A stretch of DNA of 62,758 bases, the filler included, from Stramenopiles sp. TOSAG23-6 (Eukaryota): NCBI GenBank assembly GCA_900128565.1. It is 46 parts of 46 records of this genome, joined end to end, with 100 filler letters (N's around TTAATTAATTAA, not from the genome) between each part and the next. Parts side by side here need not be neighbours in the genome. Positions count along the whole stretch, not along the records: positions 8,225 to 9,493 come from LT639347.1; 45 more parts are not named here. One strand, 5' to 3'. Made by a program: the position numbers and the translations under genes. Positions 1 to 62,758 of the stretch are shown in pieces (position 1 is the first letter of the stretch; every line of letters starts with the position of its first letter). The notes under the pieces were generated by a model. That model searched no databases. It saw only the letters and a program-made list of their open reading frames with translations, and had not been told where the DNA came from.

Positions 1-66
1 CGAAATTCCATACCTAACGATTTTTTTTTTCGGTAAAAAAAAAAAAAATATTTTTTCACAAAATAT

Positions 67-277
67 GACCGTGAATGCACACGAGATGAAAAAGATAGCA
101 ATGAATTCATTATATAATGAATGGTATTTATGCGCGGCTTGGATGTCAGGTGGAATGATGACGGTGGTTTTTGCTTGTTGTTTTGTATTTTCTATACTTT
201 TTATGGATGGCGCTGAAGCGACAGGAGGTGAACAATCACCACAAGTTCAACCTGCACCGATAGATAATGTAAAATAA
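67..277 (+). CDS. Terminal exon of a membrane protein, unknown function
   Basis: Follows a family intron 3' end (tacctaac...ttttcacaaaatat); open frame with one hydrophobic segment, ends TAA. Confidence 0.5.
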
Positions 278-441
278 TTGATATTATTGTTATGTGGCAT
301 ATTTATAAATTTCTAATAACTGTAATAATAACTGTAATAATAATTTATATAGAAGTTTTTCTAATAACTGTAATAATAATTTATATAGAAGTTTTTCAAT
401 ATATTTTCTGAATACACAAGCTTATATTTATACTATATGCA

Positions 442-1218
442 TTACTTGATTCTACGGGATGCAGCTGACATACGAGAGATATCTTTTGCTGTTCTTTGAA
501 TCGCTCTCGTCGTATAGTTAGATATAGAAATTCCTTTCATTTGCATTTCCTTAACAACTGCATTAGCTTCCGATACTCTACCACGTCGCATATAGTGATT
601 GATCAGCGTATTATATGATGCTTCGTTTGCATCAATTTTGGATTCTTTCATCCTTGCGAGAAACAGACGAGCATCTTCAGGACTTTCGCATGTTTGAAGC
701 ATTATATTAGAAAGATAGACATTGGCAACTCCGGATTTCATATATCGGGAAAAAAGAGTTTGAGCATATTTTCGGCCGTGGATACCCTCTTGAATACATT
801 GCTTTAATTTTACACTTCGCATTTTGGATAATCCTGTGCCATCTCGATTTAATGCAATTCGAGTGTATTTATCAGGCATCATACGTTTTTCGTACATCTC
901 ACCAAGAATTGATTTTGCATGCTCTTTTTGGTCTGCTATAATATAGTGATTTATCAATGTATTAAATGTTGCCTTATCTGGTTCAATGCCTGCAGCAGAC
1001 ATCTCCTGCATGAGAGTGCGACAATCTTCAGGTTTTATTTCATTTTGCATCATTAAATTATAATGATCTTTTGTTGCTTGATTAATTTCACGAAGTTTCT
1101 CAAATAAACATTTTGCTGCACGACGTGATTTTCGACATCCATAACCACCTTGTTGTAGAAAATCTCGAAGTGTTTTGGTTCGAATGTTTGTGATATCTTC
1201 ATTCGAAAGGGACAGCAT
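442..1218 (-). CDS. Pentatricopeptide repeat (PPR) protein, terminal exon
   Basis: PPR motifs GIEPDKATFNTLINHY and DANEASYNTLINHYMRRGRVSEANAVVKEM; preceded by family acceptor CCAAAATACAT at 1219. Confidence 0.9.
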   Translation of the reverse strand: MLSLSNEDITNIRTKTLRDFLQQGGYGCRKSRRAAKCLFEKLREINQATKDHYNLMMQNEIKPEDCRTLMQEMSAAGIEPDKATFNTLINHYIIADQKEHAKSILGEMYEKRMMPDKYTRIALNRDGTGLSKMRSVKLKQCIQEGIHGRKYAQTLFSRYMKSGVANVYLSNIMLQTCESPEDARLFLARMKESKIDANEASYNTLINHYMRRGRVSEANAVVKEMQMKGISISNYTTRAIQRTAKDISRMSAASRRIK

Positions 1219-1272
1219 ATGTATTTTGGAAAAATATTTCAAAAAAAATCTTAAAAAATTTGTTAGGTACAA

Positions 1273-1372
1273 NNNNNNNNNNNNNNNNNNNNNNNNNNNN
1301 NNNNNNNNNNNNNNNNTTAATTAATTAANNNNNNNNNNNNNNNNNNNNNNNNNNNNNNNNNNNNNNNNNNNN
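1273..1372. other. Artificial contig spacer N44-TTAATTAATTAA-N44 (first of 45)
   Basis: Identical 100-bp linker recurs every ~1.36-1.37 kb between unrelated sequences of steadily decreasing length. Confidence 0.98.
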
Positions 1373-1398
1373 TTTTTTTTTTTGGAAAATTTTTTTCC

Positions 1399-1429
<31 letters not shown>

Positions 1430-1453
1430 TTGCAATATTTTCTTTCACTACAT

Positions 1454-1643
1454 AACTAAAAAACAAACTTGTGCGGCTAATATTCAACGTATTGTTCGTG
1501 GTATTCAAGGTCGACGTCTAGCAAAACTTCAAGTTGATATCAAATCAGAATGGCAATTTCTTGAGTTTATAGGTTTTTTGAGTAAGACTAAGGAGCAACG
1601 AAAAGAGTATGTACAAAGGAAAAGAAAAGGAAAAGAAATGTAT

Positions 1644-1676
<33 letters not shown>

Positions 1677-2489
1677 CATACTACATTTTGTACCTAACAA
1701 AATTAAATATTTTTTTTTGAAATATTTTGTATGTTTTTTATTTTTTTCAATTTTTTGTCTACATTTTTTATACTACATTTTGTACCTAAATATTAAAAAC
1801 ATAAAAAACATAAAAAACATTAAAAACATAAAAAACATAAAAAACATTAAAAACATAAAAACACTAAAAAGATTTTTTTTTTTTGAAATATTTTTTTGAA
1901 ATATATGTATGATGTCACAAAGTTAAGGGATGAGAATACAAAAACAAAGAAAAAAAGTACACATTTAAAAAATACAGCAAATGAGGTGGATAATATTATG
2001 AAGGATAGAATTTCTGTAGAAATGCCCCAAAGTGATGCTGTAGGTTCTAGAGGTAATAAAACCCTAACCCTAACAACACAACAAAAAGAAGCACATCATA
2101 AGAAAAGTTCTGCTGGTGTTGTTAATGATTTACTAGGAAGGACTCGATATGATGACCCTAACCCTAACCCTAATGATTCCAAGTCGACACATCAAAAGAA
2201 TCAAAAAAATCAAAAGAATCAAAAGAATCAAAATCTAAATAAATTATCAAACAAACAAAATGGAATTGTCAAACATGCAAACACTAACCCTAATGAGATA
2301 TCATCTGAAACACAAACACATAAACATCAATTTTCTGAATTTTACAAATCTTTGTCATCACAGGACAATAATATTTCTGATAATACTGAATTTAATCATA
2401 ATTATTTGACAGAGTGGAATAAAATTACTCTGCCTAAACGTTTAAATGTTCATCGTTCACGTCTGAGAGTTTTACATCCGCAAAGAATT
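1454..2489 (+). CDS. IQ calmodulin-binding motif protein, two internal exons (1454-1639, 1907-2489)
   Basis: AANIQRIVRGIQGRR IQ motif; the frame continues across intron 1640-1906. Confidence 0.7.
1640..1906 (+). other. GT-AT family intron
   Basis: gaaAT|GTATGT...GAAATATAT|g; contains two gtacctaa copies and a 9-bp AAAAACATW repeat. Confidence 0.75.
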
Positions 2490-4618
2490 GTACGTTTTAC
2501 CCTAACCCTAACCCTAAAAAAAGAGATTTTTTTTTTTTTCAATTTTTTATCTTTATGTTTTTTCGTAGGAAAATTTGTACCTAAACAAAAAAAACAAATT
2601 TTTTTTTTTTTTTTTTTTTTTCAAAATTTTTTTTGTACCCAATANNNNNNNNNNNNNNNNNNNNNNNNNNNNNNNNNNNNNNNNNNNNTTAATTAATTAA
2701 NNNNNNNNNNNNNNNNNNNNNNNNNNNNNNNNNNNNNNNNNNNNTTATTAGGATTTTTACTTTCCGGTGAAACTTTCATCTTTTTATTTGAAGTTAAAAG
2801 ATCAGGAGCATCGGGAGATAACGGTAAGAGTGGTTTAGATGAGCAACCCATTCCTCCCACATTTTGCAGTCGTTTTGTGCGTCGCCACTTTCCATCAGCT
2901 CTTGCTACTGAATTTGGTTTCTGTTTGTTATTGTACTTATTATTATTATTATATTGAGACACAATATCTTCTTCAGGTGAATTTCGTGATCCATTTGACT
3001 TTTTAATATTATCTTTTGATGCATTACTTCAATAACCACTGAGCATTTTATAGTCAATACTATTTCTCCTTTTAGCTCTTCTAGATGACTTAATCGTATC
3101 AAACTCATTCGCTTCATCAAAAGAACTGTCACTCATTTCTTCTGCCTTATCTATAGCAACAGTACATTCACGAAATTTAGTCAGAATAGACACGCAATTC
3201 TCATCCCATGTAAAATCAAAAGTATTTGAACTATCAATTCTTTCTTTAACAAGACTTAACAAATCATCCAAAGGAACGACACCACAGCCTCCTATTTCAA
3301 GAACTTTTTGATTCCATTCATGTAGAATAATCGGGATTTGAGTGCGCAATCTGTGGGCCGCTGGCACTGCGTGTCACCATGGGCAACACCGTGCGCCGCG
3401 CAGCATTTCGTTAGGGTCCTTGCGGTTAATCAAGGTCGGCAAGGTTGAAATTCTTCCACGGTGGATCGCAGATGTACGCACCACGCACTCCGTCGAACAA
3501 GAAAAATGCTAGGATTGCTAAGTATTGCTCTCATAAGGAGGAAGCTACATTCTACAAAGGAACATAATAATGAACAATAATATTGATGGAACAAACATGT
3601 TGCAAATGTTTTGTACTGAAATAGATTCAGCGAATATATGATTTTTCTGTTAGTAAAACTACTTTATTATGTGTAATAATTAATCGTAGTAAAACACAAA
3701 TGTGAACCAAACCAAAATGGTTCACATTTTTTGCAGCTCAAATTGGAACAAACATGATTATAATTGAAACAGGAGGAGTACTAACAGAAATTGTATTTCA
3801 AATTTGAAATTTGAAATTTGAAATTTGAAATTTGAAAATTGAAAATTCTTCGTTCCACAGACCTGTCTTTCAGTCCCTTGCAGAATGGGACACGAGGTCA
3901 GTTGTTTCTGTTGGAACCGACTGGCCACGACTGATATCTGTTGTTCTGCAGTTCGTATATAAAGAACACTGAAAACCCCAACCAATTGCATTTATACTAG
4001 TCATCTGCAATTGANNNNNNNNNNNNNNNNNNNNNNNNNNNNNNNNNNNNNNNNNNNNTTAATTAATTAANNNNNNNNNNNNNNNNNNNNNNNNNNNNNN
4101 NNNNNNNNNNNNNNTACCTGAGTCTAATTCACAGATTTCACCCACCCACATACGATCATTNTCACTTTCTTCAACTTCGTACTCGAATGTGGCTTGCGTG
4201 GTCGCCATTTCCTAAAGAATTCGCTGCTCTTGCTTCTGCTGCTGCTACAAAATAACAAAAATAGTGTCGCATAAATTTGCCATAAATTTGGAAGAAGAAG
4301 AGTTTGAGTTTTCGCTTTCAGGAAAAAATGCTTTTTCGTGTTATTTTATATATATTATTAATAGTCAGTCACAAAATTTTGAAATTCGTATTAATTTTTT
4401 GTACCTAAGCTATAAGGCTAAATCTAAATCATCAACGCGTACGACATCAACTTCTGACTCAACTTCGAGGTTGTCTCTCTATATCCGTCTCTCATTCTAG
4501 CTAGAAATAGAGAGGAAATATAGTATTTCTGCCTGCAAGTATTTACCTTTGCATCAATTGAAATTGAGTTCATCATTGGTTTAATTGATTTTGATTTCTG
4601 AATTGTAAGGAGCAAACA

Positions 4619-5273
4619 ATGGCATTTTCATTCGGTGCACCTGCTACTGCTGGAAAAAAACCAGCTACGAGTGGTGGATTCTCTTTCGGTGGTGGTGCTC
4701 CCACTCCAGCAGCTTCAACAGCAACTTCCTCTGGCTTTAGTTTTGGTGGAGCAGCAGCACCAGCAGCAGCAGCTGCTGCTGCTCCTGCTGCAGGTGGTTT
4801 TAGTTTTGGTGGTACACCAGCAACACCAGCGGCTGCACCTGCTGCTGGAGGATTCTCATTCGGTGCCACACCAGCTGCAACACCAGCAGCAACACCTGCG
4901 CCAGCGGCTGCTGGAGGATTCTCATTCGGTGCTACACCAGCAGCAACACCAGCAGCGACAACAGCAGCAACACCTGCACCAGCGGCTGCTGGAGGATTCT
5001 CATTCGGTGCTACACCAGCAGCAAAACCAGCAGCAGCAACACCAGCAACCAAAGCTGCCGCTTCTCCGTTTACTGTAGCAACAACAACAGCAAAGAAGAC
5101 GACAGGTTTTGATTTATCGACTACTGGAAAGTCTGCTGGTGGAAGTAGTTCTAGTATTGGTGCTATTGATGATGTAATTGTTACGGCAGAAAGTGTTATG
5201 CCAGAGTTGGGATCTAAAAAGGTAAAAGAGATAATCGCTCGTTGGCAGAAAGATTTAGATCGATCTGCTGTAT
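4619..5273 (+). CDS. NUP62: FG nucleoporin Nup62/Nsp1, first exon
   Basis: Repeated GGFSFG motifs with Ala/Pro/Thr spacers, then the start of the Nsp1_C coiled coil (KEIIARWQKDL). Confidence 0.88.
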
Positions 5274-5384
5274 GTATGTTTTATTTTTTTTTTTTAACAA
5301 AAAAATCGAATTTGTTTTTTCGTACGAAATTTTGTACCTAACAAATTTAAGTTTTTTTTTTTCAAATATTTTTCCAAAATACAT
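5274..5384 (+). other. GT-AT family intron (downstream exon not visible)
   Basis: AT|GTATGTT...cgtacgaaattttgtacctaac...TTTCCAAAATACAT; alternative donor at 5270. Confidence 0.7.
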
Positions 5385-5485
5385 NNNNNNNNNNNNNNNN
5401 NNNNNNNNNNNNNNNNNNNNNNNNNNNNTTAATTAATTAANNNNNNNNNNNNNNNNNNNNNNNNNNNNNNNNNNNNNNNNNNNNA

Positions 5486-5782
5486 ACAAAAGCTCCAACA
5501 AAAGCTCCAACACCAGCACCAACACCAGCACCAACAAAAGCACCAGCACCAACACCAGCACCAACAAAAGCACCAACGCGCCCAACATGGCCGAAACGAT
5601 GCCAAGCCGACGATAGGTACAAACAATGGTCATCATGCGACTCAAACGACTTTGGCCACTGTGGTTATATGGTAAAAAGGCATGGATGCACAGACGCAAG
5701 CGGTTGGGATTGGGGTTGCATCTGTCCGAACAAATGTTGGTGCGCATGTTCTTCGACGCGAAATGACTGTCTTAAAACGTAG
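5486..5782 (+). CDS. 3' part of a probable extracellular protein: APT/KAPT repeats then a Cys-rich domain
   Basis: Frame without a start codon reads TKAPTKAPTPAPT...WPKRCQADD...CICPNKCWCACSSTRNDCLKT-stop. Confidence 0.65.
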   Translation, partial: TKAPTKAPTPAPTPAPTKAPAPTPAPTKAPTRPTWPKRCQADDRYKQWSSCDSNDFGHCGYMVKRHGCTDASGWDWGCICPNKCWCACSSTRNDCLKT

Positions 5783-5857
5783 AATCACATTTGTTTTGAA
5801 AGTTTATAAAAAAAAATCACATATTTATATTTTTTTTATTTCAGTATTTTTCATCCA

Positions 5858-6701
5858 TCAAAGAATATTGCATTTTCCAGGACGTCTCTTGGGTTTATTT
5901 AATTCATATGGTTTATGCTTATTTTCATTCTCCTCGTTTTTTTTCTTCTTTTCTTGAGTCTTTAGAACCATTGTTGTAAGCTGTTCAAATGCGTGATCAA
6001 CATTAGTTCCTGATTTTGCAGAGGTATTGTGAAAAAATATTTTTTTTTGTAAAAAAAATCGTTAGGTACGAAATTTTCTATGAAAGTATAGTTTTAAAAA
6101 AAATATGAATAACGTACAAGTTTCACAAAACATCATACCATACTTTTTTGCAAATTTTGCACCTTCTTCTTTTTGGACTTGCTTCACTTCTTTAGGGAGA
6201 TCAATTTTATTTGCTATCAATAAAATAACGACATCACTAGATGCATGAATTTTGGAAAAATATTTGAAAAAAAATTCGTTAGGTACAAAATTTCGTACGA
6301 AAAAAAAAATTCGATTTTGAAAAAAAAAAAACATACATTTTCTTTTAATGTAAACATTTCCTTTTCTGGCTCAATTTCGGCTGCAGTTCGTGCGCGTAAA
6401 ACTTTATTACTTGCAGCATATGACATTTCTACTGATAAATAAATTTCACCAGCATATGCACCATTAGATGTTATACTATGCCAACCAGAGTGAACAGCCT
6501 TCATTTTTGATATATTTTTTTCAGTGGAATATTTTGAACTAATGTTTGGCGGTTGTGGGGGTACAACTGAGGGCGGGTCAGGTAACAATTGAGCCATGAA
6601 TTGTTTGGTTTCTTTTGGATTATCTTGTACGATAGATGCAGAACTTGAAGTTGATATAACTTTCTTTGATGGCTTTTGTAAAGGCGAGCGTCGCAATTGA
6701 C
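5858..6701 (-). CDS. Protein with a Rab/Ras-like C-terminal half (G4 NKID, G5 ETSAK, CaaX CNIL) preceded by a C2-like segment; exons 6701-6337, 6244-6118, 6021-5858
   Basis: Spliced frame LKEN|ASSDVVILLIANKIDL...FCET|SAKSGTNVDHAF...GKCNIL-stop. Confidence 0.8.
6022..6117 (-). other. Family intron ending in CT
   Basis: acTT|GTACGT...CACAATACCT|ct gca; removal restores ETSAK. Confidence 0.8.
6245..6336 (-). other. GT-AT family intron
   Basis: aaAT|GTATGT...CCAAAATTCAT|gca; 92 nt, joins two reading frames. Confidence 0.8.
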
Positions 6702-7025
6702 ATGTATTGTAAAAAAAATTAAATTCGAAATTTGTTAGGTACAAAATTTTCAAANNNNNNNNNNNNNNNNNNNNNNNNNNNNNNNNNNNNNNNNNNNNTT
6801 AATTAATTAANNNNNNNNNNNNNNNNNNNNNNNNNNNNNNNNNNNNNNNNNNNNCGAGAAAGAATCAAAGGAAGAAAAAACGGCAATTTCCCCGCATTTA
6901 ATATTTTCATAAATATAAATAAATAAATATTATCTACAATAGGACAATCCAAAAATTTATTTGAAACAAAGTATAAATATCTGAATATTCCCTATAAAAA
7001 AACATATTTACTTATAAATTAGAAT

Positions 7026-8124
7026 TTAATGCGTGTAAAACCTGTCATTACTACTATTATGAATCGAAATGACCAATGGTGGTCGAAATATCACTAAAAA
7101 TAACACAATCACAAATAATGGAATGAGCATAAACAAGAAAACATTTTCAAATACACCCGATAAAGAATATAATAATACAATTATATTAGTAATTGCATGG
7201 TCAATGTCAGAAATTGATATTTTTGAATTTCTATCTAAAAGAGAAAACAGAATGCTATTGTCTTTACGCAACTGTGCATATCCCTGGTCCAAAATCTTTT
7301 GTAGAAAAATATAAAATAATCTAGGCTTTGCAGCATACCATGAATTTCCTGTTTCATCATTTGATATCGCCTGTTCGTACAGGGCCTCTGCTAATTTCAT
7401 ATTATGTGCAATTTCGATCTCTGCAAGACTGAAACGAGCTTGTGAACTACCACGTGAAGCCGAAAAACGCCAATCTGTTTTGGCAATATATTCTGCTTCC
7501 TCTTTTGTATATGTAACACATTGTCCGTGACTCCATCTACGTATTGGTGCGATATCCACAATACTATAATTACTATTATCAACAATACTATCTTCCACTT
7601 TTATATTAGATGAAGTTCCACTCTTTAAATAGGATGAAGTATCTTCCACCAACATGTCTCCCAATCGATTTCTGGCATATGAATGACTTTGAATAGAAGC
7701 GAGTAAATACATATCAATTGCCTGTTGACGCAAATGTTGCGCAATTGGTATTTTTCTNNNNNNNNNNNNNNNNNNNNNNNNNNNNNNNNNNNNNNNNNNN
7801 NNNNNNNNNNNNNNNNNNNNNNNNNNNNNNNNNNNNNNNNNNNNNNNNNNNNNNNNNNNNNCTGCACGCGAAGCTGAAACTGAGGCCAGTTTCAAGTTTT
7901 TATGACTAATATTTTTACGCATTTCTTTTACTTCATTTTGAATATCTTTAGACTGCTCAGAAACAGTTTTATAAAATTGCAATGCAGATTCGCATGAAAT
8001 CATTGGAGGTATTATATTCAAAGATTGACTTTCCTCAACTGATTGAAAATGTTGTACATGCTGATGGTATAATTCACCTAATGTAAACATAGCTATCACA
8101 TGTCCTCGATTCGCGGCTAAACTT
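7026..8124 (-). CDS. Sel1-repeat membrane protein, SEL1L/HRD3-like C-terminus
   Basis: Degenerate Sel1 repeats (ARNRLGDM, SASRGSSQARFSLA, LAEALYEQA) and a C-terminal TM helix; internal N gap. Confidence 0.55.
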
Positions 8125-8290
8125 NNNNNNNNNNNNNNNNNNNNNNNNNNNNNNNNNNNNNNNNNNNNTTAATTAATTAANNNNNNNNNNNNNNNNNNNN
8201 NNNNNNNNNNNNNNNNNNNNNNNNTTCGTACGAAATTTCGTACCTAACAATTTTTTTTAGATTTTTTTGAAATATTTTTCCAAAATACAT

Positions 8291-9416
8291 GCTCATCCTG
8301 AAGCTATATCGGAATTATCAATACAATACAGAATGCACAATGATATAATGTTGTTAAGTAATACTTTAACATACAAAAATAAATTGAAATGTGGGTCAAA
8401 TGAAGTTGCATCACAAATATTTAACATACCAAATATAGATAAACGCATGTATGTTTTATTTTTTTTTTTTTTCGGTAAAAAAAAAATCGAATTTTTTTTT
8501 TCGTACGAAAATTTGTACCTAACAATTTTTTTTTTTTGGTAAATTTTGAAATATTTTTCCAAAATACATTCCACCGATGATAAATAATAATAATAATCAA
8601 CAAAGAAAAAAGAATAGTCCTGATAGTATTGATTGGCTTCAATTGATTTTTGAAAAAGAACAATCTGTCGTATTCTTAGATACTGACAAAATAATACCAA
8701 GTGAAAATAATTCAATATCTAACCCTAACCCTAGTTTTTGTGCTACAAAAAATATAAAAAATATAAAAAATACAAAAAAAGTTCCACTTGAAAAACGAAC
8801 ACGAAAAAAATTTGGTGGTGGAATTATTAATGAAGTAGAAAGTTCTATCGTCCATATCATGTACGTTGATGCAAAATTAATTCAAATTTATTATTATTAT
8901 TTTTTTTTTTTAATTTTTTTCTTTCAGAATGAAATTCAAATTTATTAAAAAAAAGAAAATTCAAAAATCTCAAAAAAATCAAAATTTTTTTTTGACATTT
9001 TTGACATTTTTGACATTTTTTTTTGTTGATATATTTTTCACTTCTTAGTATCAATGCATTATATCAATGTGGAGCCAATGTACATGATATTGGCGTAATT
9101 TCACCCTATAGAGCTCAAATAAAAATATTGTACAAAATGCTACAAAATTTTATAGGTAAAGGATTAGAAGTTTCAACAGTCGATACTTATCAAGGAAGAG
9201 ATAAACAATGCATGTGAGTTTTTTTAATACGAAATTTTGTACCTAAGCAAAAAATTTTTTTTTCAAAAAATTTTTTTTTCATTAGTTTTTTTAACATTTT
9301 ATTTATTTCTTTTTGTTTTTTGAAATATTTTTTCACAATACATTATTTTATCGACTGTCAGATCAAATAATGAAAATGAGATAGGTCGCTTATTAGGAGA
9401 TTGGAGACGAGTAAAT
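8291..9416 (+). CDS. DNA2: DNA2 helicase/nuclease (SF1), exons 8291-8448, 8570-8860, 9049-9213, 9344-9416
   Basis: HPEAISELSIQYRM...LKCG, NEVE, IGVISPYRAQ, TVDTYQGRDK, STVRSN, LLGDWRRVN motifs. Confidence 0.9.
8449..8569 (+). other. GT-AT family intron
   Basis: cgcAT|GTATGT...CCAAAATACAT|t; 121 nt. Confidence 0.8.
8861..9048 (+). other. Family-register intron ending in canonical AG
   Basis: AT|GTACGT...ATATTTTTCACTTCTTAG|t; an in-frame alternative TAT end lies at 9051. Confidence 0.7.
9214..9343 (+). other. GT-AT family intron with a textbook GTGAGT donor
   Basis: tgcAT|GTGAGT...TTCACAATACAT|t; restores QGRDKQCIILSTVRSN. Confidence 0.9.
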
Positions 9417-9593
9417 GTACGTAACCCTAACCCTATCCATTATGAATTTCAATATTTTTTTTGGTACGAAATTTTGTACCTAAACATTTTTTTNNNNNNN
9501 NNNNNNNNNNNNNNNNNNNNNNNNNNNNNNNNNNNNNTTAATTAATTAANNNNNNNNNNNNNNNNNNNNNNNNNNNNNNNNNNNNNNNNNNNN

Positions 9594-10862
9594 TTGTATT
9601 TTTTGTATTTTTTGTATTTTTTGTATTTTTTGTATTTTTTGTATTTTTAGACTCTTCAAACAATATTTTATTATTGAAAAATAATTCAAAATCAAAAGTT
9701 TTTTGGTTTTCTTCGTGAAATGACGAGACAAAATCATTGCAAATTTTAACTGCAGAACAATGTAAAAGAGAAATTCTCTGCAATGGATTCATACTATTAT
9801 TCATAATATCATTATTACTATTTGTATTATTCTTACTATTTGTATTATTATTATTATTATGATTTGTATTATTATTATTATTTGAAGTATTATTATTATT
9901 ATTATTATTATGATTTGTATTATTATTACTATTTGTAGTATTATTATTATTATGATTTGTATTATCATTACTATTTGTATTATTATTATCATTTGTAACA
10001 TATTTACTATTTGTAGTATTATTATTATTATTTATAATATCTTGTTTTTTTACTAAAGAAATTTCCATTATTCCATTCTTCACTGTTATAAAACGACAAT
10101 CCCAACGCATAAAATAACAGGGATATTTTTTCAACAAAATTCCTTTTTTATATAGTGTTGATAAAGACAAATCAGCTTTATTTGATACTGAAACAGCGTT
10201 GTGGTTTTCGTGTTTTTCGTGTTTTTCGTGTTTTTCGTGTTTTTCAGCGTCCATTGATTTTGAAACAGAGGATTGTTTTTGTGCTACGACTCGATGCAAA
10301 GTGAAATCGGATATTCGTACTTCTTCCTCTTCGTTCTGTAGTATGAAAAAATATTTCAAAAAAAATTTTTTTAGTTTCAAAAAAAAAATTGTTAGGTACA
10401 AAATTTCCTACAAAAAAAATATTTCCAAATTTTTTAGTTTTTTTTCAAAAAAAAAATTGTTAGGTACAAAATTTCCTATGAAAAAAAAAAANAAAACATA
10501 CATTTTCATAGCGCACAGCGACATCTCCATCACTACAAAATTCAATAATTTCAGCGACTCGTTGTGAATCCAATTGAACATTTTCTTCATTTACATCAAA
10601 TACAAAGACAAATTGACCAAGTTTTAAGTTGTTTTTTTTTTCATTTACATTTTGATCATTATTATTTTTAGTATTATTATTACAACGAATAGTATCAATA
10701 TCATCAATTTCATCATCAATAGTATTATCAATATCATCAATATCATCAATGCTATCATCAACATCATCAATATCATCATTAATATCATCAATATCATCAA
10801 TATCAACATCATCAATATCATCAATATCATCAATACTATCATCAACATCATCAATATCATCA
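9594..10862 (-). CDS. PH-domain protein fragment with Asp/Ile- and Asn-rich low-complexity tracts; intron 10501-10336 (GT-AG)
   Basis: LYKKGILLKK...RWDCRFITV...ISLLHCSAV...FELF PH signature; frame continuous across aAT|GTATGT...CATACTACAG|aac. Confidence 0.7.
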
Positions 10863-13600
10863 NNNNNNNNNNNNNNNNNNNNNNNNNNNNNNNNNNNNNN
10901 NNNNNNTTAATTAATTAANNNNNNNNNNNNNNNNNNNNNNNNNNNNNNNNNNNNNNNNNNNNTTGTATTTTTTGTATTTTTTGTATTTTTTGTATTTTTT
11001 GTATTTTTTGTATTTTTAGACTCTTCAAACAATATTTTATTATTGAAAAATAATTCAAAATCAAAAGTTTTTTGGTTTTCTTCGTGAAATGACGAGACAA
11101 AATCATTGCAAATTTTAACTGCAGAACAATGTAAAAGAGAAATTCTCTGCAATGGATTCATACTATTATTCATAATATCATTATTACTATTTGTATTATT
11201 CTTACTATTTGTATTATTATTATTATTATGATTTGTATTATTATTATTATTTGAAGTATTATTATTATTATTATTATTATGATTTGTATTATTATTACTA
11301 TTTGTAGTATTATTATTATTATGATTTGTATTATCATTACTATTTGTATTATTATTATCATTTGTAACATATTTACTATTTGTAGTATTATTATTATTAT
11401 TTATAATATCTTGTTTTTTTACTAAAGAAATTTCCATTATTCCATTCTTCACTGTTATAAAACGACAATCCCAACGCATAAAATAACAGGGATATTTTTT
11501 CAACAAAATTCCTTTTTTATATAGTGTTGATAAAGACAAATCAGCTTTATTTGATACTGAAACAGCGTTGTGGTTTTCGTGTTTTTCGTGTTTTTCGTGT
11601 TTTTCGTGTTTTTCAGCGTCCATTGATTTTGAAACAGAGGATTGTTTTTGTGCTACGACTCGATGCAAAGTGAAATCGGATATTCGTACTTCTTCCTCTT
11701 CGTTCTGTAGTATGAAAAAATATTTCAAAAAAAATTTTTTTAGTTTCAAAAAAAAAATTGTTAGGTACAAAATTTCCTACAAAAAAAATATTTCCAAATT
11801 TTTTAGTTTTTTTTCAAAAAAAAAATTGTTAGGTACAAAATTTCCTATGAAAAAAAAAAATAAAACATACATTTTCATAGCGCACAGCGACATCTCCATC
11901 ACTACAAAATTCAATAATTTCAGCGACTCGTTGTGAATCCAATTGAACATTTTCTTCATTTACATCAAATACAAAGACAAATTGACCAAGTTTTAAGTTG
12001 TTTTTTTTTTCATTTACATTTTGATCATTATTATTTTTAGTATTATTATTACAACGAATAGTATCAATATCATCAATTTCATCATCAATAGTATTATCAA
12101 TATCATCAATATCATCAATGCTATCATCAACATCATCAATATCATCATTAATATCATCAATATCATCAATATCAACATCATCAATATCATCAATATCATC
12201 AATACTATCATCAACATCATCAATATCATCANNNNNNNNNNNNNNNNNNNNNNNNNNNNNNNNNNNNNNNNNNNNTTAATTAATTAANNNNNNNNNNNNN
12301 NNNNNNNNNNNNNNNNNNNNNNNNNNNNNNNTTGTATTTTTTGTATTTTTTGTATTTTTTGTATTTTTTGTATTTTTTGTATTTTTAGACTCTTCAAACA
12401 ATATTTTATTATTGAAAAATAATTCAAAATCAAAAGTTTTTTGGTTTTCTTCGTGAAATGACGAGACAAAATCATTGCAAATTTTAACTGCAGAACAATG
12501 TAAAAGAGAAATTCTCTGCAATGGATTCATACTATTATTCATAATATCATTATTACTATTTGTATTATTCTTACTATTTGTATTATTATTATTATTATGA
12601 TTTGTATTATTATTATTATTTGAAGTATTATTATTATTATTATTATTATGATTTGTATTATTATTACTATTTGTAGTATTATTATTATTATGATTTGTAT
12701 TATCATTACTATTTGTATTATTATTATCATTTGTAACATATTTACTATTTGTAGTATTATTATTATTATTTATAATATCTTGTTTTTTTACTAAAGAAAT
12801 TTCCATTATTCCATTCTTCACTGTTATAAAACGACAATCCCAACGCATAAAATAACAGGGATATTTTTTCAACAAAATTCCTTTTTTATATAGTGTTGAT
12901 AAAGACAAATCAGCTTTATTTGATACTGAAACAGCGTTGTGGTTTTCGTGTTTTTCGTGTTTTTCGTGTTTTTCGTGTTTTTCAGCGTCCATTGATTTTG
13001 AAACAGAGGATTGTTTTTGTGCTACGACTCGATGCAAAGTGAAATCGGATATTCGTACTTCTTCCTCTTCGTTCTGTAGTATGAAAAAATATTTCAAAAA
13101 AAATTTTTTTAGTTTCAAAAAAAAAATTGTTAGGTACAAAATTTCCTACAAAAAAAATATTTCCAAATTTTTTAGTTTTTTTTCAAAAAAAAAATTGTTA
13201 GGTACAAAATTTCCTATGAAAAAAAAAAATAAAACATACATTTTCATAGCGCACAGCGACATCTCCATCACTACAAAATTCAATAATTTCAGCGACTCGT
13301 TGTGAATCCAATTGAACATTTTCTTCATTTACATCAAATACAAAGACAAATTGACCAAGTTTTAAGTTGTTTTTTTTTTCATTTACATTTTGATCATTAT
13401 TATTTTTAGTATTATTATTACAACGAATAGTATCAATATCATCAATTTCATCATCAATAGTATTATCAATATCATCAATATCATCAATGCTATCATCAAC
13501 ATCATCAATATCATCATTAATATCATCAATATCATCAATATCAACATCATCAATATCATCAATATCATCAATACTATCATCAACATCATCAATATCATCA
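9594..13600. repeat. Three redundant copies of the same 1269-bp contig
   Basis: Copies at 9594, 10963 and 12332 look identical apart from one N, and are separated by spacers. Confidence 0.95.
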
Positions 13601-13700
13601 NNNNNNNNNNNNNNNNNNNNNNNNNNNNNNNNNNNNNNNNNNNNTTAATTAATTAANNNNNNNNNNNNNNNNNNNNNNNNNNNNNNNNNNNNNNNNNNNN

Positions 13701-13772
13701 AAAAAAACTTCAGTCTTGAAAAAAACTTCAGTCTTGAAAAAAACTTCAGTCTTGAAAAAAACTTCAGTCTTG
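13701..13772. repeat. 18-bp tandem repeat (GAAAAAAACTTCAGTCTT)x~4
   Basis: Seen directly at the contig end. Confidence 0.9.
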
Positions 13773-14561
13773 GAAAGAGGCCATCGCTCATTCAGCAAAC
13801 CTGATAAAATTCGAAATTCGTTAGGTACGAAATTAGGTACGGACCCCCCCCCCCCATCTTGAAACACATTCAAATTCTCATAATGAATTCGGAACTCTAT
13901 ATGATTGGAAACATCGTTCTGAGCAAAAAATTATAAATCAAGAAATAAATGATGATGTGTTATATATAGCATCACAGCAAAAGATTTCGTCCATAAATAA
14001 GTTTGATGATACGATCCAGTTCCCCCCAAAATTTTTATTAGCCTCAAAACAACGTCAGACTATCCTAACTAATAAAATAAAAAATAATACACGAAATTCG
14101 AAGAATAAATGGTGGTTTAGAAAAGTATTTGATGATTTTATATCAAAAGGACAGGGCAGTATTTAACAATGTAGTGTATTTTAGGTGTATGATAGATATA
14201 GGTATGATATTTAATATAAAGGTATACAATTTTGTAATTTTTCAATGTGGTTATTTTTTTTCAACGGATGTTACATGAGGGGTAAAATAGAGTAATATTT
14301 AATATTTCAAATTTAATATATCAAATTTAACATGGGTTTTATTTCAGAAATATCAAAGCAATACAGAATATTAAGATAGATGGTATATATCTTCATTATC
14401 AACAAAAATACACAGACTACTCAACTCTTCCATTACTTGTAGGTGAAACATTATTATCAACAAAAATACACAGACTACTCAACTCTTCCATTACTTGTAG
14501 ATGAAACATTATTATTTCTTACGAACGAGTACAAAAGGACTAACCCTAACCGTAACATATT

Positions 14562-14909
14562 TCAGTCACGTGTTGACCAGGAACGTTTCATAGCTGAAAA
14601 AATCGGAATATATCGTGAAAAATATTTTTTTGTAGAAAAATCGTTAGGTACAAAATTTTCAAAAAAAAAAAANTNAANTTGNAANTTAATTGTGAAAACG
14701 TACATATATCGATCAGTTTTTTCCAAATATCGTTTATCTTGCATTGATATACATTCACAAATCCAAAGTAAGTTACGCACTTCTTGCTCTTTGAGTTTTA
14801 CAAATGCATATAGTACAGCGTAGTGGCTTTGACCATAAAAAGCATTTTCGTGCAAGGACACATTATAATGGTAAAATCCATCATCCAAACCTTCCATGTG
14901 ATCGTCATC
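14562..14909 (-). CDS. Hypothetical protein, last two exons; GT-AT intron 14703-14608
   Basis: Acceptor CCAAAAAACAT at 14910; cgatatAT|GTACGT...CACGATATAT|t. Confidence 0.6.
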   Translation of the reverse strand, partial: DDDHMEGLDDGFYHYNVSLHENAFYGQSHYAVLYAFVKLKEQEVRNLLWICECISMQDKRYLEKTDRYMYVFTIXXQXXFFFFENFVPNDFSTKKYFSRYIPIFSAMKRSWSTRD

Positions 14910-15069
14910 ATGTTTTTTGGAAAAATATTTCAAAAAAAATCTAAAAAAAATTGTTAGGTACAAAATTTCNNNNNNNNNNNNNNNNNNNNNNNNNNNNNNN
15001 NNNNNNNNNNNNNTTAATTAATTAANNNNNNNNNNNNNNNNNNNNNNNNNNNNNNNNNNNNNNNNNNNN

Positions 15070-15615
15070 TTGGAGAAGGATACTTAACAATTTTATCATT
15101 TTTGCTTTGTGGATTTGGCTATTTTTTCTACTCAGTGGCTTGTACGTCGTTATTTCATTACGTTCAATCTTTTTTTTTTAATTTTTAATTTTTGTACCTA
15201 AAATCTTTTTTTTTTTTGAAATATTTTTCAAAATACGTCAACATTATCGCATGTTTTATTTATTAGTGTTCCAATTGCTTTAGGCTCTTCCGTTTTGTAC
15301 ACAATTCTAACTTCTCAAATGACAAAACTTGTGGATAAGAGACATATTGGCCGGGCTGTGTCGATAAGACATGTATGTTTTCAAAATTGAATGTAGATTT
15401 GTTTTTCATATACAATTTCGTACCTAACGATTCTTAAAAAAAAATATTAATTTATAATACATGTAATAGGCTCATTTTGTGGCATAATAACTCCGCCATT
15501 TGGTACACATTTACTTACAGAATATGGATTTGCAACAATTGGACTTGTTTGCAGTGGAGGGATGTGTATTGCTATGGTTCTGTATATTGTTTTGTTTATT
15601 ATAAATAAGAAGTAA
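15070..15615 (+). CDS. MFS transporter C-terminus; exons 15070-15141, 15239-15372, 15463-15615
   Basis: Spliced frame gives consecutive TM helices with the MFS-type loop TSQMTKLVDKRHIGRAVS...GIITPPFG. Confidence 0.75.
15142..15238 (+). other. Family intron ending in GT
   Basis: gcTT|GTACGT...TCAAAATACGT|ca; 97 nt. Confidence 0.7.
15373..15462 (+). other. GT-AT family intron
   Basis: gacAT|GTATGT...TATAATACAT|gta; in-frame stop if retained. Confidence 0.8.
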
Positions 15616-15710
15616 ATTTGAATTAAATGTATGATCTCAAGAATAAACTATTACATGTGAGACCTCCTCCCCCAAAAGTTTACAAGTACAAAATTTCATA
15701 CCTATCACGT

Positions 15711-16338
15711 TTACGTTTCAGACACAATATTTGTACAATTCTTTTCAAGCCAATTCGCTAAATATTCGATTTGGTTAGCTGGTTGATTGTTATAAACTTC
15801 AATCAATCCTCTTGAAAGTCCCGGGATAATGTATTTATGAAGAAATTCCTTCTTCTCCTTCACGAGGGAAAAATCAATTAAAGGTTCTACTTGAGTTGAA
15901 TCATTTTTTTTTACTGTAGTCAAAATATCATTACCAACTTTATCCGAATTTTCTAGTGACATTTCTGTTTCCCCTGTTTCTGGTTGTTTTGGTATTTCTG
16001 TAGTTTCTGTAGTTTCTGTTTGTTTTGGCGTTGGTGGTATTTCTACGCCATTGTTCGTCGTGACTTCGTTAACATCAGTACTCTTTTCAGACTGTGAATA
16101 CATTTCAACATTTTCAGAAGTCGATTCTTCTTGGAACTTTTTCAACATAGGTAAGTTTCGCTGTACGGCTTTAGGTGTAATATTTGTATATACTTTGTAA
16201 ATGTGTTCAATCATGCTTAATGACGTTTTTTCTGGAGTGTCTTCTCCAGTTATTGTGGCATCAAAGTAACCTAAGGATGGCTCATGTTCACTTATATATT
16301 TTTGGATAGCTTCTCCCACTGGCAATGAATTTTCAGAT
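15711..16338 (-). CDS. Protein with a C-terminal Dpy-30 motif
   Basis: EFLHKYIIPGLSRGLIEVYNNQPANQIEYLANWLEKN. Confidence 0.75.
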
Positions 16339-16447
16339 NNNNNNNNNNNNNNNNNNNNNNNNNNNNNNNNNNNNNNNNNNNNTTAATTAATTAANNNNNN
16401 NNNNNNNNNNNNNNNNNNNNNNNNNNNNNNNNNNNNNNGGTTTTCCA

Positions 16448-17009
16448 ATGGCTATTGCATATTGTACATATAAGGGTTGGAATGGTTATAAAAAGGATTA
16501 TAAAAAAGCATTTAAGATGTTTATGGATAATAGTGATGATAGTTATGCTCAAAATGAGATTGGTTGGTTTTATCAACATGGTCATGGTGTTGCTGAAGAC
16601 AAAAAAGAAGCTTTCAAGTGGTATTCTAAATCTGCTAATGCTGGTAATAGTGATGGACAAAGTAATCTTGGTTTATGCTATCAATATGGTCATGGTGTTG
16701 CTGAAGATAAAAAAGAAGCTTTCAAGTGGTTTACTAAATCGGCTAATGCTGGTAATAGTAAAGCACAAAATCAAGTTGGTTTATGCTATGATAGTGGTGA
16801 TGGTGTTGCTCAAGACGAAAAAGAAGCTATTAAGTGGTATACTAAATCGGCTAATGCTGGTAATAGATATGCACAAGAAAATCTTAGTTGTTGCTATTCT
16901 ACATGGTGATGGTGTTGCTGAAGACAAAAATGAAGCTAAAACGTGGTATACCAAAGCTGCTAATGCCGGTCATAAGTCTGCACAAGAAATCCTTGAAAAA
17001 TATTTTTAA
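16448..17009 (+). CDS. Sel1-like repeat protein (36-aa repeats) with a +1 frameshift near 16897
   Basis: AQxxLGxCYxxGxGVxxDxKEAxKWYxKSANAG repeats; the last repeat continues in another frame. Confidence 0.85.
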
Positions 17010-17396
17010 ATTTATTTTTGTTATTTTTTTTATTATTGTACTAAAACGTTTCCCTGTTGTTTATAAAAGGTTGAAACATTTCATATACAAACAAAAATAA
17101 TAACACATATTTAATTAAATTTGAGAAATTAGATAAAAAAATCAATAAAATAATATTGATGAATTAAGTCGAAATTTGATACCATTACCTGGTACTTTTT
17201 TTTTCATAAAATTATTTTCCAAATTTTTTTTTTTAATTCGGATTTCTTTGTTTTTGACCAGTCCAGTCGCAGTGCTGCTGACGGCATGTCGATGTGTCGT
17301 CACGACTCACGCGTAGGCGTACAACAATATCAAAACAAAAAACAAAAAAAAATCATAATACATAAAAATAAAAAAAAATCTTTTTAAAATCTTTTA

Positions 17397-17652
17397 TTAT
17401 CTCTTCACGTTTTCATCTCTAGGTTTTAAAGGCCAAGACGATTTCATTCTTGGTGTTCCAATTTTAGATTTTCTGTAATTTGTCATTTTATGAGGAGTAA
17501 TTTTAGTACTACTCTCTGTGGAAGAAGAATTAATTGGAGAAATATCATCATCATCATCTGCCTTTTCATCATCATTAGTATCATTAACCTTTTCATTTGT
17601 ATCATTTTTATCATTACGTGGTGTATTACATTGTAAATTACAATCACGACCC
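17397..17652 (-). CDS. Terminal exon, hypothetical protein
   Basis: Follows family acceptor CCAAAATACAT at 17653. Confidence 0.55.
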
Positions 17653-17806
17653 ATGTATTTTGGAAAAATATTTCAAAAAAATCTAAAAAAATTTGTTAGG
17701 TACAAANNNNNNNNNNNNNNNNNNNNNNNNNNNNNNNNNNNNNNNNNNNNTTAATTAATTAANNNNNNNNNNNNNNNNNNNNNNNNNNNNNNNNNNNNNN
17801 NNNNNN

Positions 17807-18025
17807 TCCCTCTGATTGTTGTTGTTNTAGGGCCGATATAAGTGTCTGAAAATTTTGCATTGCAATTTCAATCAAAGATGAAAAGTATTCTTTATCGCTT
17901 ACGTTGTTAGTAGAAATACTACTTGTTGTTGTTTCTCCGTTTGCTCCAATGGCATGTACAACACGTGTTGTGTTACAAAGCATGAAGCAAACCAAACAAA
18001 TGTACAATACATGTGTTGTTTTCAT
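17807..18025 (-). CDS. 5' end of a probable secreted protein
   Basis: Signal-peptide-like N-terminus MKTTHVLYICLVCFML; divergent from the 18454 ORF. Confidence 0.45.
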
Positions 18026-18453
18026 TGTGATTTGTGTCGTTTGTGTCGTTTCTTATTCAATATATAGCAAAGAACTTCAAAGAACGTAAAGTTTTGTTTG
18101 TAAAATATTTACCTTGCGAGAAATTACATGGAGAGAAACAGAGCGACGAAAACGGAATTCGTACTTATTATATACGGAAAGTTTAACCGTCCAAACGCGC
18201 GCTGGAATTCCTACACGACGATTTTTGGATACGATTTATAACCGACGGGAGCCCACATTTTTTTTTCCAACTTGTTGTTGGCCGGCCGCCGGAGATTTTT
18301 CGATGTAAAAAAAAATCCGATAATTTCGAATCTCAAAATTCTGCTCTCTCTTGGATCTCCAGGATCGACGACAACAAAGTATGTGTGTTCAAAGAAACAA
18401 TATAATAGTATCATTGTATTAGATCTCACATTGCTTCATTATATTAATTTACA

Positions 18454-19074
18454 ATGGAGTTTCTATGCGGTGGAAGTAGTCAACAACGTAAGGCTACGAA
18501 ATCTAAAAGATCAAAAGTCAAAAGTAAGAAGACACGTAATCGTTCGACCAAACAAAACGAACTAAATATTTCAACGAAAGCTCAAGAAGTTTCAAAGAAA
18601 GTTCAAGACGGTTCGACACATCAAAGTATAAATAATACAATCTCAAAAGAAATAGATCAATTTCTATATACTAATACTACTTGTAGTGGTGTAAATGATG
18701 ACATCAATACGATAAATTCTAATAAGGACGAAAAGAAAAATGATGACATCAATACGATAAATTCTAATAAGGACGAAAAGAAGGATACAAACAACAATGG
18801 AAAACAAGAATTTCCTCCACCTTTTGAATCTCTCGATACTTCAACAACTTCGATTCTTTTACAACCAAGAAAAATTGATTTGTACCGTCTTCGTCGTAAG
18901 AAAAGTAGCAATACAAAATTTACAAACGGTATACTAAAGGATAGAAAGGATGTTAATACTCACAGTTCTACAAGTAATGCAATCTCATTGGAACAACACC
19001 AACAACATCTCAAAGATTCAATCGCAAAAGTAAATGAAAAACATCAACAAAATATGAAAGATTCAATCGCAAAA
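18454..19074 (+). CDS. 5' part of a hypothetical low-complexity protein
   Basis: More than 200 open codons running to the contig end. Confidence 0.55.
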
Positions 19075-19461
19075 NNNNNNNNNNNNNNNNNNNNNNNNNN
19101 NNNNNNNNNNNNNNNNNNTTAATTAATTAANNNNNNNNNNNNNNNNNNNNNNNNNNNNNNNNNNNNNNNNNNNNATTGTAGTTTTTTAATGTGCAAAGGT
19201 AAATGAAATCCACTTATTGAAATATTCATACTTAATTAATGATGACGCGCCGTCCCTTTTGAGTTCCTGACCAATATTTTAATTCCCTTGCACCAAAATG
19301 ATTTTTTCGTGTTTTTGAGAAATGAAAATTTCAAAAATCGTCGCGTCCTAAAAAAGATATGACCGATCCGAGATCTCCGATCAAAACCATTTACTGACCT
19401 CAGTGACCTGTACCTGTTCGTTCGTTCATGTGAACACGAAGGAAACTAATCCAAGAGCCGT

Positions 19462-20374
19462 ATGAAATCAAGAAAAGGAGAAGGCAAGCAAACACCAACC
19501 AAGCGAAGTCGATCCGAGATACCCCTTGACAATTCTTCATTTCCAGTGTCTGAAAAAGGAGAAGGCAAGCAAACACCAACCAAGCGAAGTCGATTCGAGT
19601 CTGAAAAATCTCCAAAAGTCAGGAAGATTAAAAGCTCACTTACCAAATCATTTGAAATGTCTGCCGTGCGTTCATTTGATCATGCCAATACCAGTGATTT
19701 AATGCAAATTATTCCCATCGAAGCACTTTCTGATAACTATATGTGGCTCATTGTATGTACGACGACAAAACAAGCTGCCATTGTGGATCCTGTTGAACCA
19801 AATAAAGTCATTGAAGCCTGTAAGAGAACTGGGTCCACACTTAAAATGGCATTGACAACACATAATCACTGGGACCACGCAGGTGGAAATATTGAACTTG
19901 CGCAAAAGATTCCAGATCTTGATATTTATGGAGGGTTAGGCGATAATGCACCAGGTGTTACAAAGGAGGTTACCGAAGGTGACAAAATATCAATTGGAAA
20001 ATTGTCTGTCAAAGTCATAAGCACACCAGGTCATACATCAGGACACGTATGTTTTTTAGTGAGTCCAAATGATGGACATCCATCGGCAGTATTTACTGGT
20101 GATACTTTATTCATATCTGGTTGTGGTAATTTTAACTCTGGGACTCCTGAAAATTTTTCATCGGCATTTAAAAAATTGGCTTCTTTGAATCCTGATACAT
20201 TGGTGTATTGTGGTCATGAGTATACTACTGCGAATATAAAATATGCATTGCATTTTGATCCAGATAATAGTATATTAGCTGAAAAACTTTTGTGGGTAAA
20301 TAAAAAACGATCCTCCAAGCCACCACAAATGACAATGCCTAGTACAATAAAAGAAGAATTTGAGACGAATCCAT
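19462..20374 (+). CDS. HAGH: Hydroxyacylglutathione hydrolase (glyoxalase II), first exon; start at 19462 or a downstream Met
   Basis: DNYMWL, THNHWDHAGGN, TPGHTSGH, FTGDTLF, YCGHEY, ETNP then donor AT|GTATGT at 20375. Confidence 0.92.
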
Positions 20375-20541
20375 GTATGTTTTATTTTTTTTTAAACAAA
20401 AAAATCGAATTTATTTTTTTATAGTAAATTTTGTACCTAACNNNNNNNNNNNNNNNNNNNNNNNNNNNNNNNNNNNNNNNNNNNNTTAATTAATTAANNN
20501 NNNNNNNNNNNNNNNNNNNNNNNNNNNNNNNNNNNNNNNNN

Positions 20542-21705
20542 TTCAGGTTCAGGTTCAGGTTCAGGTTGAATTTTAACATCTTTGAGACGATTTTCCCCAA
20601 AAGGGAGCTCTCCCCCATCAACCCGATATACAATATCTCGGTTGCCTCCGCGAAGAAGGCTTTTGTGAACGTTTTTCATTCCCGATATATACTTTTCCGC
20701 GATAATCCGAATTGGATCATACAAGGAGGTAGACCCATCGGGATTGTCCAACAGTTGAACAAAAGCAAGTAATTGCTCAGCATTCAAAAGTTTAATATTT
20801 TCAAAAACTGTGTGAGGAATCGCATACTGAAAAGTTCTGTATCTGTTACGTCCTTCATCATCTGGAACCTGATCCCTGCTGATAACATAACGATGCCTAT
20901 AATGAGTAGAACCGTGATTGTTTCCTTCAACTTGAGCGATCATTTGATCAACTTCCTTTGGGTCAACGTATCCCACAGCTTTAGGCATTTGACTAAATAA
21001 ATCAAACATTTTTCCTGCTGTTGTGCTCAATTTGGCTATCTCACTTGCCTTAGTTGGATTATTTATCATGGCGATTAACACAAAATCAGGAATTTCTCGC
21101 ATAGACTCTGGAACATATTTGAAATCCATAGATTCAAGAAGTGCGGCTTTTACTATGTCAGCATCATCTTTCAGCCTGTCAGATAAAACTCGAAACATAC
21201 AAGACTTGATTGGACTAGACATGAACTTGACTTTATCATCAAAAATATTCACATCACTGCAATTTTTTTTTAGGGATTCAAGATTTTCTACGAGACTGTC
21301 CGGAGCATAACTGCTTTTGGTTCTTTCTATCATAATAGAAATGACCTCATCGTGACATTGCAGGTTTTCTGGAAGTGTTTTATAGATGGATTTAGTGCAG
21401 TACAATGATGCAATAAGAACATCTTGATCATCCCGTAAAGCTTCCGGTATATTCTGAAAGCATTCCTCTGGCGTATAGTTGTTCAGAGCATCTCTTTTCA
21501 ATAACGCAATTACCACCTCTTTATCGTTTATCAAATCACCAACGTCTTGCCATATAAACGAAGAATAGTCAACATAACCGTCACGAGTAACTTCTGCAAT
21601 AACTTCATCTTTATTATGCCAGTCTATTGCTTTGGTTGTACCACAAAGCAACGCAATTGCGCTTAACATAATTAGAGCTTTAGAGATCATTTTCAAGTTG
21701 ATCAA
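20542..21705 (-). CDS. Secreted DUF4116-like repeat protein with a (PE)n tail, 3' truncated
   Basis: Signal peptide; repeats DKEVVIALLKRD, IPEALRDDQDVLIA, LSDRLKDDADIVKAAL, FKYVPESMR. Confidence 0.7.
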
Positions 21706-24700
21706 TTTTGATATTTACTCAGTTCCTCTTCAGCAGGTAGAACTTCTACTCACTCTTTCAAGCTTCTTTCAAGCTTCTTTCAAGCTTCTTTCAAGCTTCT
21801 TTCAAGCTNNNNNNNNNNNNNNNNNNNNNNNNNNNNNNNNNNNNNNNNNNNNTTAATTAATTAANNNNNNNNNNNNNNNNNNNNNNNNNNNNNNNNNNNN
21901 NNNNNNNNTTCAGGTTCAGGTTCAGGTTCAGGTTGAATTTTAACATCTTTGAGACGATTTTCCCCAAAAGGGAGCTCTCCCCCATCAACCCGATATACAA
22001 TATCTCGGTTGCCTCCGCGAAGAAGGCTTTTGTGAACGTTTTTCATTCCCGATATATACTTTTCCGCGATAATCCGAATTGGATCATACAAGGAGGTAGA
22101 CCCATCGGGATTGTCCAACAGTTGAACAAAAGCAAGTAATTGCTCAGCATTCAAAAGTTTAATATTTTCAAAAACTGTGTGAGGAATCGCATACTGAAAA
22201 GTTCTGTATCTGTTACGTCCTTCATCATCTGGAACCTGATCCCTGCTGATAACATAACGATGCCTATAATGAGTAGAACCGTGATTGTTTCCTTCAACTT
22301 GAGCGATCATTTGATCAACTTCCTTTGGGTCAACGTATCCCACAGCTTTAGGCATTTGACTAAATAAATCAAACATTTTTCCTGCTGTTGTGCTCAATTT
22401 GGCTATCTCACTTGCCTTAGTTGGATTATTTATCATGGCGATTAACACAAAATCAGGAATTTCTCGCATAGACTCTGGAACATATTTGAAATCCATAGAT
22501 TCAAGAAGTGCGGCTTTTACTATGTCAGCATCATCTTTCAGCCTGTCAGATAAAACTCGAAACATACAAGACTTGATTGGACTAGACATGAACTTGACTT
22601 TATCATCAAAAATATTCACATCACTGCAATTTTTTTTTAGGGATTCAAGATTTTCTACGAGACTGTCCGGAGCATAACTGCTTTTGGTTCTTTCTATCAT
22701 AATAGAAATGACCTCATCGTGACATTGCAGGTTTTCTGGAAGTGTTTTATAGATGGATTTAGTGCAGTACAATGATGCAATAAGAACATCTTGATCATCC
22801 CGTAAAGCTTCCGGTATATTCTGAAAGCATTCCTCTGGCGTATAGTTGTTCAGAGCATCTCTTTTCAATAACGCAATTACCACCTCTTTATCGTTTATCA
22901 AATCACCAACGTCTTGCCATATAAACGAAGAATAGTCAACATAACCGTCACGAGTAACTTCTGCAATAACTTCATCTTTATTATGCCAGTCTATTGCTTT
23001 GGTTGTACCACAAAGCAACGCAATTGCGCTTAACATAATTAGAGCTTTAGAGATCATTTTCAAGTTGATCAATTTTGATATTTACTCAGTTCCTCTTCAG
23101 CAGGTAGAACTTCTACTCACTCTTTCAAGCTTCTTTCAAGCTTCTTTCAAGCTTCTTTCAAGCTTCTTTCAAGCTNNNNNNNNNNNNNNNNNNNNNNNNN
23201 NNNNNNNNNNNNNNNNNNNTTAATTAATTAANNNNNNNNNNNNNNNNNNNNNNNNNNNNNNNNNNNNNNNNNNNNTTCAGGTTCAGGTTCAGGTTCAGGT
23301 TGAATTTTAACATCTTTGAGACGATTTTCCCCAAAAGGGAGCTCTCCCCCATCAACCCGATATACAATATCTCGGTTGCCTCCGCGAAGAAGGCTTTTGT
23401 GAACGTTTTTCATTCCCGATATATACTTTTCCGCGATAATCCGAATTGGATCATACAAGGAGGTAGACCCATCGGGATTGTCCAACAGTTGAACAAAAGC
23501 AAGTAATTGCTCAGCATTCAAAAGTTTAATATTTTCAAAAACTGTGTGAGGAATCGCATACTGAAAAGTTCTGTATCTGTTACGTCCTTCATCATCTGGA
23601 ACCTGATCCCTGCTGATAACATAACGATGCCTATAATGAGTAGAACCGTGATTGTTTCCTTCAACTTGAGCGATCATTTGATCAACTTCCTTTGGGTCAA
23701 CGTATCCCACAGCTTTAGGCATTTGACTAAATAAATCAAACATTTTTCCTGCTGTTGTGCTCAATTTGGCTATCTCACTTGCCTTAGTTGGATTATTTAT
23801 CATGGCGATTAACACAAAATCAGGAATTTCTCGCATAGACTCTGGAACATATTTGAAATCCATAGATTCAAGAAGTGCGGCTTTTACTATGTCAGCATCA
23901 TCTTTCAGCCTGTCAGATAAAACTCGAAACATACAAGACTTGATTGGACTAGACATGAACTTGACTTTATCATCAAAAATATTCACATCACTGCAATTTT
24001 TTTTTAGGGATTCAAGATTTTCTACGAGACTGTCCGGAGCATAACTGCTTTTGGTTCTTTCTATCATAATAGAAATGACCTCATCGTGACATTGCAGGTT
24101 TTCTGGAAGTGTTTTATAGATGGATTTAGTGCAGTACAATGATGCAATAAGAACATCTTGATCATCCCGTAAAGCTTCCGGTATATTCTGAAAGCATTCC
24201 TCTGGCGTATAGTTGTTCAGAGCATCTCTTTTCAATAACGCAATTACCACCTCTTTATCGTTTATCAAATCACCAACGTCTTGCCATATAAACGAAGAAT
24301 AGTCAACATAACCGTCACGAGTAACTTCTGCAATAACTTCATCTTTATTATGCCAGTCTATTGCTTTGGTTGTACCACAAAGCAACGCAATTGCGCTTAA
24401 CATAATTAGAGCTTTAGAGATCATTTTCAAGTTGATCAATTTTGATATTTACTCAGTTCCTCTTCAGCAGGTAGAACTTCTACTCACTCTTTCAAGCTTC
24501 TTTCAAGCTTCTTTCAAGCTTCTTTCAAGCTTCTTTCAAGCTNNNNNNNNNNNNNNNNNNNNNNNNNNNNNNNNNNNNNNNNNNNNTTAATTAATTAANN
24601 NNNNNNNNNNNNNNNNNNNNNNNNNNNNNNNNNNNNNNNNNNTTCAGGTTCAGGTTCAGGTTCAGGTTGAATTTTAACATCTTTGAGACGATTTTCCCCA

Positions 24701-27700
24701 AAAGGGAGCTCTCCCCCATCAACCCGATATACAATATCTCGGTTGCCTCCGCGAAGAAGGCTTTTGTGAACGTTTTTCATTCCCGATATATACTTTTCCG
24801 CGATAATCCGAATTGGATCATACAAGGAGGTAGACCCATCGGGATTGTCCAACAGTTGAACAAAAGCAAGTAATTGCTCAGCATTCAAAAGTTTAATATT
24901 TTCAAAAACTGTGTGAGGAATCGCATACTGAAAAGTTCTGTATCTGTTACGTCCTTCATCATCTGGAACCTGATCCCTGCTGATAACATAACGATGCCTA
25001 TAATGAGTAGAACCGTGATTGTTTCCTTCAACTTGAGCGATCATTTGATCAACTTCCTTTGGGTCAACGTATCCCACAGCTTTAGGCATTTGACTAAATA
25101 AATCAAACATTTTTCCTGCTGTTGTGCTCAATTTGGCTATCTCACTTGCCTTAGTTGGATTATTTATCATGGCGATTAACACAAAATCAGGAATTTCTCG
25201 CATAGACTCTGGAACATATTTGAAATCCATAGATTCAAGAAGTGCGGCTTTTACTATGTCAGCATCATCTTTCAGCCTGTCAGATAAAACTCGAAACATA
25301 CAAGACTTGATTGGACTAGACATGAACTTGACTTTATCATCAAAAATATTCACATCACTGCAATTTTTTTTTAGGGATTCAAGATTTTCTACGAGACTGT
25401 CCGGAGCATAACTGCTTTTGGTTCTTTCTATCATAATAGAAATGACCTCATCGTGACATTGCAGGTTTTCTGGAAGTGTTTTATAGATGGATTTAGTGCA
25501 GTACAATGATGCAATAAGAACATCTTGATCATCCCGTAAAGCTTCCGGTATATTCTGAAAGCATTCCTCTGGCGTATAGTTGTTCAGAGCATCTCTTTTC
25601 AATAACGCAATTACCACCTCTTTATCGTTTATCAAATCACCAACGTCTTGCCATATAAACGAAGAATAGTCAACATAACCGTCACGAGTAACTTCTGCAA
25701 TAACTTCATCTTTATTATGCCAGTCTATTGCTTTGGTTGTACCACAAAGCAACGCAATTGCGCTTAACATAATTAGAGCTTTAGAGATCATTTTCAAGTT
25801 GATCAATTTTGATATTTACTCAGTTCCTCTTCAGCAGGTAGAACTTCTACTCACTCTTTCAAGCTTCTTTCAAGCTTCTTTCAAGCTTCTTTCAAGCTTC
25901 TTTCAAGCTNNNNNNNNNNNNNNNNNNNNNNNNNNNNNNNNNNNNNNNNNNNNTTAATTAATTAANNNNNNNNNNNNNNNNNNNNNNNNNNNNNNNNNNN
26001 NNNNNNNNNTTCAGGTTCAGGTTCAGGTTCAGGTTGAATTTTAACATCTTTGAGACGATTTTCCCCAAAAGGGAGCTCTCCCCCATCAACCCGATATACA
26101 ATATCTCGGTTGCCTCCGCGAAGAAGGCTTTTGTGAACGTTTTTCATTCCCGATATATACTTTTCCGCGATAATCCGAATTGGATCATACAAGGAGGTAG
26201 ACCCATCGGGATTGTCCAACAGTTGAACAAAAGCAAGTAATTGCTCAGCATTCAAAAGTTTAATATTTTCAAAAACTGTGTGAGGAATCGCATACTGAAA
26301 AGTTCTGTATCTGTTACGTCCTTCATCATCTGGAACCTGATCCCTGCTGATAACATAACGATGCCTATAATGAGTAGAACCGTGATTGTTTCCTTCAACT
26401 TGAGCGATCATTTGATCAACTTCCTTTGGGTCAACGTATCCCACAGCTTTAGGCATTTGACTAAATAAATCAAACATTTTTCCTGCTGTTGTGCTCAATT
26501 TGGCTATCTCACTTGCCTTAGTTGGATTATTTATCATGGCGATTAACACAAAATCAGGAATTTCTCGCATAGACTCTGGAACATATTTGAAATCCATAGA
26601 TTCAAGAAGTGCGGCTTTTACTATGTCAGCATCATCTTTCAGCCTGTCAGATAAAACTCGAAACATACAAGACTTGATTGGACTAGACATGAACTTGACT
26701 TTATCATCAAAAATATTCACATCACTGCAATTTTTTTTTAGGGATTCAAGATTTTCTACGAGACTGTCCGGAGCATAACTGCTTTTGGTTCTTTCTATCA
26801 TAATAGAAATGACCTCATCGTGACATTGCAGGTTTTCTGGAAGTGTTTTATAGATGGATTTAGTGCAGTACAATGATGCAATAAGAACATCTTGATCATC
26901 CCGTAAAGCTTCCGGTATATTCTGAAAGCATTCCTCTGGCGTATAGTTGTTCAGAGCATCTCTTTTCAATAACGCAATTACCACCTCTTTATCGTTTATC
27001 AAATCACCAACGTCTTGCCATATAAACGAAGAATAGTCAACATAACCGTCACGAGTAACTTCTGCAATAACTTCATCTTTATTATGCCAGTCTATTGCTT
27101 TGGTTGTACCACAAAGCAACGCAATTGCGCTTAACATAATTAGAGCTTTAGAGATCATTTTCAAGTTGATCAATTTTGATATTTACTCAGTTCCTCTTCA
27201 GCAGGTAGAACTTCTACTCACTCTTTCAAGCTTCTTTCAAGCTTCTTTCAAGCTTCTTTCAAGCTTCTTTCAAGCTNNNNNNNNNNNNNNNNNNNNNNNN
27301 NNNNNNNNNNNNNNNNNNNNTTAATTAATTAANNNNNNNNNNNNNNNNNNNNNNNNNNNNNNNNNNNNNNNNNNNNTTCAGGTTCAGGTTCAGGTTCAGG
27401 TTGAATTTTAACATCTTTGAGACGATTTTCCCCAAAAGGGAGCTCTCCCCCATCAACCCGATATACAATATCTCGGTTGCCTCCGCGAAGAAGGCTTTTG
27501 TGAACGTTTTTCATTCCCGATATATACTTTTCCGCGATAATCCGAATTGGATCATACAAGGAGGTAGACCCATCGGGATTGTCCAACAGTTGAACAAAAG
27601 CAAGTAATTGCTCAGCATTCAAAAGTTTAATATTTTCAAAAACTGTGTGAGGAATCGCATACTGAAAAGTTCTGTATCTGTTACGTCCTTCATCATCTGG

Positions 27701-30700
27701 AACCTGATCCCTGCTGATAACATAACGATGCCTATAATGAGTAGAACCGTGATTGTTTCCTTCAACTTGAGCGATCATTTGATCAACTTCCTTTGGGTCA
27801 ACGTATCCCACAGCTTTAGGCATTTGACTAAATAAATCAAACATTTTTCCTGCTGTTGTGCTCAATTTGGCTATCTCACTTGCCTTAGTTGGATTATTTA
27901 TCATGGCGATTAACACAAAATCAGGAATTTCTCGCATAGACTCTGGAACATATTTGAAATCCATAGATTCAAGAAGTGCGGCTTTTACTATGTCAGCATC
28001 ATCTTTCAGCCTGTCAGATAAAACTCGAAACATACAAGACTTGATTGGACTAGACATGAACTTGACTTTATCATCAAAAATATTCACATCACTGCAATTT
28101 TTTTTTAGGGATTCAAGATTTTCTACGAGACTGTCCGGAGCATAACTGCTTTTGGTTCTTTCTATCATAATAGAAATGACCTCATCGTGACATTGCAGGT
28201 TTTCTGGAAGTGTTTTATAGATGGATTTAGTGCAGTACAATGATGCAATAAGAACATCTTGATCATCCCGTAAAGCTTCCGGTATATTCTGAAAGCATTC
28301 CTCTGGCGTATAGTTGTTCAGAGCATCTCTTTTCAATAACGCAATTACCACCTCTTTATCGTTTATCAAATCACCAACGTCTTGCCATATAAACGAAGAA
28401 TAGTCAACATAACCGTCACGAGTAACTTCTGCAATAACTTCATCTTTATTATGCCAGTCTATTGCTTTGGTTGTACCACAAAGCAACGCAATTGCGCTTA
28501 ACATAATTAGAGCTTTAGAGATCATTTTCAAGTTGATCAATTTTGATATTTACTCAGTTCCTCTTCAGCAGGTAGAACTTCTACTCACTCTTTCAAGCTT
28601 CTTTCAAGCTTCTTTCAAGCTTCTTTCAAGCTTCTTTCAAGCTNNNNNNNNNNNNNNNNNNNNNNNNNNNNNNNNNNNNNNNNNNNNTTAATTAATTAAN
28701 NNNNNNNNNNNNNNNNNNNNNNNNNNNNNNNNNNNNNNNNNNNTTCAGGTTCAGGTTCAGGTTCAGGTTGAATTTTAACATCTTTGAGACGATTTTCCCC
28801 AAAAGGGAGCTCTCCCCCATCAACCCGATATACAATATCTCGGTTGCCTCCGCGAAGAAGGCTTTTGTGAACGTTTTTCATTCCCGATATATACTTTTCC
28901 GCGATAATCCGAATTGGATCATACAAGGAGGTAGACCCATCGGGATTGTCCAACAGTTGAACAAAAGCAAGTAATTGCTCAGCATTCAAAAGTTTAATAT
29001 TTTCAAAAACTGTGTGAGGAATCGCATACTGAAAAGTTCTGTATCTGTTACGTCCTTCATCATCTGGAACCTGATCCCTGCTGATAACATAACGATGCCT
29101 ATAATGAGTAGAACCGTGATTGTTTCCTTCAACTTGAGCGATCATTTGATCAACTTCCTTTGGGTCAACGTATCCCACAGCTTTAGGCATTTGACTAAAT
29201 AAATCAAACATTTTTCCTGCTGTTGTGCTCAATTTGGCTATCTCACTTGCCTTAGTTGGATTATTTATCATGGCGATTAACACAAAATCAGGAATTTCTC
29301 GCATAGACTCTGGAACATATTTGAAATCCATAGATTCAAGAAGTGCGGCTTTTACTATGTCAGCATCATCTTTCAGCCTGTCAGATAAAACTCGAAACAT
29401 ACAAGACTTGATTGGACTAGACATGAACTTGACTTTATCATCAAAAATATTCACATCACTGCAATTTTTTTTTAGGGATTCAAGATTTTCTACGAGACTG
29501 TCCGGAGCATAACTGCTTTTGGTTCTTTCTATCATAATAGAAATGACCTCATCGTGACATTGCAGGTTTTCTGGAAGTGTTTTATAGATGGATTTAGTGC
29601 AGTACAATGATGCAATAAGAACATCTTGATCATCCCGTAAAGCTTCCGGTATATTCTGAAAGCATTCCTCTGGCGTATAGTTGTTCAGAGCATCTCTTTT
29701 CAATAACGCAATTACCACCTCTTTATCGTTTATCAAATCACCAACGTCTTGCCATATAAACGAAGAATAGTCAACATAACCGTCACGAGTAACTTCTGCA
29801 ATAACTTCATCTTTATTATGCCAGTCTATTGCTTTGGTTGTACCACAAAGCAACGCAATTGCGCTTAACATAATTAGAGCTTTAGAGATCATTTTCAAGT
29901 TGATCAATTTTGATATTTACTCAGTTCCTCTTCAGCAGGTAGAACTTCTACTCACTCTTTCAAGCTTCTTTCAAGCTTCTTTCAAGCTTCTTTCAAGCTT
30001 CTTTCAAGCTNNNNNNNNNNNNNNNNNNNNNNNNNNNNNNNNNNNNNNNNNNNNTTAATTAATTAANNNNNNNNNNNNNNNNNNNNNNNNNNNNNNNNNN
30101 NNNNNNNNNNTTCAGGTTCAGGTTCAGGTTCAGGTTGAATTTTAACATCTTTGAGACGATTTTCCCCAAAAGGGAGCTCTCCCCCATCAACCCGATATAC
30201 AATATCTCGGTTGCCTCCGCGAAGAAGGCTTTTGTGAACGTTTTTCATTCCCGATATATACTTTTCCGCGATAATCCGAATTGGATCATACAAGGAGGTA
30301 GACCCATCGGGATTGTCCAACAGTTGAACAAAAGCAAGTAATTGCTCAGCATTCAAAAGTTTAATATTTTCAAAAACTGTGTGAGGAATCGCATACTGAA
30401 AAGTTCTGTATCTGTTACGTCCTTCATCATCTGGAACCTGATCCCTGCTGATAACATAACGATGCCTATAATGAGTAGAACCGTGATTGTTTCCTTCAAC
30501 TTGAGCGATCATTTGATCAACTTCCTTTGGGTCAACGTATCCCACAGCTTTAGGCATTTGACTAAATAAATCAAACATTTTTCCTGCTGTTGTGCTCAAT
30601 TTGGCTATCTCACTTGCCTTAGTTGGATTATTTATCATGGCGATTAACACAAAATCAGGAATTTCTCGCATAGACTCTGGAACATATTTGAAATCCATAG

Positions 30701-33700
30701 ATTCAAGAAGTGCGGCTTTTACTATGTCAGCATCATCTTTCAGCCTGTCAGATAAAACTCGAAACATACAAGACTTGATTGGACTAGACATGAACTTGAC
30801 TTTATCATCAAAAATATTCACATCACTGCAATTTTTTTTTAGGGATTCAAGATTTTCTACGAGACTGTCCGGAGCATAACTGCTTTTGGTTCTTTCTATC
30901 ATAATAGAAATGACCTCATCGTGACATTGCAGGTTTTCTGGAAGTGTTTTATAGATGGATTTAGTGCAGTACAATGATGCAATAAGAACATCTTGATCAT
31001 CCCGTAAAGCTTCCGGTATATTCTGAAAGCATTCCTCTGGCGTATAGTTGTTCAGAGCATCTCTTTTCAATAACGCAATTACCACCTCTTTATCGTTTAT
31101 CAAATCACCAACGTCTTGCCATATAAACGAAGAATAGTCAACATAACCGTCACGAGTAACTTCTGCAATAACTTCATCTTTATTATGCCAGTCTATTGCT
31201 TTGGTTGTACCACAAAGCAACGCAATTGCGCTTAACATAATTAGAGCTTTAGAGATCATTTTCAAGTTGATCAATTTTGATATTTACTCAGTTCCTCTTC
31301 AGCAGGTAGAACTTCTACTCACTCTTTCAAGCTTCTTTCAAGCTTCTTTCAAGCTTCTTTCAAGCTTCTTTCAAGCTNNNNNNNNNNNNNNNNNNNNNNN
31401 NNNNNNNNNNNNNNNNNNNNNTTAATTAATTAANNNNNNNNNNNNNNNNNNNNNNNNNNNNNNNNNNNNNNNNNNNNTTCAGGTTCAGGTTCAGGTTCAG
31501 GTTGAATTTTAACATCTTTGAGACGATTTTCCCCAAAAGGGAGCTCTCCCCCATCAACCCGATATACAATATCTCGGTTGCCTCCGCGAAGAAGGCTTTT
31601 GTGAACGTTTTTCATTCCCGATATATACTTTTCCGCGATAATCCGAATTGGATCATACAAGGAGGTAGACCCATCGGGATTGTCCAACAGTTGAACAAAA
31701 GCAAGTAATTGCTCAGCATTCAAAAGTTTAATATTTTCAAAAACTGTGTGAGGAATCGCATACTGAAAAGTTCTGTATCTGTTACGTCCTTCATCATCTG
31801 GAACCTGATCCCTGCTGATAACATAACGATGCCTATAATGAGTAGAACCGTGATTGTTTCCTTCAACTTGAGCGATCATTTGATCAACTTCCTTTGGGTC
31901 AACGTATCCCACAGCTTTAGGCATTTGACTAAATAAATCAAACATTTTTCCTGCTGTTGTGCTCAATTTGGCTATCTCACTTGCCTTAGTTGGATTATTT
32001 ATCATGGCGATTAACACAAAATCAGGAATTTCTCGCATAGACTCTGGAACATATTTGAAATCCATAGATTCAAGAAGTGCGGCTTTTACTATGTCAGCAT
32101 CATCTTTCAGCCTGTCAGATAAAACTCGAAACATACAAGACTTGATTGGACTAGACATGAACTTGACTTTATCATCAAAAATATTCACATCACTGCAATT
32201 TTTTTTTAGGGATTCAAGATTTTCTACGAGACTGTCCGGAGCATAACTGCTTTTGGTTCTTTCTATCATAATAGAAATGACCTCATCGTGACATTGCAGG
32301 TTTTCTGGAAGTGTTTTATAGATGGATTTAGTGCAGTACAATGATGCAATAAGAACATCTTGATCATCCCGTAAAGCTTCCGGTATATTCTGAAAGCATT
32401 CCTCTGGCGTATAGTTGTTCAGAGCATCTCTTTTCAATAACGCAATTACCACCTCTTTATCGTTTATCAAATCACCAACGTCTTGCCATATAAACGAAGA
32501 ATAGTCAACATAACCGTCACGAGTAACTTCTGCAATAACTTCATCTTTATTATGCCAGTCTATTGCTTTGGTTGTACCACAAAGCAACGCAATTGCGCTT
32601 AACATAATTAGAGCTTTAGAGATCATTTTCAAGTTGATCAATTTTGATATTTACTCAGTTCCTCTTCAGCAGGTAGAACTTCTACTCACTCTTTCAAGCT
32701 TCTTTCAAGCTTCTTTCAAGCTTCTTTCAAGCTTCTTTCAAGCTNNNNNNNNNNNNNNNNNNNNNNNNNNNNNNNNNNNNNNNNNNNNTTAATTAATTAA
32801 NNNNNNNNNNNNNNNNNNNNNNNNNNNNNNNNNNNNNNNNNNNNTTCAGGTTCAGGTTCAGGTTCAGGTTGAATTTTAACATCTTTGAGACGATTTTCCC
32901 CAAAAGGGAGCTCTCCCCCATCAACCCGATATACAATATCTCGGTTGCCTCCGCGAAGAAGGCTTTTGTGAACGTTTTTCATTCCCGATATATACTTTTC
33001 CGCGATAATCCGAATTGGATCATACAAGGAGGTAGACCCATCGGGATTGTCCAACAGTTGAACAAAAGCAAGTAATTGCTCAGCATTCAAAAGTTTAATA
33101 TTTTCAAAAACTGTGTGAGGAATCGCATACTGAAAAGTTCTGTATCTGTTACGTCCTTCATCATCTGGAACCTGATCCCTGCTGATAACATAACGATGCC
33201 TATAATGAGTAGAACCGTGATTGTTTCCTTCAACTTGAGCGATCATTTGATCAACTTCCTTTGGGTCAACGTATCCCACAGCTTTAGGCATTTGACTAAA
33301 TAAATCAAACATTTTTCCTGCTGTTGTGCTCAATTTGGCTATCTCACTTGCCTTAGTTGGATTATTTATCATGGCGATTAACACAAAATCAGGAATTTCT
33401 CGCATAGACTCTGGAACATATTTGAAATCCATAGATTCAAGAAGTGCGGCTTTTACTATGTCAGCATCATCTTTCAGCCTGTCAGATAAAACTCGAAACA
33501 TACAAGACTTGATTGGACTAGACATGAACTTGACTTTATCATCAAAAATATTCACATCACTGCAATTTTTTTTTAGGGATTCAAGATTTTCTACGAGACT
33601 GTCCGGAGCATAACTGCTTTTGGTTCTTTCTATCATAATAGAAATGACCTCATCGTGACATTGCAGGTTTTCTGGAAGTGTTTTATAGATGGATTTAGTG

Positions 33701-35478
33701 CAGTACAATGATGCAATAAGAACATCTTGATCATCCCGTAAAGCTTCCGGTATATTCTGAAAGCATTCCTCTGGCGTATAGTTGTTCAGAGCATCTCTTT
33801 TCAATAACGCAATTACCACCTCTTTATCGTTTATCAAATCACCAACGTCTTGCCATATAAACGAAGAATAGTCAACATAACCGTCACGAGTAACTTCTGC
33901 AATAACTTCATCTTTATTATGCCAGTCTATTGCTTTGGTTGTACCACAAAGCAACGCAATTGCGCTTAACATAATTAGAGCTTTAGAGATCATTTTCAAG
34001 TTGATCAATTTTGATATTTACTCAGTTCCTCTTCAGCAGGTAGAACTTCTACTCACTCTTTCAAGCTTCTTTCAAGCTTCTTTCAAGCTTCTTTCAAGCT
34101 TCTTTCAAGCTNNNNNNNNNNNNNNNNNNNNNNNNNNNNNNNNNNNNNNNNNNNNTTAATTAATTAANNNNNNNNNNNNNNNNNNNNNNNNNNNNNNNNN
34201 NNNNNNNNNNNTTCAGGTTCAGGTTCAGGTTCAGGTTGAATTTTAACATCTTTGAGACGATTTTCCCCAAAAGGGAGCTCTCCCCCATCAACCCGATATA
34301 CAATATCTCGGTTGCCTCCGCGAAGAAGGCTTTTGTGAACGTTTTTCATTCCCGATATATACTTTTCCGCGATAATCCGAATTGGATCATACAAGGAGGT
34401 AGACCCATCGGGATTGTCCAACAGTTGAACAAAAGCAAGTAATTGCTCAGCATTCAAAAGTTTAATATTTTCAAAAACTGTGTGAGGAATCGCATACTGA
34501 AAAGTTCTGTATCTGTTACGTCCTTCATCATCTGGAACCTGATCCCTGCTGATAACATAACGATGCCTATAATGAGTAGAACCGTGATTGTTTCCTTCAA
34601 CTTGAGCGATCATTTGATCAACTTCCTTTGGGTCAACGTATCCCACAGCTTTAGGCATTTGACTAAATAAATCAAACATTTTTCCTGCTGTTGTGCTCAA
34701 TTTGGCTATCTCACTTGCCTTAGTTGGATTATTTATCATGGCGATTAACACAAAATCAGGAATTTCTCGCATAGACTCTGGAACATATTTGAAATCCATA
34801 GATTCAAGAAGTGCGGCTTTTACTATGTCAGCATCATCTTTCAGCCTGTCAGATAAAACTCGAAACATACAAGACTTGATTGGACTAGACATGAACTTGA
34901 CTTTATCATCAAAAATATTCACATCACTGCAATTTTTTTTTAGGGATTCAAGATTTTCTACGAGACTGTCCGGAGCATAACTGCTTTTGGTTCTTTCTAT
35001 CATAATAGAAATGACCTCATCGTGACATTGCAGGTTTTCTGGAAGTGTTTTATAGATGGATTTAGTGCAGTACAATGATGCAATAAGAACATCTTGATCA
35101 TCCCGTAAAGCTTCCGGTATATTCTGAAAGCATTCCTCTGGCGTATAGTTGTTCAGAGCATCTCTTTTCAATAACGCAATTACCACCTCTTTATCGTTTA
35201 TCAAATCACCAACGTCTTGCCATATAAACGAAGAATAGTCAACATAACCGTCACGAGTAACTTCTGCAATAACTTCATCTTTATTATGCCAGTCTATTGC
35301 TTTGGTTGTACCACAAAGCAACGCAATTGCGCTTAACATAATTAGAGCTTTAGAGATCATTTTCAAGTTGATCAATTTTGATATTTACTCAGTTCCTCTT
35401 CAGCAGGTAGAACTTCTACTCACTCTTTCAAGCTTCTTTCAAGCTTCTTTCAAGCTTCTTTCAAGCTTCTTTCAAGCT
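20542..35478. repeat. Eleven redundant copies of one 1267-bp contig
   Basis: Period of 1367 including the artificial spacer; identical ORF translations; ends in (TTCAGG)n and (TTCAAGCTTCT)n microsatellites. Confidence 0.95.
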
Positions 35479-36034
35479 NNNNNNNNNNNNNNNNNNNNNN
35501 NNNNNNNNNNNNNNNNNNNNNNTTAATTAATTAANNNNNNNNNNNNNNNNNNNNNNNNNNNNNNNNNNNNNNNNNNNNCCTTCTTTATAGGCTTAGCAAT
35601 CGCCATATCTAGTGTAGCTACATGCCTAGCAACACGATTGAGCCACCGAGTAGCGGTATTCTTACCCATTAGTTTCAACATAGTCTCTTCGCGCTGTTTG
35701 CGTATCTCACCTGCGTTTTTTTTCTTTCCTCTCGCCTGCGTTTGCACAATTGCTTTTCTAACCATTCACAATTTATATACTTTGAAGCTTACAATTAGAT
35801 TTTATTCATAGAATATTCCAATTGTAACATGTATTGACTCGATAATAAAAGGAATATTTGTCTTTAGGGACTTGTTTTGAGACGTCGACCGTTGCCGTTT
35901 TCGAAGCTGACTCGACCACAGCGACAGGTTTGTGTTTTTTTGGTGTTTTGAATGAACTATAGAAGAAGGTGTAGCTTAGAAAGTTCTAAATCTCACCTTA
36001 TTATTCGATAAGTGTTATCAAAATATAGGTTACA

Positions 36035-36845
36035 ATGTTTAGTAGAAGTAATCGCAAAAACATATCCACTCTTCGTGGTGAAAAGAGATATCAAACATTT
36101 GCTGCAGCATTTAAGGGTGCCACTACCGTTGGAGACAAAAGTGTACGAGGTACACAAATGGAACAAAACGAGTTTAGAAAACAGGCTACGAAGAAGGAGC
36201 AAGCAGAAATGAAACAGAAGCGGGAAAAATCCCTTAGATCAATAAAACTGAATGAAAAATCAATGAAAGTTCTAGAAAGAGTTCGAAGTGCTTTGAATAA
36301 AAGATGGGGAGATGATGAGCTCCGTTATGCTTACATGCAGTGTAATACTGATAAAAACGGTTTCGTAGATAAAAGCGAAATGACAAATCTACTGCTTAAA
36401 TGGGATCCACGTATAACCCGACCTGATATTGCGTGCGTCATTAATGCATGTGATCCACAAAATACAGGAAAAATATCATTTACAAACTTCGTCAATGTTC
36501 TGGGAAAACGTGAACAATTTGTAAGCAATTATGACGTGGAGTATCGACATCCCCCAAAAAGTGCTTATGCTGAAGTCTGCCATAAATATAACCAGTCATC
36601 ATGGGATCGCGTAGAACGTCAATCAATAATTGTAAAACCAGTAGATGTCGATTCAATGGCTGATGAAGAATCTGAAGAAGCTAATGATAAACAAAACAAA
36701 AGTGGTGGTTGTGAACGCGACAACGAAATAGAAGAATCTCCTGTTGAAAATGTAATTAAAGAATCACCTGTTGAAAATGTAGTTGAAGAATCACCTGTTG
36801 GAAATGCAGTTGAAGAATCACAAGTTGAAAATGTAGTTGAAGAAT
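36035..36845 (+). CDS. EF-hand protein with C-terminal EESPVENVV repeats
   Basis: CNTDKNGFVDKSEM and CDPQNTGKISFTNF EF-hand pair. Confidence 0.75.
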
Positions 36846-36980
36846 NNNNNNNNNNNNNNNNNNNNNNNNNNNNNNNNNNNNNNNNNNNNTTAATTAATTA
36901 ANNNNNNNNNNNNNNNNNNNNNNNNNNNNNNNNNNNNNNNNNNNNAAAAAATTCAAAATTGAAAAAAAAATAAAACATGC

Positions 36981-37181
36981 ATGCAAACACGTCACTCTGT
37001 GATACAAACCTGTTCGCATCAGAGTATGTTCATATGGCGAGTCTGAAATTCTTTCTTTTTTCCAACGTAATACACTGATTAGTAATAATGGTGTTAGTAT
37101 ACAATATATCCCAATAGCTATAATCATCAAGCATAAAAAGAATTGATGACGTGGAGTTATGAAATGTGAAGAAATAATTTT

Positions 37182-37212
<31 letters not shown>

Positions 37213-37545
37213 GTAAAAAATTTTCTATGAAAAAAAAAATTTAATTTTTTTTTTTTTTTTTTTTTTTAAAAAAACAAAAAAAACTTTTCTACAAAAAAAA
37301 AATAAAATGAATAATGAACACAAACAAACATTCGATTCTTGGATCTGCACGTAAAACAAAAACATCATTACCAAAAGAACGACAATCAAATATCGATACA
37401 ATGACACGTGTCACTGGCATATACGACAAAAGTAATGTCCAAAGACAAATATCAAAATAAATCCACCATATTATATATAAAAATATGTCAATTTTTTTTA
37501 TTACATTACATTTGGTACAAAATTTACTATGAAAAATGTTTTTTT

Positions 37546-37585
<40 letters not shown>

Positions 37586-38171
37586 TTTTTTTTTGGTAAA
37601 AAATTTTGGTAAAAAAAAAAATTTTTTTTTTGTTTAGGTACAAAATTTCGTATAAAAAAAAAAAAAAAAAAAAAAAAAACGTACATCGTCGTAAAGACAG
37701 ATTTTGTATTTCAAATGTAGACATTTTTTCCCACCAAAGTTTTTCTCTTTTTTCGTGTTTTTTTGTAGTCAATTGTCTATTAAGAATTCGTGTTTGTTCA
37801 GTTATTTCTGGAGTAGAAAAAGAATTTCGTGTATTTTTTGTTATATGTGAAATATCTGATAAATTTGACATTCGGCTTTGAAGTCTTGAAAATTTTCTTT
37901 GTAAACCAAATTGAAATGTTTCAGTATTTTTTGTATTTTTTGTATTTTTTGAATTTTTTGATTTTTTTGTATTTTTTGTATTTTTTGTATTATTCTCAAA
38001 AGTTGTAGGGTTAGGGTTAGGGTTAGGGCTTGTGATTGTATTTGTAAGTGGTTTAATTCTATTTTTAGCATAATATTTTCGTACAATTGGTGAAATTATA
38101 CGATTTCGTGTTTGAACAAATATTTCACACAGTGTAATGATAGAAAAAGAACAAATAATTGGAAGATATGC
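36981..38171 (-). CDS. Multi-pass membrane protein; exons 38171-37685, 37467-37326, 37158-36981
   Basis: Spliced frame RR|WWIYF...SYMPVTRVIVSIFDC...LRADPRIEC|LTPRH...; introns 37684-37468 and 37325-37159 end in AT; GCATGT donor at 36980. Confidence 0.7.
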
Positions 38172-38312
38172 ATGAAATGTAAGACAATATCTAGAAAAAT
38201 CTAAAAATTTTTNNNNNNNNNNNNNNNNNNNNNNNNNNNNNNNNNNNNNNNNNNNNTTAATTAATTAANNNNNNNNNNNNNNNNNNNNNNNNNNNNNNNN
38301 NNNNNNNNNNNN

Positions 38313-39557
38313 ATTTCCTTTTATTGTGACCATTGTCAATTCAGGGCTTTCGGATATTTCTGTTTTATTATTATTCATCAAGACAATTCGGGATTCGTAT
38401 AAACTTAATTGAGCAATAGAAAGAGTACGAAGTAAATTTCCAACAGGTAATGACACCATTGCACTAGGAATTGTAATGTTGCCATCTACTTCTGGGTCGC
38501 CACTGCGACTCATAGAAAATAATGCCTTTTCACTACCTCCCTGTTGATCTAATATTAATACAGCGATAGCTCCAACTGCTTGTGCATGTTTAATCTTTTG
38601 TGCAAATGTACATGAACCACGATCTATCATCGCAATTCTTCCTTCGAATAAACCATCACATGCTTTGAAACCTGGGTAACTATTGACTTCATCATTATCA
38701 TCATCATCATCACACACAAATGGCTCACATCCATCAGTATTAGTTTTATCATAGACAACAACTCCTGTTAACCCTTCCTCATCAAAATCAGGACCAAATT
38801 CTGCCAGAGAGATTCGATGTTCCATAGTACTAAATCTATCCCATTCTTGAGATGTTTCTTTATCCCATTCTTGAGATGTTTCTTTATCCCATTCTTGAGA
38901 TGTTTTTTTATCCCATTCTTGAGATGTTTCTTTTATTGTTGCAGAGTCTTCTAATTGTTCTAACTTTTCTGATTTGGGATGATCTGATTCTAATTTATGT
39001 AAATATAATTTTTCATCAGGTAATTTATGAATACGCATCGNNNNNNNNNNNNNNNNNNNNNNNNNNNNNNNNNNNNNNNNNNNNNNNNNNNNNNNNNNNN
39101 NNNNNNNNNNNNNNNNNNNNNNNNNNNNNNNNNNNNNNNNNNNNNNNNNNNNNNNNNNNNNNNNNNNNNNNNNNNNNNNNNNNNNNNNNNNNNNNNNNNN
39201 NNNNNGTCGAAGTCGAATAATATTTTCTTCATTTTGAGACAAGATTTCACTAGTATAATTTGATGTACATTGATTGACCGGTTCACTCGAGTTTTCTTTA
39301 GAATTAATAGAATCAAGAAGCATCTTGATATCGTCGTTTAGACTAGTATCATAGGATAAAAGTTTTTCATTAGATTTCGCAAATAAAATTTCTAGAGACG
39401 TTCTATCAATTGCACCAACATCTGGTAACAGCACCTCATCCAAATTTAAAAATGTCACTTTCTTTCTTTGTGTATTTGTTGTTTCGTTTTCTTCTTCTTC
39501 TTCTTCTTCTGTAGATGTGTCCGATTCAACATCAATTACTTGAATTAAATGTTCCAA
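38313..39557 (-). CDS. Protease-associated (PA) domain protein, possibly EDEM3-like
   Basis: AEFGP...DGC...GRIAMIDRGSCTFAQKIKHAQAVGAIAVLI...ITIPSAMVS; 21-bp ETSQEWD repeats; internal N gap. Confidence 0.75.
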
Positions 39558-39895
39558 TTAAAAAAAAAATAAAACAAATNNNNNNNNNNNNNNNNNNNNN
39601 NNNNNNNNNNNNNNNNNNNNNNNTTAATTAATTAANNNNNNNNNNNNNNNNNNNNNNNNNNNNNNNNNNNNNNNNNNNNGCTACGTATATATACATAGAA
39701 TAATCAATCAAACTGTTTGGCGCCAAAAAAAACCCTAACCCTAAACATCAAAAAAATTGAAATTATTTGTTTCAGTTGCGGCTTATTTGTTTTAGCGGTA
39801 GGTTTTGTCGGGTTTTGTCGGGTTTTGTACCGGTACCCTATACAAACTAACGTAGGCATACGTAGACGTTCTCATATCCCTCATATAACAAGAAC

Positions 39896-40945
39896 ATGGA
39901 GGAAAAACAAAATTACAGCAATTACAAACTAGATCCAATAAAAATTAAAGCTAAGATGGATGAAATACTTAAAAAACTTGGAAAACCCGGAAGCTTGTTG
40001 ACGCCGACGAGAAAGGAGCATCAGGAAAAAGAACCCCCCCAACACTCGCTTAAAACTCGGTTTCATGAAAATGGGCATATATTATTGAATGAGTTCAGTA
40101 TGGCTAAGCTAATACTTCAACTAGGAATTCTCCGTTGCGACATTGAAACCTTCATCGATGGAGAAAAGGTGGACTTTGAAGATATGATCACCGAAATAGA
40201 TTTACTTCCCCTGTTGTTGTCAAGCCTTTATCGGAACGAAATAGATATAACCTCTACCGTCGAATTACAGAAGGCTGTGAAAGAATTTGCAGAAATGAAT
40301 AAAGTAGACTATCACAAACTCCTACAGGTAACATGCTTACCATGTGCTCGAAAATATGTAAAAGATATCTTTGAGGGTACAAGTGCTGAAGCAGATACAG
40401 ATTTGCTGAAGTCAATCATCAATCGTAGTGATACTGATTTGATGATGGGTAAGGCAATTCCCGATAAGCGTAGTTCTGTTGATCGCAGGGATACGGCAAT
40501 TCCGGATAAAGGTAGTTCGGTTGATCCCATTGAAATAATTCCTACTTCTAAATTTAAAATGCAGCTTAATATGTCGGGTACATACCAGCGAATTGAAAGG
40601 GAATGTTGGGGTTGCAAGGAGGACGTTCTTGGTTTTGAGTTTAGGTGGCCATTTTCAATATTTGCTGAAAAGATGTCTAAATCTGATCAAAGAATAACTC
40701 ATGTTCCTGGTGAATCATTTGTTGTTCAATTACGTCTACCCTTGGTTGATGTATCTTTATCAGATGCTTCATCAAAAAAATATGTTATAAGTCCACCTTT
40801 TGTTTTCGAAAATATTTCAGTAGAGACACTTGAACCTTGTTGGCCTACTGAACCTTATGGAAGTATCAAAGTAATTGTTTGCCTTTTATCAATGAAAGAA
40901 GTGGATGAACTCGTGAAACAGAATTTGATTCCACGTCCAGGTTTG
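39896..40945 (+). CDS. Hypothetical protein, intronless in view, 3' truncated
   Basis: 350 open codons; no family recognised. Confidence 0.6.
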
Positions 40946-41045
40946 NNNNNNNNNNNNNNNNNNNNNNNNNNNNNNNNNNNNNNNNNNNNTTAATTAATTA
41001 ANNNNNNNNNNNNNNNNNNNNNNNNNNNNNNNNNNNNNNNNNNNN

Positions 41046-42242
41046 GAATGTAATATTCAATATGCTTTAGATCCTCATTCTAAAAATTATTGCATTATTG
41101 AAGTAAATCCACGATTATCTAGATCCTCAGCTCTTGCTTCAAAAGCTACGGGATATCCTCTCGCATTTGTTGCAGCAAAACTTGCATTAAATCAACCTCT
41201 GCCTGATCTTCGTAATTCAGTCACAAAAAATACGACCGCGTGTTTTGAACCTTCCTTGGATTATATTGTTACAAAAATTCCTCGATGGGATTTGAAAAAG
41301 TTTCATCAAGTTTCTCAGGAAATCGGTAGTGCAATGAAGTCTGTAGGGGAAGTCATGGCTATAGGTCGCACATTTGAAGAATCTTTCCAGAAAGAAATGA
41401 GAATGGTTGACCCTGGAAGTGTCGATGGATTTGAACCTCATGCGACAATAAAATGGTCACAAGATCAAATTGATAATGAATTGATTAAAGCAACTGATAT
41501 GAATGTTTTCGTCATACATTTTTTACCTACATTTTTTTCATAGGAAATTATGTACCTAACAGTTTGTAAACAATTTTTTTTAAACATATTTTTCCACAAT
41601 ATATGCGTCCATTTGCAATAGCTCGTAGTCTGTATAATGAAGAAATTTCGTGGGAAGAAATTCATCAACGAACAAAAATTGATCGTTGGTTTTTGTCACG
41701 TTTGCAGAGAATAGCAGACATGCACCACGATCTGAAAGATTTTGGAGGAGATATACATTCTGTGCCATACGAAACATTACGACGTGCCAAACAACTTGGT
41801 TTTTCAGACAAGCAATTAGCACAGAGAATGTCCGATGTACATTTTCATCATTTATTTCAAATTTATTTCGTTTTCATATAGAACATTTCGTATCTAACGA
41901 TTTGTTTGTTACTTTTTTTTCACAATAAATGATGTGGATGAAACAACTGTTCGATCTGTACGCAAAAATCATGGAATCATACCCGTCGTGAAACAAATTG
42001 ATACACAAGCAGCGGAGTATCCAGCAAACACAAATTACTTGTATATGACATGTATGTTTTATTTTTTTTCAATTTCGAATTTTTTTTTTATAAAAATTTT
42101 GTACCTAACGATTTTTTCATCAAAAACAAAAATATTTTTCCAAAATACATACAATGGAATCGTCGATGATGTCGATTTCAAAGATAATGGTACCATGGTG
42201 CTTGGATGTGGTGCATATCGTATTGGGTCGTCTGTTGAATTT
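41046..42242 (+). CDS. Carbamoyl-phosphate synthetase large-chain region (CAD/URA2/CPS); exons 41046-41500, 41605-41836, 41931-42051, 42151-42242
   Basis: [64 protein letters not shown]. Confidence 0.95.
41501..41604 (+). other. GA-AT family intron
   Basis: gatAT|GAATGT...CCACAATATAT|g; restores ATDMRPFAIA. Confidence 0.8.
41837..41930 (+). other. GT-AT family intron
   Basis: gAT|GTACAT...CACAATAAAT|gat; 94 nt. Confidence 0.8.
42052..42150 (+). other. GT-AT family intron (99 nt, no in-frame stop)
   Basis: acAT|GTATGT...CCAAAATACAT|ac; restores the conserved NYLYMTYNG. Confidence 0.85.
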
Positions 42243-42765
42243 GTACGTTTTTCAAAATTCAATTGTTTAACAATTTTGTTTCATACGAAATTTCGTACCT
42301 AACGATTTTTTNNNNNNNNNNNNNNNNNNNNNNNNNNNNNNNNNNNNNNNNNNNNTTAATTAATTAANNNNNNNNNNNNNNNNNNNNNNNNNNNNNNNNN
42401 NNNNNNNNNNNAACTTTAGTTTTTCTCAAAGATCTTAGAGAGTGTATTAAAAACTTTGAGAGTGTATTAAAGTTTTTGTGGAATAGAACTTGCTACGATT
42501 GCTAATCTTGAAAGAATAGAAATACTGTATTGAATTAATTTTCCTTATATTGGTTTCAAAACTGATACTAAATTGTCAAATAAAGTTGAATATTTTTTAT
42601 AGACTATTAGACTCCTACCATTTTTTCGTACCATTTTTTCGTACATAATTTCGACTACTTGAGAACTACTTGTAGTATTAAATGTTGACGATCTTATTTT
42701 GTAAATAAAAGAGAACATGGATAGAGTCTTCTAACAACCAGAAAATGTGTACAATCAATAAATAA

Positions 42766-43220
42766 TCAATAAATGTGTACGAGTGCAAATCCTAAGGACC
42801 AGAAAAGAATGTATGTAAGCACCTGACCTCCAATACCCTCGAACATAAATCCTAATGATGAAGTCATAAAGTAGCTATTCACATCAAAATTCATTTTTAT
42901 GAGGAGCAACAATGATACTATAGTGTACATAAGTGCATATGCAACGAAACCTTCAAGACCAGTCAGCCCAAGCACCCCCGCAACCATTCCTGAAGCTATA
43001 CCAAATATCTTGCGAACAAAGTCCACTACCTATTATTTGTGTTTACATTTTAAAAGATATTATGAAGTGAGAAGATGAAATATATCAAAACTAAAATATC
43101 AAAAGTAGTTTCGGACTCAGCAATATAATAAAACACATAGTTTACTACTCTACGTACCTGCATATTATTCATGACATTTTCTCTGGAAATCAATAATTTA
43201 TCTTCCTCCAACTCCATCAT
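42766..43220 (-). CDS. EMC6: ER membrane complex subunit 6; canonical GT-AG intron 43157-43030
   Basis: ENVMNNMQ|VVDFVR...GVLGLTGLEGF...LTYILFWSLGFALVHIY; CAG|GTACGT...TAG|G. Confidence 0.9.
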
Positions 43221-43553
43221 GGTGAATCTAAATATATACGTTCCGTTAAAGCAATCTAATGATACAGAATAAAAAATGTAATAAGTGGCACTATATTTCC
43301 AGGTAGGTTATACAAATGCGAGTTTGATGACTCTACTATGGGAAAATAGGTGGTTGTTTTGTTGGGTTGGCCATAATATATATGAGAGAGTGTGTGTAGA
43401 TAGCCGAGCAGGTTTGTTCGATAAATTCTGAAATTCTGAAATTTTGTCGAAAGTCGAAACTGTTTCTCTCTACTACCTTAAGCTACCTTACTACTATATC
43501 TATCAAAGCTACTCTAGTCGACAAAATAGAATCTATGGTTGCTTTGCAAAACA

Positions 43554-43677
43554 ATGTACGCGAAAGATGAAAAAGGCATAGAAATTGAAAATCCAGATTA
43601 TGAAAGACTTTTTGACGCCGAAACAGGTCACTGGTATTACGTTAATAGGATATCAGGTGACTCATATTGGGAAGAGG
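43554..43677 (+). CDS. WW-domain protein, 5' end
   Basis: YERLFDAETGHWYYVNRISGDSYWE. Confidence 0.7.
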
Positions 43678-43777
43678 NNNNNNNNNNNNNNNNNNNNNNN
43701 NNNNNNNNNNNNNNNNNNNNNTTAATTAATTAANNNNNNNNNNNNNNNNNNNNNNNNNNNNNNNNNNNNNNNNNNNN

Positions 43778-44124
43778 ATTACATATCGTTGCTCTTGTAC
43801 AGCGACCACGAAGCTGACATTGAAGCAGCAAATGCAATTAATGAGCACCGTTTGGCGTTAGAAAATGCGCTGGTAGGGAACAATGCTCCTGAAAAAGAGA
43901 ACGCTATCGAACACCACTACTCGCGCGCGGTTGAATCGATTTATTGCTACCGAAAAATTCTTTTGTCCATCGAGGAGCACCAAATAAACGCCCAGAGACA
44001 AAATTTGGTCTTTCCGTCGCCTCAGTCGATCACCGATGATCTAGGTTCACTTGAGACATCTATTTTAAATCGCTGGAAAAGTAGTTACAAATTGGCTAAG
44101 TACACAGCAGGTGCTATTTATTAA
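43778..44124 (+). CDS. 3' end of a hypothetical protein
   Basis: Open frame with coding-like composition. Confidence 0.45.
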
Positions 44125-45142
44125 TAATAATACGAAATAGACGACTAGCAGAAAGCGTATAGTCATCCATATAACCCTATATATAATAATTTTCAATGGA
44201 GAATGAATGAAAGAATAACGTAGTATATTTTAAATTAATAGTCTTACTTGCCTATCTCTTTCCTATAATTAAATTATAATCTATAGAATAATTAAAAAAA
44301 ATGAAAATACGCGAAGAAGCGACATCAAACAAAAATTAAAATAAATTGTTCCCCCATTATAAATATATATAAATACACTCATTCATAATCACCATTTTTT
44401 AGTTATAGCTATATATTAGTGTCTAATAATTCTCGAAGCAACGATGCGATTTGGAGCCACAAATTAAAAGTATGTAATATTACTTATCGTGTCATAATTA
44501 ATTGTATTATATTGATATTAATTTGGTTTTATTTATTTTGTACTAGTACATCATTATGGAATCTCTTTCCTTCTTCTTCCTTCGCACTTTTTGTTCTTCT
44601 TTCTTCTTTGTTTGTTGTTTAATAAAAGTAGGGAAACAGAGCAGCAGCAGACCAGAAGAAAGATAATAATAATAAAAAGAAAAAAAAATTGTACTGCCTG
44701 TGGTAGTAACTATAGAGTGTATTTTATTTTTTAATACCCTTGGTGGTACATTATTAAATAAAAAAGAAGAAGAGAAGTGTAGATATAGAGAATGAAGTTA
44801 GACTTTTAAATCACAAGTAATTGTGTGGTGACAAAACGGGTTGAATCAATTGTCAGCGTTAGCATTAATTTTTTGCATATCTCTGTGTATATTATTTGAC
44901 AAAGGAAACAAGCGTTGGCCCGTAATCGAATTTGAAGAAGCATGAAAGGTCGCGGTAAAGCTGTTCGCATAGAAAGTTATGAGAACGCCTTGCAGTACTT
45001 GGCGTCCGTATCGTCTGCCAAAAGTAGTTTTTTTGAGACTGANNNNNNNNNNNNNNNNNNNNNNNNNNNNNNNNNNNNNNNNNNNNTTAATTAATTAANN
45101 NNNNNNNNNNNNNNNNNNNNNNNNNNNNNNNNNNNNNNNNNN

Positions 45143-45981
45143 TAGATAAGCTGTTGTATTCATATTAATATTTGTGCAAAATAAACATATATTTTGGGGA
45201 AATATTTCAAAAAAAAATGTTAGGTACGAAATTTCGTACGAAAAAAAAAATCATAGAAAAAAAAAAAAAAAAACATACATTCTCCAGTAAGACTACAAAT
45301 CATCGGGTAAGTAAATGCCACAAAAAGTACCAAAATCTTTGTTCCATTTTGTCTTGTCATGATTTTTGGAATAATAAGATGGATAATCAAAACACATAGA
45401 AGAAGAAACCATGGTGCACAATTTAAGATAATAAATTGTTGAGGTAATGTTAGTCTAATGACACATGTAGTGTGAAAAATATTTCAAAAAAAATCATGAA
45501 AAAAAAAATCGTTAGGTACAAAATTACGTACGAAAAAAAAAATTAGATAAAAAATTAAAAATAGTACAACAAACATGACAATGTCATAGATCCAAACTTC
45601 CCAAAAGATCCAACACTTAGATATCCGAAAAAATCAAAGAACTGGTAATACAAGTCTAATAACGTTTTTGTTACCACATATATTTTGGAAAAATATTTCA
45701 AAAAATTTTTTTTCCGTAAAAAAAAAAAAATTGTTAGGTACAAAATTTTTTTTTTTCGTAAAAAAAAAAAAAAAATTAAAAAAATTTTCAAAAAAAAAAA
45801 AAAAAAATCATTGAAAAAAAAAAAAAAAAAATATATATAATTCACAATAAAACACGAAAAACATACATTACTTTCAGTCGCTTTTTTCTTTGCTAATTCT
45901 GCAATTCCAGCGAAAACTCCTTTAGGACCCCACAGATTTTGTTGTTCCTCAAATTTTTTGCGTTGTCTCATTTCGCATAGC
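45143..45981 (-). CDS. Multi-pass membrane protein; introns 45866-45678, 45574-45465, 45278-45187 (all GT-AT)
   Basis: Only GT..AT splicing gives a continuous frame: ...ESN|VVTK...TLS|CVIR...FTYPMICSLTGE|CLFCTN. Confidence 0.75.
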
Positions 45982-46558
45982 AAAAGTTGTGAAAAAATAT
46001 TTCAAAAAAAAAAAAACTTAAATTTGTTAGGTACAAAATTTNNNNNNNNNNNNNNNNNNNNNNNNNNNNNNNNNNNNNNNNNNNAAATTTTGTACCTAAC
46101 AAATTTAAGTTTTTTTTTTTTTGAAATATTTTTTCACAACTTTTGCTATGCGAAATGAGACAACGCAAAAAATTTGAGGAACAACAAAATCTGTGGGGTC
46201 CTAAAGGAGTTTTCGCTGGAATTGCAGAATTAGCAAAGAAAAAAGCGACTGAAAGTAATGTATGTTTTTCGTGTTTTATTGTGAATTATATATATTTTTT
46301 TTTTTTTTTTTTCAATGATTTTTTTTTTTTTTTTTTGAAAATTTTTTTAATTTTTTTTTTTTTTTTACGAAAAAAAAAAATTTTGTACCTAACAATTTTT
46401 TTTTTTTNNNNNNNNNNNNNNNNNNNNNNNNNNNNNNNNNNNNNNNNNNNNTTAATTAATTAANNNNNNNNNNNNNNNNNNNNNNNNNNNNNNNNNNNNN
46501 NNNNNNNCGAAATTTTGTACCTAACGATTTTTTTTTGAAATATTTTTCCAAAATACAT

Positions 46559-46733
46559 GATTTGTACTTTATTCGATAATCGTTCTTTGGTAGTACAGAG
46601 AGAGCAGAGGAAATCAATGATGACGTCACAAGTAGAAAGTGGAAAAGGTTTAGCATCCATGAAAGAATTGAAAGGAGGCTCTCACATTAAAGCCTCAAGA
46701 GTGGCGCCAATGGAAATGGCTGCTACATTTTAA
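46559..46733 (+). CDS. Terminal exon, hypothetical protein
   Basis: Follows family acceptor at 46558; frame ICTLFDNRS...MAATF-stop. Confidence 0.5.
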
Positions 46734-46978
46734 AAAAAAAATTATTAAATTTTACATTGTAATAAATTCGCAATACAATAATAATTATTCCAGATTATGA
46801 AAAAACTGTTGTTACCGGGTATCAACGATTCAGTGCACCCCATATAATTCGCACTTCAACAAATCAATACACAGTTAAACACACAACGTGTTTTTGTATT
46901 CAGTAGTTTCATCAACAATATTGTATTGTGCATATATTCTTACAGTCGAATATCGTAGATACAATTCCCTGGAAAACT

Positions 46979-47731
46979 ATGTTTGCTCGTCTTATTAGCC
47001 GTTCAAGTCAGTTTTGTGTATTGCGCTCGCAATTTCCAGCGACATCGCGAACTTTTATCACATCTTCGTCGAGGTCGAAAACCTGTTTGCCTTTCAACGT
47101 TGTGTCGTATAGATCACCATATTTTCGCCTTCGAAGTTTTTGTAAGCCTGCTGGTCAGAAGCCTACTTCCAGTAGTTCTAAAGCTGCAGTTGAGGCAGAG
47201 GCAAGTGGAGCTGCTGGTGAGAAATATGCGCTGCAGGGTGTAAAAGTTGTTCAGGGTGTAAAAAATGCATCTTGGGGAGGCTTGATACTTTGTGTTACAG
47301 GTCTTGTCTCTGTTTGTGGTTATGTGATTATTCGGGAGCTCATGCCGAGTAGTATGGGACCAAACAGCGTTTTCAATAAAGCGTATGAACGCGTCAAGAA
47401 TAATCCTGAACTTATTAAACATATTGGAACAGGTATAAAAGGCTACGGCATGGACGTAGGGGGTAGAAGAGAAGGTCGAAGAAACGCAATCAATCACATC
47501 AAGATGACTGATGACGATGGTATCAAGCATACGCGTATTCGATTTAATTTGGAGGGTTCACGTGGAAAGGCAATCTGTTATGCAGATGTCAGTGAGGCCA
47601 TGGGAAAAGACGATTTCTACTATTTAATTATTGAAGTCCCTCAGTCTCGTAGGAAGTCGTTTACTTTTGCTGTAATTGATAATCGCCCAAAGATTCCATT
47701 TTCCGTACGCAACAAATTAACACGAATTTAA
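46979..47731 (+). CDS. TIM21: Mitochondrial import inner membrane translocase subunit Tim21
   Basis: Arg/Ser-rich presequence, TM helix, then RELMP...PNSVFNKA...IKGYG...RRN...RFNLEG. Confidence 0.88.
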   Translation: MFARLISRSSQFCVLRSQFPATSRTFITSSSRSKTCLPFNVVSYRSPYFRLRSFCKPAGQKPTSSSSKAAVEAEASGAAGEKYALQGVKVVQGVKNASWGGLILCVTGLVSVCGYVIIRELMPSSMGPNSVFNKAYERVKNNPELIKHIGTGIKGYGMDVGGRREGRRNAINHIKMTDDDGIKHTRIRFNLEGSRGKAICYADVSEAMGKDDFYYLIIEVPQSRRKSFTFAVIDNRPKIPFSVRNKLTRI

Positions 47732-47950
47732 ATTCAAACAATGGTATTAATGTGACATCTAAACAGTCTAANNNNNNNNNNNNNNNNNNNNNNNNNNNNN
47801 NNNNNNNNNNNNNNNTTAATTAATTAANNNNNNNNNNNNNNNNNNNNNNNNNNNNNNNNNNNNNNNNNNNNANTTTTTTTTTTTCGTATGAAATTTTGTA
47901 CNTANCAAAAAANTTCTGAAAAAAAAAAAAAATATTTTTTTATGATACAT

Positions 47951-48247
47951 ATTGTTGCTGCAAGTCATACATCACCAGATTATTTTTTCATAGCTATTCA
48001 ATCATTTAGGAAGTTATTAAATCACCGCAATAATAAAAATAAAAAACAGAAAAAACAGAAAAAACAGAAAAAAAATGAAATTATAAAAAAAGATGAAAAA
48101 TATGATGGAGAGCCTCCACAATCTAAAAAAAAAGTGATTCGTAATATTTTAAAAGATACAAAATTTCATGATTCTAATATTGATAATATTGATAATAATA
48201 ATAATATTGATAATAATGATAATAATAATACTACAACAAATGATACA

Positions 48248-48281
<34 letters not shown>

Positions 48282-48755
48282 ATAATAATAATAATAATAT
48301 TGAAACTACTACTACTAATAATAATAATACAACAAATACAACAAATACAAATACTACTACTACTACTAATAATAATAATAATACTACAACAAATACAAAT
48401 AATAATACTAAAAATACAAACAATACAACAAAAACGTCAAAAATATCAGAACCAATCCCTCCTCAATACTTACAAGGTGCAAATTCATTTGCTTTTAGGA
48501 AAAATAATCAATGTATTGATGAGCAATCATCATCATCCATTGAAAATTATAGTATACTTCATGAAATTATACCACTTAATGGAATACTTTGTGATTCCTT
48601 ACATAACCCTAACCCTAGTACATCTCAAATACGAAATGGATTACAAAATCATGCAAAATCTGGATATGGATTTCGTGTTTTTGATAAAGTAGTGACAGTA
48701 ATGACGTCACTATCACCACCTACCGTTGATCTCGAACATAAAACAATTAGTGCAT
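47951..48755 (+). CDS. Internal exon of a hypothetical protein with an Asn/Thr low-complexity insert
   Basis: Bounded by acceptor TATGATACAT (47950) and donor AT|GTATGT (48756); phase of the next junction unresolved. Confidence 0.55.
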
Positions 48756-48807
48756 GTATGTTGTAAAGTGTTTTAAAGTGTTTTAAAGTGTTTGTGATGA
48801 ATTTCCA

Positions 48808-48838
<31 letters not shown>

Positions 48839-49288
48839 GAAAAAAAAAAAAAATGTTTGATAATTTTTTTTTTTTTTTTTTTTTTTTTGTTTGAATTTTT
48901 TTTTTTTTTGTTTAAATTTGTTTTACTACAAAATTGTATACCTAAAGAAATTTCAATTTCAATTTCAATTGACAAATTTTAAATTGTATATATTTTTTAA
49001 AAAATAGTGAGAATCGAAATGAGGAGGATAATGATACATCGTCTAGTGAAGAGGAAGTGTCCATTAATGTATGTTTTATTTTTTTTTTTTTTTTTCTCGG
49101 TAAAAAAAAAAAAAAAAAAATCGAATTTTTTTTTTNNNNNNNNNNNNNNNNNNNNNNNNNNNNNNNNNNNNNNNNNNNNTTAATTAATTAANNNNNNNNN
49201 NNNNNNNNNNNNNNNNNNNNNNNNNNNNNNNNNNNTTGTACCTAACAATTTTTTTAGATTTTTTTTGAAATATTTTTCCAAAATACAT

Positions 49289-50198
49289 GCCTGTTGTAGT
49301 ACAATTACTGTTGCATCCTCATTCTTGGGTTCGTCTGGCATCTTCTCGGATAGTTGGTATGTTTGTATCAAGAACAAATCCTAAACAATTATCGGATAAT
49401 TCAAATAATTGTATAACAGAAAAAAGTTTTTTGTGCAATCCAGGAATTCTCTTTGATCTAGCTAAATTTTCTTGCATGCAATTACAAAGTACAATATTGA
49501 CTGAAAATCAAGCCCGACAAACAATTAAAAATTTAGTGTACTGTGGTATTGCTATGTCATTTAATCCAACACTTTGTTTTACTGAAGAAATCAAAAAAGA
49601 GATATTTGAAAATGAATCTGATGAAATGTCAAAAACAATTCAAGTATCAGAAAGACCATTAAATTGGTTGTTTCATCGTATGGCAGGTTTGTGTCGCGAA
49701 CAAAGAAGAATAAAACGTGACAAAAATGGTAAAGTAGCTCGTGATGCTGCAGAGCATGCTCTTCGAGTAGGTGATATTACAGGTATCAGACGTCGTGCAG
49801 TATTCAGATGGTTTGGTGCAATTACAGTGTCTTTGAATGTGAACAAAACTGCTTCTTATTTATCTGTTGTTTTACCCGTTTTATTACAAGCTCAAGCTAA
49901 AATTGAAGGAAGAGAAGCAAAACATGCCAAACGATCTGAGCAAAGCACAGCAACATTAGCACAAGAAGTTCTTGCTTTATTATCAAAAACTCATGATTCA
50001 AAAGTTTATTTAGATGAGCATCATAAGTCTGTGTTGAAATATAAAGAAACGAAACGTGAACGAAAGAAAAAAAGAGCAATTGAAAAAATTGTGAATCCTA
50101 TGGCACATACTCAAAGAAAACGTGCTAGACATTTACATGCTAGAGCACAAAGAAAACTTAAACTCCAACAGCATAAAATGAAGGAAGGAAGAAGATAG
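49289..50198 (+). CDS. UTP20: Small-subunit processome component UTP20, terminal exon
   Basis: LLHPHSWVRLASSR, QTIKNLV, LAQEVLALL and basic tail RERKKKRAIEKIVNP. Confidence 0.8.
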
Positions 50199-50599
50199 AG
50201 ATTGTAGAGATTATATATTGAATTTTCAACCGCATAAAATGAAGGAAGGAAGAAGATAGAGATTTTAGAGATTATATATTGAATTTTGTATGTAAAAGAT
50301 ATCGCCATATATATGAAAAGTGAAAAAGACAAAAGCAAAATATTAATAGAATTTTATTGTAAAAAGAGTAATAAAGATTATATACTCTATTGGTAAAATA
50401 CTTTCAATTCTTCGTTTTCCTACTCGTTTCTTCATCTTCTTGATTACTCTATTGGTAAAATACTTTCAATTCTTCGTTTTCCTACTCGTTTCTTCATCTN
50501 NNNNNNNNNNNNNNNNNNNNNNNNNNNNNNNNNNNNNNNNNNNTTAATTAATTAANNNNNNNNNNNNNNNNNNNNNNNNNNNNNNNNNNNNNNNNNNNN

Positions 50600-51002
50600 G
50601 ATTGCGTTGGTAATTTGATAAAATTGCGCCACATGACACAGCCTCTACAGTGGGATACTTCTTAACTACTTGCTTCAAAAGTTCGAAAAGATCCTCAACT
50701 TCATCATTTTCAGTTTGTGTATATGTCAAGCCCTTCGCTTTATACTTTCCTCTGATTGCTCTACGTTCTAAAGGCAATTCCATTGCGTCAGCTATTGTTT
50801 GTATCATATTATGTGATGCAGTTTGATACATAAATGAGTCAATTTCGTGTATTGGAGCCTCTTCAGTATTAGCTGGAGTTGGCATTAAATTGGCAAGGAC
50901 GATTACCTCGTAACCGTTAGCTTCACACTCCATAATGTTAAAACAGCTGTCTTTCCCTCCACTGAGTAGTGCTACAACATGTGGTCGAGTTGCACGTGTC
51001 AT
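50600..51002 (-). CDS. DPH6: Diphthine--ammonia ligase, N-terminus
   Basis: VVALLSGGKDSC, EIDSFMYQT, DEVEDL, GAILSNYQR. Confidence 0.93.
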
Positions 51003-52099
51003 TATTTACGTATATTTGATAGTGAAGTACAGGAATGGCTAGAATATAATCTTGAATGACACAACAGACATATGTAAACTGTATTTTGCGTCTAGCTAGT
51101 AGCCAGAGAGAGTACCGATTAGCTCAGTCTCAGCTGAATTTATAAGTCGGAAATTGCTACCTACCGTATATTCGTATTACCCTATACCGATACGTTTATT
51201 ACTAGGGTTAGGGTTTATGAAGTCAGCTCATCACACAGGTGTAGGAAACACGATGTTAAAAGACTGTCAATTGCTACTCGAGCTCTACGTGTAGGCATTA
51301 TTTGTAAAAATGTTGTTTACACCAACAGCGCAGCGCTCAAATGAATCTTGCACAACAAACGAAAGTGACTCGTCTACTATACCACTGCCAAGTGATGTAC
51401 AAAGAAACATTTTGATGCGGCAGTTAGCTTTATACTCTTCAAACCAATACCCATACACTAATCTTCAACGCAATCTCCAACTTGCAAACGTCGCGCAAAG
51501 CCGTGTACTGCGCAGTACTCTACCCAACTNNNNNNNNNNNNNNNNNNNNNNNNNNNNNNNNNNNNNNNNNNNNNNNNNNNNNNNNNNNNNNNNNNNNNNN
51601 NCCCTCTAAGTCTGTGTCTACTCGGGGGAGAGGCGTCGCTAAGTCGAGAAAAATGATTCCCGTGGAAGGAACAGACGATGTTCTCATACACTGTGCTCGC
51701 AACTGTGGTGTTCACTACCAAACTACAGCTCTAAAGCTTAAAGTTGGTAATGTATATCAATACAAACCACCAAAAACAAAAGAGGGTAAAAAGGAGTGGC
51801 ATAAAGTTTTGCGATGTCTTAACGCGCACGAGTCTCAACGGTGTCGGATGCGAGAGAATAAGANNNNNNNNNNNNNNNNNNNNNNNNNNNNNNNNNNNNN
51901 NNNNNNNTTAATTAATTAANNNNNNNNNNNNNNNNNNNNNNNNNNNNNNNNNNNNNNNNNNNNTCATAGTAAATTTTGTACCTAACAAATTTTTTTTTTT
52001 TGAAATTTTTTTTTTTTGAATTTTTTGGCTAAATTTTTTTTCATAGTAAATTTTGTACCTAACAATTTTTTTTTTTTGAAATTTTTTTTTACCATATAA

Positions 52100-52901
52100 A
52101 ATCCTCAAAACTATGCAATTTTGAGTGAAACAGAGATTCCTTATTTTTGCATAGATACAGATGAGTGTAATACCTATGATATGAGAGCATCTGGACCTGT
52201 TTTTAAATCAAAAATAATTGATGTCGATATTTCAAATCACGAAAAAAAAGAAAAAAAAGAAAAGAAGTTCTTAAGTACAAAAAATGGTTTTTTTAAAATC
52301 GATTTTTTTTTTTCATACGAAATTTTGTACCTAAGGATATTTTTTTTTTTGAAATATTTTTCCAAAATACATAATCCAACAGACAGAGATACAATCAGTC
52401 TAAGTACGATATTTCCTATAAAAGACAAAATATTTACAACAACAACAACAAAAATAAAAAATGATAGTAAAATGAATACAATTTTTGATACTGCTAAAGA
52501 CAATTATGAATATAATAATACTGATCATAATGCATGTAATGCGTTGTACAAGGCTTGGTGTAAAATTTCGGAACTTACCAAAAATACAAAAATTAACCCT
52601 AACCCTAACCCTAAAGCAAAAAGTACAAACAAAAATCGACTTTTGTTGTCTTCTGTTTTAGAAGTTGGTGATGTCATTGTTATCAACAATCAACGTGTTT
52701 TACATGTTTGTTCCATTCATTTCAAAAAAAAAAAAATGTAATTTTTTTTTCCGAATTTATTAATTTAATTTAATTTTTTTTTTCATATATTGTTATTCAT
52801 TGTATGGACGAAATTCTTTTTCACCTCTAGCAAAGAGAAATCTGATTGGATGTTATATAGAGCGGGATGTTTGGACTTCAAAACGCAGAAGTATTCAGTA
52901 G
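52100..52901 (+). CDS. TauD/gamma-butyrobetaine hydroxylase-like Fe(II)/2OG dioxygenase, C-terminal exons
   Basis: NPTDR...LEVGDVIVINNQRVLH|GRNSF...RNLIGCYIERD; donor of the intron ending at 52372 not resolved. Confidence 0.8.
52706..52805 (+). other. GT-AT intron splitting the VLH|GR motif
   Basis: cAT|GTTTGT...TTCATTGTAT|gga; 100 nt with no AG dinucleotide. Confidence 0.9.
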
Positions 52902-52913
52902 AATTTGATTTAA

Positions 52914-52957
<44 letters not shown>

Positions 52958-53326
52958 ACAATATAGTTTATAGAGTCAGTTTTATCTACTTATAAAGGAA
53001 ATGAAGTGATTCTTATAAAACAATTAAAATCGCTATATGGGCCAGCTCCTCATGATTGTTACTTAGCAGCAATAAAAGATAAAAGTATGACCTATGGTTT
53101 TCAATCTCCAGCGTCATCTAGAGCCAAGGCGAGAAACAAGAATTTTAACATGTACGTGGACATTTTTCATCATGAATTTCAAATTTTTTTTTTTTTTTTT
53201 TTAAAAAATTTTCATAGAAAAAAAAANNNNNNNNNNNNNNNNNNNNNNNNNNNNNNNNNNNNNNNNNNNNTTAATTAATTAANNNNNNNNNNNNNNNNNN
53301 NNNNNNNNNNNNNNNNNNNNNNNNNN

Positions 53327-54442
53327 ATTACAAAATGAACATCAACAGCATTTGAAGCAGCAATTACAACAAACAACAAATACATTACAAAATGAGCATC
53401 AACAGCATTTGAAGCAGCAATTACAACAAACAAAAGATACATTACAAAAAACATTTCAATCAAAACAAAAAGAGCTTGAAAAACATTATTGTCAGGAATT
53501 AAAAGAGAAATTAAAAGAGCAAAAAAGTGTTGTACAATCGACAACTTCCAAGCAGTTAGACGAACAGAAGAAAATATTTGAACATCAAATGACAACAATG
53601 ACAAGAAATCTAAATGAAATCAAAACAAAACACAAAATTATTCTTGACGATATGAAACATCAAAATAATTCAAAACATGCAAATCATGTATGTTTTATTT
53701 TTTTTTTCGGTAAAAAAAAAATCGATTTTTTTTTTATAGTACATTTCGTACCTAACAATTTGTTTTAGATTTTTTGAAATATTTTTTTAAAATACATGTC
53801 TTGAAAGTATCAAAATTAAAAGACAAACATGTAGAAATATTAGATAAAACCAATCAAAAACATAAAAATAAAATTTCTTTATTATTTGAGATCAGAAAGA
53901 AGCATGATGAACTTCGTGATGATTTAAATAAATCTTTACAAGATAAATATATTCAGCAAAAATCAATGTTTCGTGTTTTGCACTCTATAAGAAAATCTAT
54001 ACAACAAAAACAAAAACAAAAAAATATAAAAAATACAACAAATATAAAAAATACAAAAAATACAAAAAATACAACAAATACAAAAAATACAACAAATTCA
54101 AAAAATACAACAAATACAACAAATACAACAAATACAACAAATACAAAACCTTTTGATTTGAAACAGCAAAACAATTCGAATTCATCGATTCAATCAATAC
54201 CATTCAACAATCAAAGTAAACAATACAAAAATTCATCAATCCGAGAAAATGAATTGAAAATTATTGCGTTATTTAAAAAACACACAAAATTTGTTACACT
54301 TTCAAAGGATCAAAATCAACAAAATCAACAAAATCAACAGATGCTGCAAAGGCAACAAAGTCAACATTCACCAAAACTTCTTGAAAGTACAAAATCTAGA
54401 TTGCGCCAACTCGCTCGACAAACAAAACTTCGAAAAACTTAA
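53327..54442 (+). CDS. Coiled-coil protein 3' part; GT-AT intron 53688-53797
   Basis: cAT|GTATGT...TAAAATACAT|gtc (110 nt) joins two long ORFs. Confidence 0.7.
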
Positions 54443-54588
54443 AATTTAAAAAATTTAAAAAATTTAAAAAATTTAAAAAATTTAAAAAATTTAAAAAATT
54501 TAAAAAATTTAAAAAATTTAAAAAATTTAAAAAATTTAAAAAATTTAAAAAATTTAAAAAATTTAAAAAATTTAAAAAATTTAAAAAA
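54443..54588. repeat. 9-bp microsatellite (AAAAATTTA)n
   Basis: About 16 copies seen directly. Confidence 0.95.
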
Positions 54589-54688
54589 NNNNNNNNNNNN
54601 NNNNNNNNNNNNNNNNNNNNNNNNNNNNNNNNTTAATTAATTAANNNNNNNNNNNNNNNNNNNNNNNNNNNNNNNNNNNNNNNNNNNN

Positions 54689-55950
54689 TTTTTTATTTTT
54701 TTTTTTTTTTTTTTGGTTTTTTTTTTTTTTTTTTTGCTACGAAATTTCGTACCTAACGATTTTTTTTTTTCACTAAAAAAAATTCGTGTTTTTTTTTTCA
54801 CAATACATGAAGTCTCATCCGTCGAAGATGAACTGCTCCGTATTGTAAATGGCGAAAATGAAACAGTCTCGGAAACATTAGTAGAGTGTGAAGATTATAT
54901 GGAAGACTGGGATGACGTCACTGAAGTTCAACAAGATGAAGCGGTGTTATTAGGTAGCAAACGAATGTTGCAACAAAATGGACAAAATGGACAAACAGGT
55001 CTAGGGTTAGGGTTTGGTTCAAATAGTGTGTCTGGATTAGTATCTGGTACAATTACACCAGGAGGACTCGTATCTGGTACCATTACACCAGCGCTTGATA
55101 TGAATGATATGGAAGGTTTAAAATTAGGTCTTGCTGTAGGTTTATTTTATTACTTTTATTTTGCTATGTTTTTCAAAAAAAATGTACCAAAAAAAAAAAA
55201 AAATTTCAAAAGTTTTTTTTTTTTTTTTTTAGTTCCTTAGGTACAAAATTTCGTACTAAAAAAAAAAAAAAAAAAAAAAAAATTTTTCTTTAGGAAAAAA
55301 ATTTACTAAAAAAAAAAAATTTTTTTTTTTTAGTAAATTTTTTTCCTAAAGAAAAATTTTTTTTTTTTTTTTTTTTTTTTTAGTACGAAATTTTGTACCT
55401 AAGGAACTAAAAAAAAAAAAAAAAAACTTTTGAAATTTTTTTTTTTTTTTGGTACATTTTTTTTGAAAAACATAGCAAAATAAAAGTAATAAAATAAACC
55501 TACAGCAAGACCTAATTTTAAACCTTCCATATCATTCATATCAAGCGCTGGTGTAATGGTACCAGATACGAGTCCTCCTGGTGTAATTGTACCAGATACT
55601 AATCCAGACACACTATTTGAACCAAACCCTAACCCTAGACCTGTTTGTCCATTTTGTCCATTTTGTTGCAACATTCGTTTGCTACCTAATAACACCGCTT
55701 CATCTTGTTGAACTTCAGTGACGTCATCCCAGTCTTCCATATAATCTTCACACTCTACTAATGTTTCCGAGACTGTTTCATTTTCGCCATTTACAATACG
55801 GAGCAGTTCATCTTCGACGGATGAGACTTCATGTATTGTGAAAAAAAAAACACGAATTTTTTTTAGTGAAAAAAAAAAATCGTTAGGTACGAAATTTCGT
55901 AGCAAAAAAAAAAAAAAAAAAACCAAAAAAAAAAAAAAAAAAATAAAAAA
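54689..55950. repeat. Fully palindromic contig (centre 55319/55320) containing one exon 54809-55135 and its mirror
   Basis: The second half is the reverse complement of the first; same ORF on both strands. Confidence 0.95.
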
Positions 55951-56097
55951 NNNNNNNNNNNNNNNNNNNNNNNNNNNNNNNNNNNNNNNNNNNNTTAATT
56001 AATTAANNNNNNNNNNNNNNNNNNNNNNNNNNNNNNNNNNNNNNNNNNNNTAACAAATTTAAGTTTTTTTTTTTTGAAATATTTTTCCAAAATACAT

Positions 56098-56803
56098 GTA
56101 GACCAAGACGTTGTTCATGTCATCGAAGGTAAAACGGATCCGGTTCGTGATGCTTCTATCATCAACTCTGAATTGATTCTTTCTGACCTTTCTCAAATAG
56201 AAAAAAGGAAAGCAAAATCAAAGCGTCAAAAAGCAGGACCATGTGAGTTGGCAGCTTTAGATAAAATCCAGGCGTCTCTCGAAGACGGTATACCTGTGCG
56301 TTCTGTTGTTTCTAAATTATCAATAGAAGAATTGAAATCTATAGAACATTTAGGTTTACTCACCCAAAAACAAATGATTTATGCCGCAATTCGTGATCCA
56401 ATTGGTGAAGATGATGAGGCAGATATTGCAGCTGCAGAAAATATTAAATCATTAACAGAACTTGCAGAAAATGAAAATGCTGGGCTTGTTGAAGTTTGTG
56501 CACAATTAGAATCTGAAATTATTGATATGACTGAAGATGAACGTAATGAGTTTTTATGCTCTGCGGGATATTCAAGTATTGTCAACCATGCAGCGCAATA
56601 TCAGCTGATGGAATCTACGAAGGAATAGAGTAGAAACAATAAGCTATGATGATTGTGTTGGTAAATGTGGACCTGGGAACAGTGTTTGGGAATCAGGTGG
56701 GGATACTTTAGCTGCCGCGAAAGAATTAGGTTTAATGAGAAGTGAAGGCCGTGATTATATTGTCAAATGTGGTGATGTCATGTTATTCCGATTTAATGTA
56801 TAA
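56098..56803 (+). CDS. Obg-like ATPase OLA1/YchF 3' part, with an internal deletion/frameshift at ~56626
   Basis: [37 protein letters not shown], and C-terminal [22 protein letters not shown]. Confidence 0.85.
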
Positions 56804-56808
56804 TTTTA

Positions 56809-57257
56809 TTACATTTTTACAATCAATTTGCGTAACTCCAGAAGAGCAATATCACCACCCTCATCATGATCAACAAGTCCAAAAAGAATATCAACTTCAA
56901 CGTCACTTAGATGTACATTGGCAAACTTAAAACCTTCTCTAAATTCTCTTTTAGAAACTAAATTACTTCGTTTTTTGTGCATGAAATTTAACAATTGTCC
57001 TAAAGTTATACGACTTTTTTTAAGCTGTTTCATGACATTTCTCATTATAGTCTTTCCCGGATTCAATTCTCGTTGTTTTTGACGTTGTTTTTGTAATCTA
57101 TTTTCTTCTTCTTCAGCTGCGATAGTAGCGGCAGATTCCTCATCTTCTACAATTTGAAGTAAAACTTCTTTCCATTTCCTAAAAGTAATTCGATATTTTC
57201 TTCTCCTTAGGCAATTAAAGGCAACACGGAGAATCTCTCCAGCTAATTCAGCATCAT
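56809..57257 (-). CDS. EF-hand-like protein, terminal exon
   Basis: VSKREFREG...LFGLVDHDEGGDIALLEL; acceptor CCAAAATACAT at 57258; stop lies a few bp from the convergent OLA1 stop. Confidence 0.65.
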
Positions 57258-57412
57258 ATGTATTTTGGAAAAATATTTCAAATTATTTTTTGTTAGGTAC
57301 AAAATTTCGTACNNNNNNNNNNNNNNNNNNNNNNNNNNNNNNNNNNNNNNNNNNNNTTAATTAATTAANNNNNNNNNNNNNNNNNNNNNNNNNNNNNNNN
57401 NNNNNNNNNNNN

Positions 57413-58674
57413 ACAGATTATTGCAAGTATTTTTGTTTTTATTCAAAAGATGAATGATGTTTGCTTTCACATGATAAAAAAATTTATTTATTTCAAATAC
57501 TATTGACATATTATACATATTATTCTGTGTACGTTGGTTTTTATTCAAAAGATTAATGATGTTTGATTTTACATGATAAAAGTTTTTATTTATTAAAAAT
57601 ACTATTGACATATTGTACAGATTATTCTTGGTAGTTTTGTTTTTATTCAAAAAATGAATGATGTTTGCTTTTACATGATAAAAATATATATTTATTTTGT
57701 AAACTATTTACATATTGAACATATTATTGATGGTATTTTTGTTTTTATTCAAATGATGTTTTGTTTTACATGATAAAAATATTTATTTATTTGAAATACT
57801 ATTGATATACTGAACATATTATTGATGGTATTTTTGTTTTTATGCAATCAATGAATGACGTTTTCTTTTACGTGATGAAAATGTATATTTATTTTAAATA
57901 CTACTGACATATTGTATAGATTCTTCTGCTTATTTTTGTGTTTCTTCAAACAATGAATGATGTTTGCTTTTACATGATAAAAATATTTATTTATTTCAAA
58001 TACTACTGACATATTGTACAGATTATTGTTGGTATTTTTGTTTTTATTGAAACAATGAATGATGTTTGCTTTTACATGATAAAAATATTTATTTATTTCA
58101 AATAGTGGTATTTTTGTTTTTATTCAAAAGATGAATTTTGTTTGCTTTTTAGATGATAAAAATGTTTATTTATTTCAAAAAGTATTGACATATTGTAGAG
58201 ATTATTGGTGGTATTTTTGTTTTTATTCAAAAGATGAATGATGTTTACTTTTAGATGATAACAATATTTATTTATTTCAAATACGATTGACATATTATAC
58301 ATATTATTTTCAGTATTTTTGTTTTTATTCAAAAGATGAATGATGTTTGCTTTTATATGATAACAATATTTATTTATTTCAAATACGATTGACATATTGT
58401 ACAGATTATTGGGAGTATTTTTGTTTTTGTTCAAAAGATGAATGATGTTTGCTATAATATGAAAAAAATTGTTTATTTATTTCAAATACTATTGACATAT
58501 TGTACAGATTATTGGCTGTATTTTTTGTTTTTATTCAAAAGATGAATGATGTTTGCTATAATATGATAAACATGTTTATTTATTCCAAATACTATTGACA
58601 TATTGTACAGATTATTGAAAGTATTTTTGTTTTTATTCAAAAGATGAATGATGTTTACTTTTTAATGATAATTT
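57413..58674. repeat. Diverged AT-rich tandem array, ~102-bp unit, ~12 copies
   Basis: ATTCAAAA anchor at 57441, 57543, 57645...; some units carry indels. Confidence 0.9.
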
Positions 58675-58774
58675 NNNNNNNNNNNNNNNNNNNNNNNNNN
58701 NNNNNNNNNNNNNNNNNNTTAATTAATTAANNNNNNNNNNNNNNNNNNNNNNNNNNNNNNNNNNNNNNNNNNNN

Positions 58775-60036
58775 AAGAAGGTGAAAATAAATCAAAGGAT
58801 TCTGGGTCTGAAAATGAAGAAGGTGAAAACAAATCAAACGATTCTGGGTCTGAAAATGAAGAAGGTGAAAACAAATCAAAGGATATGGATAGTGAAGAAG
58901 ATGAAAATAAATCACAGGACTCCGATGTGGATAGTGAAGAAAATGAAAATAAATCAAAAGATTCTGACACGGAAAATGAAATCACGGAAGTTTTGATGAC
59001 ATATTCAAATGATCCAAATGATTCAAATCTCGAAAATCTCCCAATTGCACAGACTCAAGAAGAAGCCCTACAAGCACAAGCAGCACAATCAAGGGAAATA
59101 GATGAATATTCGGATAAAGATTCAACGTCTTTTGCTGACGACGACGACACAGATTGGAACTTCAGTGAAGAAGATACGACTAATACTTGGTCATGTAAGA
59201 CTTGCTCTTTTGCAAACGTGACAACTGCTTCAAAATGTGAAATGTGCGGAGCTTTAAAATATAATAATGGCGTGGTTGTTGGAAACGAAAATGATGATGG
59301 AAGTTATTACACAGATACGGACGACGCAGAAGACAATGGAGAAAATACTGGAGATCCAACCGAAATTATGAATTTGTTACTGAAGATTTTTCCACTTTGT
59401 CAGGAAGAAAGCGATAGTAATTCAAAAGTTCTTTCTAAAGCATTGAATGAGCAGGGAAGCATACTATTTCGATCAGGCAAATTAAGATGCGGTGATTCTT
59501 TGGGAAATTCGATATTAATGGTTGCTGCGGGCACAGGGAAACATGTCGTACAATTAGTTATTGATTCAGTTTTAAAATATGGTGGTCGCAATGTCTCTGA
59601 TATTGCAAGATTCACTAACTGTGTTGGACAAAATGCAATTCATTATGCAATAGCGAGTAAACCAGTGGATTTTGGTCTCCTTGGAATGTTGCATGGTATA
59701 GGCGTACCTATTAATGCTATAGATAATTATGGTGATACACCTATACATTTGGCTGTAAAAAAGGGGAATGCATTGATAACTGCACAACTTCTTCAACTTG
59801 GAGGCGATCCTACAATAAGGGACATTTATGATAATAATGCGTACACTATTGCTGAAAAAGTAGAGGCTTGGGAACTCTTACCAATGTTAGCTGGTCAAGG
59901 AGAAGAAGTACATCGAATCCTTGATCAAGAGATGATAAAATTTCCTGCAAAAACCACAAATATTGCATCTGCTGCCGACGATATAAAGGGAAGGAAAGAA
60001 GCTGGAATTCTAAAGAAGAAACTAATGAAAAAAGCA
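58775..60036 (+). CDS. Protein with acidic 14-aa repeats, a RanBP2-type zinc finger and ankyrin repeats
   Basis: WSCKTCSFANVTTASKCEMCG; GQNAIHYA; GDTPIHLAVKKGN. Confidence 0.88.
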
Positions 60037-60231
60037 NNNNNNNNNNNNNNNNNNNNNNNNNNNNNNNNNNNNNNNNNNNNTTAATTAATTAANNNNNNNN
60101 NNNNNNNNNNNNNNNNNNNNNNNNNNNNNNNNNNNNAATTTAATTTTTTTTTGTTTGTTTTTTTTTCGTAAAAAAATTCCGTACCTAACAATTTTTTTTT
60201 TTTTTTTTGAAATATTTCTTCACAAATTCAT

Positions 60232-61252
60232 ACAGTACGAGTTTTACAACATCTCTTGGAGGAGAAAGCTTTTCCTGATTATCCAAATACTTCAGCGAAA
60301 TGGATCAAAAGTATAAGTTGTATTTCGTCTCCGTTAAATGGTAGCACAGTTCCTGATATGATTGGATTACGACAAAACGGAACTGTTCGATTATGTATGT
60401 TTTTCATTATTTTTTTTTGAATTTCGAATTTATTTTTTTTGAATTTCGAATTTTTTTTTTTTTTTTTTTCGTACGAAATTTTGTACCTAATAACAAAAAT
60501 AACAAAAATAACAAAAATTGTGTACTATTTTTTCACAATACATATTCTGTTTTACACTTTATTGCTTTTTTTTTATACTTTCTTTTATATTTCTTCCCTC
60601 GGTTGCAAACCTTCTTTGGGTATCCGTTACGTCTTCAACAGTGGCATAAAGAAATACAAAATAGAGGATTTTTTGGTGTTATGAAAGCATTGTTTCTTGG
60701 TGATAACCCAATTATTCTCGATTGGGCTTTTAAAAGTCTAAGTCTTAGTGGCGTTCGTACATTGAATCTAAAACCAACATATGATTGTACGTATTATTTT
60801 AGTTACGTTACAAGTCAAACTAGAAAAAGTCCTATTACTGGAATTCATGTACGTTTTATTTTTTTTGAATATTTTTTTTAAATATTTTTTTTAAATATTT
60901 TTTTGAATATTTTTTTTGAATATTTTTTTTTTCTTTTCATAATACATGTAGTACGTTGTTTGTATTCATTCCAAGATTTTTGAAATATTTTTTAAAATAT
61001 TTTTTTTTGTAGTAGTAGGATATTTTGTACCTAACCAAAAAACCAAAAAAAAACATTTTTTTTTTTTTTTTCACAATATAGCAATGGCCTACTCCTCACA
61101 TGCATCCTACAATGATTGGATTTTCAGCATGTGTTGGATGTTTTCACTATATGAAATCTCCATATCCAGGATTTAAGAATAGAGATTGGTGGTCAAATGA
61201 TGGACCTGTATCCGTCTATTCTCAACCATATCCACGTATTCCGTATCAACAT
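60232..61252 (+). CDS. Alpha/beta-hydrolase lipase-like protein; exons 60232-60394, 60544-60848, 61082-61252
   Basis: TVRVLQHLL...WIKSISCISSPLNGST and WWSNDGPVSVYSQ; introns 60395-60543 (GT-AT) and 60849-61081 (GT-AG). Confidence 0.8.
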
Positions 61253-61296
61253 GTACGTTTTTTTTTTCATACGAAATTTTGTACCTAACAAAAATT

Positions 61297-61330
<34 letters not shown>

Positions 61331-61357
61331 CTAAGAAAATTTTTTCCCAAAAAAAAA

Positions 61358-61391
<34 letters not shown>

Positions 61392-62758
61392 GGTAGANNN
61401 NNNNNNNNNNNNNNNNNNNNNNNNNNNNNNNNNNNNNNNNNTTAATTAATTAANNNNNNNNNNNNNNNNNNNNNNNNNNNNNNNNNNNNNNNNNNNNTTC
61501 AATTTTGTTATTATGAAAGATATAACTACTATTTTAGGATACGTTCGAAAAGTAACCGTCCGATATAGAATTAAAGGTTTTGGGTTGTTACCTGGTACCT
61601 GGACGAAGCTTCAAAATACGAGGTCAACCACGAATCACAAAAAGAGTTTTCTACAATATATGATAAGTGATACTGTGCGCGACAAGTTGCTAAAGAGTTC
61701 AGTAGATTTCTCGGGAATAAGTTTTGAATTGTTCAATTTGAGATAAACATCAAGGAAGAGCTTATCCTATATATCTAGTGACAAGGAGAATGGACCTGCA
61801 TCTGATGCTGTCTCCTCCTCTCTTTCAAAAAATGTGGATAGTTCAATTTCACTGGTAAATTGTGGTTGTTCTCTCATATGTAATACAACGTGTGATCATT
61901 CGCTTGCTCGAGAAGCTTTTCAAGACGCTTTTCAAGACAATCAAGCAAAAAATGCAACTGTTGAACAATAGAATTCGACTTTATTGTCTGATGCGCAAAA
62001 GAATACACACTTATTGTCTCAAACTATATTTACTGAATCATTCGAAGCGCAAATGTCTAAAACAAAATTATTAGTTGAAAGGAATATTATCTTTTAAAAA
62101 CAAATGTCAAAACACTATTATTAGCTGAGAAACAAAAGAATACATCTTTGTCTTCAAAAAAGAGGAAAACATCAATATCAGAGTGTACTCCTTTGTCAAC
62201 AAAGCCTATTGATTCGTATTTCACAAAGTCAACTCCTTTGGATAATAGTAAGAATGTATTGGAAGACGTAAAACAAAATAGAGAATCTGCAGTGAGTCGA
62301 TCGATCTTTAGGAGACAGGGAACTCGGATTTTATTGATTGATTTGTAAATTTCTCATTATTAACATTTACTTATTCAAGATTCTTTTATTTCAATTTTAA
62401 ATTTAAATCTTGTATACATTGTACAAATGAATGAGCTCTAATAGTAAGAATATATTGGAAGACGTAAAACAAAATAGAGAATCTGGGGAAGATATTGAAA
62501 CAGAAACTGAATAAGAATCTGATGGTAGTGTTGGTGATGAAACTGAAAAAGATGATGGTGGCGAAAATGATGTTGAGGATGATTTATGAGAAGATAATTA
62601 TTTGATATGACGAAATAGTTTTTTGAATGTTTCATATTTTGTAAAAAGAGTGATCTATATATATATATATATATATTGTTGAAACATATTTAATATAAAT
62701 AAATGAATTCACTTTTAAATAAACAGTACAAAATTTAAAAAAAAAAATAAAAAAATTT

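Follow-up and report, generated by a model that had tools for sequence, protein, structure and literature searches.

Locus and genomic setting

Positions 8225–8290 of the window (i.e., the whole stretch of 62,758 nucleotides from Stramenopiles sp. TOSAG23-6 analysed here) hold part of an intron in a helicase gene, followed by an exon and by a complete intron of the same family (Table 1); the 5′ end of the first intron is lost at a contig edge (8225). Within it, GTACGAAATTTCGTAC forms a perfect 16-bp palindrome (8228–8243) that runs directly into CTAAC (8244–8248), as the original prediction had described. We refer to the 21-mer made up of the palindrome and CTAAC as the box.

The window is a run of ~1.27-kb contigs with N spacers between them, and the assembly comprises 6,236 contigs (21.1 Mb), some pieces of which are duplicated or self-inverted. 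Approximately eleven contigs at 20542–35478 are near-identical (six were compared, by their starts), as are three at 9594–13600, and the contig at 54689–55950 is self-inverted; these are probably products of amplification or assembly artefacts, which inflate copy counts. The assembly is also incomplete, which bears on every gene or snRNA reported here as not found. Short, telomere-like CCCTAA runs occur within open reading frames, where they are read as NPNP (2060–2520, 8720–8733, 38008–38027 and others). The host is likely a heterotrophic stramenopile, judging from its Prp8 sequence: the best matches have 82–84% identity (the best named full-length ones being those of oomycetes), and in a quick tree of 25 rows the protein paired with a EukProt protein, on the side of a cluster with Incisomonas marina and outside the clade of oomycetes and ochrophytes, a placement that is not firm.

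Table 1. Introns of the GT...AT family and associated features in the window (CPS: carbamoyl-phosphate synthase).
Feature	Position	Strand	Evidence or remark
Family intron, 3′ two-thirds	8225–8290	+	In DNA2/UPF1-type helicase gene; downstream exon is Pfam AAA_12
16-bp palindrome where two 12-bp tandem units (TTTCGTACGAAA and TTTYGTACCTAA) meet	8228–8243	+	
Putative U2 branch site CTAAC (branch A predicted at 8247)	8244–8248	+	Branch A kept 136/136
Internal AG, 12 nt past branch A	8259–8260	+	Sequence
Conserved 3′ tail with final ATAC; matches the GTAT start over a short inverted stretch	8269–8288	+	
AT at the intron end, the predicted 3′ splice site; also the second copy in the 2-nt target duplication	8289–8290	+	
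Exon, AAA_12 helicase domain, ends CAT	8291–8448	+	E 2.7e-9
Next complete GT...AT family intron, box 8503–8523	8449–8569	+	
CPS intron 1, GA...AT, altered 5′ arm	41501–41604	+	Gap-free vs 74%-identical homolog
CPS intron 2, GT...AT	41837–41930	+	Homolog junction
CPS intron 3, GT...AT, palindrome 5′ arm replaced by TATAAA	42052–42150	+	
Family intron with second perfect palindrome (45224–45239)	45187–45278	−	End by motif; frame support weak
Two-box intron (internal duplication), ends AG	10336–10501	−	End called on copy at 13239
Two-box intron with partial tandem duplication (GTATGT repeated internally at 1729)	1640–1906	+	

A high-copy family of introns ending in AT

To describe the family, we fetched ~0.8 Mb of the genome and scanned 890,404 bases, including the window, for introns on the basis of their two ends, a high AT content and a reading frame open for 25 codons to either side. 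The calling used neither the box nor the last two intron bases, and overlapping or duplicate loci were removed beforehand; the end matrices had been trained on 107 introns originally found via the box, which weighs against the overall explanation given below. The family has a consensus of ~100 nt, NAT|GTAYGTTT...AAATTTYGTACCTAAC...AAAATAC-AT| (bars mark the intron boundaries). Of the 146 introns called, 141 start with GT (other starts include three AT and two GC) and 128 carry the donor GTAYGT. By far the commonest end is AT (118), followed by TT (11), GT (7), AG (5), AA (3), AC (1) and CT (1). The terminal AG of a U2-type GT-AG intron is found in 5/146 introns, so that the family mostly lacks it; 31 of the 132 non-AG introns have an AG between box and end. 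By family homology, the AG at 8259–8260 would be passed over; its use, which would keep the frame (+10 residues), may still occur.

The 12-mer of the box was present with at most one mismatch in 136 of the 146 introns and with two mismatches in five, and the box was poor or absent in the remaining five (entirely absent in two), which means either that splicing does not depend absolutely on it or that these five introns are left unspliced. Two loci with both ends intact and no branch box are L046 2372–2444 (−) and the window from 60849 onward (+). A separate survey of 46 donor-like sites returned 39 GTAYGT and one GTAAGT, meaning that the GTAYGT family dominates; we consider it probable, as part of the overall explanation given below, that the box family accounts for most of the recognisable introns in the genome. 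The sole ordinary-looking candidate in that survey, AG|GTAAGT...TTTAG, lies in L051.

Identity between nearest neighbours was 0.67–0.96 (132 introns, homopolymers collapsed) and, as in introners, many similar introns were found at unrelated gene positions. Among 183 complete copies off contig ends, a sense frame is interrupted by 170; 13 interrupt no frame, and in no copy is an antisense frame the only one broken. A further 199 box-like matches off contig ends could not be scored for an end, among them both matches due to chance and copies that have diverged. The gene for Prp8 (L059 1086–7151, −) is intronless over 2,021 codons, compared with approximately one family copy per 2 kb genome-wide.

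Protein homology and reading frame predict that these introns are removed from mRNA. Cutting the three CPS introns at AT gave gap-free junctions in all three cases (with respect to a 74%-identical homolog), and the AT end of each scored best among 25 shifts; the exons of an HSP70 gene were likewise contiguous in the Pfam profile across three further introns. Gap-free protein junctions fix the intron length, though most junctions can slide (by 1–4 bases), and the GT...AT register thus rests on complementarity to U1 and U6 and on copies with unlike flanks. Of 14 RNA runs that matched the CPS contig, each by small word shares, four were compared with the different, intron-rich locus L058; they covered it too thinly, giving scraps that were largely intron repeat and contained no joint, a result that weighs neither for nor against splicing.

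The palindrome arises where two tandem units meet

Genome-wide, we found 10,576 exact matches to TTTYGTACCTAA (vs. 15 for a control), 2,935 copies of the T form (in which one G-C pair becomes G-U) followed by CTAA and 435 copies of the perfect form followed by CTAA (~4% of the TTTYGTACCTAA matches), all three counts being inflated by duplicated contigs. The T form is thus indeed the commoner of the two, and ~68% of the matches have an altered 5′ arm or loop. CpG decay as the origin of the T form was unsupported (CpG observed/expected 0.89). The window contains 54 motif matches (both strands, up to two mismatches) against a shuffle mean of 0.09, and only two perfect palindromes, at 8228 and 45224; the latter had been anticipated, whereas the copies near 6283 and 57297, also listed as perfect, are T forms on the minus strand. 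Introns with two boxes, a further feature of the original prediction, were found as described: the plus-strand one has boxes at 1689 and 1781, and the minus-strand one, present on three near-identical contigs, has them at 10468 and 10400. The box unit also occurs in tandem copies without intron ends and outside any obvious gene (13810–13852, −), and the box was absent from the viral contigs examined.

The commonest 12-mer upstream, TTTCGTACGAAA, is self-complementary (a perfect palindrome in 46/140 copies). Directly after it stands the similar TTTYGTACCTAA, so that the two form tandem 12-bp units with a palindrome spanning their join. We therefore regard the palindrome as a probable by-product of the two units, with a decaying 5′ arm; this judgement belongs to, and stands with, our overall explanation.

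The box contains a putative U2-type branch site, and a conserved hairpin is not supported

We assessed CTAAC in 136 copies anchored only on box positions 6–16 (i.e., the upstream 11 nt). Its C, T, A, A and C were kept in 130, 134, 132, 136 and 122 copies, respectively, so that the second A, the expected nucleophile of a U2 branch site, is invariant (136/136). The distance from this A to the intron end has a median of 39 nt (5–95% range 33–53; 43 nt at the 8244–8248 copy), meaning that the spacing of ~40–50 nt originally proposed was slightly high. The U2 snRNA carries the ordinary GUGUAGUA, and the branch consensus fits its GUAGUA. The identification of CTAAC as a U2-type branch consensus is thus upheld, and its conservation supports the view that it behaves as a branch site, from which we infer its use. 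Extended complementarity to U2 or U12, which the original prediction had put forward for testing, was not supported: we found no stable longer duplex of U2 with the box beyond CUAAC, and no U12 in the incomplete assembly. Since the standard U2 register pairs only with CUAAC, the invariant upstream AAATTTTGTAC needs another reader, which is most likely a protein. Selection would accordingly hold the single-stranded sequence AAATTTTGTACCTAAC, probably as a protein site plus a U2 site, a part of the same overall explanation and held with the same confidence.

The original prediction favoured a conserved RNA stem with a tolerated G-U pair, and on that view the palindrome would act as a functional hairpin, displaying the branch A or setting the place of the acceptor. 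Such a structure would agree with the predicted folds of the perfect 16-mer (−5.4 kcal/mol) and T form (−3.3), with the low predicted pairing of C17 and U18, and with the retention of five or six of the six pairs in 87 of the 140 introns (out of 146) in which the 21-mer could be placed, 58 copies being able to form all six. However, 53 of the 140 copies retain four pairs or fewer, ~38% have no stable 16-mer fold, the median in-context hairpin probability is 0.07, and all three homology-supported CPS introns have altered 5′ arms. Moreover, the two arms are unequally constrained: positions 1, 4 and 5 of the 5′ arm were kept in 54%, 67% and 65% of copies and their partners in 98%, 92% and 86%, and when only G/C cells were compared (a choice made to allow for AT drift) 266/420 were kept in the 5′ arm against 398/420 on the 3′ side. 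Nor did we find signs of compensation, with 664 paired cells observed vs. 664 after shuffling, two double changes vs. ~1.4 expected, and a covariation score of 0.105 vs. 0.115 (20 hand-picked introns). The partner G was kept in 9/17 copies with C and in 82/122 with T, which gives no indication of G-U selectivity. Given that the 3′ arm hardly varies, the shuffle test is low in power and the asymmetry between the arms is the stronger argument. A need for the hairpin in these introns is thus not supported by the sequences, and we consider a functional hairpin improbable.

The last two intron bases track the upstream exon, indicating a target duplication

Exon position −2 was identical to intron position −2 in 117/146 introns (vs. 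96.1 ± 2.8 in shuffled data; p 0.0002) and the −1 bases matched in 134/146 (vs. 126.9 ± 1.1; p 0.0002), with no excess over the shuffle at positions −3 to −6. The last two intron bases thus track the upstream exon, which indicates a 2-nt target duplication. Such exon/intron matching is the locus-specific test used in an introner survey (in its available text; PMC9860276), and the duplication here is locus-specific, as in introners. Inside the duplication, the ends are GTAT and ATAC, i.e., inverted ends of 4 bp, a mismatch and then 2 bp; C at +4 is uncompensated (A at −6 kept in 49/50), and the flanks lean towards C and G (C at −3 in 54/146, G at +1 in 69/146). A Helitron-type A|T insertion without duplication was rejected, since GT/GT and TT/TT pairs show that intron −2 follows the exon.

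A search for one transposase family (PF13359, DDE_Tnp_4) returned no autonomous partner with matching ends; the sole complete DDE_Tnp_4 element found has 28-bp ends unrelated to those of the introns. This intact-looking element (L120 502–3610, G000:C2432) is of PIF/Harbinger type, and its 28-bp ends are inverted; it has TTA flanks, a DDE_Tnp_4 frame and a convergent second frame, with a short, degenerate branch-box copy between the two. We rejected it as the driver of the family, its ends being unrelated.

A mobile origin raises the alternative that the box is a DNA-level site (e.g., a subterminal transposase-binding repeat) in which CTAAC is incidental. While this would accommodate both the target duplication and the tandem 12-bp units (in 46/140 copies the first unit is perfectly palindromic), conservation is highest where the U2 consensus lies and is maintained in copies that have diverged, replaced 5′ arms are found in multi-copy variants (e.g., ATAGT in 10/140) and the one complete DDE_Tnp_4 element found has unrelated 28-bp ends. 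We therefore think this reading unlikely, and regard a transposase-site role as a possible origin of the palindrome.

A U1 snRNA that matches the family donors

A 640-bp stretch (L001/L004 9–645, G000:C1146) carries the genes for U5, U2, U1 and U4 head to tail, all on the same strand. The only U1 candidate found (G000:C1146 349–508; 54.1 bits, below the Rfam cut-off of 69.5) begins with AAACGUACAUG, where Rfam has AUACUUACCUG. This start is complementary to CAU|GUACGUUU, including the change facing exon −1, and its complement CATGTACGTTT agrees with the most frequent base at 10 of 11 donor positions, with G-U wobble covering T at +4; the three exon positions in this comparison played no part in intron calling. 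The mean number of U1-donor pairs was 10.2/11, compared with 7.4 for the Rfam consensus (better in 143/146 introns), and the median energy was −10.0 vs. −1.9 kcal/mol. The A facing exon −1 matches T in 135/146 exons, and by a rough estimate the chance of all three U1 changes matching is 1 in 27. Genome searches returned no canonical or other U1, though a second U1 could be missing from this incomplete assembly, and a metagenome scan for the U1 of relatives (35 loci read) returned none with U2/U5 motifs or a U1-like continuation. Taken together, these sequences suggest that U1 has changed to match the family donors, i.e., that the splicing machine has adapted to a mobile element. The complementarity of the variant U1 also supports the GT register and thus the AT end.

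The remaining snRNAs point to the major spliceosome: U2, the U5 loop and the U6 ACAGAGA are all canonical, and the GT donor would pair with U1 and U6 as in U2-type introns. Searches of the incomplete assembly for U12 and U6atac found neither, and the donors (GTAYGT in 128/146) are not of U12 type. Slu7, Prp8 and a U2AF65-like gene are present, whereas SF1 and Prp18 were not found, and U2AF35 was absent both from 16 zinc-finger matches and from a search with what we take to be its motif (all in the same incomplete assembly). In the U2AF65-like protein (L159 3–1775, −; relatives at 33–42% identity), the matches of the two RNA-binding domains are both to the first RRM in the U2AF65 profile. It lacks the tryptophan of what is presumably the U2AF35-binding motif, but this is uninformative as its relatives also lack it. 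In Prp8, 43 of 1,240 near-invariant columns show deviations, compared with 1–51 in 24 homologs, which is not diagnostic; the stretch that we take to be its alpha-finger shows no deviation save one K-to-R.

Shifting the register two bases upstream would turn the family into AT...AC or U12-like introns. The junction can slide in this way when AT stands on both sides, and a fixed, extended branch box is reminiscent of U12 introns. We nevertheless regard this reading as highly improbable, given that CT/AT, GA/AT, TC/AT, GT/GT and TT/TT copies cannot be AT...AC, that U1 matches all 11 positions in the GT register, and that U12 and U6atac were not found (incomplete assembly). Equally remote is removal not by the standard spliceosome but through pairing between the two ends of the intron, a mechanism suggested for the nonconventional introns of euglenids. 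In its favour, 6 of the first 7 positions are complementary between the ends, AG is lacking and SF1, Prp18 and U2AF35 were not found (incomplete assembly); against it, C at +4 is uncompensated, the GT donor and branch A are nearly invariant, and the snRNA set is full, with Prp8, Slu7 and a U2AF65-like gene found as well.

Relation to known intron families

The comparisons in this section draw on the available portions of the sources cited. The introners of Micromonas pusilla and of Chrysochromulina-type families (PMC11282704, PMC9860276) are likewise high-copy, similar introns in unrelated genes, in which the element brings the donor, a target duplication gives the 3′ splice site and no net change is made to the mRNA. 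Their duplication is 3–4 nt long and supplies AG, whereas here it is 2 nt long and supplies AT, TT or GT, and the inverted ends here are short by comparison. In Fritillaria borealis and F. pellucida (PMC13326754), introns derived from MITEs most commonly end in AT (34% and 44%, respectively), junctions carry repeats on both sides as here, and U2-type splicing by the major spliceosome is likewise used, the U12 machinery having been lost. Yet intron ends in F. borealis are highly diverse and mostly start with AG, in contrast to 141/146 GT donors and one strict branch box here, and its adaptation consists of U2AF duplication and m6A with no divergence of the U1 5′ end, whereas here U1 is changed. 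By analogy, the mode seen here is that of an introner with an acceptor from the duplication, combined with a Fritillaria-like AT end, and not that of a GT-AG intron.

For U1, Mastigamoeba balamuthi has the same ACGUAC core and Entamoeba the same extra A before the core (bioRxiv 10.1101/2022.06.08.495308). Changes in those lineages face intron positions, while here A also replaces the C facing exon −1, and the source describes neither loss of 3′ AG nor an introner origin in its available text; it counts two independent cases of co-evolved U1 plus one mixed earlier report. In Saccharomycotina with U at +4, ACUUACC is kept in 227/227 U1 candidates (PMC10581693). The +4 and +7 changes have precedents in Mastigamoeba and Entamoeba, whereas we found no published precedent, in the text available, for the change facing exon −1. 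Among DNA transposons, ISL2EU elements (PHIS) also duplicate a 2-nt AT target but prefer A|AT|T, unlike the C/G-leaning flanks of this family (PMC4482050), and the DDE_Tnp_4 (PF13359) search found no ISL2EU-type partner with the family ends. Literature searches, whose scope took in few subscription papers, turned up no title or abstract opening on introns of the GT-AT kind, or on a U1 of this type, in a stramenopile, nor did a word search of the available text of two marine protist genome papers (PMC8163842, bioRxiv 10.64898/2026.04.17.719054); supplements of introner surveys (PMC9860276, PMC12130899) could list this GT...AT family.

A probable explanation: a transposon-derived intron family and an adapted spliceosome

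Our overall explanation, which we consider probable, is that the palindrome is the branch-site box of a high-copy, transposon-derived GT...AT intron family spliced by a U1-adapted major spliceosome. A non-autonomous element of ~95 nt with ends GTAY...ATAC would have inserted at NT sites (mostly AT), duplicating two bases; the signal of duplication is observed, and transposition as DNA would be its likely source. The element would supply the GT donor and the branch box, with the duplicated NT serving as the 3′ end, so that removal would restore the mRNA exactly (as judged from protein homology for three introns and from the frame for many). The major spliceosome would remove the intron through presumed pairing of the changed U1 5′ end with NAT|GTAYGTTT, of the canonical U6 with +4 to +6 and of the canonical U2 with CUAAC, and the 3′ cut would be set without AG, by the conserved tail 33–53 nt past the branch.

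A bolder and distinctly more doubtful extension is that the family replaced nearly all introns of the lineage and that the spliceosome was rewritten around it, with U1 reading the exon AT, the AG-reading step dropped (U2AF35, SF1 and Prp18 lost or diverged), and AAATTTTGTACCTAAC and the 3′ tail marking the branch and the 3′ cut.

The hairpin alone is thus minor, and it is the system around it that matters. It may serve as a natural experiment, at the scale of a whole genome, in how far the requirement for a 3′ AG can be loosened while the Prp8 alpha-finger region is conserved and U2, U5 and U6 are canonical, and it would tie a wave of intron gain to an altered core snRNA sequence, which is rarely seen. 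In practice, gene finders built on the standard GT-AG rule would get thousands of introns wrong in marine genomes of this kind.
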